From Obrimoposthia wandeli (Eukaryota), in contig CDROCS010000253.1 in NCBI GenBank assembly GCA_977020255.1, forward strand, positions 3,038,001-3,102,000: a DNA stretch of 64,000 nucleotides. Direction: 5' to 3'. This document shows, piece by piece, positions 1 to 64,000 of this stretch. Numbering within the stretch: the first letter of the stretch is position 1; each line of letters opens with the position of its first letter. Under the pieces are notes generated by a model. That model was not told the origin of the DNA. It searched no databases and saw only the letters and a program-made list of their open reading frames with translations. Position numbers and translations under genes: made by a program.

Positions 1-30
1 CGTAACATTTGTTGGTTTAACGAAGAATAA
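1..30 (+). CDS. nusA: 3' end of transcription factor NusA (partial)
   Basis: Frame 1 reads RNICWFNEE*, matching the NusA C-terminal RNICWF motif; lies directly upstream of infB. Confidence 0.85.
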   Translation, partial: RNICWFNEE

Positions 31-51
31 TAACACCGGAGAATAATATAG

Positions 52-2721
52 ATGGCAGATATAACTGTAGCAGAACTTGCCAAAGAAATCGGAACACCGG
101 TGGATCGCTTAGTCACTCAATTAGCTGACTCAGGCGTGAATAAATCGGCTACCGATGCTATTTCGCAAGATGAAAAAGAAGCCTTACTAGGTCACCTTAA
201 AAAGCAACATGGTGACGAGTCGGAAGCAAAACCTAATAAACTTACTTTAAACCGTAAGACTAAGTCTACTCTGACCATGGGTCACGGTAGTAAAGCTAAG
301 TCGGTTAATGTTGAAGTTCGCAAAAAACGCACTTACGTGAAACGTAGTGAAGTTGAAGATGAAAAAATTGCTGAAGAAGCAGCGAAAGCAGAAGCTGAAG
401 CAGCTATTTTAGCCGAAGCAGACGTTAAAGCTAAAGCAGAAGCTGCAGCGAAAGAAGCTGAAAACGAAAAAGGCGTAGCAGCAGCTAAAGCTGAAGTTGA
501 AGCCGAGCGTAAAGCTGAAGCGAAAGTTGAAGCAGCAGCGAAAGCAAAAACTGCCGCGGTAGAAAAAGCTAAAAATGTTGAACAAGTACCTGAAAAAATT
601 GCTGAGACTGAAGAAGCGAAAAAACTTCGTTTAGCACAAGAAAAAGAAGCGGCAGCAAAAGTTGAAGCAGAAGCGGCAGAAGCGGCAGCAGCGGCTAAAA
701 AACTTGCTGAAGAAAATGAAGGTCGTTGGAAAGAGCAAGAAGCTGAACGTAAAGCAAAAGAAAAAGAAGTAGTACATTTAACTTCTTCGGTCTATGCACA
801 AGAAGCTGAAGATAAAAGTGATACGGCTGATGAAAGTGGCCGTCGACGTAAGAAGAAAAAGCCAGCTGATCGTAATGCTCGTGGTCGTAATAGTGGCCGT
901 GGTAAAGGTAAAACGTTATCTTCACCACAAAGTTTAAAACATGGTTTTACTAAACCTGTTGAAACTAAATTACAAGACATTCGTATCGGTGAAACAATTT
1001 CTGTTGCAGAACTTGCTAACAAAATGTCTAAGAAAGGCGCTGAAGTTGTTAAGGCAATGTTTAAATTGGGTGCTATGGCAACCATTAACCAAGTAATTGA
1101 CCAAGAAACCGCAGCACTTGTTGCTGAAGATATGGGCTTTGAAGTCGTACTTGTTAAAGAAAATGCTTTAGAAGAAGCGGTACTTGCTGATCGTAATGAT
1201 TCTGGTGAAGAGATTACTCGTGCGCCAGTTGTTACTATTATGGGTCACGTTGATCATGGTAAAACATCACTACTTGATCATATTCGTGAAGCGAAAGTAG
1301 CTGACGGTGAAGCCGGTGGTATTACTCAGCATATCGGTGCTTATCACGTAGAAACGGGTCATGGTATGATCACTTTCTTAGATACTCCTGGTCATGCTGC
1401 CTTTACTGCTATGCGCTCTCGTGGAGCAAAAGCAACAGATATTGTTGTTATTGTTGTTGCTGGTGATGATGGTGTTATGCCACAGACGATCGAAGCAATT
1501 CAACATGCTAAAGCCTCTGATGTGCCTATTATCATTGCTGTTAACAAAATGGATAAAGAAGGTGTTGATCCAGAGCGTGTTAAAAGTGAATTGTCACAAC
1601 ACGATGTACTTTCAGAAGAGTGGGGCGGTGAAGTTCAATTCTGTCACGTTTCAGCTAAAACTGGTTTAGGTATTGAAGAGCTTCTTGACTCTATATTGTT
1701 ACAATCTGAAGTATTAGAATTAACAGCTGTTGTCGATAAAATGGCAAGTGGTGTTGTGGTTGAGTCTAAATTAGATAAAGGCCGTGGCCCAGTAGCTACC
1801 GTACTCGTGCAAGAAGGTACTTTAAAGCAAGGTGATATTGTCCTTTGTGGTTTAGAATATGGCCGTGTTCGTGCAATGCGCGACGAAAATGGCAAAACTA
1901 TTCAATCAGCGGGTCCATCTATTCCAGTTGAAATTATCGGCTTAAGCGGTGTTCCAATTTCAGGCGATGAAGCGACTGTTGTTAAAGATGAAAAGAAAGC
2001 ACGTGAAGTTGCTTTATTCCGTCAAGGTAAATTCCGTGATGTGAAACTTGCTCGTCAACAAAAAGCTAAACTTGAAAATATGTTTGCTAGCATGGCAGAA
2101 GGCGATATTTCAGAAGTAAATGTTGTCATTAAGTCAGATGTTCAAGGTTCACTTGAAGCAATCAGCGATTCATTACTTAAACTTTCAACTGATGAAGTTA
2201 AAGTTAAAATCATTGGTTCAGGTGTTGGTGCTATCACTGAAACAGATGCAACACTAGCGGCTGCTTCTAATGCCATTGTTGTTGGTTTCAATGTTCGTGC
2301 TGATGTTTCAGCGCGTAAAGTTATTGAAGCAGAAAACATCGATTTACGTTACTACAGTGTTATCTATGCGTTAATTGAAGAAGTTAAACAAGCCATGAGT
2401 GGCATGTTAGCACCAGAATTCAAGCAAGAAATCATTGGTCTAGCGCAAGTTCGTGATGTGTTTAAGTCTCCAAAAATCGGTGCTATTGCTGGTTGTATGG
2501 TTACTGAAGGTATTATCAAGCGTAGTGCACCAATTCGTGTATTACGTGATAATATTGTTATTTACGAAGGTGAACTTGAATCATTACGTCGCTTTAAAGA
2601 TGACGTTCAAGAAGTTCGTAACGGTATTGAATGTGGTATCGGTGTTAAGAACTACAATGATGTACGTGTTGGTGATCAGATCGAAGTATTTGAAACAATC
2701 GAAATCAAGCGTTCATTATAA
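52..2721 (+). CDS. infB: Translation initiation factor IF-2
   Basis: GTPase motifs [24 protein letters not shown]; A/E/K-rich N-terminal linker; nusA-infB-rbfA-truB order. Confidence 0.99.
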
Positions 2722-2734
2722 CTAGTATCTCATT

Positions 2735-2818
2735 GCTAGTCGGAACAACTATTGCGTTGGAAGTACTTATTGACATGCGTCAACTCCGTGCTTCCGCCTT
2801 ATATTTGAACCAACTAGC
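2735..2818. repeat. Nested palindromic intergenic element
   Basis: GCTAGTCGGAACAA/TTGAACCAACTAGC outer arms, GGAAGTAC/GTGCTTCC middle arms, TTGAC-ATGC-GTCAA inner hairpin. Confidence 0.55.
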
Positions 2819-2844
2819 TTCGAGCTAATAGTTAACTATTTTTC

Positions 2845-2866
2845 AAAAGGGGCTTATGCCCCTTTT
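2845..2866 (+). terminator. Intrinsic terminator-like hairpin after infB
   Basis: AAAAGGGGC-TTAT-GCCCCTTTT. Confidence 0.8.
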
Positions 2867-2923
2867 GTGTTAATTATTGATAATTGAAAGTTGTTGTAAA
2901 TAACAGCTTCATAGGAGTATACG

Positions 2924-3355
2924 ATGGCTAGAGAATATGCCCGTACTGACCGTGTAGGTCAGCAAATCCAAAAAGAAATCGCGACTATTTTAATGCGCGA
3001 AATTAAAGACCCTCGTTTAAGCATGACAACTGTATCAGCTGTCGAAGTTACTCGTGATTTAGCTTACGCTAAGATTTTTGTAACGTTCTTTAATGACAAT
3101 CAAGATGAAATCAAAGCCTCGTTAGAAGTATTAGCAGAAGCTGAAGGTTACATCCGTTCATTGTTAGGTAAACGTTTACGTGCTCGCATTATGCCGCATT
3201 TACGCTTTGTTTATGATAGCTCAATGAGTGAAGGTGTTCGTATGAGCGCTTTGGTAGACCAAGCTGTTGCGAGTGATAAGAACCATGATACACAAGTTGA
3301 CGATGCACAGGTTGACGACGAAAAAAGTGTTGATAGTGAGCAGGACGAGTCATAA
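2924..3355 (+). CDS. rbfA: Ribosome-binding factor A
   Basis: MAREYARTDRVGQQIQKE, VTRDLAYAKIFVT, RIMPHLRFVYD; position in operon. Confidence 0.98.
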   Translation: MAREYARTDRVGQQIQKEIATILMREIKDPRLSMTTVSAVEVTRDLAYAKIFVTFFNDNQDEIKASLEVLAEAEGYIRSLLGKRLRARIMPHLRFVYDSSMSEGVRMSALVDQAVASDKNHDTQVDDAQVDDEKSVDSEQDES

Positions 3356-4303
3356 ATGGCTAAACGTAGAAAAGGCCGGGCAATAAATGGCGTGCTGTTA
3401 TTAGATAAGCCACATGGCTTGTCATCTAACCATGCTTTACAATCGGTTAAGCGTATATATTTTGCTCAAAAAGCGGGTCATACGGGCGCATTAGACCCTT
3501 TGGCAACCGGTATGTTACCCATTTGTTTGGGTGAGGGAACTAAATTCTCACAGTACTTACTTGATACAGATAAAACCTATCAAGTAACAGCCAAGCTAGG
3601 TATTCGTACTACAACTAGTGATGCAGGTGGTGAAGTTGTCAGTGAGAAAGAAGTCGATGTATCAGAGGAACAACTTGCTGATGCTTTAGATAGCTTTCGT
3701 GGCACGACCAAGCAAGTTCCATCAATGTATTCGGCACTTAAACATCAAGGTCAGCCGCTGTATAAATATGCAAGAGAAGGTATTGAAGTACCACGTGAAG
3801 CACGTGATATTACCGTATTTAATCTTGAATTATTACGCTTTGAGCATGATGAAGTCGAATTGAATATCCATGTATCTAAAGGTACTTATATTCGAACAAT
3901 CGTTGATGATCTAGGTGAGTTATTAGGTTGTGGAGCACACGTGGCACACCTTAGACGTTCTGCGGTTGGTAATTATCCAATAGACAAAATGATAACGTTG
4001 CCTGAGCTTGAAGCATTACTTGAACAAGCGAATGAAGATGAAATAACACCTTCTGATGTGCTTGACCCATTATTACTGCCGATGAATAGTGCGGTAGATG
4101 GTATGCACTGCGTATACGTTGATGATATGTCTGCTAATTTTTTACGCCACGGTAATCCGGTACAAGCTTATAACCAGCCTGAAGCGGGCAGTGTTCAAGT
4201 GTACCTTGGCGACGATGAAAATGATGTAAACGCTGAATTTATTGGCGTAGGTTTTATCAATGATGATGGTTTAGTTGCACCTAAACGTATCGTTGTTCTA
4301 TAA
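3356..4303 (+). CDS. truB: tRNA pseudouridine(55) synthase
   Basis: [23 protein letters not shown] motifs. Confidence 0.99.
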
Positions 4304-4340
4304 AACGTCACATAAAAGCGTCAAAGCTGGCAGTAACTTC

Positions 4341-4368
4341 TTGCTTTTTAGTTATTGACTGCTAGAAT
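4341..4368 (+). promoter_or_regulatory. Putative sigma70 promoter of rpsO
   Basis: TTGCTT-N16-TAGAAT followed by GC-rich ACGCGC discriminator. Confidence 0.55.
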
Positions 4369-4382
4369 ACGCGCTCTTTCGT

Positions 4383-4441
4383 CATCAAAGCTAAATTAGT
4401 GTTTGGCTTGATGCGTATTTTAATCACTCTTAACTCACTAA
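4383..4441 (+). promoter_or_regulatory. S15 (rpsO) autoregulatory leader, pseudoknot type
   Basis: GCTAAATTAGTGTTTGGC resembles the enteric S15 leader GCTGAATTAGAGATCGGC; loop TTAGTG can pair with CACTAA at 4436-4441. Confidence 0.65.
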
Positions 4442-4492
4442 TATTATATTAAATAATATTGAGGGTAGGGTTAACACACTAAGGATTTTATA

Positions 4493-4762
4493 ATGTCTTT
4501 AAATGCTACAGAAAAAGCTGCAATCGTTGCAGAATATGCTCAATCAGAAGGTGATACTGGTTCTCCAGAAGTTCAAGTTGCTTTGTTAACTGCACAAATC
4601 AACCACCTACAAGGTCACTTCAAAGAGCACATCCATGATCACCATTCACGTCGTGGTTTATTACGCATGGTTGCACAACGTCGTAAATTACTTGATTACC
4701 TTAAAGGTAAGAACGTTGAACGTTATACTGCAGCAATCGCTAAATTAGGTCTACGTCGTTAA
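4493..4762 (+). CDS. rpsO: 30S ribosomal protein S15
   Basis: [31 protein letters not shown]. Confidence 0.99.
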
Positions 4763-4791
4763 TAAAACGATTTATACTTATTTTAGAGTAC

Positions 4792-4818
4792 AAAAAGGAG
4801 CCTGATGGCTCCTTTTTT
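4792..4818 (+). terminator. Intrinsic terminator after rpsO
   Basis: AAAAAGGAGCC-TGAT-GGCTCCTTTTTT. Confidence 0.9.
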
Positions 4819-5082
4819 GTTATTTAATTGTTGAAAAATGTTATTTAAGGCAAGAAAAAGCCTTTGAGGCTAGCATTCATCAGCTTAATTAGTATAATGA
4901 CTCTGAAAATTTCTCAATGGCTACTTTTTTGAGAGATTCTAAAAAATTAAACCAATCCAAACTGTATAATTTTTTGTTCGACTTATTTAGCTATTTTATT
5001 GATGAATAATTAATAATTATAGGTAAGTGAATAAATAATTGTACAGATTGGTGAATACATCTCATCCATTAAGGAACACTTT

Positions 5083-7197
5083 ATGTTCAATCAAGTTACA
5101 AAAACATTTCAATTCGGTAAGCATACCGTAACATTAGAAACTGGCGCTATCGCTCGTCAAGCATCAGCAGCTGTAATGGCAAGCATGGACGATACCTGTG
5201 TACTTGTTTCTGTTGTTGCTAAAAAAGAAGCTAAACCTGGACAGGATTTTTTCCCGTTAACAGTTAACTATCAAGAACGTGCATACGCTGCAGGTAAAAT
5301 TCCTGGTAGTTTCTTCAAACGTGAAGGTCGTCCTTCAGAAGAAGAAACACTTATCGCGCGTTTAATTGACCGTCCAATCCGTCCATTATTCCCAGAAGGT
5401 TTCACTAACGAAGTACAGGTAATTATTACTGTTGTTTCTGTTAACCCTGAAATTGCACCTGATATTATTTCTTTAATCGGAACTTCTGCTGCATTAGCTA
5501 TTTCAGGTGCACCATTTAGTGGTCCTGTTGGCGCAGCACGTGTTGGTTATGTTGATGGTCAATACATCCTTAACCCACTACAATCTGAACTTCCTGCAAG
5601 TCAATTAGATCTAGTTGTATCTGGTACTGATTCTGCTGTATTAATGGTTGAGTCTGAAGCAGATGTATTATCTGAAGAAGTAATGCTTGGCGCTGTTGTC
5701 TATGGCCATGAGCAAATGCAAGTAGCTGTTTCAGCAATCAAAGAATTTAAAGCAGAAGTTAATACTCCTTCTTGGAACTGGGAAGCTCCAGTTAAAAATG
5801 CTGAGTTATTAGCTAAAATTGCTGAGTTAAGTGAAGCACAAGTAAACGAAGCTTATCAAATTACTGAAAAAGCTGTTCGTTATGAAAAAATCAAAGAAAT
5901 CCGCAACACAGTAATTGAAACGTTATTAGCACAAGATGCTGATCTTGACGTTCAAGATGCTAAAGATTTATTCCATGATTTAGAAAAAACTGTTGTACGT
6001 GGTCGTATTACAGATGGCAACCCTCGTATTGATGGTCGCGATCCTGAGTCAATTCGTGCGTTAGATGTAATGACAGGTGTATTACCAAGAACTCATGGTT
6101 CAGCAGTATTTACACGTGGTGAAACTCAAGCATTAGTTACAGCGACACTTGGTACTCAACGTGATGCACAACGTCTTGATACCTTAATGGGTGATAAAAC
6201 TGACCCATTCATGCTTCATTACAACTTCCCTCCATATTGTGTAGGTGAAACTGGATTCGTTGGTAGCCCTAAGCGTCGTGAAATTGGCCATGGCCGTTTA
6301 GCGAAACGTGGTATGTTAGCGGTTATGCCTTCACTTGAAGAATTCCCGTATGCAGTACGTGTTGTTTCTGAAATCACTGAATCAAATGGTTCATCTTCAA
6401 TGGCTTCAGTATGTGGTACTTCATTAGCACTTATGGATGCTGGTGTTCCAATTAAAGCTTCTGTTGCTGGTATCGCAATGGGTCTTGTTAAAGAAGGCGA
6501 AAAATTCGTTGTTCTTTCTGACATTTTAGGTGATGAAGATCACTTAGGTGACATGGACTTTAAAGTAGCCGGTACTACTGGTGGTATTACTGCACTTCAA
6601 ATGGACATTAAAATTGAAGGCATTACTCAAGAAATCATGCAAATTGCTTTAAACCAAGCAAAAGCTGCACGTACTCACATATTATCTGTTATGGATGAAG
6701 CTATCGGTGGACACAGAGATGACATCTCTGAATTCGCTCCTCGCATTCATACCATGAAAGTAAGCCAAGATAAGATCCGTGACATCATTGGTAAAGGCGG
6801 CGCAACTATTCGTCAACTTACTGAAGAAACGGGTACTACTATTGAAATCGAAGATGATGGCACAGTTAAAATTGCTGCAACATCTAGCGAACAAGCTGAA
6901 GATGCTATCAACCGTATTAAAGCATTAACGGCTGAAATTGAAGTAGGTACACTTTACACAGGTAAAGTAGTGCGTATCGTTGATTTCGGTGCATTTGTTA
7001 ATGTACTTCCAGGTAAAGATGGTTTAGTACACATTTCTCAAATCTCTGAAGAGCGCGTTAATAACGTAAGCGAAGTCTTAACAGAAGGTCAAGAAGTGAA
7101 AGTTAAAGTACTAGAAGTTGATCGTCAAGGCCGTGTACGTTTAAGTATTAAAGAAGCTATGGAAAAACCAGCAACAACAGAAGCTGCTGCTGAGTAA
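5083..7197 (+). CDS. pnp: Polyribonucleotide nucleotidyltransferase
   Basis: [27 protein letters not shown]; KH and S1 domains. Confidence 0.99.
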
Positions 7198-7244
7198 TTA
7201 TGTAAAGTAATAGTTTAGTAAAAAACTTTTACATTTCATTAAGT

Positions 7245-7272
7245 AAAAAAGGAGCCATAAGGCTCCTTTTTT
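7245..7272 (+). terminator. Intrinsic terminator after pnp
   Basis: AAAAAAGGAGCC-ATAA-GGCTCCTTTTTT. Confidence 0.9.
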
Positions 7273-7323
7273 GTTTATAATGAAATATTCTCATTGTTAC
7301 TTATTTATTTATAAGGCTTTTTT

Positions 7324-8241
7324 GTGCATTCACTTATCAAAACAATTCTTCTAACTTTACTCTTGAGTAGTACACTGTTGGCACAAGGCTGTGCCTCAAT
7401 TCAGGGAGAGAATAGCAATAATACTTCCTCATCAATAATGAATAATATTGTGATAGCTGAACCACTGATGATTAACTTTAAGAGTGAAATAGCTATTGCA
7501 CGTTTATCTGAAGTGATAAATAGGGCGAAAATAACTGACGAACAAAGAGCACAGTTATTTTATGACCGTGGTGTTTTGTACGACAGCGTTGGTTTACGAT
7601 CGTTAGCAAGATTTGATTTCTCCCATGCTTTACAACTTAAGCCAGACTTAATTGACGCTTATAACTTTTTAGGCATTCATTACACGCAATTGCAAGAATT
7701 TGCCCAAGCCTATGAAAAATTTGATTCGGCATTAGATTTAGCGCCAGAGCATGAGTATGCATACCTTAATAGAGGTATAGCACTTTACTATGGTTCTAGA
7801 CCAGAGCTTGCCAGTATTGACTTTAAAGCCTTTCATCAAAAGCAGCAAGATGATCCATATCGTTTATTGTGGTTGTATTTAACTGAGCATGAAATTGACC
7901 CTCTTGCGGCAAAGTACTCATTAAAACAACGAGCAAAGTTAGTTGATGATCGCACATGGGCTAAACAGATTATTTCCCTTTACCTAGATGAAATATCGCA
8001 AGGTGAATTTGTGAACAATTTAATAAAAAATGTTAAATCAAATAAAGAACTGACTGAGCGTTTATGTGAAGCCTATTTTTATTTAGGTAAGTATAATCAA
8101 ACGTTAGGCTATCGCGGTAGCGCTTCGAATTACTTTAAGCTTGCATTAAGTACCAATGTTTATGAATTTGTTGAACATAGATACGCAAAGCTTGAATTAG
8201 ATTTGATGCGTACACAAACAGCTATTAATACTCAACCCTAA
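7324..8241 (+). CDS. nlpI: TPR lipoprotein NlpI
   Basis: Lipobox LAQGC, TPR motifs (YDRGVLYDSVGL, YNFLGIHY), C-terminal TNVYEFVEHRYA; follows pnp. Confidence 0.95.
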   Translation: MHSLIKTILLTLLLSSTLLAQGCASIQGENSNNTSSSIMNNIVIAEPLMINFKSEIAIARLSEVINRAKITDEQRAQLFYDRGVLYDSVGLRSLARFDFSHALQLKPDLIDAYNFLGIHYTQLQEFAQAYEKFDSALDLAPEHEYAYLNRGIALYYGSRPELASIDFKAFHQKQQDDPYRLLWLYLTEHEIDPLAAKYSLKQRAKLVDDRTWAKQIISLYLDEISQGEFVNNLIKNVKSNKELTERLCEAYFYLGKYNQTLGYRGSASNYFKLALSTNVYEFVEHRYAKLELDLMRTQTAINTQP

Positions 8242-8265
8242 TTAATGAGCTATTGAGTTAGTAAA

Positions 8266-9909
8266 GTGCGTGTTAATAAAATCTCCTTTATCATATTAGT
8301 AATGAGCTTGATGTCTTTGTCATCAAGCTCATTTTTTTTGTCTACGTATTTAACAAAGCAACTAAGTGATAGTTATTACCGCGTAGGCCAATTAACTTTT
8401 GCACTCAAACATAATCATATTAGTGCATTAACTATTGAAGAAAAAAAAGCTGATTTAGGTAGTCTTTACTGGCTCACTCTTAATCGAGAGTTGGCGAAAA
8501 GCCAAAAAAATTCAGCATTAAAACTTGGCAATTGGTACCAAAAAAAAGCGAAACAAGAATCAAACGAGATATTGATTAATAAAGCTATTATGTGGTTTGA
8601 ACAAGCGATTCGCTTAGGATCACAACAAGCTGCTTTCACTCTAGCCCAGTTATATTTTCAACAAAAGCAGATCACGAAAGCACAGATGATATTAAGGGTA
8701 TTGCCTGATGTATTGCCAGATAATTATTTAGCTGAAGCCGTGCTACTGTTGCGTATAAATATGGCTATTGAATTAGGTGAGGTTGCGCTAGTTAAATCAT
8801 TATTAAATTCTGATGTGTTTAAGCTCTCTGACAATACTCAAATTCACCGTTTATTGGCGGATATAGATAAATATTTAGTCGTTAGTGATAAACAAGCATT
8901 AGTAAGTAGTCCTAAAAGTAAAGTAGAGATTAATTACGACAACTCATCAACATGCATTACTAGTTTACAATTATTTGCCACCAACCTTAAACATTTGACA
9001 CATATTGAACAACTGATTAAAGACTTTCGAGCGCAACAACCTCTTGCAGAGTATATATGCCTTCCGACCCCTCGATATATTAGTATTAAACAGCTTGATT
9101 GTATGGCTCAAGCACAACACGCTATTTCATGTGATGAATTACGCTGGGAAAGTGTAGCGAAAGAAGTTAATACTCGACATATAGGTTTAATGTTAAATGA
9201 AGGCGGGGCTAACGTACACCTAGGCATATTATATTTTGATGCTCAAGATAATGCCGATGTCTTTAGCCATGAAGTAAGTCATTTACTCGGGTTTGTTGAT
9301 GAGTATCCATTAATCAAAGGACACGACAAATGCCAAGGGATACAATCGAAACCATTTTCACATAATATCGCGGTGTTAAAAAATTATTACCAAGGAGATC
9401 AGCTAGCGTTAAGGGCAAGACTATTGATGAATATACCATGGGCTTATAACATCAATGCGAGCACTCCTATTTTGCAAGCCGTGTATGCAGGGGCAAACAA
9501 AGAAAAGTATTGGCGTTTAGGAACACCGATAAAATATAAAAATAAAATAGGTGTCCATATATCTGAAAGCTGTCAAAAATCTATTTCAACCGATAGCTCC
9601 ATCGATAACTTAGCCGATAATTCAACCGATAATTTAACATTAAGTCATATCGAGTTAGCTTACAGCTCTTTTAAGCCATTAAGCCGACATACTCAACTAA
9701 GGTATTTTACTGATGATTTTCCAGAAGAATACCTTACTTTACTAGAGGTCATGCCATCTACTTTTTTGATGCCTAGTTTTCATTACAACATTGCCTTGGC
9801 TTTATATAAACAAGGCCATATTACGAGTGCAAAGCACTGGCTCGGACAAGCTGCAAAATGGGAAGACGATCCTTTTAGGAAAAAAAATATATTGCAAGGA
9901 GGGTTTTAA
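8266..9909 (+). CDS. N-terminally anchored Sel1/TPR protein with zinc-metallopeptidase motif
   Basis: Hydrophobic N-terminus; Sel1-like WFEQAIRLGSQQAAFTLAQLY; FSHEVSHLLGFVDEY (HExxH...DEY); multiple Cys. Confidence 0.65.
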   Translation: MRVNKISFIILVMSLMSLSSSSFFLSTYLTKQLSDSYYRVGQLTFALKHNHISALTIEEKKADLGSLYWLTLNRELAKSQKNSALKLGNWYQKKAKQESNEILINKAIMWFEQAIRLGSQQAAFTLAQLYFQQKQITKAQMILRVLPDVLPDNYLAEAVLLLRINMAIELGEVALVKSLLNSDVFKLSDNTQIHRLLADIDKYLVVSDKQALVSSPKSKVEINYDNSSTCITSLQLFATNLKHLTHIEQLIKDFRAQQPLAEYICLPTPRYISIKQLDCMAQAQHAISCDELRWESVAKEVNTRHIGLMLNEGGANVHLGILYFDAQDNADVFSHEVSHLLGFVDEYPLIKGHDKCQGIQSKPFSHNIAVLKNYYQGDQLALRARLLMNIPWAYNINASTPILQAVYAGANKEKYWRLGTPIKYKNKIGVHISESCQKSISTDSSIDNLADNSTDNLTLSHIELAYSSFKPLSRHTQLRYFTDDFPEEYLTLLEVMPSTFLMPSFHYNIALALYKQGHITSAKHWLGQAAKWEDDPFRKKNILQGGF

Positions 9910-9932
9910 GCGTTAATATCAAATAACTTAAG

Positions 9933-10307
9933 TTACGGGATTTTCTTTATTACTACTATTTTGTTAACTTGATTCGCTTTATTAATAACCTTAACTACTT
10001 TATCTTCAGCATGATTTATTGGCTGAAAAGTTACTCGCTTATTACGGGCAACATCTAAATAGACTAAAGAGTTTTTTTCTTGTGTTTTTTTTTGTTTAGC
10101 TTCGGTAATTGGCCATTGGGTAAAATTTTCTATGCATTTTACTTCTTGAGCTGCTCTTTTACATTTCAACTTGAGGTTATATTTAAAATTAGCGTTTACT
10201 GCTTGAGCGTACTTGGTCTTTTCTTGTTTGGGCGCTACCGCTTTATTTGAAGATAAAAATTTACTAAAGCTGGCTTTGAGTTGGTAAAAGTATGAAAAAA
10301 AACTCAT
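9933..10307 (-). CDS. Hypothetical Lys-rich protein
   Basis: 124-aa ORF filling the intergenic space, convergent on the previous gene; no recognisable motif. Confidence 0.45.
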   Translation of the reverse strand: MSFFSYFYQLKASFSKFLSSNKAVAPKQEKTKYAQAVNANFKYNLKLKCKRAAQEVKCIENFTQWPITEAKQKKTQEKNSLVYLDVARNKRVTFQPINHAEDKVVKVINKANQVNKIVVIKKIP

Positions 10308-10486
10308 TTTGGAAACCCTTCATGAGGACACCTTATTAGTTATAGTTCAAATAGAACCCTTTACCCAATGTAGTTAAGGTTTATTTCCCCCTGCTAAGCA
10401 AGAGCAAAAAAACTTGTCCTGAACTAACTATTTAAATTACCGAGGGAAAGTAAGTTATAATAGAGATGTATTTTTTAACTTACTTT

Positions 10487-10752
10487 TATACCCAAGCCAC
10501 TTGAAGATGCAGGTTTCAGCTGGAATTAGAAACGCTTTTAGGCAAGGCATTGATTGAAGAGAATAGTTATTCTATTGTCGAAATCAATAACGTAGCATAA
10601 AGCGTTTCTAAACCAGCCCTATGGGGCCCCTGAGCAGCTTATGCTCTTCGTTGCCTCGTTTTTTAAGGGAATAACCCTTAATAAAATGAGGCGCCTTGAT
10701 CATAAATCGCTCAGTGGTCCTGAAATACGCAGCTTCAAGTGGCTTGGGTATA
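10487..10752. mobile_element. ERIC-like miniature inverted-repeat element, family A, full-length copy
   Basis: TATACCCAAGCCACTTGAAG ... CTTCAAGTGGCTTGGGTATA termini; homologous to 40559, 43965, 57131; a second terminus TATACCCAAGCCAC abuts it at 10751-10764. Confidence 0.85.
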
Positions 10753-10782
10753 TACCCAAGCCACTCTTAGCATGAGCCTTTT

Positions 10783-12489
10783 ATGAACATTTTCTCACCT
10801 AACTTATTTCGTCAACAGTTTCCACTGATAGAAAGTCATGATAACCCCTTGATTGAAAGTGATGCTTCAGAGCCGCCTTTAATTTACTTTGATAATGCGG
10901 CGACTACGCAAAAGCCACGACAAGTGATCGATTGTCAGCAACATTATTACCGTAATTTTAATGCGAATGTACACAGAGCTTCACATCAGCTAAGCAGTAA
11001 AGCAACGTTTGCTTTTGAAAAAGCGCGTAGCTTGGTACAAAAATTCATCGGGGCTAAAAGTGTTAAAGAAATCATCTGGACGAAAGGCGCGACTGAAAGT
11101 ATAAATATTGTTGTACAAAGTTTAGCGAGAAACACCTTATTACCGGGAGAAGAAATAGTGCTTTGCGTTAGTGAACATCACGCAAACATTGTCCCTTGGC
11201 AAATGGTTGCCGAGCAAACGGGTGCTGTAATCAAGGTATTACCTATAAACAGTCATGGTTATATTGATGTCGATGAAATGGATAATATTATTGGAGATAA
11301 AACAAAATTTGTCGCTTGCGCCCATATTTCGAATGTTTTAGGAAGAAGAAATCCTATTGAGCAAGTGATAGCCAAAGCAAAATCTGTTGGTGCTATTAGT
11401 TTGATAGATGGTGCTCAAGCTGTGGCTCATTTAGCTGTAAACGTAGCATTACTTGATTGTGATTTCTATGTTTTTTCAGCGCATAAAATGTATGGTCCTA
11501 CAGGCATTGGGGTACTTTACGGAAAAAAGAAGCACCTTGAAACTATGCTGCCTTATCAAGGAGGTGGAGAAATGATTAAAACAGTGAGCTTTACTCAGAG
11601 AACAACATTTAATTCATTGCCCTTTAAGTTTGAAGCAGGAACGCCCAATATTGCCGGTGTTATTGCTTTTGCTGAGAGTATTAATTTTTTAGCTCCTTTT
11701 TTAACTGATGAGAGTAGTAGCTACAGCCTCTTTGAACAAAAACTTGTTAGTCATTGTTATCAGGCATTGGCTGAAATAGAACAAGTTAACTTTATAGTTG
11801 AAGGGATCCCTGATATTGGCGTTATCGCTTTTACCTTAACAGGGCACCATAATCATGATATTGCCATGTCTCTTGATACTTATGGAGTCGCTATTCGCTC
11901 AGGTCATCATTGTGCAATGCCGTTAATGACTTATTTGAAAGTTGATGGTTGCTTAAGAGTATCACTGGCAGCATATAACACCATTGCAGAAATAGATTAT
12001 TTTATTCATTGTTTAAAAAATATTCTTCTTGAGGGTTCTCTAGAGGAATTAAACGAGCAAGTGAATGAAAATGTATTATTAGACGCATCTGTGAAAGAAA
12101 TGACTGATATTATGACCATTTTTTCAATAACTAAAGGTTGGGATAGCAGACATAGAGAAATTATGCTGCTAGGTAAGAAACTACCACGCTTAGATAAAGC
12201 ATTACGTGATGATAATACGCTCATATCCGGTTGTGAAAGTCTTGCCTGGCTTAAAGCTGAGCACAGTGCGCAAGGTTTTTATTCATTTACTGCGGATAGT
12301 GACGCTAAAATAATTCGAGGGTTATTAGTAATTGTACTGGCGGCTTTCAATAATAAAACAGCACGACAAATACATGAATTTAATATTAATGATTACTTTG
12401 AAAAATTAGGATTAATGCAACATTTAAGCCCTTCACGTGGTAATGGGTTATTGGCTATCGTTGAAAAAATTAAAATAATGGCGCAATGA
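10783..12489 (+). CDS. csdA: Cysteine desulfurase CsdA/SufS fused to a C-terminal CsdE/SufE sulfur-acceptor domain
   Basis: YFDNAATTQKP, FSAHKMYGPTG (PLP Lys), RSGHHCAMP (catalytic Cys), then ISGCES, ADSDAKIIRGL, HLSPSRGNGL (SufE family) in one frame. Confidence 0.9.
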   Translation: MNIFSPNLFRQQFPLIESHDNPLIESDASEPPLIYFDNAATTQKPRQVIDCQQHYYRNFNANVHRASHQLSSKATFAFEKARSLVQKFIGAKSVKEIIWTKGATESINIVVQSLARNTLLPGEEIVLCVSEHHANIVPWQMVAEQTGAVIKVLPINSHGYIDVDEMDNIIGDKTKFVACAHISNVLGRRNPIEQVIAKAKSVGAISLIDGAQAVAHLAVNVALLDCDFYVFSAHKMYGPTGIGVLYGKKKHLETMLPYQGGGEMIKTVSFTQRTTFNSLPFKFEAGTPNIAGVIAFAESINFLAPFLTDESSSYSLFEQKLVSHCYQALAEIEQVNFIVEGIPDIGVIAFTLTGHHNHDIAMSLDTYGVAIRSGHHCAMPLMTYLKVDGCLRVSLAAYNTIAEIDYFIHCLKNILLEGSLEELNEQVNENVLLDASVKEMTDIMTIFSITKGWDSRHREIMLLGKKLPRLDKALRDDNTLISGCESLAWLKAEHSAQGFYSFTADSDAKIIRGLLVIVLAAFNNKTARQIHEFNINDYFEKLGLMQHLSPSRGNGLLAIVEKIKIMAQ

Positions 12490-12580
12490 TAGGTAGTTAA
12501 CTTGGATTCTCTTGATAAAAAGTGAATCCATCGAATTTTAATACACCACCATAGACCAAGGAGTTAGGCTATTGTAAGCC

Positions 12581-13399
12581 TTATTTTTGATGTTTTTTTA
12601 ATAGTTTATCAATAGCTCTGCCAACAGCAAAAAATGCAAATGTTGCTGTAACATGCGTTGTTGCACCAAAACCACTTTGGCAATCTAAACGCGTAGCACC
12701 TTGCTCGCCATTACTCTTATCAGGTTTAGCTAAACAAACTTCACCTTGTTTACCATCAGCGGGGTAGCGTAATTGTTCTGTTGAATATACGGCATCAATG
12801 GAGAACTTCCGTTTTCCTGCTGTTTTAAGATCAGCACGGGGGAAGTTAAATTCGCGACGTAACTGATTTTTCACTTTAGCAAGTAACGGGTCTTGATAAG
12901 TCTTGCTCAAGTCAGTAATTTCAATTTTACTTGGATCCACCTGACCGCCAGCACCACCAATAGTGATAATGGGCAATTTACTTCCCCTACAAAAAGCAAT
13001 GAGGCGTGTTTTGATGTCGACAGAGTCTATGGCATCAATGACATAATCAAACTCTTTAGTAATTAAACTAGAGAGGTTTTCTACCGTTACAAAATCTTCA
13101 ATGATATTAACTTGGCACTCAGGATTGATTTGTTTGATGCGCTCAGCCATAACATCAACTTTACTCTGGCCAACCGTATCGGTTAACGCATGTATTTGAC
13201 GGTTAATGTTCGTGGTACAAATATCATCTAAATCAATTAAGGTTATTTTACCTATGCCATTGCGGGCTAAGGCTTCAGCTACCCAAGAGCCAACACCACC
13301 AATGCCAATAACACAAAAATTTGCTTGTTTTAAAATATTCGCGCCATGTTCGCCATATAAACGGCTAATGCCACCAAAACGTAAAGAATAGTCAGACAT
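12581..13399 (-). CDS. tcdA: tRNA threonylcarbamoyladenosine dehydratase (E1-like)
   Basis: RFGGISRLYG, VIGIGGVGSW, TNINRQIHAL, GGAGGQVDP; convergent with csdA-csdE as in enterics. Confidence 0.93.
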   Translation of the reverse strand: MSDYSLRFGGISRLYGEHGANILKQANFCVIGIGGVGSWVAEALARNGIGKITLIDLDDICTTNINRQIHALTDTVGQSKVDVMAERIKQINPECQVNIIEDFVTVENLSSLITKEFDYVIDAIDSVDIKTRLIAFCRGSKLPIITIGGAGGQVDPSKIEITDLSKTYQDPLLAKVKNQLRREFNFPRADLKTAGKRKFSIDAVYSTEQLRYPADGKQGEVCLAKPDKSNGEQGATRLDCQSGFGATTHVTATFAFFAVGRAIDKLLKKHQK

Positions 13400-13611
13400 A
13401 ATGAATTTTAAGAGTCTTGTTGAGTAATTGAGAAGGGAAAGCCGTTATTATAACGTCTAGTTCCTATGAGTTAAATACAATTCTGGATCAAAGGTTGAAC
13501 GATAATCTATCGTGATCATGGTATTTAAAAGCTCATAAAGTATTTTTCATGTGAATAACAACTATAGGGAAGGGTTATGCGTTTTAGCTGTTTTTTCGGA
13601 TAATAAAGCAC

Positions 13612-13638
13612 AAAAAAGGCAGCGAAAGCTGCCTTTTG
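13612..13638. terminator. Terminator hairpin downstream of gltA
   Basis: AAAAAAGGCAGC-GAAA-GCTGCCTTTT. Confidence 0.85.
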
Positions 13639-13673
13639 TTTAATTCATTGATGCTTAAATAAGCATTAAATCA

Positions 13674-14960
13674 TTATCTTTTATTTAATGGTACGAATTC
13701 ACGGTTGATTTCACCGGTGTATTTCTGGCGAGGACGACCGATTTTTTGACCCGGCTGAGACAACATTTCATCCCAGTGAGCAATCCAACCTACCGTTCTA
13801 GACATAGCAAAAATCACGGTAAACATGCTTGAAGGAATACCAATTGCTTTTAAGATGATACCTGAGTAAAAATCAACATTCGGGTAAAGTTTTTTCTCAA
13901 TAAAGTATGGGTCTTCAAGAGCAACTTTTTCTAATGCCATAGCAACATCAAGTAAAGGATCGCTGATACCAAGCTCATTCAATACTTCATGACAAGTTTC
14001 ACGCATTACTGTTGCACGAGGATCGAAGTTTTTATAAACACGATGACCAAAGCCCATTAAACGGAATGGGTCATTTTTATCCTTCGCTTTAGCTACATAT
14101 TCAGCAACGTTTTCTAAGCTACCAATTTGTTCAAGCATAGTTAGACATGCTTCATTAGCGCCGCCATGTGCAGGACCCCATAAAGAGGCAACACCCGCTG
14201 CTATACAAGCATATGGGTTAGCACCAGAAGAACCAGCTAAACGAACAGTCGAAGTTGAAGCATTTTGTTCGTGATCAGCATGCAAAGTAAATATTCTGTC
14301 CATAGCGTTAGCTACAGTAGGGCTTACTATATATTCTTCAGCAGGTACTGAGAACATCATGTGAAGGAAGTTTTCAGCGTAAGAAAGCTCATTGCGTGGG
14401 TATACAAAGGGTTGACCAACACTATATTTATAAGCCATTGCTGCGATGGTTGGCATTTTAGCAATCAATCTATGTGCACTACGTTTACGCTGTGCAGCGT
14501 CAGTGATATCTAAATCACTGTGATAGAAAGATGACATAGCACCAACAACACCACAAAGCATAGCCATTGGATGTGCATCAGGTAAGAAACCATGGAAAAA
14601 ATGAACTAGTTTCTCATGTACCATGGTATGTGTAGTAATGACTGATTTAAATTCTTCATACTCTGATTGCGTTGGCGCATCGCCATTCAATAAGATATAA
14701 CAAACTTCAAGGTAGTCAGCTTGTTTAGCAAGGCTATCAATAGGGTAGCCGCGGTGTTGTAAAATACCTTTGCCGCCATCAATGTAGGTAATAGATGATT
14801 CACAAGAACCCGTGGCTAAAAAGCCTGGGTCATAGGTGAAATAGCCATGGCTACCTAAAGTTCTAATATCAATTACGTCAGTACCAGCAGTACCTTTTAA
14901 AACTGGAAATTGTCCAATTTCTTTGCCATCAATACTCAGAGTGGCTTTTGATTCAGCCAT
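13674..14960 (-). CDS. gltA: Citrate synthase (type II)
   Basis: [36 protein letters not shown]. Confidence 0.99.
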
Positions 14961-15524
14961 AATGTTTTATCCCCTATCAATTATAATTTATATACATTTA
15001 CTGACATTCTACTAACTTACTTAATGTACATCTTAAATAAGCTCAGTGAATTCATTGTCAGTTATTGTGACTTTTCTTGGGTTTTTTAAACTGCCGACAT
15101 TCTACCCTGAAATGAATTTAAAATGTAAGAGTAATTATACTAAAGTTTAATGCAGTGCAAAATACTGTTCAAAAAACGCCCCATATGTAACTTAGCATGC
15201 CGTCAAAATTGTAATTCATTGTTATCGACTATATAATCGCTGCGTTCTGTAGCTTTTTATCTCTGTTATACGTTTTTTTTACTTTGGTAAAATTGAATGT
15301 TATTACAAAATCTAACTAGAATCACTTAATGAAGTTGGTTAGACTTATGACCGAATTGGTACATAAGATTATAAAATTGTAAAAGTTACCGTTCACTTTC
15401 GGGAATTACTTTTGTTTATATTGATTTTTAAGTTTCAATTAAGTTTTTAAGTCAGCTAAGTAAAGGCAGTTCATGAGTAACAATAATAAAAGTTGAAGGC
15501 TTTCGAGCTCTTTAGGCAACAATT

Positions 15525-15899
15525 GTGAAAAAACAACGTCCTGTAAACCTAGATTTAACTACAATAAAAATGCATCCCGCTGCTAATGCTTCTATTTTAC
15601 ACCGTATATCTGGTGTGATTATGGTTTTTGCTATTGGTATTTTATTGTTTACCCTTTCAACCTCTCTTTCTTCTGCTGAAGGATTTGCTCAAATTCAAGG
15701 TTACCTTGATGGCATATTCTTTAAATTCATTATTTTTGGCTGTCTTTCAGCATTGACTTACCATTTGTTAGCAGGTGTTCGTCACTTGTTAATGGACTTA
15801 GGTCATTTTGAAGAACTTGCTTCAGGTAATGCCACTGCCAAATTAATCATGGTTATTTGGTTAGCAGTATCAGCAGTTATAGGAGTTTGGTTATGGTAA
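15525..15899 (+). CDS. sdhC: Succinate dehydrogenase cytochrome b556 subunit
   Basis: QRPVNLDL, SILHRISG, YHLLAGVRHLLMD. Confidence 0.97.
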   Translation: MKKQRPVNLDLTTIKMHPAANASILHRISGVIMVFAIGILLFTLSTSLSSAEGFAQIQGYLDGIFFKFIIFGCLSALTYHLLAGVRHLLMDLGHFEELASGNATAKLIMVIWLAVSAVIGVWLW

Positions 15900-16240
15900 A
15901 CGTCGTCGCATCAGCAGGCCAAAATGGCGTGCATGATTATATTCTTTTAAGAGCTAGTGCAATTATTCTTGCACTATACACTTTATTCCTCGCAGGTTTC
16001 TTCGTAGTAACACCTAGTGTTACTTATGATGTATGGCAAAGTTTTTTTGCTTGTATGAGTGTTAAAGTAGCAACAGTAATGGCGTTATTAGCTTTACTTG
16101 TTCACGCCAAAATTGGTGTATGGCAAGTACTTTCTGATTACGTAAAACCTGCGTTTTTACGTGGAGCATTGCAATTTTTCTTTTCTGTTACTTTATTAGC
16201 CTACTTTATGTTTGGCTCTTTAACTGTGTGGGGTGTATAA
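15893..16240 (+). CDS. sdhD: Succinate dehydrogenase membrane anchor subunit
   Basis: ATG at 15893 with AGGAG upstream (ORF-track start 15857 looks too early); GVHDYILLRASA, HAKIGVWQVLSDYVK. Confidence 0.95.
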   Translation: MVNVVASAGQNGVHDYILLRASAIILALYTLFLAGFFVVTPSVTYDVWQSFFACMSVKVATVMALLALLVHAKIGVWQVLSDYVKPAFLRGALQFFFSVTLLAYFMFGSLTVWGV

Positions 16241-18007
16241 GTGAGCGTTCCAATTCGTGAATTTGACGCAATTGTTATTGGCGCAGGCGGCGCAGGTATG
16301 CGCGCTGCATTAGCAATTTCAGAATCAGGCAAATCTTGTGCCTTGATCTCTAAAGTATTTCCAACTCGTTCTCATACTGTATCTGCTCAAGGTGGTATTA
16401 CCGTAGCTTTAGGTAATGCTCATGAAGATCATTGGGAACAACACATGTACGATACCGTTAAAGGCAGCGATTATATCGGTGACCAAGACGCAATCGAATA
16501 CATGTGTAAAACAGGCCCAGAGTCTATTATAGAATTAGAGAAAATGGGCTTACCATTTTCTCGTACGGAAGAAGGTAAAATTTACCAACGTCCATTTGGT
16601 GGCCAGTCTAAAAACTTTGGTGGTGAACAAGCCGCTCGTACTGCTGCCGCAGCTGACCGTACAGGTCATGCACTACTTCATTGTTTGTATCAACAAAACG
16701 TTAAAAACAAAACCAATGTTTACTCTGAGTGGTATGCATTAGATTTGGTTAAAAACAGTGATGGTGCCGTTGTTGGTACCACTGCCATTTGTATTGAAAC
16801 GGGCGAAATTGTTTACTTTAAAGCACGTGCTACGGTACTTGCTACTGGTGGCGCTGGTCGAATCTTTGCTTCTACAACCAATGCTCACATCAACACTGGT
16901 GATGGTGTTGGTATGTCTCTTCGTGCTGGCATTCAAATGCAAGACATGGAAATGTGGCAATTCCACCCAACTGGTATAGCGGGTGCTGGTGTACTTGTTA
17001 CTGAAGGTTGTCGTGGAGAAGGTGGTTACCTTCTAAATAAAGACGGCGAACGCTTCATGGAACGTTATGCACCAAATGCTAAAGATTTAGCAGGTCGTGA
17101 TGTTGTTGCTCGTTCAATGATGACAGAGATCCGTGAAGGTCGTGGTTGTGACGGTCCTTGGGGTCCACATATTAAGTTGAAACTTGATCATTTAGGCCGT
17201 GAAACGTTATATAAACGTTTACCAGGTGTTTGTGATTTATCTAAAACTTTTGCACACGTTGATCCAGCTGAAGAGCCTATTCCAGTTATACCTACATGTC
17301 ATTACCAAATGGGTGGTGTACCTTGTAACGTTAATGGTCAAGCGCTTAACATTGGCACTGATGGTAAAGAAACTATTGTTGAAGGTTTATTTGCTGTTGG
17401 TGAAATCGCTTGTGTATCTGTTCATGGTGCAAACCGCTTAGGTGGTAACTCATTACTTGATTTAGTGGTATTTGGTCGTGCAGCAGGTAACTTCTTAGGT
17501 ACTTACTTAAACGAAACACAAAATGCTAGCGAAGCGTCTGAATCTGATCTAGAAGCAGCATTAGCGCGTACTAATCGTTGGGAATCATCTACTAAAGGTG
17601 AAGACCCTGTGCAAATCCGTAAAGATTTACAGATGTGTATGCAAATGAACTTCTCAGTATTCCGTGAAGGCGAAGCCATGGCGCAAGGCATGAAAGAGCT
17701 AACTGAAATACGTGAACGTTTAAAAAATGCTCGTTTAGATGACAAGTCATCAGAATTCAACACCCAACGTATTGAGTGTTTAGAATTAGATAACTTAATG
17801 GAAACCGCTTTTTGTTCTGCAAAAGCAGCAAACTTCCGTACAGAATCTCGTGGTGCTCATGCGCGTCAAGATTTCACTGAACGTGATGATGTAAATTGGT
17901 TATGTCACTCAGTCTACACACCAGAGACTGAAGAAATGACTAAACGTGATGTTAATATGAAACCCATTCACCGCGAAGCTTTCCCTCCGAAAGCACGTGT
18001 ATATTAA
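16241..18007 (+). CDS. sdhA: Succinate dehydrogenase flavoprotein
   Basis: [16 protein letters not shown] (FAD His), [11 protein letters not shown]. Confidence 0.99.
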
Positions 18008-18018
18008 GGAGCATTGTA

Positions 18019-18726
18019 ATGAAACAGTTATTTTCGATTTACCGTTATAACCCTGACGTTGATAATGCGCCATACATGAAAGACTATGAGTTAGACGTTC
18101 CTGAAGGTTCTGACTTAATGGTACTTGATGCACTGATTCTTTTAAAAGAAAAAGATTCAAGCTTATCTTTCCGTCGTTCATGTCGTGAAGGTGTTTGTGG
18201 CTCTGATGGTTTGAACATGAATGGTAAAAATGGCTTAGCTTGTATTACGCCTTTATCTGAATTGAAAGCCAATAAAATTATTTTACGTCCATTACCAGGT
18301 TTACCAGTAGTACGTGATTTAATTATTGATATGACTCAATTTTATCAGCAATATGAAAAAATTAAGCCATATCTGATTAATGATGCACAACCGGCAGCGC
18401 GTGAAAACATACAATCCATTGAAGAACGTGATAAATTAGACGGTCTTTATGAGTGTATTTTATGTGCATGTTGTTCAACATCATGTCCATCTTTTTGGTG
18501 GAACCCTGATAAATTTATTGGGCCAGCAGGATTATTACACGCTTATCGTTTCTTAATTGATAGCCGTGATACTGCAACCGAAGAGCGCTTAGATGGTTTA
18601 CAAGATGCATACAGCGTATTTCGCTGTCACGGTATCATGAACTGTGTTGATGTTTGTCCAAAAGGATTAAACCCAACGAAAGCAATTGGTCACATTAAAT
18701 CAATGTTATTAAACCGAGCGGTTTAA
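18019..18726 (+). CDS. sdhB: Succinate dehydrogenase iron-sulfur subunit
   Basis: CREGVCGSDG, CILCACCSTSCP, CHGIMNCVDVCP. Confidence 0.99.
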   Translation: MKQLFSIYRYNPDVDNAPYMKDYELDVPEGSDLMVLDALILLKEKDSSLSFRRSCREGVCGSDGLNMNGKNGLACITPLSELKANKIILRPLPGLPVVRDLIIDMTQFYQQYEKIKPYLINDAQPAARENIQSIEERDKLDGLYECILCACCSTSCPSFWWNPDKFIGPAGLLHAYRFLIDSRDTATEERLDGLQDAYSVFRCHGIMNCVDVCPKGLNPTKAIGHIKSMLLNRAV

Positions 18727-19058
18727 TAACTACCAAGCCTAGTTAAGCTTACTTTATGTACTGCTTTGGTCTAGGTTTACTTAATTGATTTTTGTGACAG
18801 AATAAGCAGAGTATTATCTTTAATAATAACTTTAACAAACGCTTTAATAGGTTGTTATAATTGACTTATCAAGTTAATACTCTGTATTTTCAACTTAATT
18901 TTAAACACTGTAATAATTTTTATAAGTAATTTGTTTACTTTACTGCAAAAGTTTTGATTTTATTCTATAAATAAATACTTCAGCAATAAGCTTAACAAAA
19001 CGCAAAAAAAAATTATTACGTATTTTTTTTTGCTACACACAAGCAAAGGAACACGGCA

Positions 19059-21863
19059 ATGCCAGAAGGTGTAATGAAGGCTTGGCTAGAGTCTTCCCAC
19101 TTAAACGGTGGCAACATCGTTTATATTGAAGAATTGTACGAATCATACTTAGATAACTCCGCCTCTGTATCTGCAGAATGGCAAGGTATCTTTAGTCAAC
19201 TCCCGAAAGTCGAAGGTAGTGAGGTTGAATACCGCCACTCTGCCATCCGTGACGAATTTAAAGCGCTAGCAAAGCAAGCCAATAAACAAGTCATTGTTTC
19301 TAGTGGTAGTGACGCTAAGCAAGTCAAAGTTTTACAACTTATTAACGCGTTTAGATTCCGCGGTCATCAAAATGCCAATTTAGATCCATTGGGTTTATGG
19401 CAGCGTGACAAAGTACGTGACTTGCAACTTTCTCATCACGATTTATCTGAAAACGACTTCGATAAAGAATATAACGTTGGCTCTTTTGCCATCGGCCAAG
19501 ACACCATGAAATTAGGTGACTTATATAAAGCATTAAGAAACACTTATTGTGGCTCTATTGGTGCTGAATATATGCATATGACGGCAACGGATGAAAAACG
19601 TTGGTTACAACAACGTCTTGAGTCTGTTCAATCTAAAGCGGCACTTTCTGTTGATCAGAAAACTGAACTGCTTCAGGGCTTAATCGCTGCTGATGGTTTA
19701 GAGAAATACCTTGGTGCTAAATTTCCAGGTGCAAAACGTTTCTCTCTAGAAGGCGGTGATGCACTTGTTCCTATGCTCAAAGAATTAATCACTCGTGCCG
19801 GTACTGCTGGTACAAAAGAAGTGGTTATGGGTATGGCTCATCGTGGTCGTCTGAACGTACTCGTCAATGTGATGGGTAAAAACCCGTCAAAACTATTTGA
19901 TGAGTTCGCTGGTAAACATGACGAAATACTTAGCTCAGGTGATGTTAAATACCACCAAGGTTATTCTTCAGATTTCGTTACACCAGGTGGTACCGTTCAT
20001 CTAGCGCTGGCATTTAACCCGTCACATCTAGAAATTGTTAACCCGGTTGTTATTGGTTCAGTTCGTGCTCGCTTAGATAGACGCGACTGTGATCAAGGTG
20101 ATTTAGTACTACCTATTACCATCCATGGTGATTCTGCGATTGCGGGTCAAGGTGTGGTACAAGAAACCTTCAATATGTCACAAGCGCGCGCCTTTAAAGT
20201 AGGTGGCACGGTACGTATTGTAGTGAACAACCAAGTCGGCTTTACTACCTCAGTTGCCGAAGATACTCGCTCAGGTGAGTACTGTACTGAAATTGCTAAA
20301 ATGGTTCAGGCGCCAATTATTCATGTAAATGGTGATGACCCTGAAGCGGTAATATTGGCTACGCAAATTGCACTTGATTACCGAAATGAATTTAAACGTG
20401 ATGTTGTTATCGATTTAGTTTGTTACCGACGTCATGGACATAACGAAGCTGATGAGCCAAGTGCCACGCAGCCACTTATGTACAAAATTGTTAAAAAACA
20501 TCCGACACCACGTCAATTATATGCTGATAAGTTAGCTGCAGAAGGTAGTTTAACTTCCACTAAAATTGATGAATTAACAGCCTACTACCGTAAGTTACTT
20601 GATGAAGGTCAGTGTACGGTTGATCAATGGCGCCCAATGACTGAACATTCAGTTGATTGGACTCCATACTTAGGCCATGAATGGGATGACGATTACGACA
20701 AAGAGATTTCGCTTGAGAAGCTAAAAGAATTAGCACTTAAGTTATCAACTTACCCAGAAAGTCATCCAGTGCATTCACGTGTTAAAAAGATTTACGATGA
20801 TCGCATGAAAATGGCAACAGGTGAAAAATTACTTGATTGGGGTATGGCTGAAAACTTAGCTTATGCATCCATTGTTGATCGTGGTGATCGTGTACGTATT
20901 ACAGGTCAAGACTCTGGTCGTGGTACTTTCTTCCATCGTCATGCTGTATTGCATAATCAAGAAGACGGTAGCACCTATTTACCACTGCAAAATATCAGAG
21001 AAGGCCAAGGCCCATTTGATGTACATGATTCAGTGTTATCTGAAGTTTCAGTATTAGCCTTTGAATATGGCTATACCACGGCTGAGCCTGCAGGTTTAAC
21101 CATTTGGGAAGCACAATTTGGTGATTTTGCTAACTGTGCACAAGTGGTATTTGACCAATTCATTAGTTCAGGTGAGCAAAAGTGGGGCCGTTTATGTGGC
21201 TTAACTATGTTGTTACCACATGGCTATGAAGGTCAAGGGCCTGAGCATTCATCAGCTCGTTTAGAGCGCTTCTTACAACTTTGTGCTGATCACAATATGC
21301 AAGTATGTGTGCCATCAACACCAGCGCAAGTATTTAACATGCTGCGTCGTCAAGTTGTTCGTCCTATGCGTCGTCCTCTTGTGGTTATGTCACCTAAATC
21401 ATTGTTACGCCATCCATTAGCGGTTTCTTCATTAGAAGAAATGTCGACGGGTGTGTTCCACAGTGTTATTGGTGAAATTGATGAGCTTGATGCAAAAGCG
21501 GTTGAACGTGTTGTTTTCTGTAGTGGTAAAGTTTATTACGAACTACTTGATCAACGTCGTAAGAATGAGCTAAATAATATTGCGATTGTTCGTATTGAAC
21601 AACTTTATCCATTCCCTGAACAAGAGCTACAAGCTGTATTAAAAGATTATCAGCATGTGAAGCAATTTGTTTGGTGTCAGGAAGAGCCGCAAAACCAAGG
21701 TGCTTGGTATTGTTCGCAGCATAACTTTAGAGCAGCGATCCCTGAAAGTACTCATTTGTCTTATGCCGGCCGTAAGGCTTCAGCAGCACCAGCTGTTGGC
21801 TATATGTCACTGCATGTTAAAGAACAGCAAGCGCTTGTTACTCAAGCATTAACATTAGATTAA
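19059..21863 (+). CDS. sucA: 2-oxoglutarate dehydrogenase E1
   Basis: KRFSLEGGD, GDVKYHQG, HGDSAIAGQG, WEAQFGDFAN. Confidence 0.99.
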   Translation: MPEGVMKAWLESSHLNGGNIVYIEELYESYLDNSASVSAEWQGIFSQLPKVEGSEVEYRHSAIRDEFKALAKQANKQVIVSSGSDAKQVKVLQLINAFRFRGHQNANLDPLGLWQRDKVRDLQLSHHDLSENDFDKEYNVGSFAIGQDTMKLGDLYKALRNTYCGSIGAEYMHMTATDEKRWLQQRLESVQSKAALSVDQKTELLQGLIAADGLEKYLGAKFPGAKRFSLEGGDALVPMLKELITRAGTAGTKEVVMGMAHRGRLNVLVNVMGKNPSKLFDEFAGKHDEILSSGDVKYHQGYSSDFVTPGGTVHLALAFNPSHLEIVNPVVIGSVRARLDRRDCDQGDLVLPITIHGDSAIAGQGVVQETFNMSQARAFKVGGTVRIVVNNQVGFTTSVAEDTRSGEYCTEIAKMVQAPIIHVNGDDPEAVILATQIALDYRNEFKRDVVIDLVCYRRHGHNEADEPSATQPLMYKIVKKHPTPRQLYADKLAAEGSLTSTKIDELTAYYRKLLDEGQCTVDQWRPMTEHSVDWTPYLGHEWDDDYDKEISLEKLKELALKLSTYPESHPVHSRVKKIYDDRMKMATGEKLLDWGMAENLAYASIVDRGDRVRITGQDSGRGTFFHRHAVLHNQEDGSTYLPLQNIREGQGPFDVHDSVLSEVSVLAFEYGYTTAEPAGLTIWEAQFGDFANCAQVVFDQFISSGEQKWGRLCGLTMLLPHGYEGQGPEHSSARLERFLQLCADHNMQVCVPSTPAQVFNMLRRQVVRPMRRPLVVMSPKSLLRHPLAVSSLEEMSTGVFHSVIGEIDELDAKAVERVVFCSGKVYYELLDQRRKNELNNIAIVRIEQLYPFPEQELQAVLKDYQHVKQFVWCQEEPQNQGAWYCSQHNFRAAIPESTHLSYAGRKASAAPAVGYMSLHVKEQQALVTQALTLD

Positions 21864-21924
21864 CTCTTTGGTGCGCTTACTTACATAAAAATTGAGCGCA
21901 AAGAAAGTTTGAAAGGATTAAAAA

Positions 21925-23397
21925 ATGACAACCGAAATCAAAGTTCCGGTATTACCTGAATCAGTTGCTGATGCAACAGTAGCAACTTGGCATGTACAAG
22001 TTGGTGAAAAATTTACTCGTGATCAAGTACTTGTAGACATTGAAACGGACAAAGTTGTATTAGAAGTTCCAGCAACTTGCGACGGTGTTATGACCGATAT
22101 TAGCCAAGCTGATGGCGCTACTGTATTAGGCGACCAAGTAATTGGTACCTATTCAGAAGGCAGCGCAGCTGCTCCTGCACCTGTTGCAGCAGCAAGCGCT
22201 CCAGCAGCAAAGGCTGGTGTTAAAGTAATCGATATCGTAGTACCTGTTTTACCTGAATCAGTTGCCGATGCAACCGTTGCTACATGGCATGTAGCTGAAG
22301 GTGATACCGTATCAGTTGATCAAAGCTTAGTTGATATTGAAACAGATAAAGTAGTACTAGAAGTTGTTGCTCAAGACAATGGTGTAATTGGTAAAATTAT
22401 CCATGTTGAAGGCGATACCGTTTTAGGCGCTCAAAAAATTGGTGAACTTAATGCGGGCGCTACTGCAGGCTCTGCTGCAACAGCTGCACCGATTGAAGAT
22501 GCAGTAAGCTCAGATGATCTTGCTAGCCCTTCAGTACGTCGATTAATGACTGAAAAAGGCTTAACGGCAGCTAATGTAGTTGGTACAGGTAAAGGCGGTC
22601 GTATTTCAAAAGAAGATGTTGAAGCTGCTGCTAATAAACCTGCTGCTGCACCAAAAGCAGCTGCTCCTGTAGCAGCACCAGTACAAGACTTAGGCGAACG
22701 TACCCAGAAACGTGTTCCAATGACACGTTTACGTAAAACGATTGCAACACGTTTATTAGATGCGAAAAATTCTACGGCTATGCTAACTACGTTTAACGAA
22801 GTTAACATGAAGCCAATTATGGATTTACGTAAGCAATATAAAGACTTGTTCGAAAAAACGCATGATACACGTCTTGGTTTTATGTCTTTTTACGTGAAAG
22901 CGGTTACTGAAGCATTAAAACGTTTCCCTGGTGTTAATGCCTCTATTGACGGTGATGACATTGTTTATCATAACTTCTTTGATATCTCTATCGCTGTATC
23001 TACGCCACGTGGTTTAGTAACACCAGTATTACGCGATTCTGATCAATTAAGTATGGCTGGCATTGAAAATGGTATTCGTGAGTTAGCAATTAAAGGTCGT
23101 GACGGTAAATTGTCAATGGCTGATATGACTGGCGGTAACTTCACTATCACTAACGGTGGTGTGTTTGGTTCACTTTTATCAACACCTATTCTTAACTTAC
23201 CTCAAGCAGCGATTTTAGGTATGCATAAAATACAAGACCGCCCTATGGCAGTTGACGGTAAAGTAGAAATTTTACCTATGATGTATTTAGCATTATCTTA
23301 TGATCACCGCTTAATTGACGGTAAAGAATCTGTTGGTTTCTTAGTAACAATCAAAGAATTGTTAGAAGATCCAACACGTCTTCTTTTAGACGTATAA
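21925..23397 (+). CDS. sucB: 2-oxoglutarate dehydrogenase E2 with two lipoyl domains
   Basis: [13 protein letters not shown] and [11 protein letters not shown] each occur twice; [11 protein letters not shown] catalytic motif. Confidence 0.98.
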
Positions 23398-23585
23398 AGT
23401 ATATATTTACTCGTACAACATAATATAGTTACTAGACTATAGTATTAGCTCTTTTGGCTACCGTCACTAGAGCTTATGTACTATAATCGAGAAACTTTTC
23501 ACAGACTGCTATTTAGTTTTACCTTTTAAATATGAAAGGTAGAGATAAAAACAGTCTTCATTTACAGATAAATGGATAAAACACC

Positions 23586-24752
23586 ATGAATTTGCATGAA
23601 TACCAAGCGAAACAATTATTCGCTGAATACGGTTTACCAGTTTCTGAAGGTTTCGCTTGCGATACCCCTCAAGAAGCTGCCGAAGCGGCTGATAAAATTG
23701 GCGGCGATATGTGGGTTGTTAAAACTCAAGTACACGCAGGCGGACGTGGTAAGGCTGGCGGTGTTAAGCTAGTTAAATCAAAAGAAGAAATTAAAGAATT
23801 CGCTCAACACTGGTTAGGTAAGAACTTAGTTACTTATCAAACAGACGCAAATGGTCAGCCAGTTGCTAAAATTTTAGTTGAAAGCTGTACAGACATCGCT
23901 AACGAGTTATATCTTGGCGCTGTTGTTGATAGAGCTTCACAAAAAGTTGTTTTCATGGCATCTACCGAAGGTGGTGTTGACATTGAAAAGATCGCTGAAG
24001 AGACTCCTGAATTAATTCACCAAGCTGAGATTGATCCACTAGTTGGCGCTCAACCTTACCAAGCACGTGAATTAGGTTTTAAACTAGGTTTAAACCCTAC
24101 TCAAATGAAGCAGTTTGTTAAGATCTTTATGGGTCTTGCTAAAATGTTTGAAGATTGTGATTTCGCCTTATTAGAAATCAACCCGTTAGTTATTACTGAC
24201 GAAGGCAACCTTCATTGTTTAGATGGTAAAATTGGTATCGATGGTAATGCTATCTACCGTCAACCTAAAATGCGTGCTTTCCATGATCCATCTCAAGAAG
24301 ATGAACGTGAAGCACATGCAGCACAATGGGAGCTTAACTATGTAGCTCTTGATGGAACTGTTGGTTGTATGGTTAACGGTGCAGGCCTAGCAATGGGTAC
24401 TATGGATATCGTTAATTTACACGGCGGCAAGCCTGCTAACTTCCTTGATGTTGGCGGCGGCGCAAACAAAGAACGTGTTTCTGAAGCATTCAAAATCATC
24501 CTTTCTGACGAGAACGTTAAAGCTGTTTTAGTTAACATCTTTGGTGGCATCGTTCGTTGTGATATGATTGCTGAAGGTATTATTGGCGCAGTTAAAGAAG
24601 TAGGCGTTAAAGTACCTGTTGTTGTACGTTTAGAAGGTACTAATGCTGAATTAGGTCGTGAAGTTCTTAAGAACTCTGGCTTAGACATCATTGCTGCTGA
24701 ATCACTAACTGATGCAGCAACTAAAGTTGTAGCAGCTGCGGAGGGCAAATAA
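23586..24752 (+). CDS. sucC: Succinyl-CoA synthetase beta subunit
   Basis: [30 protein letters not shown]. Confidence 0.99.
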
Positions 24753-25624
24753 TGTCTGTATTAATTAATAAAGATACTAAAGTTATCTGTCAAGGTTTCA
24801 CTGGTGGTCAAGGTACTTTCCATTCAGAACAAGCTATTGATTACGGTACACAAATGGTTGGTGGCGTAAGCCCAGGTAAAGGCGGTCAAACGCATTTAGG
24901 CCTTCCAGTATTCAACACAGTACGTGAAGCAGTAGAAGCAACTGGCGCAACAGCAACAGTTATCTACGTTCCAGCTCCGTTCTGTAAAGATGCTATTTTA
25001 GAAGCTATTGATGCTGGCATCGAGCTTATCGTTACTATTACTGAAGGTATTCCAACTTTAGATATGGTTGACGTTAAAGCTAAGCTTAACCAATCTGGCG
25101 TTCGTATGATCGGTCCTAACTGTCCAGGTGTTATTACTCCTGGCGAAACTAAGATTGGTATCATGCCTGGTCACATCCATTTACCAGGTAAAGTTGGTAT
25201 TGTTTCACGTTCTGGTACGCTTACGTACGAAGCCGTTAAACAAACGACTGATGCTGGTTTTGGCCAATCTACTTGTGTAGGTATTGGTGGCGACCCTATC
25301 CCAGGTACTAACTTCATCGACGTATTGGAAATGTTCCAAAACGATCCACAAACTGAAGCAATCGTAATGATTGGTGAAATTGGCGGAACTGCTGAAGAAG
25401 AAGCTGCGGAATATATCAAAGCACACGTTACTAAACCTGTAGTATCTTACATTGCTGGTGTTACTGCACCAGAAGGTAAGCGTATGGGTCACGCTGGCGC
25501 GATTATCGCTGGTGGTAAAGGTACTGCTGAAGAGAAATTTAAAGCATTAGAAGCGGCCGGTGTTAAAACTGTTCGTTCACTTGCTGAAATCGGTTCTGCA
25601 CTTAAAGAGAAAACAGGTTGGTAA
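24752..25624 (+). CDS. sucD: Succinyl-CoA synthetase alpha subunit
   Basis: [22 protein letters not shown]. Confidence 0.99.
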
Positions 25625-25656
25625 TCAGCTTTTGATTGCAAACTGTTATTCTTAAT

Positions 25657-25696
25657 AAAAACCCGTATTCTCTAATAGAGAGTGCGGTTTTTTTGT
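25657..25696 (+). terminator. Terminator after sucD
   Basis: CCGTATTCTCT-AAT-AGAGAGTGCGG stem (with G-U pairs) followed by a T run. Confidence 0.7.
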
Positions 25697-25697
25697 T

Positions 25698-26660
25698 TTA
25701 AGCATAAACTAATTCGCCTAGGTGATTATGTCTAATTTGTTTTGTAGTCAGATGAGATAGCGCAGGGTTTTCTAATAATTTGTAAATTTCTTCTTTTAGA
25801 GCTTCCTCAGTGTTATAACCGAAAATAACATGTTTAAAAGCTTCGAAGGGTATTTTTTTTAAACATATGCTTGGATAAAGTTCGTGATTCTCATGATTAA
25901 CATCTGAGTTACTAGCTTCACTTAATTCCATAATTATTCGTTTTTCTTGTTCTTGAGACCATGATTCTTTTTTTGATAAACTTAACTTGTTAAATAAAAC
26001 CATAGACTCAGTAGAATCCAACTTATTGATGTTTAGGTTTTTCCGTTTAATACCATTGACAAGCTCTATACCGTCGTAGTATGTATAAGTAGCTCTATGC
26101 TTTTTTGAATATGATACATCTTGTGGTTGGTAATGTTTAAAGAAATCATGCTCTTCATCAAATTCAATTACAATCCCTGTTCCTTCACTGGCATACATTA
26201 CCCACATATGCTCATTTAAAGCATTTGTTGATAATGAAAATACACCTAAATAATTACTTATAGATTCTACAATACCTTTATTGAATTTATTTGTGTTTTC
26301 AATCCAAGTTGTTTCATCAAATTCAGCTAAAGGTGAACCTTTGAGCCCTTTGAAAATTGCAGGATCATATCTAGTGTTCTTAGGCTGTATTCCTAATATA
26401 TTGAATTTTAAAAAATCATCGCTGGGCGTTTTAGGGTTTAGTTGCCAGTTTCGTCTTCTGTCTTCTCTAATTGCATATTCACGGTCCGCTGGCGATATTT
26501 CATTGAAATAGGGATATAGTCTAAATTCACTACCATTATCATTTAGTTTGTTCGGTTGGGTAAATCTGAATAATCCATTTTCCAAAAATTTAGTTCGTAC
26601 AGAATACGAACACTCAGTTTTAGTTTGTTCAAATACTTTTCCAAAATATTTTACTAGCAT
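25698..26660 (-). CDS. DUF2971-like hypothetical protein, AT-rich accessory gene
   Basis: GVFSLS...HMWVMYA...GIVIEFD and KKESWSQEQEKRII resemble the DUF2971 WxxYA..GxxIxFD and KxxxWxYExExR pattern. Confidence 0.7.
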   Translation of the reverse strand: MLVKYFGKVFEQTKTECSYSVRTKFLENGLFRFTQPNKLNDNGSEFRLYPYFNEISPADREYAIREDRRRNWQLNPKTPSDDFLKFNILGIQPKNTRYDPAIFKGLKGSPLAEFDETTWIENTNKFNKGIVESISNYLGVFSLSTNALNEHMWVMYASEGTGIVIEFDEEHDFFKHYQPQDVSYSKKHRATYTYYDGIELVNGIKRKNLNINKLDSTESMVLFNKLSLSKKESWSQEQEKRIIMELSEASNSDVNHENHELYPSICLKKIPFEAFKHVIFGYNTEEALKEEIYKLLENPALSHLTTKQIRHNHLGELVYA

Positions 26661-26755
26661 TTCTAAATTCCTGATTAATTATTGGTGTTATACAGTAAAC
26701 CTAAACTTTAGATCTATTCAAAGAATAAGTTCTAGGTTTTAATTCTAACATTATT

Positions 26756-26956
26756 GTCGCGGTGGCGACGACACCCAAAGGGATACTGCCTCCGGCATCC
26801 CTCTGGACTCCCTCGGAGCTGCGACCCAAACGTGATCTTACATTCATAAAAGTGTTTTCGACGTAACAGCGCTGATGGCACATCCATGTGCCGACATCGC
26901 TTTGTTCATCATCCTTGATGAATATACGTGAACACTTTTATTCATTTCAGCGTTTG
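26756..26956 (-). repeat. GC-rich structured repeat, left copy
   Basis: GTCGC-GGTG-GCGAC end hairpin; long stem ATAAAAGTGTT/AACACTTTTAT enclosing GGCACAT-CC-ATGTGCC and TTCATCA-TCCT-TGATGAA. Confidence 0.7.
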
Positions 26957-27080
26957 TTAACGCAGACTTAGAGTGTGTTGATAGGGTAGGGGTCACAATG
27001 TTGGTTTTGTGTTTTTTGTATGTTCAAAAGCTTATATGTTTCGTTTTTAACCTAACTTCACCAAATACTCCAATTCCCAT

Positions 27081-27285
27081 CTCAGCAACGAAAAGTGAAT
27101 TTAGATAAGCACAAAGTCTATTGGAGCCATGGATGGCGTAGACTGCCGCGTGAAGGGATGATTTTCGGCAGGAATAGGCTTTGTGTCTAAATTCACTTGT
27201 AGTGTTCTGCTGAGTAGGGCGCCGCAGGGGTTCCAAGGGGAGGCGCGGCGGTACGTCGCCCCTTGGGTGCTGTCGCCACCGCGAC
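27081..27285 (+). repeat. GC-rich structured repeat, right copy, inverted relative to the left
   Basis: CTCAGCA/TGCTGAG and GTGAATTTAGA/TCTAAATTCAC stems enclosing GCCAT-GG-ATGGC and CTGCCG/CGGCAG; ends CCCTTGGGTGCTGTCGCCACCGCGAC, near reverse complement of 26756-26782. Confidence 0.7.
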
Positions 27286-27387
27286 GCCAAACAGGAAAAT
27301 AAACTCCAAACAAGGTTGGTATTAAACATTCAACCTCATCTAACATTATGTTAACTTGACCTAAAAATAAGGTTAATTATCTATTCT

Positions 27388-28275
27388 ATGCTGTTCACAC
27401 AAGATCTTTTCCCATCTGTAACCCCTTGGTTATTCTTAGTTGTTACCTTAATTGCTGCTTTTGTAAAGCCTAAACTATGGCCATTTACTTTAGTCTGTAC
27501 CTTAATTATCGGGCTGTTTTATAACGCGATAGACATAGTTGGTCTTGGCGTTGTCATGCTCTTATTCGCCATGTCTTATTATGCGAATAAGACCTCAAGC
27601 AATCCATCAAATAAGCTATGGAATCAGAGGATTAACACGGGCATTACGGGTTTAGTTATCATTAGCTGTATTGCCTTAGCTGCGCACTTATTGCCAGGAT
27701 TTAATAATTTACAGGTGTTAAGCAATGTGGAAAAAAGCATTAACAGTATGCCATTCACACTGTACCTAAACTTTGATAAACCGATGATTCTATTTGTTCT
27801 TTTGATGCTGTCTCCAGCACTCTTAATAAGTCAAAAACCGATCACTCTCTTTAAAGCGCACAATAGCTTGCGGTTAAGTGTCTTAGTAGTGCTAGTTTTT
27901 ATTCTACTATTTAGCCTAGCCATTTTATTATCATTAATTAAATATGATCCTCAATTGCCAAGCTGGTGGTGGTTGTTCGCGTTAAATAATTTGTTATTAA
28001 CGTGCATTATTGAAGAAGTGTTTTTTAGAGGATTTATTCAGCAAAAACTAACAAGGCTAATAAACCCTTTAACGGGACTAATACTGACAAGCTTATTATT
28101 TGGTATTGCGCATTTTTCAGGTGGCTTTAATTTTGTGCTCGTTGCTACCTTAGCTGGTTTTTTGTATGGCTTGGTTTATCTAAATACAGGTAAAATTTGG
28201 TATGCGATTTTACTGCATTTTTGTTTTAATATGATTCACTTAGCTTTATTTACTTATCCTTTACTCAAGGTTTAG
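27388..28275 (+). CDS. CPBP (Abi/CAAX) family intramembrane glutamic protease
   Basis: Multi-TM; EEVFFRG, SLLFGIAH, ILLHFCFN motifs. Confidence 0.9.
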   Translation: MLFTQDLFPSVTPWLFLVVTLIAAFVKPKLWPFTLVCTLIIGLFYNAIDIVGLGVVMLLFAMSYYANKTSSNPSNKLWNQRINTGITGLVIISCIALAAHLLPGFNNLQVLSNVEKSINSMPFTLYLNFDKPMILFVLLMLSPALLISQKPITLFKAHNSLRLSVLVVLVFILLFSLAILLSLIKYDPQLPSWWWLFALNNLLLTCIIEEVFFRGFIQQKLTRLINPLTGLILTSLLFGIAHFSGGFNFVLVATLAGFLYGLVYLNTGKIWYAILLHFCFNMIHLALFTYPLLKV

Positions 28276-28472
28276 TTAAGGTTTAGCTACTTCTTGTCTT
28301 TCTACCTTTTTTCAATAACCTTTTCTCTCATTTCAACATTTGATCCAAACAGACTTAGCGTTTGTAAATAGGTCAGGAGCAATCTAACGAATACAAAGCT
28401 AACCGTACTTTTGTTGTTCATGGGGATTTTGGCCAAACCAAAAATATAATGTGAAATTTCATGCTTTAATTA

Positions 28473-28486
28473 TTGATCCAAGTCAA
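28473..28486. promoter_or_regulatory. Candidate FNR/CRP-family box
   Basis: TTGAT-CCAA-GTCAA, one mismatch to TTGAT-N4-ATCAA, upstream of a possible -10 TATCAT at 28508. Confidence 0.45.
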
Positions 28487-28566
28487 TTTTGTTTAATGTA
28501 ATCGGCCTATCATATTTGTAGTGCATAAGAGTTTTCGAACAAATTTTTATAACTGATAGGAGAGTA

Positions 28567-29172
28567 ATGATGAACAAATTATTCAAGAGTATTGCCTTAG
28601 TTCTGGTTTCTTTTTTGAGTGTTACATCTATGGCAGCGGTCTCAGGCGAATTGCCAACGCGAGGTCCTATTCCTTTTGCTAACTATGATCAAGATGGAAA
28701 CGGCTTTATCAGTGAGCAAGAGTTTACTCAGGTGAGAAGTGAGCGTATGACAATGAAAGGAGCTGGTAATACGCCTTCATTTGAAGCTTTTGATAAGGAT
28801 CACGATAGGCAGTTAACCCAAGAAGAGCTTATAGCGGGTCAGCAGATACAAATGAAAAATCGCTCTGGAACTCAAGGCCAATCGTCAAAAATGGGACAGG
28901 GGCGTGGCAAGGGATCAGGTATGGGGAAGAATAGTAATATGCCCCATTTTTCTGAATTCGATATAAATGGTGATGGCATTATTTTAGAGCAAGAATTTTA
29001 TAACGCCAGAGCAGCAAGAATAACAAAGCGTGCTGAGCAGGGTTATCCTATGCGAAACATTGCTAATGCCCCAAACTTCGCCGATATCGACACTAATGGT
29101 GATGCACAAGTATCTTCAAAAGAGTTTGCTGAACATCAAGTTAAGCACAGACAACAAATGATGCAAAAGTAA
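28567..29172 (+). CDS. Secreted EF-hand domain protein
   Basis: Signal peptide; four loops DQDGNGFIS, DKDHDRQLT, DINGDGIIL, DTNGDAQVS in two duplicated halves. Confidence 0.85.
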   Translation: MMNKLFKSIALVLVSFLSVTSMAAVSGELPTRGPIPFANYDQDGNGFISEQEFTQVRSERMTMKGAGNTPSFEAFDKDHDRQLTQEELIAGQQIQMKNRSGTQGQSSKMGQGRGKGSGMGKNSNMPHFSEFDINGDGIILEQEFYNARAARITKRAEQGYPMRNIANAPNFADIDTNGDAQVSSKEFAEHQVKHRQQMMQK

Positions 29173-29179
29173 CAATCTG

Positions 29180-29211
29180 ATTCAAGGGGATAAACATCCC
29201 CTTGAATTTTT
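29180..29211 (+). terminator. Intrinsic terminator
   Basis: ATTCAAGGGGAT-AAAC-ATCCCCTTGAAT then T run. Confidence 0.85.
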
Positions 29212-29444
29212 GTATTTAAATTTTTGTTTTTGTATTCATGGTATTCACAATATTTTATGGTTATTTCAATTTATCTTTAATTAATCTCATTGTGAATGAA
29301 CGCCAATGTCTCGCATCACTATGTGCATCACCCATGAAGAACATACGTTAATAGCTTTCGTTCGCCTTTCTGCTGTCGTCACGGCGATTCCAATCAAATA
29401 ACTAAACGTTAATCGCTAGAAATTAATAGCTATAAAAGCTAGCT

Positions 29445-29612
29445 TCAAGGTTTGCTCATTGAGGTGTTAGCTTCTTCCGTTATTGGTTTTTTATTTTGTA
29501 GTTTCACCAATGACTGATAACCTTTAGCGGTAACATTATGACCCGCTACATAGCAGTTATAGCCAATGGTACAGAAGATACAAGGTAATAGTTTGAACGC
29601 TTTCTTTTCCAT
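29445..29612 (-). CDS. Possible small protein (doubtful)
   Basis: 55-codon ORF from ATG at 29612 with GGATAA upstream; no motif. Confidence 0.2.
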   Translation of the reverse strand: MEKKAFKLLPCIFCTIGYNCYVAGHNVTAKGYQSLVKLQNKKPITEEANTSMSKP

Positions 29613-29773
29613 AATAATTATCCATTTTACAATAACCTTATTTATTAGACCGTACTTTCCCAATTAATATTTCCGTGGGGTAACTTAGATATAATAGTTA
29701 TAGAGAAAATATGAGAAATAAAAATGAATAATGCTATATTAATTTAAGAAGATGTAGAGGTTTTGGAGAATAA

Positions 29774-30598
29774 ATGAAATTACTGTTATACCTTTGTTTT
29801 TTGCTTCTCGGCAGTTACAGCAATGCATCCTTCGCTTTATCAGTAGATCATGCGGCACAGGAACGTGTTCAAACCGAAGATACATCAGCCATCGAATCAG
29901 CAACAAAATCTAAAGGTAACTTACTGGGGGGGTCTTTAGCTGATCACTATAACTTTGCTTCTATTGAATTATTGATAGAGCAAGAGGTAGGCCGTATTGT
30001 CCTCACGCAAGTCTACAAAAATATTGGCATTAATATTACTATCAGTCCTTTGCCCGGAAAACGTGCGCAATATGTTGCTAATTCAGGTATGAAAGATGGT
30101 GAGATCATGCGTATTTGGACTTATGGTGATGAAAATCCCAATACAATTAGAGTACCTACGCCTTATTATTACCTCGAAACGATGCCATTCGTTTTGAAAA
30201 ATTCTAATATTTTTATTCTAAAAAAGGAAGACTTAGCTAAATACCGTTTAACTAAAATTCGTGGTGTTAAACATACCAATAATATTACCCAAGGCCTTAC
30301 TAGTATTTATGAAATGAGCTCAACAGAGAAAATGTTTAAACTCTTGCTCAGTGGAAAGGTTGATGTGGTGTTAACGAATACTATCGATGGAAATCTTGCG
30401 TTGGCAAAACTTGGTGTGAATAATGTTATAGCCATGGAAAAGCCACTAGTGCGGTTATCCCTGTATCATTATATACATAAAAAGAACAAAAACTTGGTTC
30501 TTCTTGTCGATAAAGAAATTCAACGGATGAAGCGTGATGGTGAATTAGCTTATCTCATTTTATTGGCGGAAAAACGTGTAATTAAATTAAATCAGTAA
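29774..30598 (+). CDS. Periplasmic substrate-binding protein, family 3-like (orphan)
   Basis: Signal peptide; PLPGKRA, DGEIMRI, LLSGKVDVV, LYHYIHKKN pattern of PBP type II proteins. Confidence 0.75.
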   Translation: MKLLLYLCFLLLGSYSNASFALSVDHAAQERVQTEDTSAIESATKSKGNLLGGSLADHYNFASIELLIEQEVGRIVLTQVYKNIGINITISPLPGKRAQYVANSGMKDGEIMRIWTYGDENPNTIRVPTPYYYLETMPFVLKNSNIFILKKEDLAKYRLTKIRGVKHTNNITQGLTSIYEMSSTEKMFKLLLSGKVDVVLTNTIDGNLALAKLGVNNVIAMEKPLVRLSLYHYIHKKNKNLVLLVDKEIQRMKRDGELAYLILLAEKRVIKLNQ

Positions 30599-30888
30599 AT
30601 TATTTATCTAATATATTTTTCATTATCATAATACGGCTTCCATAGCTTAATGTTTTGAATAATTTCTCTTTAAGAATATTAATACAGCATACTCTTTGCT
30701 ATAACCATATGATAGATATTCATCAAAATATCATCGAGTTATGAAGTGTGATCCTTGTGTTAACAACTTGTTAAAGTTAGACTTGCTTCCCGTTTAGGTA
30801 TCAGTATTAATTGGTACTACCATGTAAAGGAGTACGTGATAGTTTTATATACTTACCTTCCTTTGCTTTATATTAAAAGGAAGTAAAA

Positions 30889-32817
30889 TTGAAGTATTTA
30901 AACCTTGTCTCATCACTTTTAGCTGTTGTGTTATTAAATGGTTGTTTGGAAGTAGAAGATAACAGTTCGGATGTCAAAGCGTTATTAGACCAAGCTGAAA
31001 ACTCAGTTAGCATCAAAGGTGTTGTCGTTGATGCGCTAGATTTTAAACCTATTGGTAATGCCATAATTACCGTAAAAGTCGGGTCTACAGACGTTATTTC
31101 TAACTTTGAAGTTACCGATGGTGATTTTGAATTAACAGGTTTACCTCGTTCTTCAGATATAGAGATCATTATATCCAGTCCAGATAATAAATTTCTTTCA
31201 AGAACATTTTTCACCCAAACTGCATTCGGAAGTAAAGACAGTATCGAAGATGTTGGTAGTTTTGCTGTATCTGAGTCGGTAGATGTAGAAGTTTCTGTTA
31301 TTGATAATGAAACAGGCAATGCTTTATCAACATTAGAGTTTATTGCTTATTCTCACTCAGGTAGTAATTCATCAGCATATAAATACCAGCACGTTTCTTC
31401 ATTTGATGTTGAAACAGGCGTATATACCATAACCTTGCCAAAATTTATTAATACCAGTATCAGTGCTAATTTAGATTTTGATAAAGATGGCGAAGCTGAT
31501 TACGTACCTGAGCTTAGTAACTTTTTACACGGTCATAATTTATATATAGGGTCCGCGAATACAAAAGAGTTTTTAAGAGTGCATGTTAATGAAGTAGCAA
31601 TGGCTTCAGATCTTGAAATTAGGCTTTCTTTGGTTGATGAAACAGCAGAGCCATTGCTTGGTGCTACTTTTTATATCGAAGATAGTGTTGTTGATAGTAC
31701 ATATGATGAATCAACTAGCCAATATGTTCTTACAACACCATTAAAAGATACGGTAAGTCTTCAACTACCCGCATTCACAAGCAATGAAGTTAAATACCAA
31801 AGTAGTTCTTTTACCGTAAGAAAGTTAGCTGACGGTAATTTCAATATTATAAAAAATGGTAGTTCTAATAATTGTTGTTTCGTCATTCCTAGTGCGACTG
31901 TGATTGATTTAGCGCTTTCACCACAAGTGATAATTGAAAGTGAAACACCACTTGAAGTTGTTCTTGCTGCTACTGATGTTAACTCAGTAGATTCTAGTTT
32001 TAGTGTATTCTATTCACAAGCTATAGCTGTTGAAGTTGAAAATATTTCATTAACAAATAGCCAAGGGTTTACAGTGTTAAAGGGGAATGCGGATGCAAGT
32101 GATCAAGTAGCTGCAGGTACAACACTTATTACTGGTGGTTTATCTTTTCCCGTTACTTTTACATTGAGCTTGAACGATACGCGTTTAACCGTAACGCCAG
32201 TGACCCCGCTGATGATACCTGATTCATATAGCTATGATATTCAATCGGTAATTAATAAAGCGACTCTTGAACGTGCAGATATATATAACGATCAATTAAC
32301 CTTTGAGATAAGCTCTAACACTGATGAAGTCTTTTCGGCTGCTGATATTAAACTTGATAATGGAAATTATACCACTAATGGAAGTGTTATAACGTCTAGT
32401 AATTCAGCAGGAGATACTTACTCTTCTTATAACAGGAATGATTCAGCTTATTTGTATTTTCCACTGAATATTAATGCATTAGAGAAATTAACGTTACGTA
32501 AAACCTCTGTAATCAATGATGGCACTTCATCAGTAAGTTCAAATGACTTTCACGTGGTTAGCGATGGGCGAATAAACGCTACTGCTGTCGGTATTGTTAA
32601 GTTAGCAGCAAATGAACATGTAACATATGGGTCAATTAACCGTTCTGTTATTCGTGGCACAGCCCAAATAGAAACTCAGAAAGTCTATCGATTGAATACT
32701 TGGGAGTATTTATCAGATAATACTGGCGCTGAATCTAATAGTATTAGTTTTGAATATTCATTGGAAACTAAAGCTGGTGAAGTGGAAACTGGTATTATTA
32801 CTATCCCAGTACAGTAA
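30889..32817 (+). CDS. Large acidic beta-rich lipoprotein, Ig-like/carboxypeptidase-regulatory-like domains
   Basis: Lipobox LLNGC; IKGVVVDA..KPIGNAIITV; DFDKDGEAD Ca-binding-type loop; S/T/D-rich. Confidence 0.7.
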   Translation: MKYLNLVSSLLAVVLLNGCLEVEDNSSDVKALLDQAENSVSIKGVVVDALDFKPIGNAIITVKVGSTDVISNFEVTDGDFELTGLPRSSDIEIIISSPDNKFLSRTFFTQTAFGSKDSIEDVGSFAVSESVDVEVSVIDNETGNALSTLEFIAYSHSGSNSSAYKYQHVSSFDVETGVYTITLPKFINTSISANLDFDKDGEADYVPELSNFLHGHNLYIGSANTKEFLRVHVNEVAMASDLEIRLSLVDETAEPLLGATFYIEDSVVDSTYDESTSQYVLTTPLKDTVSLQLPAFTSNEVKYQSSSFTVRKLADGNFNIIKNGSSNNCCFVIPSATVIDLALSPQVIIESETPLEVVLAATDVNSVDSSFSVFYSQAIAVEVENISLTNSQGFTVLKGNADASDQVAAGTTLITGGLSFPVTFTLSLNDTRLTVTPVTPLMIPDSYSYDIQSVINKATLERADIYNDQLTFEISSNTDEVFSAADIKLDNGNYTTNGSVITSSNSAGDTYSSYNRNDSAYLYFPLNINALEKLTLRKTSVINDGTSSVSSNDFHVVSDGRINATAVGIVKLAANEHVTYGSINRSVIRGTAQIETQKVYRLNTWEYLSDNTGAESNSISFEYSLETKAGEVETGIITIPVQ

Positions 32818-32855
32818 TTTTTTATTAGATTGTTTTACTTTATTAATATAATAAG

Positions 32856-32879
32856 AAAAGCCGCATTCGCGGCTTTTTT
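32856..32879. terminator. Bidirectional terminator
   Basis: AAAAGCCGC-ATTC-GCGGCTTTTT between convergent genes. Confidence 0.85.
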
Positions 32880-32907
32880 ATATGTGATTTATTCAAGTGT
32901 GGACATG

Positions 32908-33342
32908 CTACTTAGCTATTTTATTTACGCACTGAACAACCCACTGCTTCATTTGCATTTCATTCAAACCGCCAGAAATACGATCAACCTCTTCACCTTG
33001 ATGAAAAAAGACTAAGGTAGGTAAGCTACGAATATTCGCATCAGCAGAAACTTTTTGAACTTGCTCGGTATTTACTTTGGCAAACAACAAAGAAGGCGAA
33101 GATTGCGCTACTTTACTGTAAACAGGCGCCATGTTTTGACAGGGACCACACCAGCTGGCCCAAAAATCAACAATAACAGGTAAATCATTACGTTCTATAA
33201 AAGGGTAGAAAGTATTACCCGTCAACTCGGTAGGTTTGGGTGAATAAACCCCTTGTTGGCATTTACCACACTTGCCTTTGTTATAGTTTTTATCATCAGG
33301 GATGCGGTTGGTGGTAAAGCAGTTAGCACAAACAATGTTCAT
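32908..33342 (-). CDS. trxC: Thioredoxin 2 (zinc-finger thioredoxin)
   Basis: N-terminal CANC...CGKC and active site WCGPC. Confidence 0.93.
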   Translation of the reverse strand: MNIVCANCFTTNRIPDDKNYNKGKCGKCQQGVYSPKPTELTGNTFYPFIERNDLPVIVDFWASWCGPCQNMAPVYSKVAQSSPSLLFAKVNTEQVQKVSADANIRSLPTLVFFHQGEEVDRISGGLNEMQMKQWVVQCVNKIAK

Positions 33343-33624
33343 AATATTCCAGCAAGCAAATTGATATATTTTAAAGCGAGCTATGTTACCTGATTAGCTT
33401 TTAACAGTTAATCATTATCTTTATTTCGTCTCGGCAGGCGTATTTCCATGGTCTTAGCCAAATAATAAGTAAAATACTATTAAGTTATAACTAGGGACAG
33501 TTAGCTAAATTACAAAAAGTAATAGTTAAAAACAGTTTTGTTTATACCTTACGTTAAATAAACCTTATTATGCAGATTACAACTCATCAATAAATCACTT
33601 TTCGAATAGTCGAGTTTAACTATT

Positions 33625-34527
33625 ATGGCGCTTTTTTTATGGATGTCAGGCGCACTGGCTTCATTTTGTATTCTTGCTATTGGTGCACGTGAATTAAGTG
33701 GTGAGTTAACCATTGCTCAATCATTATGTATTCGCAGTGCTATTGGGCTGATATTTCTCTCAGGTGTTTACTTTATTCGCTCTCTATTATTTAAATGTAA
33801 GCGTCTAAAGGCCTTTCCTAGTCAGCCGCGAGCTAATGTGGTTAAACTACATCTACTTCGTAATATTTTTCACTTTGTTGCTCAATATGGCTGGTTTTTT
33901 GGTATTGGCTTACTTCCGCTGGCGGAAGTTTTTGCCTTAGAGTTTACGGTGCCAATATGGACACTATTCATTGCTAGCTTTTTTCTCGATGAAAAAGTGA
34001 CAATGAATAAGTTGATAGCGATACTTCTGGGGACATTAGGCGTACTTGCCATAGTACAGCCGGGGTACGCCTTAATTGACTATGCATCTATTATTGTTTT
34101 GGGATCTGCTATTTGTTTTGCCATATCGCATACAACAACCAAGTCCTTGGCAAAAACAGAATCTCCGTTAACCATTTTACTCTTTATGTGTATTGTTCAA
34201 TTACCTATTGGATTACTTTTATCTTTATCGAATTGGGTGTGGCCACAAGGTGAACAGTGGTTTTGGCTTGTTGTGATAGGATTAAGTGCGTTATCAGCAC
34301 ATTATTGTTTAGCTAAAGCAATGCGATATGCTGAAGTGACGACCATTATTACCCTCGACTTTTTCCGATTACCACTAATAGCTATGGTAGGTGTGATTTT
34401 TTATAATGAAGCTTTTGAGCTTCCTTTAATTATTGGTGGTGCTTTAATGCTAATTGGTAATCTTGTTGGTGTGCGTGATTTGACAATGAGAAGAGTTAAA
34501 GCAGAGAGTAAACTTATACCCAAGTAG
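33625..34527 (+). CDS. DMT/EamA family transporter
   Basis: About 10 TM segments in two repeats; LPLAEVFALEFTVP, GVIFYNE. Confidence 0.88.
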   Translation: MALFLWMSGALASFCILAIGARELSGELTIAQSLCIRSAIGLIFLSGVYFIRSLLFKCKRLKAFPSQPRANVVKLHLLRNIFHFVAQYGWFFGIGLLPLAEVFALEFTVPIWTLFIASFFLDEKVTMNKLIAILLGTLGVLAIVQPGYALIDYASIIVLGSAICFAISHTTTKSLAKTESPLTILLFMCIVQLPIGLLLSLSNWVWPQGEQWFWLVVIGLSALSAHYCLAKAMRYAEVTTIITLDFFRLPLIAMVGVIFYNEAFELPLIIGGALMLIGNLVGVRDLTMRRVKAESKLIPK

Positions 34528-34651
34528 GTTTATCTAAATCCTTTATAAAACAAGAAAAAATACTGGATTGCTTTTGTCTTATTTTACATCAATATATAAG
34601 TTCACTAGTTAAGCTAATATTACCGTTAAATTATATAAATTAGTTGGGTTA

Positions 34652-35380
34652 TTGGTGGATATTGTGTCAGAGTCTTCGAAGTTATCGCGTTGGTCAGCTG
34701 AAAAAATAGTGAGTTACGGCTTAGTGTTTTTTGCAAGTTTAGTGATCTTCTTTATCTCACAAGTTATTCAGTATTACCTTGGTACTTATAACCTTACAAC
34801 GATGTATATTTCTTTTTGTGCAGGTTTTATTTTATTCATTCCTTTGGTAAGTCTTGTTTTACATCCGCTGTTGCTTAACAAAGAGGGTAAAAGTGAAACT
34901 TTTCACTTTAGCGACTTACTCGCTAATATTGGCTTAGTATGTGTTGTACAGTTTTTATGTTTTCTTATTTGGATGACTGATGCAATTGCTCTATATAGCT
35001 TATATGTCGATCAAAATTCATTTCTTTCGAAAGTCTTTGATATACAAACACAAGCGCGAGGAGATATGACGTTTGAGTTTTATATTTTCAACTTTGTGCT
35101 CGCTTGGCTCTTTGCGCTTTTATCTATTATTGTCGGCGTACTACCTTGTTTGATTGCTCGCCTAGACAATCGTGGTGTAGTAGGGGACTTCGTTGCCGCA
35201 TTCTCATTTGCTAAAGCGCATAAAGGTTTGGTGTGTATTTATGCTTTATTAATTGCTAGCTCAGTATTATTACCCTTGTTATACGCAAAGTATCTTTTCT
35301 TAGTCTTGTTTCCCAGCAGTTTAGTTTGGGTTTTTATTCAGTTAAATAAAAAATACTTACTGTCGTCAGTATTAAAATAA
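34652..35380 (+). CDS. Multi-pass membrane protein (DUF2189-like)
   Basis: Hydrophobic segments throughout; family call tentative. Confidence 0.55.
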   Translation: MVDIVSESSKLSRWSAEKIVSYGLVFFASLVIFFISQVIQYYLGTYNLTTMYISFCAGFILFIPLVSLVLHPLLLNKEGKSETFHFSDLLANIGLVCVVQFLCFLIWMTDAIALYSLYVDQNSFLSKVFDIQTQARGDMTFEFYIFNFVLAWLFALLSIIVGVLPCLIARLDNRGVVGDFVAAFSFAKAHKGLVCIYALLIASSVLLPLLYAKYLFLVLFPSSLVWVFIQLNKKYLLSSVLK

Positions 35381-35797
35381 TCGCTTAATCTCATATTGTT
35401 TCAATACCGATATGCTCACCTAGGTATATGGCTGTTATTCTTCGTTTTTATTTCTAAAAAAGAAGGCTTTCTCACAAGCTTGATCTAATTTTACTTGTTC
35501 ACCTTTATCGGCAAAGGCAGTCGTGTCTATGGTGTAGACGACAATGACTAGTATAAAAGACCGAAATAAGTTGTTTGGTATGTTGAACTCCTTGTGATAA
35601 CTTTTATGGCTGGATGATTTTTGTTCAATAAGGTCTTTAAGTCTACTATTAAAATTGCAACAATATCTTAATATAGTTTTAATAAAGAGAAGCCAAAGTT
35701 GGTTTTTTTGCAAAGGCTTATCTACAGTTATTAATAATACAATTCAGGTTTTTATAACAATGAAAGAAACTAAATAACGATTTAGTTAGGGGTTAAA

Positions 35798-36232
35798 ATG
35801 GAATCATTAAAAATACAAGAATATATGAATCACTACCCAGTAACTTTTACCGAGACTATGTCTGTAGAAGAGGCTACATTACGCTTCTTAAAAACGAAGC
35901 AAATTGGTGGGCCGGTGGTTGATCAAAATTATAAGGTACTTGGTTTTATTTCAGAAGGTGATGTGTTAGAAAAAATGTTAGAAACTATCTATTTCAATGA
36001 AAATGTAGCGATTATTAAAGATATTATGAGTAAAAATGTACTTTCAGTGAAACCCTATGACAGTATTATTGAACTAGGACAAACCATGAAAAAGGATAAA
36101 CCTAAAGTTTATCCAGTGATTGATGATGATGGTAACTTACTCGGTACCATATCTCGTAATGAAGTTTTACAAGCTTGTTATAAACACGGTAAGGCAAGGA
36201 CCTCTATTGAGAAGGAACATGCTGCTGTCTAA
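35798..36232 (+). CDS. Tandem CBS-domain protein
   Basis: GGPVVDQ..VLGFISEGD and YPVIDDDGNLLGTISR. Confidence 0.9.
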   Translation: MESLKIQEYMNHYPVTFTETMSVEEATLRFLKTKQIGGPVVDQNYKVLGFISEGDVLEKMLETIYFNENVAIIKDIMSKNVLSVKPYDSIIELGQTMKKDKPKVYPVIDDDGNLLGTISRNEVLQACYKHGKARTSIEKEHAAV

Positions 36233-36277
36233 TAAATAGCACTTAACGGATAAAAGCAACGGTTGTATTATTTTTTG

Positions 36278-36299
36278 AAGGAGCTAAGCAGCTCCTTTT
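36278..36299 (+). terminator. Intrinsic terminator
   Basis: AAGGAGCT-AAGC-AGCTCCTTTT. Confidence 0.8.
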
Positions 36300-36392
36300 G
36301 TGTGTTTAAAGGGCTATTTATAATACTTTACTCGCTGCATTTATCGCGTATTACTGTTAAAATATTCTTTTGATTTTCTATCCGAGTTTGTT

Positions 36393-39300
36393 TTGTCTGT
36401 TTCGATTAAGTCTGCTATTACTTCATTTTCCCATTTACAACATCTTTTTGAATTATTGCCGCAAGCAAAAAATAGTGATGCGGTACGCTTTAAAAAAAGG
36501 TTAATGAACCTTAAAAAAACAATTGCTCGAGAGGCTGGGCAAAAATCATCAACTGAATTAGCGATGCTGTCATTATCGGCAACGCAACTTAAATTGGTTG
36601 AACCGTTACAACAAAATATCCTCAAATCAATTCAAGATAAACAGCAAAAAATCAGAAGTTTACCCAAGATTGTTTATCCTGAAGGTTTACCCATTTCAGA
36701 TAATGCTGAACAGATTTCAGCGGCTATTGATGCTAATCAAGTGGTTATTATTGCGGGTGAAACCGGCTCAGGAAAAACCACGCAAATCCCGAAAATTTGT
36801 CTTGCACTTGGTCGTGGTGTGGATGGTCTGATTGGTCATACTCAACCTAGACGTATTGCCGCAAGAACGGTTGCCAATCGTATTGCAGAAGAGTTGGGTA
36901 CTACATTAGGTGAGCAAGTTGGCTATAAGGTTCGTTTTAATGACCAAGTCAGCGAACAAAGTTATATAAAATTGATGACCGACGGTATTTTGCTGGCGGA
37001 AATGCAAAGAGATAGGTTATTACTTAAGTACGACACTATTATTATCGATGAAGCCCATGAACGAAGCTTAAACATCGATTTTATTTTGGGTTATTTAAAG
37101 CAAATACTAGTAAAACGACCTGATCTTAAGTTGATTATTACTTCGGCGACCATTGACCCGCAACGTTTTGCTAAACACTTTGCCAATAAAGCTGGCGTGC
37201 CTGCGCCTATTATTGAAGTATCAGGGAGAACATTCCCTGTTGAAATGCGCTATCGACCATTAAATGATCGTGTAGTGGGTGATGATGACGACCAATCACC
37301 ACAAGAAGTTGATATCATTAGTGGCATTTTGTCTGCTGTTGATGAGCTAAGTGACTGTGGTAATGGTGACATTCTGGTTTTCCTCAATGGTGAACGTGAA
37401 ATACGCGATACTGCTGCTGCGCTAGTCAAAGCTAACTTACGACATACTAATATTTTACCCTTATATGCTCGTTTAACGGTTAGTGAGCAAAATCAAATAT
37501 TTAAACCCCACAGTGGCCGAAATATTGTCTTGGCAACCAACGTTGCGGAAACGAGTTTAACGGTACCAGGTATCAAGTATGTGATTGATCCGGGCACTGC
37601 ACGTATTTCACGTTACAGTTATCGAACCAAAGTACAACGTTTACCTATTGAACCAGTATCACAAGCCAGTGCGAATCAACGTTCTGGTCGTTGTGGGCGT
37701 GTTTCTGAAGGTATCTGTATTCGTTTATATTCAGAGGATGATTATAAAAGTAGGGCAGAATTTACGGATCCTGAAATTTTACGTACCAATTTAGCGACCG
37801 TTATTTTGCAAATGCATGCGCTGGATTTAGGTGATATTGCTAACTTCCCGTTTGTTGAAGCGCCGGATAATCGAAATATCACCGATGGTGTGCGTTTATT
37901 GGAAGAAATAGCAGCCGTTGAAAGCATAGACAACGCTGATAATGGTCTATCAGCTAGTGCAGCTAAAGGCGTTAAAGGTAAACCTTCGTCAACAGCGACA
38001 CAGTTGACCAAATCAGGTCGCCTATTAGCAAAGTTCCCGATAGATCCGCGTTTAGCTAAAATGGTTATTACCGCCATTGAATTTGGCTGTATTGAACAAA
38101 TACTGATTATTGTAAGCGCCTTAAGTATTCAAGACCCACGTGAAAGGCCGCATGAAAAACAACAGCTTAGTGATGAAAAGCATAATCGCTTTAAAAATAA
38201 GTCCTCTGACTTTATAAGCTTACTTAACCTTTGGCAGTATATTAACAATCAGAAAAAAGACTTAACACAAAATCAGTTCAGAAAACTCTGTCAACGCGAG
38301 TATCTCTCTTATGTTCGCTTACGTGAATGGCAAGATATTTTCAGCCAATTGAAGCTGACGCTAAAAGAACAAAAAATAGCGTTAACGTCTATTGATTATC
38401 AGTTTTCTATGCCAAGTGTTCAGCAAGGTCAAGAAGCAGGCTCAGCAGAGAAGGCAAAAGAAAGTGAGCAAGAGTCCGCGTTAACACCCGTGCATCAAGC
38501 ATTATTGTCAGGTTTGCTTAGTCATATCGGTCAACAAGATGAAAATCGCGAGTATAAAGGCGCGCGGGGCATGAAGTTTTTTATCTTCCCTGGCTCTGCA
38601 TTAACTAAAAAATCACCTAAGTGGTTAATGTCGGCTGAGTTAGTAGAAACAAGTCGATTATTTGCTCGGATGAATGCCAAGATTGACCCTTTGTGGCTTG
38701 AACCGCTTGCACAGCACTTAGTTAAGCGAAATTACAGTGAACCGCATTGGGAGAAAAAACAAGGCGCGGTAATGGCCTTTGAGCAAGTAACGTTATACGG
38801 CCTCAGTATTGTTAGTAAACGTAAGATCAATTTTAATAATATTGAACCAGTCACTTGCCGTGAAATATTTATTCGCGAAGCACTGGTCAATGGTGATTGT
38901 CTAATTAAAGAGAGGTTCTTAAGCAAAAACCAGCAATTAGTAGAAAGCATTGAAGAGCTTGAACAAAAAGCGCGTCGTAGAGACTTTTTAATCGATGAAC
39001 AGCATTTAGTTGATTTCTACAGTGAAAAACTTCCTGAAAGCGTTAACTGCCAACGTAGCTTTCTCGCTTGGTGGAAAAAAGCTAAGCATGACAATGAACA
39101 GTTATTAGACTTTAGCAAAGCCTTTTTATTGAATGAATCCTCGGATGAATTATGTGCCACTGAATACCCTGATGTTTGGCAACAAGGCAGTATTACCCTG
39201 CCGCTGACGTATCATTTCAGTCCGGGTGATATTGATGATGGCATTAGCGTTATATTGCCTATTGCCTTATTAAATCAAGTGCAAGAAGTTGGCTTTGATT

Positions 39301-40541
39301 GGTTGATCCCTGCATTACGAGATGATCTCGCTATTGCGTTAATTAAAGCGCTGCCTAAAACCTTAAGGCGTAATTTTGTTCCGGCACCTAACTATGCGCA
39401 AGCTTGTGTCGCGGCTATGCCCGCTGAGCAGGGGCGTTTACAAGATGCGTTGGCAAAACAACTATTACGAATGACAGGGGTACGATTACCTGAAGATGCT
39501 TGGCAGGATATTACGTTACCTATTCACTTAACCATGAATTTTCAAGTCGTAGATGATAAGGGTAAGTTAATAAAGCAGGGCAGAGATCTCAACGAACTTA
39601 AAGCTGAGCTGCAAGGTAAAGTTAAAGCCTCCATTAAACAAGTTGCAGAAAAAGGTATTGAGCAAGCTGATTTAACGCAGTGGAATTTTGGTAAACTGCC
39701 TAAAGGTTATGAAAAGAAAGTTGCCAATATAACGATTAAGGCATTTCCTGCATTAGTCGATCATAAAAACAGTGTTGCTATTGAGCTGTTTGAGCAAGAG
39801 CAACATGCCCAAGAAGCGATGCTAAAAGGGATAAGCCGACTTATCCTATTAAATATCCCAACACCATTAAAATATTTACAGGAAAAACTGCCTAATAAAG
39901 CTAAACTGGGTTTGTACTTCAATCCATTTGGCTCAATCAATGAGCTATTACAAGATTGTATTCAAGGCGCTTGTTTGTCTTTAGTCCAACAATTTTCTCA
40001 ACATCAAAATAATGGACTTCTTCCCCGAGAAGAAAAGCAATTTGTCCAGTGTTGTGATTATGTTAGGGCTGAAATAGCTGATTGTGTGTTAGCGGCGGCA
40101 ATTAAAGTGGAACGTGTGTTAACGTTACGTCATGAAGTCACTAAAAAAATGAAAGGTAGTGTACCTTTAAATGTTATCCAATCTCATGGTGATATTAAAC
40201 AGCAATGCGAGCAGCTAGTGTTTAAAGGCTTTGTAAGCTACTCAGGCTTAAGTAAGCTTGATGATATTATTCGTTATTTACAAGGCATGTTACGCCGTTT
40301 AGAAAAACTGCCAAGTGATCCTAACCAAGATAGGTTAAAACTTATTGAAGTATCTAAAGTGAATGAGTTGTATAAAGTCATTATGGGTAAACAAAGAAAA
40401 GATAAACCGGTAGAAAGTGAGTTACTTGATACGCGCTGGCTGATTGAAGAGCTTAGGATTTCATTGTTCGCACAAAACCTAGGTACCTCAGCACCAATAT
40501 CAGTTAAGCGTATTCTAAACTATTTAAAAGGTTTTTCTTAA
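36393..40541 (+). CDS. hrpA: ATP-dependent RNA helicase HrpA
   Basis: GETGSGKTTQ, DEAH, SAT, QRSGRCGR; C-terminal EELRISLFAQ. Confidence 0.98.
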   Translation: MSVSIKSAITSFSHLQHLFELLPQAKNSDAVRFKKRLMNLKKTIAREAGQKSSTELAMLSLSATQLKLVEPLQQNILKSIQDKQQKIRSLPKIVYPEGLPISDNAEQISAAIDANQVVIIAGETGSGKTTQIPKICLALGRGVDGLIGHTQPRRIAARTVANRIAEELGTTLGEQVGYKVRFNDQVSEQSYIKLMTDGILLAEMQRDRLLLKYDTIIIDEAHERSLNIDFILGYLKQILVKRPDLKLIITSATIDPQRFAKHFANKAGVPAPIIEVSGRTFPVEMRYRPLNDRVVGDDDDQSPQEVDIISGILSAVDELSDCGNGDILVFLNGEREIRDTAAALVKANLRHTNILPLYARLTVSEQNQIFKPHSGRNIVLATNVAETSLTVPGIKYVIDPGTARISRYSYRTKVQRLPIEPVSQASANQRSGRCGRVSEGICIRLYSEDDYKSRAEFTDPEILRTNLATVILQMHALDLGDIANFPFVEAPDNRNITDGVRLLEEIAAVESIDNADNGLSASAAKGVKGKPSSTATQLTKSGRLLAKFPIDPRLAKMVITAIEFGCIEQILIIVSALSIQDPRERPHEKQQLSDEKHNRFKNKSSDFISLLNLWQYINNQKKDLTQNQFRKLCQREYLSYVRLREWQDIFSQLKLTLKEQKIALTSIDYQFSMPSVQQGQEAGSAEKAKESEQESALTPVHQALLSGLLSHIGQQDENREYKGARGMKFFIFPGSALTKKSPKWLMSAELVETSRLFARMNAKIDPLWLEPLAQHLVKRNYSEPHWEKKQGAVMAFEQVTLYGLSIVSKRKINFNNIEPVTCREIFIREALVNGDCLIKERFLSKNQQLVESIEELEQKARRRDFLIDEQHLVDFYSEKLPESVNCQRSFLAWWKKAKHDNEQLLDFSKAFLLNESSDELCATEYPDVWQQGSITLPLTYHFSPGDIDDGISVILPIALLNQVQEVGFDWLIPALRDDLAIALIKALPKTLRRNFVPAPNYAQACVAAMPAEQGRLQDALAKQLLRMTGVRLPEDAWQDITLPIHLTMNFQVVDDKGKLIKQGRDLNELKAELQGKVKASIKQVAEKGIEQADLTQWNFGKLPKGYEKKVANITIKAFPALVDHKNSVAIELFEQEQHAQEAMLKGISRLILLNIPTPLKYLQEKLPNKAKLGLYFNPFGSINELLQDCIQGACLSLVQQFSQHQNNGLLPREEKQFVQCCDYVRAEIADCVLAAAIKVERVLTLRHEVTKKMKGSVPLNVIQSHGDIKQQCEQLVFKGFVSYSGLSKLDDIIRYLQGMLRRLEKLPSDPNQDRLKLIEVSKVNELYKVIMGKQRKDKPVESELLDTRWLIEELRISLFAQNLGTSAPISVKRILNYLKGFS

Positions 40542-40558
40542 CCGAGTAGAAGCTAATA

Positions 40559-40789
40559 TATACCCGTTCCACTTGAAAATGCAGGATTCAGCTGGAATTA
40601 GAAACGCCTTTAGGAAAGGCTGAGCAAATCATACTCTGCGTTACCTTTCTTTTTAAGGACGTTACATGGATGGTGTTCTTAGAGAATGCAGGAGCACATT
40701 CTCCTGAATGACCCTTAATAAAAAAATGCGCCTTGATTATGAATCGCTCAGACTTCCTGAAACGAGCATCTTCAAGTGGAGCGGGTATA
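40559..40789. mobile_element. ERIC-like element family A, variant with internal deletion and inserted cassette
   Basis: TATACCCGTTCCACTTGAA ... TTCAAGTGGAGCGGGTATA; extra cassette about 40659-40711 absent from the 10487 copy. Confidence 0.85.
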
Positions 40790-40933
40790 TAGGTCTGTTC
40801 GGTAGGTTATTGATTCGGTGATTAATTTAGATTAACGTTGATCTAGTCCTTACTTTTTTATGGTAGCTGTTGACACTGTAGTCTTTGCTCCGTATAAATA
40901 AAAGTGTTACATATAGTCTGCTTGGGAGAGCTT

Positions 40934-41233
40934 ATGAAAGGTTTTGATGATAAACGCGATTTTTACCGCATGATGATAAATAGTGAGGTTGCTGTAACCG
41001 TTATAGATGATGAAGTAAATAGTCAACTTTCTGCGACTTGTCGAGACTTAAGTGCGACGGGCATGGCGTTTGAAATTGAGCATCCATTAGCAATATCGAC
41101 CCATGTAAGAGTGAAAATCGACTCAGCCAGCAGTCAAATACAAGCGCTAGATATTCGTGGACGAGTGGTGCGTATTGAAGAAGAAAGCAATAATTGCTAC
41201 CTCATCGGTATTACTATTGAAGAGATCGATTAG
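40934..41233 (+). CDS. PilZ-domain protein
   Basis: DKRDFYR (RxxxR) and DLSATG (DxSxxG); ATG at 40934 with GGGAGA upstream. Confidence 0.85.
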   Translation: MKGFDDKRDFYRMMINSEVAVTVIDDEVNSQLSATCRDLSATGMAFEIEHPLAISTHVRVKIDSASSQIQALDIRGRVVRIEEESNNCYLIGITIEEID

Positions 41234-41270
41234 CGGTTAGAGAAAACTTACCTATAAAAAAGCCAGAGTA

Positions 41271-41428
41271 ATACCAATCTCACTAACTATGTGATCATTT
41301 CTACTTGCTAAAATCACCAACTACGTCGTTATTTAATAATTAGAATAACTAGTTATTAAAATAAATGCTTTGTATTTGATGATTTTTCCTACGTATAAAA
41401 TAGATCACTTAATTAATGAAACTGGTAT
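41271..41428. mobile_element. ERIC-like element family B
   Basis: ATACCAATCTCACTAAC ... GAAACTGGTAT; near-identical inverted copy at 53272-53433; sits inside the stem AGCCAGAGT/ACTCTGGCT. Confidence 0.85.
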
Positions 41429-41461
41429 GAACTCTGGCTTTAGTGTTTGGTGTATAAGTAA

Positions 41462-42652
41462 CTACTCAACTTGGCAAACTAAACCTTTCAAATAATACCC
41501 TTCAGGGTAATTAGAAGAAATAGGGTGATCTGCAGCTTGTTGTAAACGTTCAACGAAGTAAGCTTTTCTTTTCGCATCTAAAGCGGCATCAGCAACAACT
41601 TTTTGAAATAAGCTTGCTTCCATCAACCCAGAGCAAGAAAATGTCAATAATAAACCACCAGGGTTTAATAACTGCATAGCTATCATGTTGATGTCTTTAT
41701 AACCCCTACAAGCACCGGTTAATTGCGCTTTTGACTCAACAAATTTAGGTGGGTCAAGAATGATCATATCAAAGGTACGCTTTTCTTCACGGTATCTTCG
41801 CAATAATTTAAAGACATCTTCTTTAACGAAAGATACATTAGCATCCGACAGGCCGTTTAAAGCAAGGTTACGTTTACCCATATCAAGAGCGTCTTGCGAT
41901 ACATCTACATTAATCACTTCTTTGGCATTATTTGCCGCACAGTGTAATGCGAATGTACTGGTATAAGAAAAACAATTTAAAACTGTTTTGTCTTTGGCAA
42001 ATTTACCTGCTGCAAGTCTAGAGTCACGTTGGTCTAAGTAAAATCCTGTTTTATGACCCGTCGCGATATCAACATGAATTTTTATGCCGTGTTCTTCAAT
42101 GATACATTCAGTTGAGTCTTGCGGCTCGGTTAACCAACCCGTTACCGGCTCTAAACCTTCTTTTTTACGTACATCAACATCTGAACGCTCATAAATATGA
42201 CAACCTGGATAAAGCTCGGTTAAGCAGTTAACAATGGTATAACGATGGAAATCTGCGCCGGCGCTAAGTAACTGACATACGATAAAATTATCATATATAT
42301 CAATAGTGACGCCCGGTAAACCATCTGATTCACCCGCGATTAAGCGATAGCCCGTTAATTTTCCTTGGGCAATAAACCAATCACGTCTTGCTTGAGCACT
42401 TTGTAATTTAGCAAAGAAAAAATCACGATCAATTTCTTCATGCTCGTCAAAGCTCCACACTCTAATTCTTATTTGAGATTCAGGTGAATAAGCACCTCTA
42501 GCTAACCAATTACCTTTACTATCCAATACATCAACTGTATCCCCAAGCATAGGGTTACCTTTGATTTTGTTCACTGCTTTCGAAAAAATCCATGGGTGTT
42601 TACGTAATAAAGATTTTTCACGACCAACATTTAAAGAAATTCTTGCTGACAT
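41462..42652 (-). CDS. rlmI: 23S rRNA m5C1962 methyltransferase
   Basis: [34 protein letters not shown]. Confidence 0.95.
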
Positions 42653-42802
42653 AGGTCTATACTTACTTTTAATGAATAAATAACGTCGTAAAAAACAATG
42701 TCATTTATTCTGTGAAAGAGAAATTTGTGCCGATTTTAGTCAATGACAAGCTTAGGTGCAAACTTTACTGATAATAATACTGATTTAAGAAGAGAAACAT
42801 GT

Positions 42803-43072
42803 ATGAACGTTAGCTATATTGCGCATATTTCAGGAAGGGTTCAAGGGGTATACTTTAGAGCCTCATCTCAACAACAGGCCATTGAATATAGTTTAAGTGG
42901 CTATGCACGTAATTTAGCCGATGGTGATGTAGAGGTGCTACTTTGTGGTGAGCAAGAAAATATTGACAAAATGCTAGCGTGGCTGGCTCATGGGCCTGAA
43001 CAAGCTCAGGTGACAGGTATTCAACACAAAAAAGTACCTTGGCAAGAGCATCACTTTTTCTCTATAGGATAA
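42803..43072 (+). CDS. yccX: Acylphosphatase
   Basis: GRVQGVYFR, GYARNLADGDVE; divergent from rlmI; start at ATG 42803 preferred. Confidence 0.93.
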   Translation: MNVSYIAHISGRVQGVYFRASSQQQAIEYSLSGYARNLADGDVEVLLCGEQENIDKMLAWLAHGPEQAQVTGIQHKKVPWQEHHFFSIG

Positions 43073-43102
43073 TACTTAGTATTCAAGGTTATTATGTTGT
43101 TA

Positions 43103-43137
43103 TATACCCGCTCCACTTGAAGATGCTTACGGGTATA
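43103..43137. mobile_element. Collapsed 35-bp relic of family A
   Basis: TATACCCGCTCCACTTGAAGATGC joined directly to TTACGGGTATA. Confidence 0.8.
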
Positions 43138-43153
43138 TACAGTGGCTAACGCG

Positions 43154-43363
43154 TTATGGCTTTACAAAGCTAAAACGCTTTAGTGTTTTACCCTCTCGTT
43201 CAATCATTTCATCAAACATGGCCAAAGGGCGCAGCCAAATATCTTCTTTATTATCTGCCGGGTGATATACCACCATATATTCTTCAGTTTCACTATGTCT
43301 AGCAATATGAAGTACTTGGTAGTAACTACCTTTGAAGTGTTGATAGGTGCCTATTTTTAACAT
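43154..43363 (-). CDS. DUF1653 family protein
   Basis: GTYQHFKGSYYQVLHIARHSETEEYMVVY, WLRPLAMF. Confidence 0.88.
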   Translation of the reverse strand: MLKIGTYQHFKGSYYQVLHIARHSETEEYMVVYHPADNKEDIWLRPLAMFDEMIEREGKTLKRFSFVKP

Positions 43364-43398
43364 TATTTTATCTTATGAGTTGTTTGGAATGGAAAGTG

Positions 43399-43845
43399 TT
43401 AAAAAGGGTCTTTTAACACTTTATCAATAAACCACTTACCGTCACGCTGGATAATTGCTAGACGTTTAACATCCTTAATCCGGTCATCTTGGTAGTAGCC
43501 ATCAAAATAGACGGTGATATTGGCACTGCCTTTAAATTGTTCACGTATTTTAACACCGGCGCTATCTGGTTTTATTTCAACCTTGTCGTAAGACATATTA
43601 AATAAGTGGCGGGCTACCGCTCCCGGAGAACGGTAATGCAGAATAAGTCGTGCTAATTGAGGATTACAAACAGAGGCCGCTTTTTCAACGTTCTTTTCAT
43701 TATACAGGGCGTCAAAGAAGGCGATAGCAACTATTTCTGGATTATCAACCGTGGTGATTTTCTTCGTGTCATCTTTACCGCAAGCTGTTAATAAAGTAAT
43801 AGAACATAATAACAGTGCTAAGAGATAGTTTTGTAAATAGCGCAT
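43399..43845 (-). CDS. Hypothetical lipoprotein
   Basis: ATG at 43845 gives a signal peptide with lipobox LLTAC. Confidence 0.7.
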   Translation of the reverse strand: MRYLQNYLLALLLCSITLLTACGKDDTKKITTVDNPEIVAIAFFDALYNEKNVEKAASVCNPQLARLILHYRSPGAVARHLFNMSYDKVEIKPDSAGVKIREQFKGSANITVYFDGYYQDDRIKDVKRLAIIQRDGKWFIDKVLKDPF

Positions 43846-43941
43846 TGAAAGTAAGTCAAAAAAGAGAAAATTATCGTTCAATAATAGCGTAGTTGCTTTG
43901 TTAAAGTGAAGCTAAATATTAGCGCTAGTTGCTAAAAAAAT

Positions 43942-43961
43942 AAAAGGCACCTAAGTGCCTT
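43942..43961 (-). terminator. Terminator for cysK
   Basis: Minus strand AAGGCAC-TTAG-GTGCCTTTT then T run; directly abuts the family A element. Confidence 0.7.
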
Positions 43962-43964
43962 GTA

Positions 43965-44231
43965 TATACCCGCTCCACTTGAAGATGCTCGTTTCAGGAA
44001 GTCTGAGCGATTCATAATCAAGGCACATTTTTTTATTAAGGGTTATTTCCTTAAAAAGAAATGTAACGCAGAGTATGATTTGCTCAGCCTTCCCCAAGAG
44101 GCTGGTTTATAAACGCTTTATGCTGCGTTATTGATTTCGATAAGGGAATAACCATTCTCTTCAACCAATGCCTTGCCTAAAGACGTTTCTAATTCCAGCT
44201 GAATCCTGCATCTTCAAGTGGAACGGGTATA
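43965..44231. mobile_element. ERIC-like element family A, full-length, inverted relative to 10487
   Basis: TATACCCGCTCCACTTGAAG ... CTTCAAGTGGAACGGGTATA; in the cysK 3' region. Confidence 0.88.
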
Positions 44232-44263
44232 GAATAGAAGTATAAACTTACCTCAGTAGTAAA

Positions 44264-45244
44264 TTACTGAACCAGTTCTTTATCACTAAAGCTTTCACTA
44301 AAAAGTGCACTTGATAAGTAACGTTCAGCTGAACTTGGTAATATCACAACAATATTTTTACCTTTGTTTTCAGGACGTTCGGCAAGACGTTTGGCTGCAA
44401 TAACGGCTGCGCCAGATGAGATGCCAGCAAGGATGCCTTCTTCTTTCATTAAGCGATGCGCCATGGCAAATGCATCATCATTTGATACGAGTTCAACAGC
44501 ATCAACCATGTCTAAATCTAAGTTACCAGGAATAAAACCAGCGCCAATACCTTGGATTTTATGAGGACCCGGTGTTAACGCTTCACCAGCAAGTGCTTGA
44601 GTAATCACTGGAGAGTCTACCGGCTCAACAGCTACAGTAGTGATAGCTTTACCTTTGGTTAGCTTGAGATAGCGACTTGTACCCGTGAGGGTACCACCAG
44701 TACCCACACCAGCAACAAAGATATCGATATTACCATCGGTATCGTTCCAGATTTCTGGACCCGTAGTTTCTTCATGAATTTTAGGGTTAGCTGGATTGTC
44801 AAATTGGCCTAATAAAACATATTTTTCTGGGTCTGAGTCTTTAAGCTCTTGTGCTTTAGCAATAGCACCGCCCATCCCTTTAGCACCGTCAGTAAGTTCA
44901 ACTTTAGCGCCTAAAGCGGCTAGTAATTTACGGCGTTCTAAACTCATCGTACTAGGCATAGTCAAGGTAATGCCGTAGCCACGTGCTGCAGCAACAAACG
45001 CCAATGCAATACCGGTATTACCACTTGTTGGCTCAACAATTTCTTTTCCTGGGCTTAATAAACCTTTTTCTTCAGCATCCCAAACCATACTCGCGCCGAT
45101 ACGACACTTAACACTGAAGCTTGGATTTCTTGCTTCAATTTTGGCATAAACATTTGCGCCATTTTCAGCATCAATCACGCGATTTAATTTAACTAAAGGT
45201 GTATTACCGATGGCAGTGGTGTTGTCTTCGAATATTTTAGACAT
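44264..45244 (-). CDS. cysK: Cysteine synthase A
   Basis: [11 protein letters not shown] (PLP Lys), [22 protein letters not shown]. Confidence 0.97.
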
Positions 45245-45388
45245 ATTGGATCCTGTAAATTAGTTACTTCAATAGCTTAATGGTAGCTAGTTGTTATAAA
45301 AAAAGAAGTGATATTTTGTTATAACTTATATTGCTATAGAGCAAAAAAGTATAGAAAGCTCATTTTCTGATATTACTTAAATGTAGAG

Positions 45389-45811
45389 TTAGTGTTTAGT
45401 TCGTTTTGCTTTTAATTGTAAAGCACCTTGCTGGTCAAACATTGATAACTCACCCTTATTGAGTTGAAAGTGTTTAACTTTGCTAAGTGCTTGTAATAAA
45501 TTTTTTTCTTGTTCCATTAGCGAGGGTATACACATTTTTCGAGTGGTTGCTATTGGGGCAATCTTTAAAGTATTGTTTTGAGAGCTATAGCTGGTTGATA
45601 GATTATTACATGATGCTGATCCTGTTAGCTTATTTTCGCTAGTAAAAACTAATTTAACCTTACTTTTAGCAATAACGGTTTTACCTTGGATTGAACCAAC
45701 AAGCCAGCTGCCTGGTAATGTTTCTAGAGATGGAAGGGCAGAGGAACTATTACAAGCCGTTAGTGTTGTCGATATAGCAACTAATAATGCTAGTCGTTTG
45801 ATGTATTTCAT
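45389..45811 (-). CDS. META-domain (HslJ-like) lipoprotein
   Basis: Lipobox LTAC; GSASCNN, IATTRKMC, EQEKNLLQAL. Confidence 0.85.
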   Translation of the reverse strand: MKYIKRLALLVAISTTLTACNSSSALPSLETLPGSWLVGSIQGKTVIAKSKVKLVFTSENKLTGSASCNNLSTSYSSQNNTLKIAPIATTRKMCIPSLMEQEKNLLQALSKVKHFQLNKGELSMFDQQGALQLKAKRTKH

Positions 45812-45947
45812 AGAAATTCCTATATTGCGTTATGATCCATAAAATATCAAAACGCGGTGAAGAGGGGGTTAGTGTTAATCAATTGTTTATAAAACTCAAG
45901 TGCTTAGTTGGTTATGGACCGGCAGTACAGGCAATCTTTTGTTTTTA

Positions 45948-46007
45948 TTCCCCAAGGGGCTGGTTTATAAACGCTTTATGCTGTGTTATTGATTTCGACA
46001 ATAGAAT
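45948..46007. repeat. Internal fragment of family A element
   Basis: CCCCAAGGGGCTGGTTTATAAACGCTTTATGCTG.GTTATTGATTTCGA matches 44092-44141. Confidence 0.75.
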
Positions 46008-46126
46008 CAGAAAGGTAGTCGCAATAAAAAGACAGTTTATGAATTAAATGAAGTTGTTGGTCAATGAAATTTGTTGGCGTATAATCTTGCTTTTAGTTAT
46101 CCCCGTTACCTATTAAGGAATAGACT

Positions 46127-46861
46127 TTGCCTTTCACCCTAGTCGATATTTTAGCTCTATCTGTTTTTATTGTCGCTTGGTATGGCTATACCGTATTTGC
46201 ACGCAGAAAAGCCAAGACAACTGATTGCATTGCACGCTCATTGCATCAACATCGAATTCATTGGATGTATGAAGTTATTTCACGAGAAGTAAGAGTATCA
46301 GAAGCTGCCTTACTCGCCAATTTAGAACGTAATATTGCTTTTTTTGCTTCTAGCACGTTGTTAATTCTGGCAGGTACTTTTACTTTGTTTGCCAAAGTAG
46401 AAACATTAGAGGTAGTTATTTCTTCCCTACCTTATGCCGCCGTTGTGAATCATTTGGCAATACAATTAAAACTTAGTTTATTAGTCTTTATTTTTGTAAT
46501 CTCTTTTTTCCAATTTACCTGGTCTATGCGCCAATACGGATTTTTAAATGTAATGATAGGGGCAACACCTTTTGACCTTTCGGGTAAAAATGAGAATTTA
46601 ACCGCTTATGCAAAACAAATGGCAATTGTGCAAGACCAAGCTGCTCACTCTTACAACTACGGATTAAGGTCTTATTACTTTGCATTAGCTGCTATGTGTT
46701 GGTTTTTTCATCCCTTTTTACTAATATTTATGAGCTTGTGGGTTGTTTATACTTTATATACACGAGAGTTTAATTCGAAGGCGGTTAAAGCGATCACTAC
46801 CGCTCAGAGTTTGTTACATCAAGAACGCCAGTTAAAAAATGAGAAAAAAACAAGTGCCTAA
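46127..46861 (+). CDS. DUF599 family membrane protein
   Basis: HRIHWM, NLERNIAFFASSTLL, YNYGLRSYYF. Confidence 0.8.
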   Translation: MPFTLVDILALSVFIVAWYGYTVFARRKAKTTDCIARSLHQHRIHWMYEVISREVRVSEAALLANLERNIAFFASSTLLILAGTFTLFAKVETLEVVISSLPYAAVVNHLAIQLKLSLLVFIFVISFFQFTWSMRQYGFLNVMIGATPFDLSGKNENLTAYAKQMAIVQDQAAHSYNYGLRSYYFALAAMCWFFHPFLLIFMSLWVVYTLYTREFNSKAVKAITTAQSLLHQERQLKNEKKTSA

Positions 46862-47342
46862 AAAATATCAAGAGTATTCCATTGAAGACTTTGATAAATT
46901 TGATTGCTTAAAGTTATCAAAGCGCTTTTATTTGGTATTACTATTTGTCTTACGTGGTTATCTAGTATGGCTTATGTCTGTAACCAATATGAAAGATAGA
47001 GTGGCAACCATGCAATGGATATACCCAGAAACAAGCTTATTTTTTCTTAGCTTGGTATCAGGCGTTATTGGTTTATGTGTTGTTGTTATTATCAGTTTAC
47101 GTCGACCAAATGCAGCTACTTGGGTCAAAGCTATTTGGCCTTATTGCCGAACAATGTTGGTGATGGCGCTAATTTTTGACTTGAGCATTAACCTCATTGG
47201 TTTTTTCTACTGGCAATTAACTTCAATGGTATGGTTAGTTTGCCAAGGACTTATTGTCTTTGCATTAATTGCGTTATGTTTTACCAGTAAACGTATGCAG
47301 ATTAACTTGGTCGAATTTCCCCAAATATTACCTGAAAAATGA
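46839..47342 (+). CDS. DUF2919-like membrane protein
   Basis: YSIEDFDKFDCLK, LRGYLVW; 3-4 TM segments. Confidence 0.65.
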   Translation: MRKKQVPKKYQEYSIEDFDKFDCLKLSKRFYLVLLFVLRGYLVWLMSVTNMKDRVATMQWIYPETSLFFLSLVSGVIGLCVVVIISLRRPNAATWVKAIWPYCRTMLVMALIFDLSINLIGFFYWQLTSMVWLVCQGLIVFALIALCFTSKRMQINLVEFPQILPEK

Positions 47343-47402
47343 TACTAAAATAATCATCAAATAAAATTTAATCGTGACTCATATTACAGAGAAGGCTCGT
47401 CA

Positions 47403-48173
47403 GTGAATAATATAACCGATACTCAACATTCAGAGAAAGACAAAAGATTAATCATTTTAGATACAGAGACTACAGGTATCAATCCCAGAGAAGGGCATCG
47501 AATTGTAGAGATTGGCTGTGTCGAGATGATAAATCGTCAACTAACTGGACGAACCTATCACGCCTATATCAAACCACTTGATCAACGTGGTCAAGTATTT
47601 GTAATGGATCAAGAAGTTATTAATATTCATGGTTTAACCAATGAATTTCTTAATGATAAGCCCATTTTTTCTCAAGTTGTTCATGAGTTTATTGATTTTA
47701 TCCGTGGTGCAGAGTTAGTCATACATAATTCCAAGTTTGACGTTGGTTTTATGGACCATGAGTTTTCTTTGTTTAATTCGATGGGACGAAGCCAAGATAA
47801 AGTCCCAATGACACAAGACATCTGTACCATTACCGATACCTTGAAAGTATCAAAAGACGAATTGGGCTCTCCAAAAACTTTAGATTACTTAGCGCGATTT
47901 TACCGAGTAGACAAGTTAGTAGACCGTACCTATCACGGGGCCTTGATAGATGCGCAATTATTGGCATATGTCTATATTGAAATGACGCGTAAGCAATCAA
48001 GCTTTAATTTGTCAGCAGGTGAGGCCGGCAATGCAGATGCTAATGCAATCAGAAGAGTCTCTTCGGCTAGGAATAAATTAAAGATTATTGCTGCTTCGGC
48101 CGATGAATTAGAAGCACATACAGAGAGAGTAGCTGTAATCGGTAAAAAAGGAGGAGATCCACTTTGGAAATAA
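47403..48173 (+). CDS. dnaQ: DNA polymerase III epsilon subunit
   Basis: ExoI LDTETTG, ExoII HNSKFDVGFMD, ExoIII HGALIDAQLL; C-terminal ELEAH tail. Confidence 0.96.
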   Translation: MNNITDTQHSEKDKRLIILDTETTGINPREGHRIVEIGCVEMINRQLTGRTYHAYIKPLDQRGQVFVMDQEVINIHGLTNEFLNDKPIFSQVVHEFIDFIRGAELVIHNSKFDVGFMDHEFSLFNSMGRSQDKVPMTQDICTITDTLKVSKDELGSPKTLDYLARFYRVDKLVDRTYHGALIDAQLLAYVYIEMTRKQSSFNLSAGEAGNADANAIRRVSSARNKLKIIAASADELEAHTERVAVIGKKGGDPLWK

Positions 48174-49531
48174 ATAAGCATCATTATTCCAACTTACCAT
48201 TAAATAAAACATTGAAGCTGATTGCTTTTGTATTTACCATTATTGCAGCATTCAATGCTGTGGCATTCTCTAATAGTGATATAGAAAGTAAGGATGAGAA
48301 CAATAAGCTTAATAAAACTACGGTTGAATATTATCAGAAAGATAATATAACGAATCAAATACCGTACTTTGATAACCGTTTTCGTTTGGATGCTAATTTA
48401 GAAGAAATAACGCTAATTTTTTATCGTAAAAGTGGCAGTACACCTATTATCCTGATCAGACCTGATGGGAGTAAAATAAGAGTAAACCAATTTGATCATG
48501 AAAAAGTCCAGTGGTTTGATGACAGCACCTTTGACATGATTAAGATTAAAAAACCTATGCCAGGTCCTTGGCAAGCAGTGGGTGATATTTTACCTAATAG
48601 CCAGATATCAGTAATATCTGATGTGAAAATTGCAGTAAAGCCCTTACCTGATATTACCTTTTCAGGTGAGACGCTAAAAGTGGAAGGCAAACTCTTTAAT
48701 GGTGATAATGCGATAAAAAGTCCATATTTTAAAAACGTTGTTAAACTAGACGTCAATTTTTACAGTACCAACAACTCCCTTTATGAAAATTTTGGTGCCG
48801 ATGCTATTAAGGTAACTTCTTTTCGCGATGATGGTCATGGCTTAGATGAATATGCCAATGATAATATTTTTACGGGAGAGTTTATCCTAGATTTCCCTCC
48901 TGGGGAGTGGCAGCCTGTTTACTATGTAAAACTGCCAATGACAACACGTGAACTAAGACAAACGCCGATCTTGTTATACAAAACACCGGTAGAGATCAGT
49001 GTTGTTAAATCTGAAGATGTCGAAAAACCTCATCAATTACTCTTATCTATAGATTCTAGTTTTGTCGATCCTAACAGTCTAGTGTTTCAGGGGAAGTTTA
49101 CTTTTCCAGACCGACAAATTGAATCTTTTTCTATTATGGAAGAAAGTGGTGGAAGTAGAACTACCACGATTACTAATACAGAGCCGGGTATATACCGAGT
49201 AAATGTCAGTGCCTTTGGTAAAACGATTTCAGGACGTGAGTTTCGCTTAGTTGTACCAGAATTTAGTTTTAATGTAGAAGACGATAATAATGTGCTTAAT
49301 ACCAGCAATGCAGTGAATGCTGATGGGACAGTTACCATAATTGCAACTGCCGATGAGTTACTCATTAAAGCAGAGCAAGATAAAGCAGAGGCTTTGTTCG
49401 CGCTACAACAAACAAAAGATGCAAAAGAGCAAGAAACTATTATAATTATTGCCGCGGGTAATAGTGTCATTATCCTAATTGCGGTTGTTTTGTTCTTTAC
49501 TTTACGACGAAAAAAAATAAAAACTAAATAA
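48164..49531 (+). CDS. TIGR03503-like conserved exported protein with C-terminal TM anchor
   Basis: FDNRFRLD, PMPGPWQAVG, FRDDGHGLDE..NDNIFTG; start codon uncertain. Confidence 0.7.
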   Translation: MEINKHHYSNLPLNKTLKLIAFVFTIIAAFNAVAFSNSDIESKDENNKLNKTTVEYYQKDNITNQIPYFDNRFRLDANLEEITLIFYRKSGSTPIILIRPDGSKIRVNQFDHEKVQWFDDSTFDMIKIKKPMPGPWQAVGDILPNSQISVISDVKIAVKPLPDITFSGETLKVEGKLFNGDNAIKSPYFKNVVKLDVNFYSTNNSLYENFGADAIKVTSFRDDGHGLDEYANDNIFTGEFILDFPPGEWQPVYYVKLPMTTRELRQTPILLYKTPVEISVVKSEDVEKPHQLLLSIDSSFVDPNSLVFQGKFTFPDRQIESFSIMEESGGSRTTTITNTEPGIYRVNVSAFGKTISGREFRLVVPEFSFNVEDDNNVLNTSNAVNADGTVTIIATADELLIKAEQDKAEALFALQQTKDAKEQETIIIIAAGNSVIILIAVVLFFTLRRKKIKTK

Positions 49532-49638
49532 AATTAAGACTATCTAGTAATTATTTTAGCTAAACAGGCGAAATAAGCTTGGATTTTCATCGTATTGCTC
49601 GCCAAATGGTCAAGCAGTGATTTTTATTAAAAAAGTGG

Positions 49639-49667
49639 TTGACTGCGCCGCGTCATAACCGTATTAT
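49639..49667 (+). promoter_or_regulatory. sigma70 promoter of the tRNA array
   Basis: TTGACT-N17-TATTAT then GC-rich CTCGCCGC discriminator. Confidence 0.8.
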
Positions 49668-49712
49668 CTCGCCGCATTCAACGACATGTTGTTGATGCAG
49701 ACAAAATATCGT

Positions 49713-49789
49713 GGAGTGGTAGTTCAGTTGGTTAGAATACCGGCCTGTCACGCCGGGGGTCGCGGGTTCGAGTCCCGTCCACTCCGCCA
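49713..49789 (+). tRNA. tRNA-Asp(GTC) copy 1
   Basis: 77-nt cloverleaf GGAGTGG...CCTGTCACG...GGTTCGAGTCC...CCACTCCGCCA. Confidence 0.98.
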
Positions 49790-49855
49790 ATTTTGTTAAA
49801 ATCATCATAGCTGATGCGAAGAGAGCTTCGTTAAACACTCAAAACGAAAAGCAGC

Positions 49856-49932
49856 GGAGTGGTAGTTCAGTTGGTTAGAATACCGGCCTGTCACGCCGGG
49901 GGTCGCGGGTTCGAGTCCCGTCCACTCCGCCA
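49856..49932 (+). tRNA. tRNA-Asp(GTC) copy 2
   Basis: Identical to copy 1. Confidence 0.98.
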
Positions 49933-49998
49933 ATTTTGTTAAAATCATCATAGTTGATGCGAAGTGATATTCGTTAAAGTATCAAAGCAAAAAACAGC

Positions 49999-50075
49999 GG
50001 AGTGGTAGTTCAGTTGGTTAGAATACCGGCCTGTCACGCCGGGGGTCGCGGGTTCGAGTCCCGTCCACTCCGCCA
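49999..50075 (+). tRNA. tRNA-Asp(GTC) copy 3
   Basis: Identical to copy 1. Confidence 0.98.
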
Positions 50076-50141
50076 ATTTTGTTAAAATCATCATAGTTGA
50101 TGCGAAGTGATATTCGTTAAAGTATCAAAGCAAAAAGTAGC

Positions 50142-50218
50142 GGAGTGGTAGTTCAGTTGGTTAGAATACCGGCCTGTCACGCCGGGGGTCGCGGGTTCGA
50201 GTCCCGTCCACTCCGCCA
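50142..50218 (+). tRNA. tRNA-Asp(GTC) copy 4
   Basis: Identical to copy 1. Confidence 0.98.
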
Positions 50219-50284
50219 ATTTTGTTAAAATCATCATAGTTGATGCGAAGTGATATTCGTTAAAGTATCAAAGCAAAAAGTAGC

Positions 50285-50361
50285 GGAGTGGTAGTTCAGT
50301 TGGTTAGAATACCGGCCTGTCACGCCGGGGGTCGCGGGTTCGAGTCCCGTCCACTCCGCCA
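50285..50361 (+). tRNA. tRNA-Asp(GTC) copy 5
   Basis: Identical to copy 1. Confidence 0.98.
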
Positions 50362-50427
50362 ATTTTGTTAAAATCATCATAGTTGATGCGAGGTGATATT
50401 CGTTAAAGTATCAAAGCAAAAAACAGC

Positions 50428-50504
50428 GGAGTGGTAGTTCAGTTGGTTAGAATACCGGCCTGTCACGCCGGGGGTCGCGGGTTCGAGTCCCGTCCACTCC
50501 GCCA
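50428..50504 (+). tRNA. tRNA-Asp(GTC) copy 6
   Basis: Identical to copy 1. Confidence 0.98.
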
Positions 50505-50612
50505 ATTTTGTTAAAATCATCATAGTTGATGCGGGTTGTAAGTCCTGCTAAAATTTATAAAAGAAAAAGGTCGCGATTATTTATTTAGTTGTGATTTATA
50601 AGCAAAGATCGC

Positions 50613-50689
50613 GGAGTGGTAGTTCAGTTGGTTAGAATACCGGCCTGTCACGCCGGGGGTCGCGGGTTCGAGTCCCGTCCACTCCGCCA
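50613..50689 (+). tRNA. tRNA-Asp(GTC) copy 7
   Basis: Identical to copy 1; longer, different preceding spacer. Confidence 0.98.
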
Positions 50690-50739
50690 ACTTTGTATTA
50701 AAGAGTTCGTTTTAAAACTTCTATCTGAATTCCTGTCGT

Positions 50740-50835
50740 AAAAATCCAAAAATCCAAAAATCCAAAAATCCAAAAATCCAAAAATCCAAAAATCCAAAAA
50801 TCCAAAAATCCAAAAATCCAAAAATCCAAAAATCC
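50740..50835. repeat. Perfect microsatellite (AAAAATCC)x12
   Basis: 96 bp = 12 exact 8-mers. Confidence 0.97.
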
Positions 50836-51103
50836 ATCTAACTATTATTTAATTTATTCAAATTATTGTCTTTTGATATAAATTACCCAACATCTATATA
50901 TACCTATCTAAATATTTCCCTTCTTTTTAACGAAATAATTTATTGCTCACTTAACGAGAACTAAAAGCCTTAGAGGCAAGGAAATAATTTAAGTATAGTC
51001 ATATCTATATTTTGATTCTTTAACACGTTATAAAGTGACTTTAAGCCCATCAAAGAGTACTTTAGCAACACCACTACATAGTTACCGCTCTTTGTAAGGA
51101 CGT

Positions 51104-51222
51104 TGCATTGATCTAGTGTATTAGAGAATGCAGAAGCATACTCTCCTGAATTAGTCTTACTACAAATATGCGTCTTTGATTGAGATTGCTTAAGCACTCT
51201 GAAACCTGCATCTTGATTGGTA
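51104..51222. repeat. Decayed relic of the cassette-bearing family A element
   Basis: AAGGACGTT...TTAGAGAATGCAG.AGCA...CTCCTGAAT resembles 40655-40709; CTGAAACCTGCATCTT at about 51198 resembles the terminus. Confidence 0.55.
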
Positions 51223-51368
51223 ACAGTTATAAACCAAGTTCTATCTATACTTTTAGTTTTACCACTACTTTTCTACTAAGTATTACTTAAAATTATTTAC
51301 GCTAATATCTTCCATTTTATGTTTAAAACGAGAGACAATTTTTAAAAAAGATAAAAAACAGCTTGTGT

Positions 51369-51385
51369 TAGTGGTATGACCAGTG
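51369..51385. promoter_or_regulatory. FadR-type operator
   Basis: TAGTGGTATGACCAGTG vs E. coli fadB FadR site ATCTGGTACGACCAGAT; 55 bp upstream of an acyl-CoA dehydrogenase. Confidence 0.65.
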
Positions 51386-51440
51386 CTTTAATCTAGTTAT
51401 ATAATTATAAATAGAACACTAAAGTTGTCGGAGAAGAGTA

Positions 51441-53261
51441 ATGCTAAGTTATAAAGCACCAATAGCGGATATTAAATTTTTGATTGAAGATGTTTTCAAT
51501 TATTATGATCATTATAAAAAACATGAAGAATTTGAAGAAGCCAGTCCTGATTTAGTCGACGCTATTCTACAAGAGTGTGCAAAATTCTGTGAAAATGAAC
51601 TACTGCCTTTATACCAAAGTGGTGATAAAGAGGGATGTACGTTTGATAATGGCAAAGTAATAACACCAAAAGGCTTTAAAGAAGCTTATCAACAATATGT
51701 TGACGGTGGTTGGTCTGCATTATCACATCCCTTAGAACATGGCGGCCAAGGGTTACCACCTTCATTAGGACTGGTTCAATCAGAAATGACAGGTACAGCT
51801 AACTGGTCTTGGGCAATGTACCCAGGCTTAAGTCATGGTGCAATGAATACTATCAATACCCATGGTAACGATAAGCAAAAAGAGCTGTATTTAACGCGCT
51901 TAATTGAGGGAACTTGGACCGGTACAATGTGCTTAACTGAGCCTCAATGTGGTACTGATTTGGGACAGGTGACTACGAAAGCAGAGCCAAATGGCGATGG
52001 TACTTATAATCTTACCGGTACTAAAATATTTATTTCTGCGGGTGAGCATGACTTAACAGATAATATTATCCATATTGTACTAGCAAGATTACCTGATGCA
52101 CCAAAGGGTACTCGTGGTATTTCATTATTTATTGTACCAAAAGTAAAAGCTAGTCAAGACGGTACGCTTGGTGAAAGAAACAATGTTGTCTGTGGTTCAA
52201 TAGAAGATAAAATGGGTATTAAAGCTTCTGCAACAGCGGTGCTTAATTTTGATAATGCCGTAGGTGAGCTTATAGGTCCTGAAAATAAAGGTTTAGAATG
52301 TATGTTCACCTTTATGAATACCGCACGACTTGGTACCGCCTTACAAGGCGTTTGTTCCGCAGAACTCGCTTTTCAAAACTCATTGATTTATGCGAAAGAA
52401 CGTTTATCTATGCGCTCTTTAACAGGTAAAAAACATCCTGAAAAAGTTGCTGACCCAATAATTGTGCATCCTGATGTACGTAAAATGCTGATGACACAGA
52501 AAGCGATTTCAGAAGGCGGTAGGGCGATGATTTATTACACCGCCAAAATCGTTGATGATATATCTATGGCAAAATCAGAAGAAGAGCGTCAAGCTGCAGA
52601 TGATCGTTTAGGCTTTATAACACCGATATTAAAAGCCTTTCTAACAGAACTTGGCTCTGAAAGTGCAAATCATGGTTTACAAATATTTGGTGGCCATGGT
52701 TATATAAAAGAGTGGGGCATGGAGCAAATAGTCCGAGATGTAAGGATTTCTACACTTTATGAAGGGACTACTGGAATACAAGCACTAGACTTATTAGGCC
52801 GAAAGATATTGATGACACGTGGTAAATCTTTAAATGATTTCTCTAAAGAAGTACTTGGTTTTTGTAAAGACAATAGCTTAATTTCGAGTAATCCACATAA
52901 ACGTCAAATGAATCGCTTTATTTGGCCGCTAAGTAAGTCTATTGCTAATTGGCAACAGTACTCAGTACGTCTAGGTCTTAAAGCTAAGACGAATAGAGAC
53001 GTTGTTGGTTCAGCTTCAGTAGATTTTCTAATGTATTCAGGTTATGTCGTCATGGCATATTTCTGGGCACAAATGGCACAATCTGCCTATGAAAAATTAG
53101 CTGGGGATGTCGAGAATCGTGACTTTTATCGTGCTAAAATTAAAACTGCTGAGTTTTATTTTGAACGTATGTTACCTAGAACAAAATCGTTAGCAAAAAC
53201 TATGATGGCTGATCCAAAAAGCTTAATGCAGTTAGATCAAGAGTTAATGTCTTTTCTTTAG
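51441..53261 (+). CDS. Acyl-CoA dehydrogenase (about 600-aa family with C-terminal extension)
   Basis: GTMCLTEPQCGTDL, KIFISAG, KMGIKAS, IFGGHGYIKE, LYEGTTGIQA. Confidence 0.93.
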   Translation: MLSYKAPIADIKFLIEDVFNYYDHYKKHEEFEEASPDLVDAILQECAKFCENELLPLYQSGDKEGCTFDNGKVITPKGFKEAYQQYVDGGWSALSHPLEHGGQGLPPSLGLVQSEMTGTANWSWAMYPGLSHGAMNTINTHGNDKQKELYLTRLIEGTWTGTMCLTEPQCGTDLGQVTTKAEPNGDGTYNLTGTKIFISAGEHDLTDNIIHIVLARLPDAPKGTRGISLFIVPKVKASQDGTLGERNNVVCGSIEDKMGIKASATAVLNFDNAVGELIGPENKGLECMFTFMNTARLGTALQGVCSAELAFQNSLIYAKERLSMRSLTGKKHPEKVADPIIVHPDVRKMLMTQKAISEGGRAMIYYTAKIVDDISMAKSEEERQAADDRLGFITPILKAFLTELGSESANHGLQIFGGHGYIKEWGMEQIVRDVRISTLYEGTTGIQALDLLGRKILMTRGKSLNDFSKEVLGFCKDNSLISSNPHKRQMNRFIWPLSKSIANWQQYSVRLGLKAKTNRDVVGSASVDFLMYSGYVVMAYFWAQMAQSAYEKLAGDVENRDFYRAKIKTAEFYFERMLPRTKSLAKTMMADPKSLMQLDQELMSFL

Positions 53262-53271
53262 AGTTAAAGTA

Positions 53272-53433
53272 ATACCAGTTTCATTAATTAAGTGATCTAT
53301 TTTATACGTAGGAAAAAGCATCAAATACAAGGCATTTATTTTAATAACTAGTTGTTCTAATTATTAAATAAATAACGACGTAGTTGGTGATTTTAACAAG
53401 TAGAAATGATCACATAGTTAGTGAGATTGGTAT
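53272..53433. mobile_element. ERIC-like element family B, inverted copy
   Basis: Reverse complement of 41271-41428 with few differences. Confidence 0.85.
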
Positions 53434-53458
53434 AAAGATAACTACTAACGTTTAAGAC

Positions 53459-53490
53459 AAAAAATGCACGGTTTTGGCCGTGCATTTTTG
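53459..53490. terminator. Bidirectional terminator
   Basis: AAAAAATGCACGG-TTTTGG-CCGTGCATTTTT. Confidence 0.85.
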
Positions 53491-53534
53491 TTTATTAAGT
53501 AACTCAACTCTGTTTAAACCATTAAGTGCGGAGT

Positions 53535-53666
53535 TATACCAATTGCATTACGTAAATGGTCATTTTTAAATAGCCAATAACTTCGTTGCTTTCAATATCA
53601 ATAGCCGGTTATTGCTCAATGAAGCACCTTGCTCTTGAACGTTAATTCTCATTGAATTCTGTAACC
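53535..53666. repeat. Possible third TATACC-ended element, decayed
   Basis: Begins TATACCAATTGCATTA, ends CTCATTGAATTCTGTAACC; single copy in the window. Confidence 0.35.
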
Positions 53667-53689
53667 TAAATTAATCCAAACGGTATTAG

Positions 53690-54382
53690 TTATTTTAGCG
53701 ACATAATCCAAGCAATAATTCTGCGTGTGGTTTGTTCAATTAACTCATTATCTATACATACTTGCTTTGCAAGCTGACCATATTGAAGCTGAGAGAATAT
53801 GGTATACATTATTTTTGCATCAAGCTCAGGGGTTACTTTATTGAATAGTTTACATAGTTGTTCGTAAGGTACAAGTTGTGCTAACTCATGTTCTTGAACA
53901 AGTAAGCGTAACTCCGGTGTTACTTGAATTTCTGTTAACATTAATTGCTCTACAGCTAGTGGTATAGCCTGATGCTTAATATTATCAATCAAATATTCAG
54001 AGGCCATTTTACTCAATTGTTTACACAGGGTTTCTTTCACTGAAATTTTTCTGAACTCTTTTTTTTCTATTTTCGTAATAGCGATAAAAGCGGCTTCGAA
54101 GATAGTGTCTGCACGGGATAAAATACGATTGGAATTTAATCTAAACGCTTGATGAATAAGCTCTTGAATATCTTTAAAGTAATAGGTTGTTAATGATAGC
54201 TGTAAGTCAGCATGGCTGGCAATGGCCCTATGAGTAGTACCTTTAATACCATTGAGCGCTAAAATTTCAATTGCCGCAATAAGAATTTTTTCACGAGTTA
54301 TTTCGCCTTTTGAACGGCGTTTTACCGGTGATTTATTCTGCAGTTCAGCCAGCTTTGAGGTACTGATATCTTGTACGGGCAT
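53690..54382 (-). CDS. TetR/AcrR family regulator
   Basis: HTH ILIAAIEILALNGIKGTTHRAIASHADLQLSLTTYYF. Confidence 0.9.
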   Translation of the reverse strand: MPVQDISTSKLAELQNKSPVKRRSKGEITREKILIAAIEILALNGIKGTTHRAIASHADLQLSLTTYYFKDIQELIHQAFRLNSNRILSRADTIFEAAFIAITKIEKKEFRKISVKETLCKQLSKMASEYLIDNIKHQAIPLAVEQLMLTEIQVTPELRLLVQEHELAQLVPYEQLCKLFNKVTPELDAKIMYTIFSQLQYGQLAKQVCIDNELIEQTTRRIIAWIMSLK

Positions 54383-54554
54383 CTTGAGCTCTGTTTATTT
54401 GTTATCATGGTGTTTACCTTATTTTAACATTTCTTTTCACTTGTGATAATAATGAAAACAAATTAATTTGCTTTTAATACAAAATGATATAATTAAAACT
54501 AAGAGCAAACATGTTATCTAGTTACTTTTAAGGGATGCCTCAAAAGTGATAAAA

Positions 54555-56984
54555 CTATGTAGTACTTGGGGATGATGTCATATCCTTACTATCAAAATCA
54601 TCAACTGCAATTACCCACTTACGTCCAACCTCAGCAGTTACTAATAACTCAGCTTCTACTTTTGAAATGATGTTATTAGTAAGGCCAAGTTCCGCTACTT
54701 TATCGAGTTGATAAAAAGGTAATTTTTTATTTAATTCTCGGCAAACTTTTTCGTAAATGGGCTCACAATTAATGATGTCTTCAAGTACTTGCTCTAATCT
54801 CCCAAAAATATTAGCGCCATCACGTGTTAAGTATTGTCCTTGACCTAAGCGAGTACGAGTGGCACAAGGGGTTTGTAATAATTGCGCCACTTTATGTGCT
54901 ATTTCATCACTGGGTTTATTTAACCAGGTACCTAGAGGGAAAATGATAACACGTAAAATTTTTGCAATGATTTTGTTTGGAAAATTGCTAATCAGTTCAT
55001 CAATCGCATGTTGAATATTATAGAGACAATCCTCAACAGCCCATTGTACTAGAGGCAAGTCGGTAGTAATCCTTCCTTCATCATTATAACGTTTCAAGGT
55101 TGCGCTAGCTAAGTACAGTTGACTTAGTACATCGCCTAGCCTAGCTGAAATTCGTTCTTTACGTTTTAAATCTGCACCAAGTGACAGCATAGCAATATCC
55201 GAAAGCATGGCTAGGTTGGCACTAAAGCGAGTTAGTAATTGATAATATCGGCGAGTTTCATCATTATATGGGCTACCTAAGAAACGTGAACCGGTAATAG
55301 AACACCATAAACTACGACTAATATTACTGATGCTAAAACCTATATGACCAAACAGGGCATTGTCAAAATCATTGAGCGCTTGTTCATTATCACTGTTATT
55401 TGCTGCTTCTAATTCTGCTAATACGTATGGATGGCAACGAATGGCGCCTTGACCATAAATGATCATACTGCGAGTAAGGATATTGGCACCTTCAACCGTC
55501 ACAGCAATGGGTGCGCCCTGATATCCCCGTGCTAGATAATTGTTTGGTCCCATGCAAATACCTTTACCGCCATGGATGTCCATAGCATCTATCATGGATG
55601 AGCGCATTTTTTCTGTTAGGTGGTACTTAGCGATGGCAGAAATAACGGAGGGCTTTTCACCTAAATCGATGGCACCGGTTGACATAGTCGTGACTGCATC
55701 CATTAAGTAGGCATTAGCGCCTATACGGGCCAATGGTTCTTCAATACCTTCCATTTTACCTATAGGCATTTTAAATTGACGTCTTATACGGCTATACGCG
55801 CCGGTCGCTAAAGCAGCTGTTTTAACTCCTCCCGCACTATTTGAAGGTAAGGTTATCGCTCTACCAACAGAAAGGCACTCAACTAACATACGCCAACCTT
55901 GGCCGGCCATATCCGCGCCACCAATAATAAAATCTAGTGGGACAAAAACATCACTACCTTGTGTTGGACCATTTTGAAAAGGGATATTGAGTGGAAAATG
56001 TCTTCGACCAATGGTGATACCTGATAAATCGGTTGGAATGAGCGCACAAGTAATACCTAAGTCTTCTTGCTCAGATAGCAGCTTATCAGGGTCTTGTAAT
56101 TTAAAGGCTAAGCCTAAAACGGTCGCAATAGGAGCAAGGGTGATGTAACGTTTATCCCAAGTTAGTCTCATCCCTAAAACATCTTTGCCATCAAATTGAC
56201 CATGGCAAATAATACCAAAATCAGGAATAGATCCGGCATCAGAGCCAGCCTCAGGGCTAGTAAGGGCAAAACAAGGGATCTCTTCACCTGAAGCCAAACG
56301 TGGTAAGTAATAGTCTTGTTGTGCTTTAGTTCCGTATTCTTGCAGTAATTCTCCTGGACCTAAAGAGTTGGGAACCCCAACCGTACTAGCAAGCACTGAG
56401 CTTACCCCGGTGAGTTTTTGTAATACCCGAGATTGGGCATAAGCTGAGAATTCTAAGCCACCGTATTTTTTTTTGATAATCATGGCAAAAAATTTGTTTT
56501 CTTTTAAGAACTGCCATATTTCTGGTGGAAGATCGGCAATTTCATGGGTAATATGCCAATCGTTAACCATGGCACAAACTTGCTCAACAGGGCCATTTAA
56601 AAATGCTTTTTCTTGAGAGCTCAGTCTAGGGCGAGGGTAATTGTGCAGTTTTTTCCAGTCAGGGTCACCACGAAATAAATCAGCATCAAACCAGGTAGTA
56701 CCAGCATCTATCGCTTCTTGTTCAGTTGAGGACATTTGTGGCATTATTTTTTTAAAAATAGCCAATAAAGGCATACTAATAAATTGTTGACGAATATTAT
56801 CTATGTTTATCGGCAAAGCTATAACAGCAAAAAGCAGCCAAGAAACAATGCCGATTATGTTAAATAATGATCCTAACACCATCAAAACGGCAAAGCTTAA
56901 GGTATAGCTTGATAATGATGCTCTTGTGTAGCTCATAAACCACGTTAACGATAGTGCGATAAACAACCAAATAATAATATCCAC
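54555..56984 (-). CDS. fadE: Acyl-CoA dehydrogenase FadE
   Basis: N-terminal TM region; [42 protein letters not shown]. Confidence 0.95.
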
Positions 56985-57130
56985 AAGGATTTCCTTTTAA
57001 TGTCTGTTTTGTGTGAAGAGCAAAGAGATAAAAAGTATTTGAATTTAAAATAATTTTTAGTAAATGATATACTCTATTTATAGAATATATTGTAAGTTTA
57101 GCCAAGCACATTTTACTTTTAAGTGCTTAA

Positions 57131-57327
57131 TATACCCGTTCCACTTGAAGATGCTCGTTTCAGGAAACCTGAGCGAATCATAATCAAGGCACGTTTTTTG
57201 TTAATGGTTATCCAGGAGAATAAGCTCCTGCATTCTCTAATAACACCATCCATGTAACGTCCTTAGCAACAAATGTAACGACGGATATGTTTTGCTTAGT
57301 TTTCCCCAAAGGGCTGGAACGGGTATA
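57131..57327. mobile_element. ERIC-like element family A with cassette and right-arm deletion
   Basis: TATACCCGTTCCACTTGAAG start; cassette about 57209-57263 on the minus strand; GGGCTGG joined to TGGAACGGGTATA. Confidence 0.85.
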
Positions 57328-57457
57328 ACATGGAAGATATTAAAGAGATCATCAGTGTTTCTCTTAATCTTTTTAATTAATCTTTAAATACACAGATTCG
57401 ATAAAAAGTGAATTTTTTGTGAATAGCTAAACTGGATACAAAGTAATAATGTTCAGC

Positions 57458-57506
57458 CCCGCATTCAAACTAAAAAGTAGTTCGTACTTTTCAGTTTGAA
57501 TGCGGG
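57458..57506. other. Long near-perfect hairpin just after the Hsp70 operon stop
   Basis: CCCGCATTCAAACT-AAAAAGTA...TACTTTTC-AGTTTGAATGCGGG; no adjacent U tract on the minus strand. Confidence 0.6.
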
Positions 57507-57511
57507 ACAGT

Positions 57512-60376
57512 TTAACTGGCAGTATCGGCTGGCAATAACTTCAGTCCGCTTGGTAAGGCATCACCAAAAATCCGTTTAGTTTCGACTTCAGTTAATTCCG
57601 TCACTTCACTTACCATCTTCAGCCAACTGTCTGGTGCACGACTGTTTTTCAACTTCGTGATGACTAATTGACGGGCTTGCTCGTCAATGTCACGGCTTCG
57701 ATCACCACATTTTCGGGTCATCATCACCGCAGAAAAACCAATATGCGGTTGCTTTTTCCAGTCACACGCCAATAATTGTGGTAACCAGGCTTCAACCTGC
57801 TCTGGCCCGATCATATTATGACTGCTGCCATAAAACGGGCTGCGTGACGCAATACGGCCAATGGCCCACCAACTCGATTGCGTTGCTGTTTTTTTCAGCC
57901 GCACCAATAACCAGTTCACCAACTCTACTTTTACGTCAATGCTCAGGTGTTCCATTGACGCTGCCAGTCGCACCATTTCCTCATAAGCACGGTTGTTCAA
58001 TTCGCTGCTCAGTTTACGGTTTTTCAAAACGGCTGGATTAATATATTTGGCAATATCACCATAAATAGTCTGCTGCTGCTGTGCAGTTAAGCCACCGGCA
58101 ATGCGACGCCAAAATATCCACCAATCACTCCATGCCAAGTTCGTGGTATTGAACTGTAACCCAGCCTGATACAGTGGCCAGCACTGCTCAATACGCTGCG
58201 GGTCAATCGGGTAACCAAAACCGGGGCGTAACGTAAAACTAGCCAGTTTGAACCAGTTACGTTCGTGTAGATCACTGCGGCGACGATTTTTTAGATCACC
58301 GAGCAATTGATCAGCTAACGCTCGTAGTACCGGTGTCGGCCATAAATCACGTTTCCCGAGCAGCTTTTCCAGCTCTGGACGCAGTTGTTTAACCGCTTTC
58401 GGGTCGGACTGTTTTAGTTTTTGACCATAAACATGCTGCAATTGTGCGCTGGCTTGAGAAAATTTCGGCGGTAAGCTGATTGGCTCAACGGTGTCCTGCT
58501 CATCATCTTGATCTAATTGCGTCAATTGCTGACGTAACTGAAATTCAACTTGCCAACGTTGTTGCGGCAACATTAAGCTGACACATTCAAGTTTTAATGT
58601 GCCGACTTCGGTTAACCTGACGGCAAGATTTACGGTAACGTCAGCTTTATTGTCTAAGCGAGTGTTATCACTCTCCTCAGCCGAGAGTTGAGCAATTAAC
58701 GGCGGTAAAGTGACAAACTGTGACTGATTGGCATCAATCAATGTACCCGGTAAAAATTCATCTTCGGCCGTGGTGGAAACCAAGCGGAAACTAACTGGTT
58801 GTCCTAGTCGTAAGACAAATTGTTGCTCAGTTAAAAAAATTTCTGTTTCTTGCTCTGTGCCTTTAGACAATAAGCAAATGGCACGTTGTGGTTGTGTGTT
58901 ATCAGCAACTGCCGCCTCATCTAATAGCAAGAAAAACGAGCGAGCAGAGCCGCCGCCAATGGTTAAATGTGCCCCTCGGCGCGCCATCGAATAAGCCACC
59001 GCGCCATAAGCCACGGCTAAATCGGGATGTTTATTTTCCAGCTCGGTCACAGGCTGGCCACGCCAGTGTTCAAATAGATCACAGGCACGCTGTTTAATCA
59101 GCAGACTATTAAAGACGCCACCATTGAATAAAACTGCGCTTGGAATAGCATGCGCTTGATCATTTTCAGCCATGCCCAATGCTTGACGACAACTGCTTTG
59201 ATGGGCGGCTAAAAATTGGGACAAATGTTTACTAATCGCTGGATCGGCGGCATAAGGTAAGCCAAATTCAACCATCGCACTGCGTGATTGTTGAGGCTGC
59301 TGTGCAAAATCAGTCAACGGGAAGAAACCATCCAGTGCAACCTGATGGACTTGGCTTTTGGTTAATTGACAGCTTTTAGCCCCGCCAATCAACCGTGAAC
59401 CACTGCCCAATACGGTTACCGTGGCTGACTCTTTGGCATTATCAGCCAGTAACGCTTCTTTGGCGATGCGAGTTTGCTGAATCAATTGTGATAATGCAGC
59501 ACTGTTGAGTTTTTTGTTACCTTGATTTAGCTGTTGCTCTGCGCTATGTGCGAGGGCTAAATCAACATTGTCTCCCCCCAACATCAGATGGTCACCCACC
59601 CCAATTCGGCTTAAGGTTAACTCGCCTTTTTCACTGCCGACACTAATCAGGCTTAAATCGGTGGTACCACCGCCAACATCACAGACCATTAATAGCGGAA
59701 TATCTTGCAACAGTTGCTTTGCTTGTGTGTGATGACGATTATACCAGTCATAACATACCGCCTGAGGCTCTTCTAATAAGACAATATCAGTTAAACCCGC
59801 TAACGCTGCGGCTTCAACTGTCAGGCTACGTGCTGCTTCATCAAAGGAGGCTGGCACGGTGATCACCACTTGTTGCGCAGCTAAGTGATGTTCTGGATGG
59901 GCATGATCCCATGCATGACAAATATGACTTAAGTAACTGGCACTGGCGATCACTGGCGAGATCTGAGGAATTTCTTGCGCGGCTCCCCACGGCAAAATAG
60001 CCGCACGGCGATCAACCTGAGGGTGAGAGAGCCAGCTTTTAGCACTGCTGACCAGACGGCCTGCCACTTTAGAGCCGAGTTCACGTGCCCATTGGCCAAT
60101 AATGACCTGAGGCAACTCGCCCTGCAGTGGTTTGGTTTGCCATGGCAATACTAAGTCTTCCGCCGCTAGTTCACCTGCGGTAGGATGATAACGAAAAGAA
60201 GGTAACAGTGGTTTTTTCGCCACTTCACCGGGCGCAACCAATTGTTCAATTTCAAAAATGTTAATTTGTTCGCTGCTTAACGGCTGGGTAAGATCCGCAT
60301 AAGCGACCACGGTATGCGTGGTGCCAAGATCGATACCGATTAAGAAACGCGCCGATGATGTCTGACGAGTGCTCAT
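57512..60376 (-). CDS. Atypical Hsp70-family ATPase with long helical C-terminal domain (DUF3731-like)
   Basis: GIDLGTT, SAKSWL, TVPASFD, LEEPQA, DVGGGTTDLS, GDHLMLGGDNVD; about 330-aa Trp/Arg-rich helical tail. Confidence 0.88.
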   Translation of the reverse strand: MSTRQTSSARFLIGIDLGTTHTVVAYADLTQPLSSEQINIFEIEQLVAPGEVAKKPLLPSFRYHPTAGELAAEDLVLPWQTKPLQGELPQVIIGQWARELGSKVAGRLVSSAKSWLSHPQVDRRAAILPWGAAQEIPQISPVIASASYLSHICHAWDHAHPEHHLAAQQVVITVPASFDEAARSLTVEAAALAGLTDIVLLEEPQAVCYDWYNRHHTQAKQLLQDIPLLMVCDVGGGTTDLSLISVGSEKGELTLSRIGVGDHLMLGGDNVDLALAHSAEQQLNQGNKKLNSAALSQLIQQTRIAKEALLADNAKESATVTVLGSGSRLIGGAKSCQLTKSQVHQVALDGFFPLTDFAQQPQQSRSAMVEFGLPYAADPAISKHLSQFLAAHQSSCRQALGMAENDQAHAIPSAVLFNGGVFNSLLIKQRACDLFEHWRGQPVTELENKHPDLAVAYGAVAYSMARRGAHLTIGGGSARSFFLLLDEAAVADNTQPQRAICLLSKGTEQETEIFLTEQQFVLRLGQPVSFRLVSTTAEDEFLPGTLIDANQSQFVTLPPLIAQLSAEESDNTRLDNKADVTVNLAVRLTEVGTLKLECVSLMLPQQRWQVEFQLRQQLTQLDQDDEQDTVEPISLPPKFSQASAQLQHVYGQKLKQSDPKAVKQLRPELEKLLGKRDLWPTPVLRALADQLLGDLKNRRRSDLHERNWFKLASFTLRPGFGYPIDPQRIEQCWPLYQAGLQFNTTNLAWSDWWIFWRRIAGGLTAQQQQTIYGDIAKYINPAVLKNRKLSSELNNRAYEEMVRLAASMEHLSIDVKVELVNWLLVRLKKTATQSSWWAIGRIASRSPFYGSSHNMIGPEQVEAWLPQLLACDWKKQPHIGFSAVMMTRKCGDRSRDIDEQARQLVITKLKNSRAPDSWLKMVSEVTELTEVETKRIFGDALPSGLKLLPADTAS

Positions 60377-60407
60377 TCAAACTCCGAAATAAGTGATTTA
60401 ATTTTGA

Positions 60408-60498
60408 GAAGGGAACAACCCTTCTCTTCAATCAATGCCTTGCCTAAAGGCATTTCTAATTCCAGCTGAATCATGCATCTTCAAGTGGAACGGGTATA
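60408..60498. mobile_element. Single-arm fragment of family A inside the Hsp70 operon
   Basis: GGGAACAACC.TTCTCTTCAATCAATGCCTTGCCTAAAG...CTTCAAGTGGAACGGGTATA matches 44146-44231. Confidence 0.8.
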
Positions 60499-60562
60499 CG
60501 ACGACAAGGGTGTGCGCGTTAATCGATGAGATAAGAGACAATGTGATGTGTTTAATATGTCT

Positions 60563-60598
60563 GTTACCTAATGGCAGCGTACTATCCCATTAGGTAAC
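60563..60598. other. Perfect 12-bp stem between the two Hsp70 genes
   Basis: GTTACCTAATGG-N12-CCATTAGGTAAC. Confidence 0.6.
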
Positions 60599-60653
60599 GG
60601 AGTCTAATTACTACAGTATCGTCATCGTATTGATCGGCAACAACGCTGAATAG

Positions 60654-62492
60654 TTATTTACTTCTCACTTCAAATTCAACCTGCCAGCGCTCGGCACCAT
60701 CACGTGGAATAGCTTCAAGTGCTAAGGTGCCAACCTCAGTCACTCGGGCAGCCAAACGCACTGGCACTACTTCGCCAGCACTGCGTCCTGCTAATGGCAA
60801 GTTCACTTCAATGGCTGGTAACTGTTCTAACTCTTCCGGCTCCCAGTAATCAAGTAAAATTCCCGGTTGATCATCACGGCGCACTGTTGAGCCAAAAAAC
60901 TTAAATTGTACTGGCTGACCAACCACCAAGCCAAATTCGCGGCCTGGTACTTCAAGCTGTGCGCCTTCTTCCATGCCAAATGGCGCAACACATAACGCTT
61001 CAATTGGTGGCTCCATGCCTGGAATTGCTGGCATCGCACTTTCAATGCCAACATAATAAGCACTGGCAATTCCGCCGCGAATTCTAACTCCTTTTCCCTG
61101 ACGCACATAACCATAATAAGCCGCACCACTGGCAACCGCTAAGTCGAGATCTAACCCCGTCAGTAACTTCGCCTCAGCCGCATCAGCCGTTGTTAACCAG
61201 CGATTAATATTAGCAAACAAACGCTCACTTAATAACGGAGATTTTAAAACACCACCATTAAATAATACTGCGGTCGGTTTAATAAACTCATCAGCCTCGG
61301 TGCCAAACAATTCAGCAACAGCCGCTTGTTGTCGGCTCAGGAAGCCAGCCAAATGACGAGAAATGGCGGCATCTTGCGCATAAGGTAAGCCCATTTGCGT
61401 TAAGGCACCGCGCTGCTGTTCAACCGGATGTTCGCTAATGTCAGTGGCGGGGAAGAAACCTTCCACCAATGTTTGCTGTACTTCTTGCTGCGTTAATTCT
61501 GTTTGTAAGGTACCCGCCATTAATTTAGAACCGCGACTCGGCACGACAATAGCTACTTCAGCTAAGTCTGGATCATTAAGTAAGGCTTCTTTAGCATTAC
61601 GACAAGCCTGAGTAATGCCCTGAATTTGCCATGGCTGTAAATTTTTACCTTGCTGGGCCAGTTTTGCTTTTAAACGATAGGCCAGCGCTAAATCCATATT
61701 GTCACCGCCGAGCAAAATATGATCACCAACAGCAACACGATTTAAGCTCAGATTACCTTCTTCTTCAGTGACGGCTACCAAAGAGAGATCGGTCGTGCCA
61801 CCTCCAATATCAACAACGAGAATAACATCACCAACACTGACCTGATCGCGCCAAGCTTGATTATGATTATGAATCCAGCTATATAATGCAGCCTGCGGCT
61901 CTTCAAGTAAGGTTACCTTAGTAAAGCCAACGTCAGTGGCAGCCTGAGCCGTAAGCTCGCGCGCAGCGGGATCAAATGAAGCAGGCACGGTAATCGTAAT
62001 ATCTTGTTGCGCCAGCAGATCTTGTGGAAAACGATGATCCCAAGCGGCTTTTAAATGTTCTAGATATGCACAAGCAGCCGCCACGGGTGATAACTTACTC
62101 ACTTCATCTGGGCTATTAAAAGGTAAAAAATCACTGTGGCGATCAACACCGCTATGACATAACCAACTTTTAGCACTCGCGATTAATCGCAAGGGCGTTT
62201 TACTGCCTAAATGACGCGCCATTGCGCCAACAATCAAGCTTGGTTTTGATTGCCAAGGTAATGCGATGTCGCCCTCAGCTAATTCAGCTTCATGGGCTTG
62301 GTAAATAAAAGAAGGTAATTGTGATTTTTCTTCAACGCTGCCCGGTGTGCTTAATTGCGGAATGGCTAATACTTGATGAGTTAATTGCTCTTCATCACTG
62401 CTTAAGTCGACATACGAAAGCACACAATGTGTGGTACCGAGATCGATGCCAACACTATAATGCGCATTATTTTCAGTGATTAACTGACTCAT
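60654..62492 (-). CDS. Atypical Hsp70-family ATPase lacking the helical lid
   Basis: GIDLGTT, SAKSWL, TVPASFD, LEEPQAA, DIGGGTTDLS, GDHILLGGDNMD; ends RWQVEFEVRSK. Confidence 0.9.
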   Translation of the reverse strand: MSQLITENNAHYSVGIDLGTTHCVLSYVDLSSDEEQLTHQVLAIPQLSTPGSVEEKSQLPSFIYQAHEAELAEGDIALPWQSKPSLIVGAMARHLGSKTPLRLIASAKSWLCHSGVDRHSDFLPFNSPDEVSKLSPVAAACAYLEHLKAAWDHRFPQDLLAQQDITITVPASFDPAARELTAQAATDVGFTKVTLLEEPQAALYSWIHNHNQAWRDQVSVGDVILVVDIGGGTTDLSLVAVTEEEGNLSLNRVAVGDHILLGGDNMDLALAYRLKAKLAQQGKNLQPWQIQGITQACRNAKEALLNDPDLAEVAIVVPSRGSKLMAGTLQTELTQQEVQQTLVEGFFPATDISEHPVEQQRGALTQMGLPYAQDAAISRHLAGFLSRQQAAVAELFGTEADEFIKPTAVLFNGGVLKSPLLSERLFANINRWLTTADAAEAKLLTGLDLDLAVASGAAYYGYVRQGKGVRIRGGIASAYYVGIESAMPAIPGMEPPIEALCVAPFGMEEGAQLEVPGREFGLVVGQPVQFKFFGSTVRRDDQPGILLDYWEPEELEQLPAIEVNLPLAGRSAGEVVPVRLAARVTEVGTLALEAIPRDGAERWQVEFEVRSK

Positions 62493-63136
62493 AGTTCCAC
62501 CTCCGCAGGTGCTAGAATGCGGGTATTATGATCAACCGATAACTTAGGTAATCTAATATCAGTCACTTGCCAGCCACGATGGACCAACGTACCGTTAAAC
62601 GGTGCCTGTCCCATGACATTGCCGGTTAAACGAACCTGTGAGGCATCAAAACCAACCGGTAAACTAATGCGACTTTCTTCTTCTTCGTCACGTACGGCGG
62701 CAAAGCTAAAATAATCAGCCAGCACTTTATGACTACCACTGTGGATCACACGTGCTGCGGCACCAATTTCAGCATCGCCAAAACCAGATAAATCTTCTTG
62801 GACAAAATCAATAAAACGCGCTTCTTGTTGTAATAAGGCTAACAATTGTAATGCGGCGTCTGGCGTTGCTTCTTTTAATGTTTTCTCGACTTCCTTGATC
62901 ACTTCGACCGTTTTAATCACTTCAACTAGCTTTTCAACTTCTTTGATCACTTCAACCGTTTTGATGACTTCTACCGGTTTTTCAACTTCTATTTCCTTAG
63001 TTATTTCCTTTACCACCTCAACAGTTTTTTCACCGCCTTTAGTGATATAAAGAATAAAAAATATCAGGATGAAGACCATCAGCCCACCATGGCCCATATC
63101 GAGTGTGGTTGGTATCGCCATAAAATCAAAGTTCAT
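62489..63136 (-). CDS. Membrane-anchored DUF2760-like protein
   Basis: TM GLMVFILIFFILYI, repeat stalk, ALQLLALLQQEARFIDF, GTLVHRGW; 4-bp overlap with the Hsp70 start. Confidence 0.8.
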   Translation of the reverse strand: MNFDFMAIPTTLDMGHGGLMVFILIFFILYITKGGEKTVEVVKEITKEIEVEKPVEVIKTVEVIKEVEKLVEVIKTVEVIKEVEKTLKEATPDAALQLLALLQQEARFIDFVQEDLSGFGDAEIGAAARVIHSGSHKVLADYFSFAAVRDEEEESRISLPVGFDASQVRLTGNVMGQAPFNGTLVHRGWQVTDIRLPKLSVDHNTRILAPAEVEL

Positions 63137-63547
63137 TGGTGTCTCTCACTGTAAAAAAATAATAAATAAACACGGCATGTGCTCGTTAACACAGATAAAA
63201 GTGATGCTAAACAGCCAAACCGTAAATTTTGCTAATTCTATCATGTCCCGCCCTAAGTCGCTCAAATCTTGTAAAAAGTACGTGCTATATTGTGACTATT
63301 TAACAAATTATCTTAAGGATGCGAGTAATTAATCAGCAACTCACGTTTTAGGTGGCATGGTTTTCAATCAATAACCGTCTATCTTTAAAACAGCGATGAA
63401 ACATTCGAATAATAAAGCAGCTAAAAAACATAGAATTTATCTATTTTATAATGCTTGCTGGTTCTTTTAAGGTATGATTATCCCCTTTTTTGCACAAAAT
63501 AAATGTTGGCTAACCTGTCATCATTTGCACCGAGATACCGATTCTGT

Positions 63548-64000
63548 ATGCTTTACAACGATAATTTACCTGTTAGATATCCAAAGTCTAAATTCGCCAT
63601 GTGGACTGCCTATAGTTTCACCTCCGCATCTGTTTTAACGTCCATCTTCTTTTCATTATTATTGTTTTTATCCATTGATGACGATCCCGTCATGAGAACA
63701 TTATTTGGTGGGCTCGCTATTATTTTTGAATTAGGTAAGTTTTTTGCCTGGTATGAAGTGGGTGAACGTAAATCGCGCCGCAATTATTCAGGGGCTTTTT
63801 CTGCTTTTATTTTCTATGGGATTTTAGCTGCGATTTCAATTGGTGGCTCGGTCGGTGGCATTAACAGTGCGACCAATAAAGCCCAAAACCATGTCAATAT
63901 TCAGCAAAGCCAAATTAATGCTTTTAATCGTCAAATTACGGGGATTGACCAGCAAATTGCATTAAATAACCAAGGCGCACAAAAATATATTGAATTAGAG
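63548..64000 (+). CDS. Membrane protein with 3 TM segments and a coiled coil (partial, runs off the window)
   Basis: Open frame of 151 codons from ATG 63548: MLYNDNLPVRYPKSKFAMW...ELGKFFAW...QQSQINAFNRQITGIDQQI; not in the ORF track because it has no stop. Confidence 0.75.
   Translation, partial: MLYNDNLPVRYPKSKFAMWTAYSFTSASVLTSIFFSLLLFLSIDDDPVMRTLFGGLAIIFELGKFFAWYEVGERKSRRNYSGAFSAFIFYGILAAISIGGSVGGINSATNKAQNHVNIQQSQINAFNRQITGIDQQIALNNQGAQKYIELE

What the first reader, a model, noticed from the sequence alone, without database searches (positions are those of the whole stretch)
57512..63136. Candidate undescribed chaperone-like system: membrane DUF2760 protein plus two atypical Hsp70 ATPases
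Seen: three co-oriented genes, the first two overlapping by 4 bp. Both Hsp70s keep the ATPase signatures (GIDLGTT, the K of SAKSWL, EEP, GGGTTD), so they are probably active ATPases, and they resemble each other more than DnaK. No J-domain gene is in the window. Known: canonical Hsp70s (DnaK, HscA, HscC) need a J-protein, and DnaK needs GrpE. I recognise this DUF2760/Hsp70/Hsp70-DUF3731 layout as a recurring cluster but know of no assigned function. Inference: a dedicated membrane-tethered heteromeric Hsp70 machine acting on a specific client, in envelope stress, complex remodelling or anti-phage conflict.
Basis: partly seen in the sequence, partly recalled or inferred. Interest (0 to 1): 0.8.

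Follow-up and report, generated by a model that had tools for sequence, protein, structure and literature searches.

The report
Membrane-tethered atypical Hsp70 pair operon
Three conserved genes encode a membrane-anchored protein of unknown function plus two unusual, lid-less Hsp70 ATPases; this looks like an unstudied, self-contained chaperone machine of many proteobacteria, and not like a phage-defence system.

Summary
On the minus strand lie A (62489-63136, DUF2760), B (60654-62492, 612-aa Hsp70-like) and C (57512-60376, Hsp70-like plus DUF3731). A and B overlap by 4 bp.

The triad is not a chance adjacency. The same order A-B-C occurs in 63 of 71 informative loci, drawn from at least 596 species genomes of Gamma-, Beta- and Alphaproteobacteria. 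The A/B overlap is kept in 60 of 62 loci.

- **ATPase:** both ATPases keep every catalytic residue of the DnaK nucleotide-binding domain, but have replaced the residues that contact the J-domain.
- **Architecture:** models show a DnaK-like beta substrate-binding domain without a helical lid. DUF3731 is a basic, Trp-rich armadillo/HEAT-like solenoid.
- **Protein A:** it has an N-terminal membrane helix, a variable spacer, then two helices plus a beta domain. The best PDB fold matches are all GrpE, but they are weak, and sequence profiles do not confirm them.
- **Context:** housekeeping genes surround the locus. There is no effector gene, no phage copy, and the module is rare on plasmids.
- **Literature:** no paper in the library names these families.

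Best reading: a J-independent Hsp70 machine tethered to the inner membrane, function untested. It is a new variant of a known kind.

The parts
62489..63136 (-). Gene A, 215 aa, DUF2760 protein. Its stop codon overlaps the start of B by 4 bp.
   Evidence: ORF. Pfam DUF2760 E 5.6e-53. The A/B overlap of 1 or 4 bp is kept in 60 of 62 loci.
63038..63097 (-). A residues 14-33: predicted single membrane helix. It is preceded by a conserved acidic 13-residue stub (invariant P9 and D13; H16 at the start of the helix) and followed by Lys/Arg.
   Evidence: AF2 helix 14-33. Maximum Kyte-Doolittle 19-residue mean is 2.07, for the window starting at residue 14. Basic residues after the helix are conserved in 32 orthologues. 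N-out/C-in topology is inferred from the positive-inside rule.
62873..63037 (-). A residues 34-88: low-complexity spacer, (V/I)-E-K repeats here and Pro/Ala-rich in other taxa, of very variable length.
   Evidence: Alignment A3. pLDDT below 50 for residues 37-87. The domain starts anywhere from residue 1 to 239 in 150 representatives.
62492..62872 (-). A residues 89-215: DUF2760 domain. Two long helices (92-115, 121-142) are followed by a seven-strand beta domain that ends in a conserved APAEVEL (90-100% per position).
   Evidence: AF2 pLDDT 77-96. The five best PDB fold matches are all GrpE, but weak: E 0.36-1.1, probability 0.54-0.13. Sequence profiles give no support.
61098..62492 (-). B residues 1-465: Hsp70-type nucleotide-binding domain.
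   Evidence: Pfam HSP70. 24% identity to DnaK residues 5-383. Catalytic residues are invariant; J-contact residue R167 is Thr (61 of 63), and N170 is Glu and T173 is Gln in all 63.
60657..61097 (-). B residues 466-612: beta-rich C-terminal domain, homologous to C residues 468-617. The protein ends there, so it has no helical lid.
   Evidence: The B/C alignment runs to B residue 612. The homologous part of C matches DnaK/BiP substrate-binding domains by fold. For B itself this is inferred by homology, not modelled.
60377..60652 (-). B-C spacer, 276 bp, with a 15-nt-arm hairpin at 60560-60601 and smaller ones. It is not conserved: the gap ranges from -80 to +486 bp elsewhere (the -80 comes from an ORF-start call).
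58976..60376 (-). C residues 1-467: Hsp70-type nucleotide-binding domain.
   Evidence: Pfam HSP70. PDB phmmer best hits are DnaK NBDs, E 2e-9. Catalytic residues are invariant in 75 orthologues.
58526..58975 (-). C residues 468-617: beta-sandwich resembling the Hsp70 substrate-binding domain (SBD-beta).
   Evidence: AF2 model, strands at model residues 16-148. Foldseek gives DnaK, BiP and Sse1 SBDs, probability about 1.0, E 1e-3 to 1e-2. No match at sequence level.
58457..58525 (-). C residues 618-640: acidic linker, disordered for most of its length.
   Evidence: pLDDT below 50 for model residues 150-168. Composition.
57515..58456 (-). C residues 641-954: DUF3731, an all-alpha solenoid. It is basic (net +13) and Trp-rich (13 W), with a highly conserved block (RRR...HE..W...RPGFG...W..WW..WRR..GGL).
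   Evidence: Pfam DUF3731 E 3.4e-98. Most 10-residue blocks of the model have pLDDT 85-97. Fold matches are designed armadillo-repeat proteins and importin-alpha, target-normalised TM-score 0.29-0.51. Invariant columns. Composition.
57458..57506 (-). Hairpin with a 22-nt stem, starting 5 nt after the stop codon of C. It is the probable 3' end of the operon transcript, but no clear U-run follows.
63137..63547 (.). About 410 bp of non-coding DNA between A and a divergent plus-strand gene for a hydrophobic protein. This is the presumed promoter region of the operon.
   Evidence: Sequence. The promoter scan found no more matches than in shuffled sequence, so no promoter is assigned.

Best explanation
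The three genes encode a self-contained, specialised Hsp70 machine that works at the cytoplasmic face of the inner membrane without a J-protein.

- **A** is a single-pass membrane anchor (N-out, C-in). A flexible spacer of variable length holds its cytoplasmic DUF2760 domain. That domain most resembles the helix-plus-beta-domain architecture of the nucleotide exchange factor GrpE. I propose that it docks on the NBD of B, and perhaps of C. This would recruit the ATPase to the membrane and control nucleotide exchange.
- **B** is a lid-less Hsp70: an active NBD plus a beta substrate-binding domain.
- **C** is its ancient paralogue. In C the missing lid is replaced, after a disordered acidic linker, by a basic armadillo/HEAT-like solenoid that would bind a partner or client.
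- **A and B** are made in coupled amounts and form the core. C is a partner encoded in the same genome, usually in the same operon.

**Shown here:** gene order and coupling, domain content, intact catalytic residues, loss of the J-contact residues, predicted folds, and a non-island context.

**Inferred:** membrane topology, physical contacts, exchange-factor activity, and any client.
For: **Conservation as a unit.**
- A-B-C order is kept in 63 of 71 informative loci.
- It is also kept at 41% A identity and in Alpha- and Betaproteobacteria.
- The A/B start-stop overlap occurs in 60 of 62 loci and again in M. tundripaludum.
- Pairwise distances of A, B and C correlate at r 0.80-0.92.
- B orthologues across classes (44-59% identity) are closer than B is to C (37-40%), so the duplication is old.

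**Active ATPases.** D8, T11, T12, K70, P143, R151, E171, D194, G196-198, T199 and D201 are invariant in 63 B and 75 C.

**J-independence.**
- DnaK R167, N170 and T173 are replaced. R167 is Thr in B (61 of 63) and mostly Leu or Val in C (still Arg in 12 of 75). N170 is Glu and T173 is Gln, invariantly in B and, apart from one C sequence at T173, in C.
- No conserved fourth gene exists.
- J-domain hits occur in only 3 of about 85 loci, at scattered positions.

**Folds.**
- SBD-beta-like sandwich and armadillo-like solenoid.
- B ends right after the beta domain.
- For A: a membrane helix, a disordered spacer, and two helices plus a beta domain.
- The five best of 350,542 PDB chains are all GrpE, and GrpE or GrpEL1 make up 10 of the top 40.
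- The same model searched against viral structures gives only heterogeneous noise.

**Context.** The window is housekeeping: infB, pnp, sdh/suc, hrpA, rnt, fadE.

**Expression (omics only).** In V. cholerae, operon VC1373-1375 appears only in omics lists. A HapR site lies in the VC1375/VC1376 intergenic region (PMC10328515, PMC9201469).
Against: **The GrpE resemblance is weak.**
- Foldseek E-values of 0.36-1.1 are at noise level, and rmsd is 9-15 A.
- hhalign of a 49-sequence DUF2760 profile against GrpE gives probability 0.2-0.3%.
- No member touches Pfam GrpE even at E<=10.
- PDB profile searches find nothing.
- A could therefore be only an anchor, a regulator or even a client.

**Other gaps.**
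- The SBD-like and solenoid assignments rest on one AF2 model, with Foldseek E of 1e-3 to 1e-2 and low TM-scores.
- No interaction, localisation or activity was tested.
- Some contigs show A without B next to it, or A and C without a recognisable B.
- Armadillo-repeat proteins (HspBP1, Fes1, Sil1; from my own knowledge) are themselves Hsp70 exchange factors. The exchange role could therefore belong to C's solenoid and not to A.
Confidence: 0.5

Rival explanations
1. The two Hsp70 paralogues are the functional pair. C acts on B (or the reverse) as Hsp110 does on Hsp70, or C's armadillo-like solenoid acts as an HspBP1/Fes1-type exchange factor. A is only a membrane tether or a regulated inhibitor, with no exchange activity.
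For: - B and C are ancient paralogues that co-occur even when unlinked.
- The C model also matches the Hsp110 protein Sse1.
- The solenoid is armadillo-like and basic, whereas B is very acidic, net -32.
- Sequence profiles do not support a GrpE relation for A.
Against: - It is A and B, not B and C, that are translationally coupled in nearly all loci.
- A and B stay together when C moves away.
- The best fold matches of A are GrpE only.
Confidence: 0.22
2. It is an anti-phage or other conflict system in which Hsp70-like ATPases sense or remodel an invader component, as proposed for the Hsp70-like plus HEAT-like CnuD proteins of CoCoNuT systems.
For: - Weak PADLOC hit of B and C to candidate PDC-M61B (E 7e-6 and 1e-4).
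- Published CnuD architecture: Hsp70 NBD/SBD plus HEAT-like repeats (PMC11090510).
- One copy lies on a conjugative Bradyrhizobium plasmid.
- In M. tundripaludum, C lies directly after a ParE toxin gene.
- GC3 is somewhat higher than in neighbouring genes.
Against: - No nuclease, toxin, McrBC or other effector gene is conserved next to it.
- The window is housekeeping.
- The same flanking gene families recur in 21-34 loci.
- It is absent from phage records and present in 11 of 72,556 plasmid records, mostly megabase chromids.
- Catalytic motifs are intact, unlike the degenerate ones reported for CnuD.
Confidence: 0.1
3. B and C are actin/MreB-like polymerising ATPases that form a membrane-attached filament through A.
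For: Weak Pfam and NCBIfam hits to MreB_Mbl and BeeR (E about 1e-6 to 1e-8).
Against: - These hits reflect the shared actin/Hsp70 fold. The HSP70, HscA and DnaK models score much better (E 1e-15 to 1e-25).
- Hsp70-specific residues K70 and R151 are invariant.
- A DnaK-like SBD follows the NBD.
Confidence: 0.03

Closest known systems
DnaK-DnaJ-GrpE, the canonical bacterial Hsp70 system
   Same: - Actin-fold NBD with all catalytic residues.
- A beta substrate-binding domain follows the NBD.
- The small partner protein has as its only consistent fold match the two-helix plus beta-domain architecture of GrpE.
   Different: - Only 24-27% identity, and only over the NBD.
- Scores are far below every NCBIfam cut-off.
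- There is no helical lid and no J-protein in the module.
- The J-contact residues are replaced.
- The partner is membrane-anchored and has no detectable sequence relation to GrpE.
- There are two paralogous ATPases, not one.
Specialised E. coli Hsp70s HscA/HscB and HscC/DjlC, and the NBD-only protein YegD
   Same: They are dedicated Hsp70 paralogues encoded with their own cofactor. HscA gives the best NCBIfam hits (E 1e-24 to 1e-25). Shortened lids are reported for HscA and HscC (PMC13580251).
   Different: B and C score 81-89 bits against HscA cut-offs of 620-709. HscA and HscC each use a J-protein. None of them has a DUF2760 partner or a solenoid extension.
DjlA, the membrane-anchored J-protein that recruits DnaK to the inner membrane (from my own knowledge)
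   Same: Same overall layout as A: an N-terminal membrane helix, a spacer, and a cytoplasmic cofactor domain for an Hsp70.
   Different: A has no J-domain or HPD motif. Its domain is DUF2760.
Hsp70-Hsp110 pairs and the armadillo-repeat exchange factors HspBP1/Fes1/Sil1 of eukaryotes (from my own knowledge)
   Same: Two Hsp70-fold paralogues, one with a larger C-terminal part. The C model matches Sse1 and armadillo-repeat proteins.
   Different: This is a bacterial system. The solenoid is fused to an Hsp70 instead of being a separate factor. No homology was shown, only fold class.
CnuD / CnuCD of type III CoCoNuT (McrBC-like) systems
   Same: Published architecture: Hsp70-like NBD/SBD followed by HEAT-like helical repeats (PMC11090510). 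This is the same domain order as C.
   Different: CnuD is encoded with McrB-like GTPase and McrC (DUF2357) genes and is reported to have degenerate ATPase motifs. Here there are no such neighbours, and the motifs are intact. Direct sequence similarity was not tested, because no CnuD sequence was at hand.
PADLOC phage-defence candidate PDC-M61 (protein B)
   Same: It carries an Hsp70-like ATPase. It gives a local hit of about 90 residues to B and C.
   Different: E is only 7e-6 and 1e-4, over about a sixth of the profile. A has no hit. PDC-M61 is itself only a candidate system.

Membership tests
Canonical Hsp70 (DnaK / HscA / HscC equivalogs) | NBD with catalytic residues D8, K70, E171, D194 and D201 | tested here: met
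   Invariant in 63 B and 75 C orthologues aligned to E. coli DnaK.
Canonical Hsp70 (DnaK / HscA / HscC equivalogs) | Score above the curated family cut-off | tested here: not met
   The best NCBIfam scores are 81-89 bits against cut-offs of 620-709 (HscA) and 648-823 (DnaK). The Pfam HSP70 match covers only profile positions 2-271 of 599.
Canonical Hsp70 (DnaK / HscA / HscC equivalogs) | Beta-sandwich substrate-binding domain after the NBD | tested here: inconclusive
   The AF2 model of C 465-954 matches DnaK/BiP SBDs with probability about 1.0 but E of 1e-3 to 1e-2 and low TM-scores. No sequence-level match. For B this is inferred by homology to C.
Canonical Hsp70 (DnaK / HscA / HscC equivalogs) | Alpha-helical lid over the substrate-binding domain | tested here: not met
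   B ends at residue 612, directly after the beta domain. In C, one short helix and a disordered linker lead into the DUF3731 solenoid.
Canonical Hsp70 (DnaK / HscA / HscC equivalogs) | J-domain docking residues (DnaK R167, N170, T173) and a cognate J-protein | tested here: not met
   R167 becomes Thr in B (61 of 63) and mostly Leu or Val in C (Arg kept in 12 of 75). N170 becomes Glu in all B and C; T173 becomes Gln in all B and 74 of 75 C. No J-domain gene is in the window, and none is conserved in the flanks.
GrpE nucleotide exchange factors (for protein A) | Match to the GrpE sequence family | tested here: not met
   No Pfam GrpE hit in 49 members even at E<=10. hhalign probability is 0.2-0.3%. 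The PDB profile search finds no GrpE.
GrpE nucleotide exchange factors (for protein A) | Fold: long helices followed by a compact beta domain | tested here: inconclusive
   The top five PDB fold matches are all GrpE (3a6m, 4ani, 1dkg), and GrpEL1 also appears, but E is 0.36-1.1 and query-normalised TM-score is 0.19-0.23. A control search of viral structures gives unrelated noise.
GrpE nucleotide exchange factors (for protein A) | Dimerisation and acceleration of ADP release from an Hsp70 | not testable with these tools
   Needs biochemistry or a multimer prediction.
Known or candidate anti-phage defence systems (PADLOC) | Significant match of the component proteins to a system model | tested here: not met
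   A has no hit. B and C have only a local hit to PDC-M61B, E 7e-6 and 1e-4.
Known or candidate anti-phage defence systems (PADLOC) | Location in variable defence islands or on mobile elements | tested here: not met
   Housekeeping neighbours. Upstream gene families are shared by 21-34 of the loci. No phage record carries it, and only 11 of 72,556 plasmid records do.
Type III CoCoNuT (CnuD) | Encoded with a McrB-like GTPase and McrC/DUF2357 | tested here: not met
   The neighbours in the window are fadE, a TetR-family gene and a gene for a membrane protein. No conserved extra gene occurs in 80 loci.

The most novel reading that the evidence does not exclude
DUF2760 is a previously unrecognised, membrane-anchored relative or structural analogue of GrpE. 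Together with two lid-less Hsp70 paralogues, one carrying an armadillo-like client or partner platform, it would form a fourth type of bacterial Hsp70 system. This system would run its ATPase cycle without any J-protein and would act on targets at the inner membrane.
Probability: 0.3. Interest if true: 0.8.

Novelty: new variant of a known kind. Interest (0 to 1): 0.62.

Why it matters
Hsp70 machines are among the best understood chaperones, and the rule is that they need a J-protein. This module is present in at least about 600 species, including Vibrio (the V. cholerae operon VC1373-1375), Photobacterium, Burkholderia and methanotrophs.

Here two catalytically intact Hsp70s have lost the J-contact residues and the lid, and instead travel with a membrane-anchored cofactor of unknown function.

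Working it out would test whether Hsp70 cycles can be driven in another way. It would give functions to two widespread DUF families: DUF2760 has 1,759 clusters at 50% identity. It would also open part of what a 2026 review calls the unexplored 'dark matter' of bacterial DnaK derivatives (PMC13580251).

Tried and rejected
**Searches that found nothing.**
- Literature searches for DUF2760, DUF3731, PF10816 and PF12531 gave zero relevant papers. The first search was swamped by the term Hsp70. A search for GrpE-like, Hsp70, transmembrane and operon found nothing relevant.
- The V. cholerae locus tags VC1373-1375 gave only omics tables. One 'VC1374' hit is a strain name.
- 'DnaK-related protein' mentions in Photobacterium angustum and Thiodictyon proteomics could not be tied to this family by sequence. 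They remain leads only.
- Sequence searches of the PDB with A, with the C-terminal half of C, and with profiles of both gave no hit beyond the NBD.
- The viral structure library gave only noise for A.

**The GrpE test.** I built a 13-sequence GrpE alignment from plasmid and chromid copies and compared it with a 49-sequence DUF2760 profile. The result was not significant. The alignment is collinear (GFD with FDP, HRGW with a Gly-Tyr motif, APAEVEL with RPAmVxV), which I record only as a hint.

**Other negative or uninformative checks.**
- The promoter and terminator scan gave no more matches than in shuffled sequence.
- GC and GC3 of A-B-C are above those of the neighbours. I considered recent horizontal transfer, but partial synteny with Vibrio (hrpA and rnt nearby) and the housekeeping context argue against an island.

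**Idea rejected.** I considered that the C-terminal EVEL of A is a free EEVD-like tail for the solenoid. I rejected it because the model places it in a confident beta strand.

Full report
**1. Observation**

The window carries three co-oriented ORFs on the minus strand, at the stated coordinates:
- A, 62489-63136 (215 aa). Pfam assigns DUF2760, E 5.6e-53.
- B, 60654-62492 (612 aa). Pfam finds the first half of the HSP70 model, E 1.9e-15.
- C, 57512-60376 (954 aa). Pfam finds the first half of HSP70 (E 2.8e-15) plus DUF3731 (E 3.4e-98).

A and B overlap by 4 bp. B and C are 276 bp apart.

B and C are 40% identical over all 612 residues of B (E 9e-146). Each is only 24-27% identical to E. coli DnaK, and only across the nucleotide-binding domain (NBD). 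tblastn with E. coli DnaJ and GrpE finds nothing in the window.

**2. Is it more than chance?**

Of these, 596 encode a C relative.
- In the 80 loci fetched, tblastn finds A, B and C in the same order in 63. Nine are cut by a contig end within 2.7 kb. Eight have 10 kb of upstream DNA without A or B; these are seven Methylococcales and one Oleiphilaceae.
- For one of the eight, Methylobacter tundripaludum SV96, the A-B pair lies on another scaffold, again with a 4-bp overlap. C sits elsewhere, next to a ParE gene. A-B is therefore the tight core, and C is a partner that co-occurs but can be unlinked.
- The A/B overlap of 1 or 4 bp holds in 60 of 62 loci. The B-C gap varies from -80 to 486 bp.
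- Clustering all flanking ORFs shows no conserved fourth gene.
- The triad persists at 41% A identity, in a Comamonadaceae replicon, and on a conjugative Bradyrhizobium plasmid where C is 33% identical.
- B orthologues across classes (44-59%) are closer than B is to C (37-40%), so the duplication is old.
- Distances of A, B and C between loci correlate at r 0.80-0.92. This shows co-inheritance, not interaction.
- The DUF2760 domain has 1,759 clusters at 50% identity. In nearly all of the 150 listed it lies at the C-terminus, in proteins of about 130-370 aa.

**3. Anatomy of B and C**

I aligned 63 B and 75 C sequences to E. coli DnaK. Every catalytic or phosphate-binding position is invariant: D8, T11, T12, K70, P143, R151, E171, D194, G196-198, T199, D201, G229, K270 and G341-342.

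The three residues that dock the J-domain are replaced. R167 is Thr in B (61 of 63) and mostly Leu or Val in C (still Arg in 12 of 75). N170 is Glu and T173 is Gln, in all but one sequence.

An AlphaFold2 model of C residues 465-954 (mean pLDDT 81.6) shows three parts:
- a beta sandwich followed by one helix;
- a disordered acidic linker;
- an all-alpha solenoid.

Foldseek against the PDB matches the beta part to DnaK, BiP and Sse1 substrate-binding domains (probability about 1.0, E 1e-3 to 1e-2). It matches the solenoid to designed armadillo-repeat proteins and importin-alpha, with target-normalised TM-score 0.29-0.51. Sequence profiles see none of this.

B aligns with C up to the end of the beta domain and stops there. 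B is therefore a lid-less Hsp70. In C the solenoid stands where the lid would be. The solenoid is basic (net +13) and Trp-rich, with a strongly conserved block. B is very acidic, net -32.

**4. Anatomy of A**

The alignment of 32 orthologues and the model show five features:
- a conserved acidic N-terminal stub (invariant P9, D13 and H16, the last at the start of the helix);
- a hydrophobic helix at residues 14-33 (maximum hydropathy 2.07);
- conserved Lys/Arg directly after the helix;
- a spacer of very variable length and composition that is predicted disordered;
- a confident domain of two long helices and a seven-strand beta unit, ending in a conserved APAEVEL (each position 90-100% conserved).

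The positive-inside rule, together with the need to meet ATP-dependent partners, places the domain in the cytoplasm. This is an inference.

Foldseek against 350,542 PDB chains ranks GrpE first to fifth (Thermus, Geobacillus, E. coli), with human GrpEL1 and further GrpE chains below. The statistics are weak: E 0.36-1.1, probability 0.54-0.13, rmsd 9-15 A. The same model searched against viral structures gives unrelated hits at similar E-values.

Sequence tests are negative:
- no Pfam GrpE hit at E<=10 in 49 members;
- nothing in the PDB profile search;
- hhalign probability of 0.2-0.3% against E. coli GrpE and against a 13-sequence GrpE alignment.

I therefore treat 'GrpE-like' as a fold-level lead, not as membership.

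**5. Context**

The window is core chromosome:
- infB, the S15 leader, pnp, a cysteine desulfurase-SufE fusion, and sdhA-sucABC;
- hrpA, rlmI-like, cysK-like and rnt genes, seven tRNA-Asp genes, two acyl-CoA dehydrogenases and a TetR gene.

PADLOC gives only a local hit to candidate PDC-M61B. No phage record carries A. Only 11 of 72,556 plasmid records carry C, mostly megabase chromids of Burkholderia and Caballeronia.

Flanks are lineage-specific but recur across many of the fetched loci: the same upstream gene families appear in 21-34 loci. In V. metoecus the operon lies between GGDEF genes.

A 22-nt-stem hairpin follows the stop codon of C. GC3 of A-B-C (0.36-0.43) exceeds that of the neighbours (0.25-0.31). 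This could mean old transfer or weak codon adaptation.

**6. What is known**

No paper in the library names the two DUFs. RefSeq calls the proteins 'DUF2760 domain-containing protein' and 'Hsp70 family protein'.

The V. cholerae genes VC1373 and VC1374 are annotated as DnaK-related and listed as operon VC1373-1375. They appear only in omics lists:
- an in-biofilm-repressed operon (PMC9201469);
- a small change with riboflavin (PMC5816637);
- lower VC1374 transcript abundance in a wild-type versus vc1639-mutant comparison (PMC5636140).

A HapR ChIP site lies between VC1375 and VC1376. A fragment called the VC1375 promoter was activated by HapR in vivo and in vitro (PMC10328515). The listed start site is on the plus strand, so I cannot tell from the text whether the activated transcript is this operon or VC1376. 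That these locus tags are the orthologues rests on their annotation and on the operon listing, not on a sequence check.

A 2026 review states that, apart from HscA and to a lesser degree HscC, bacterial DnaK derivatives are largely unexplored (PMC13580251). The nearest published architecture to C is CnuD of type III CoCoNuT systems: Hsp70-like NBD/SBD plus HEAT-like repeats. CnuD comes with McrBC-like genes and is reported to have degenerate ATPase motifs (PMC11090510). Neither applies here.

**7. Interpretation**

The best-supported reading (confidence 0.5) is a self-contained Hsp70 machine tethered to the inner membrane:
- A anchors and probably regulates B. Its domain may act as a GrpE-like exchange factor.
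- B and C are active, lid-less Hsp70s that do not use a J-protein.
- C adds a solenoid that binds a partner or client.

The main rival (0.22) keeps the same machine but gives the exchange or regulatory role to the B-C pair or to the solenoid, with A as a plain tether. A defence role (0.10) and a filament role (0.03) have little support. The client and the physiological role remain unknown.

**8. Verdict**

This is a real, widespread and uncharacterised module. It is a new variant of the Hsp70 chaperone kind and is not a categorically new system. The defence option is not supported.

Noticed in passing
window 49713-50689 (+): Seven identical tRNA-Asp(GTC) genes in tandem. Six are spaced 143 nt apart; the last gap is 185 nt.
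   Followed up: partly
window 57512-63136: GC (0.42-0.48) and GC3 (0.36-0.43) of A, B and C are higher than in neighbouring genes (GC3 0.25-0.31). This may reflect old horizontal transfer or weak codon adaptation. It is not resolved.
   Followed up: partly
window 63089-63136 (A residues 1-16): The short stub before the membrane helix of A is conserved, with P9, D13 and H16 invariant in 32 orthologues. Conservation of a presumably periplasmic or interfacial 13-16 residues is unexplained.
   Followed up: no
window 57458-57506 and 60560-60601: There is a 22-nt-stem hairpin 5 nt after the stop codon of C, without a clear U-run. Several hairpins lie in the non-conserved B-C spacer, which could set the B to C expression ratio in this organism.
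   Followed up: partly
L069 9656-9964 (Methylobacter tundripaludum SV96): Where C is unlinked from A-B, it starts 16 nt after a ParE-family toxin gene.
   Followed up: no
L084 7001-12077; L087 1619-2356: These are variant loci. In L084, A and C are separated by two short unannotated ORFs, with no recognisable B. In L087, A is followed by an unrelated convergent gene on a short contig.
   Followed up: no
L040 5675-6982, 12880-14037, 15072-16406 (Vibrio metoecus): The operon is flanked by three GGDEF diguanylate-cyclase genes, one of them with a CHASE sensor domain. This fits the reported HapR site in the V. cholerae VC1375/VC1376 intergenic region.
   Followed up: partly
L008 13114-13221; L004 626-733; L019 4049-4144: Sporadic J-domain-like matches lie near the module in 3 of about 85 loci. 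In L008 the match is 300 bp downstream of C on the opposite strand. They are not conserved.
   Followed up: no
window 10783-12489 (+): This is a single 568-aa ORF that fuses a class-V aminotransferase (cysteine desulfurase type) to a SufE domain.
   Followed up: no
window 30889-32817 (+) and 48164-49531 (+): Two long ORFs (642 and 455 aa) have no Pfam match at E<=1e-5.
   Followed up: no
window 4436-4549 (+): A ribosomal S15 leader (Rfam RF00114, 53.5 bits) lies upstream of pnp (5083-7197) and downstream of infB, in the usual arrangement.
   Followed up: no
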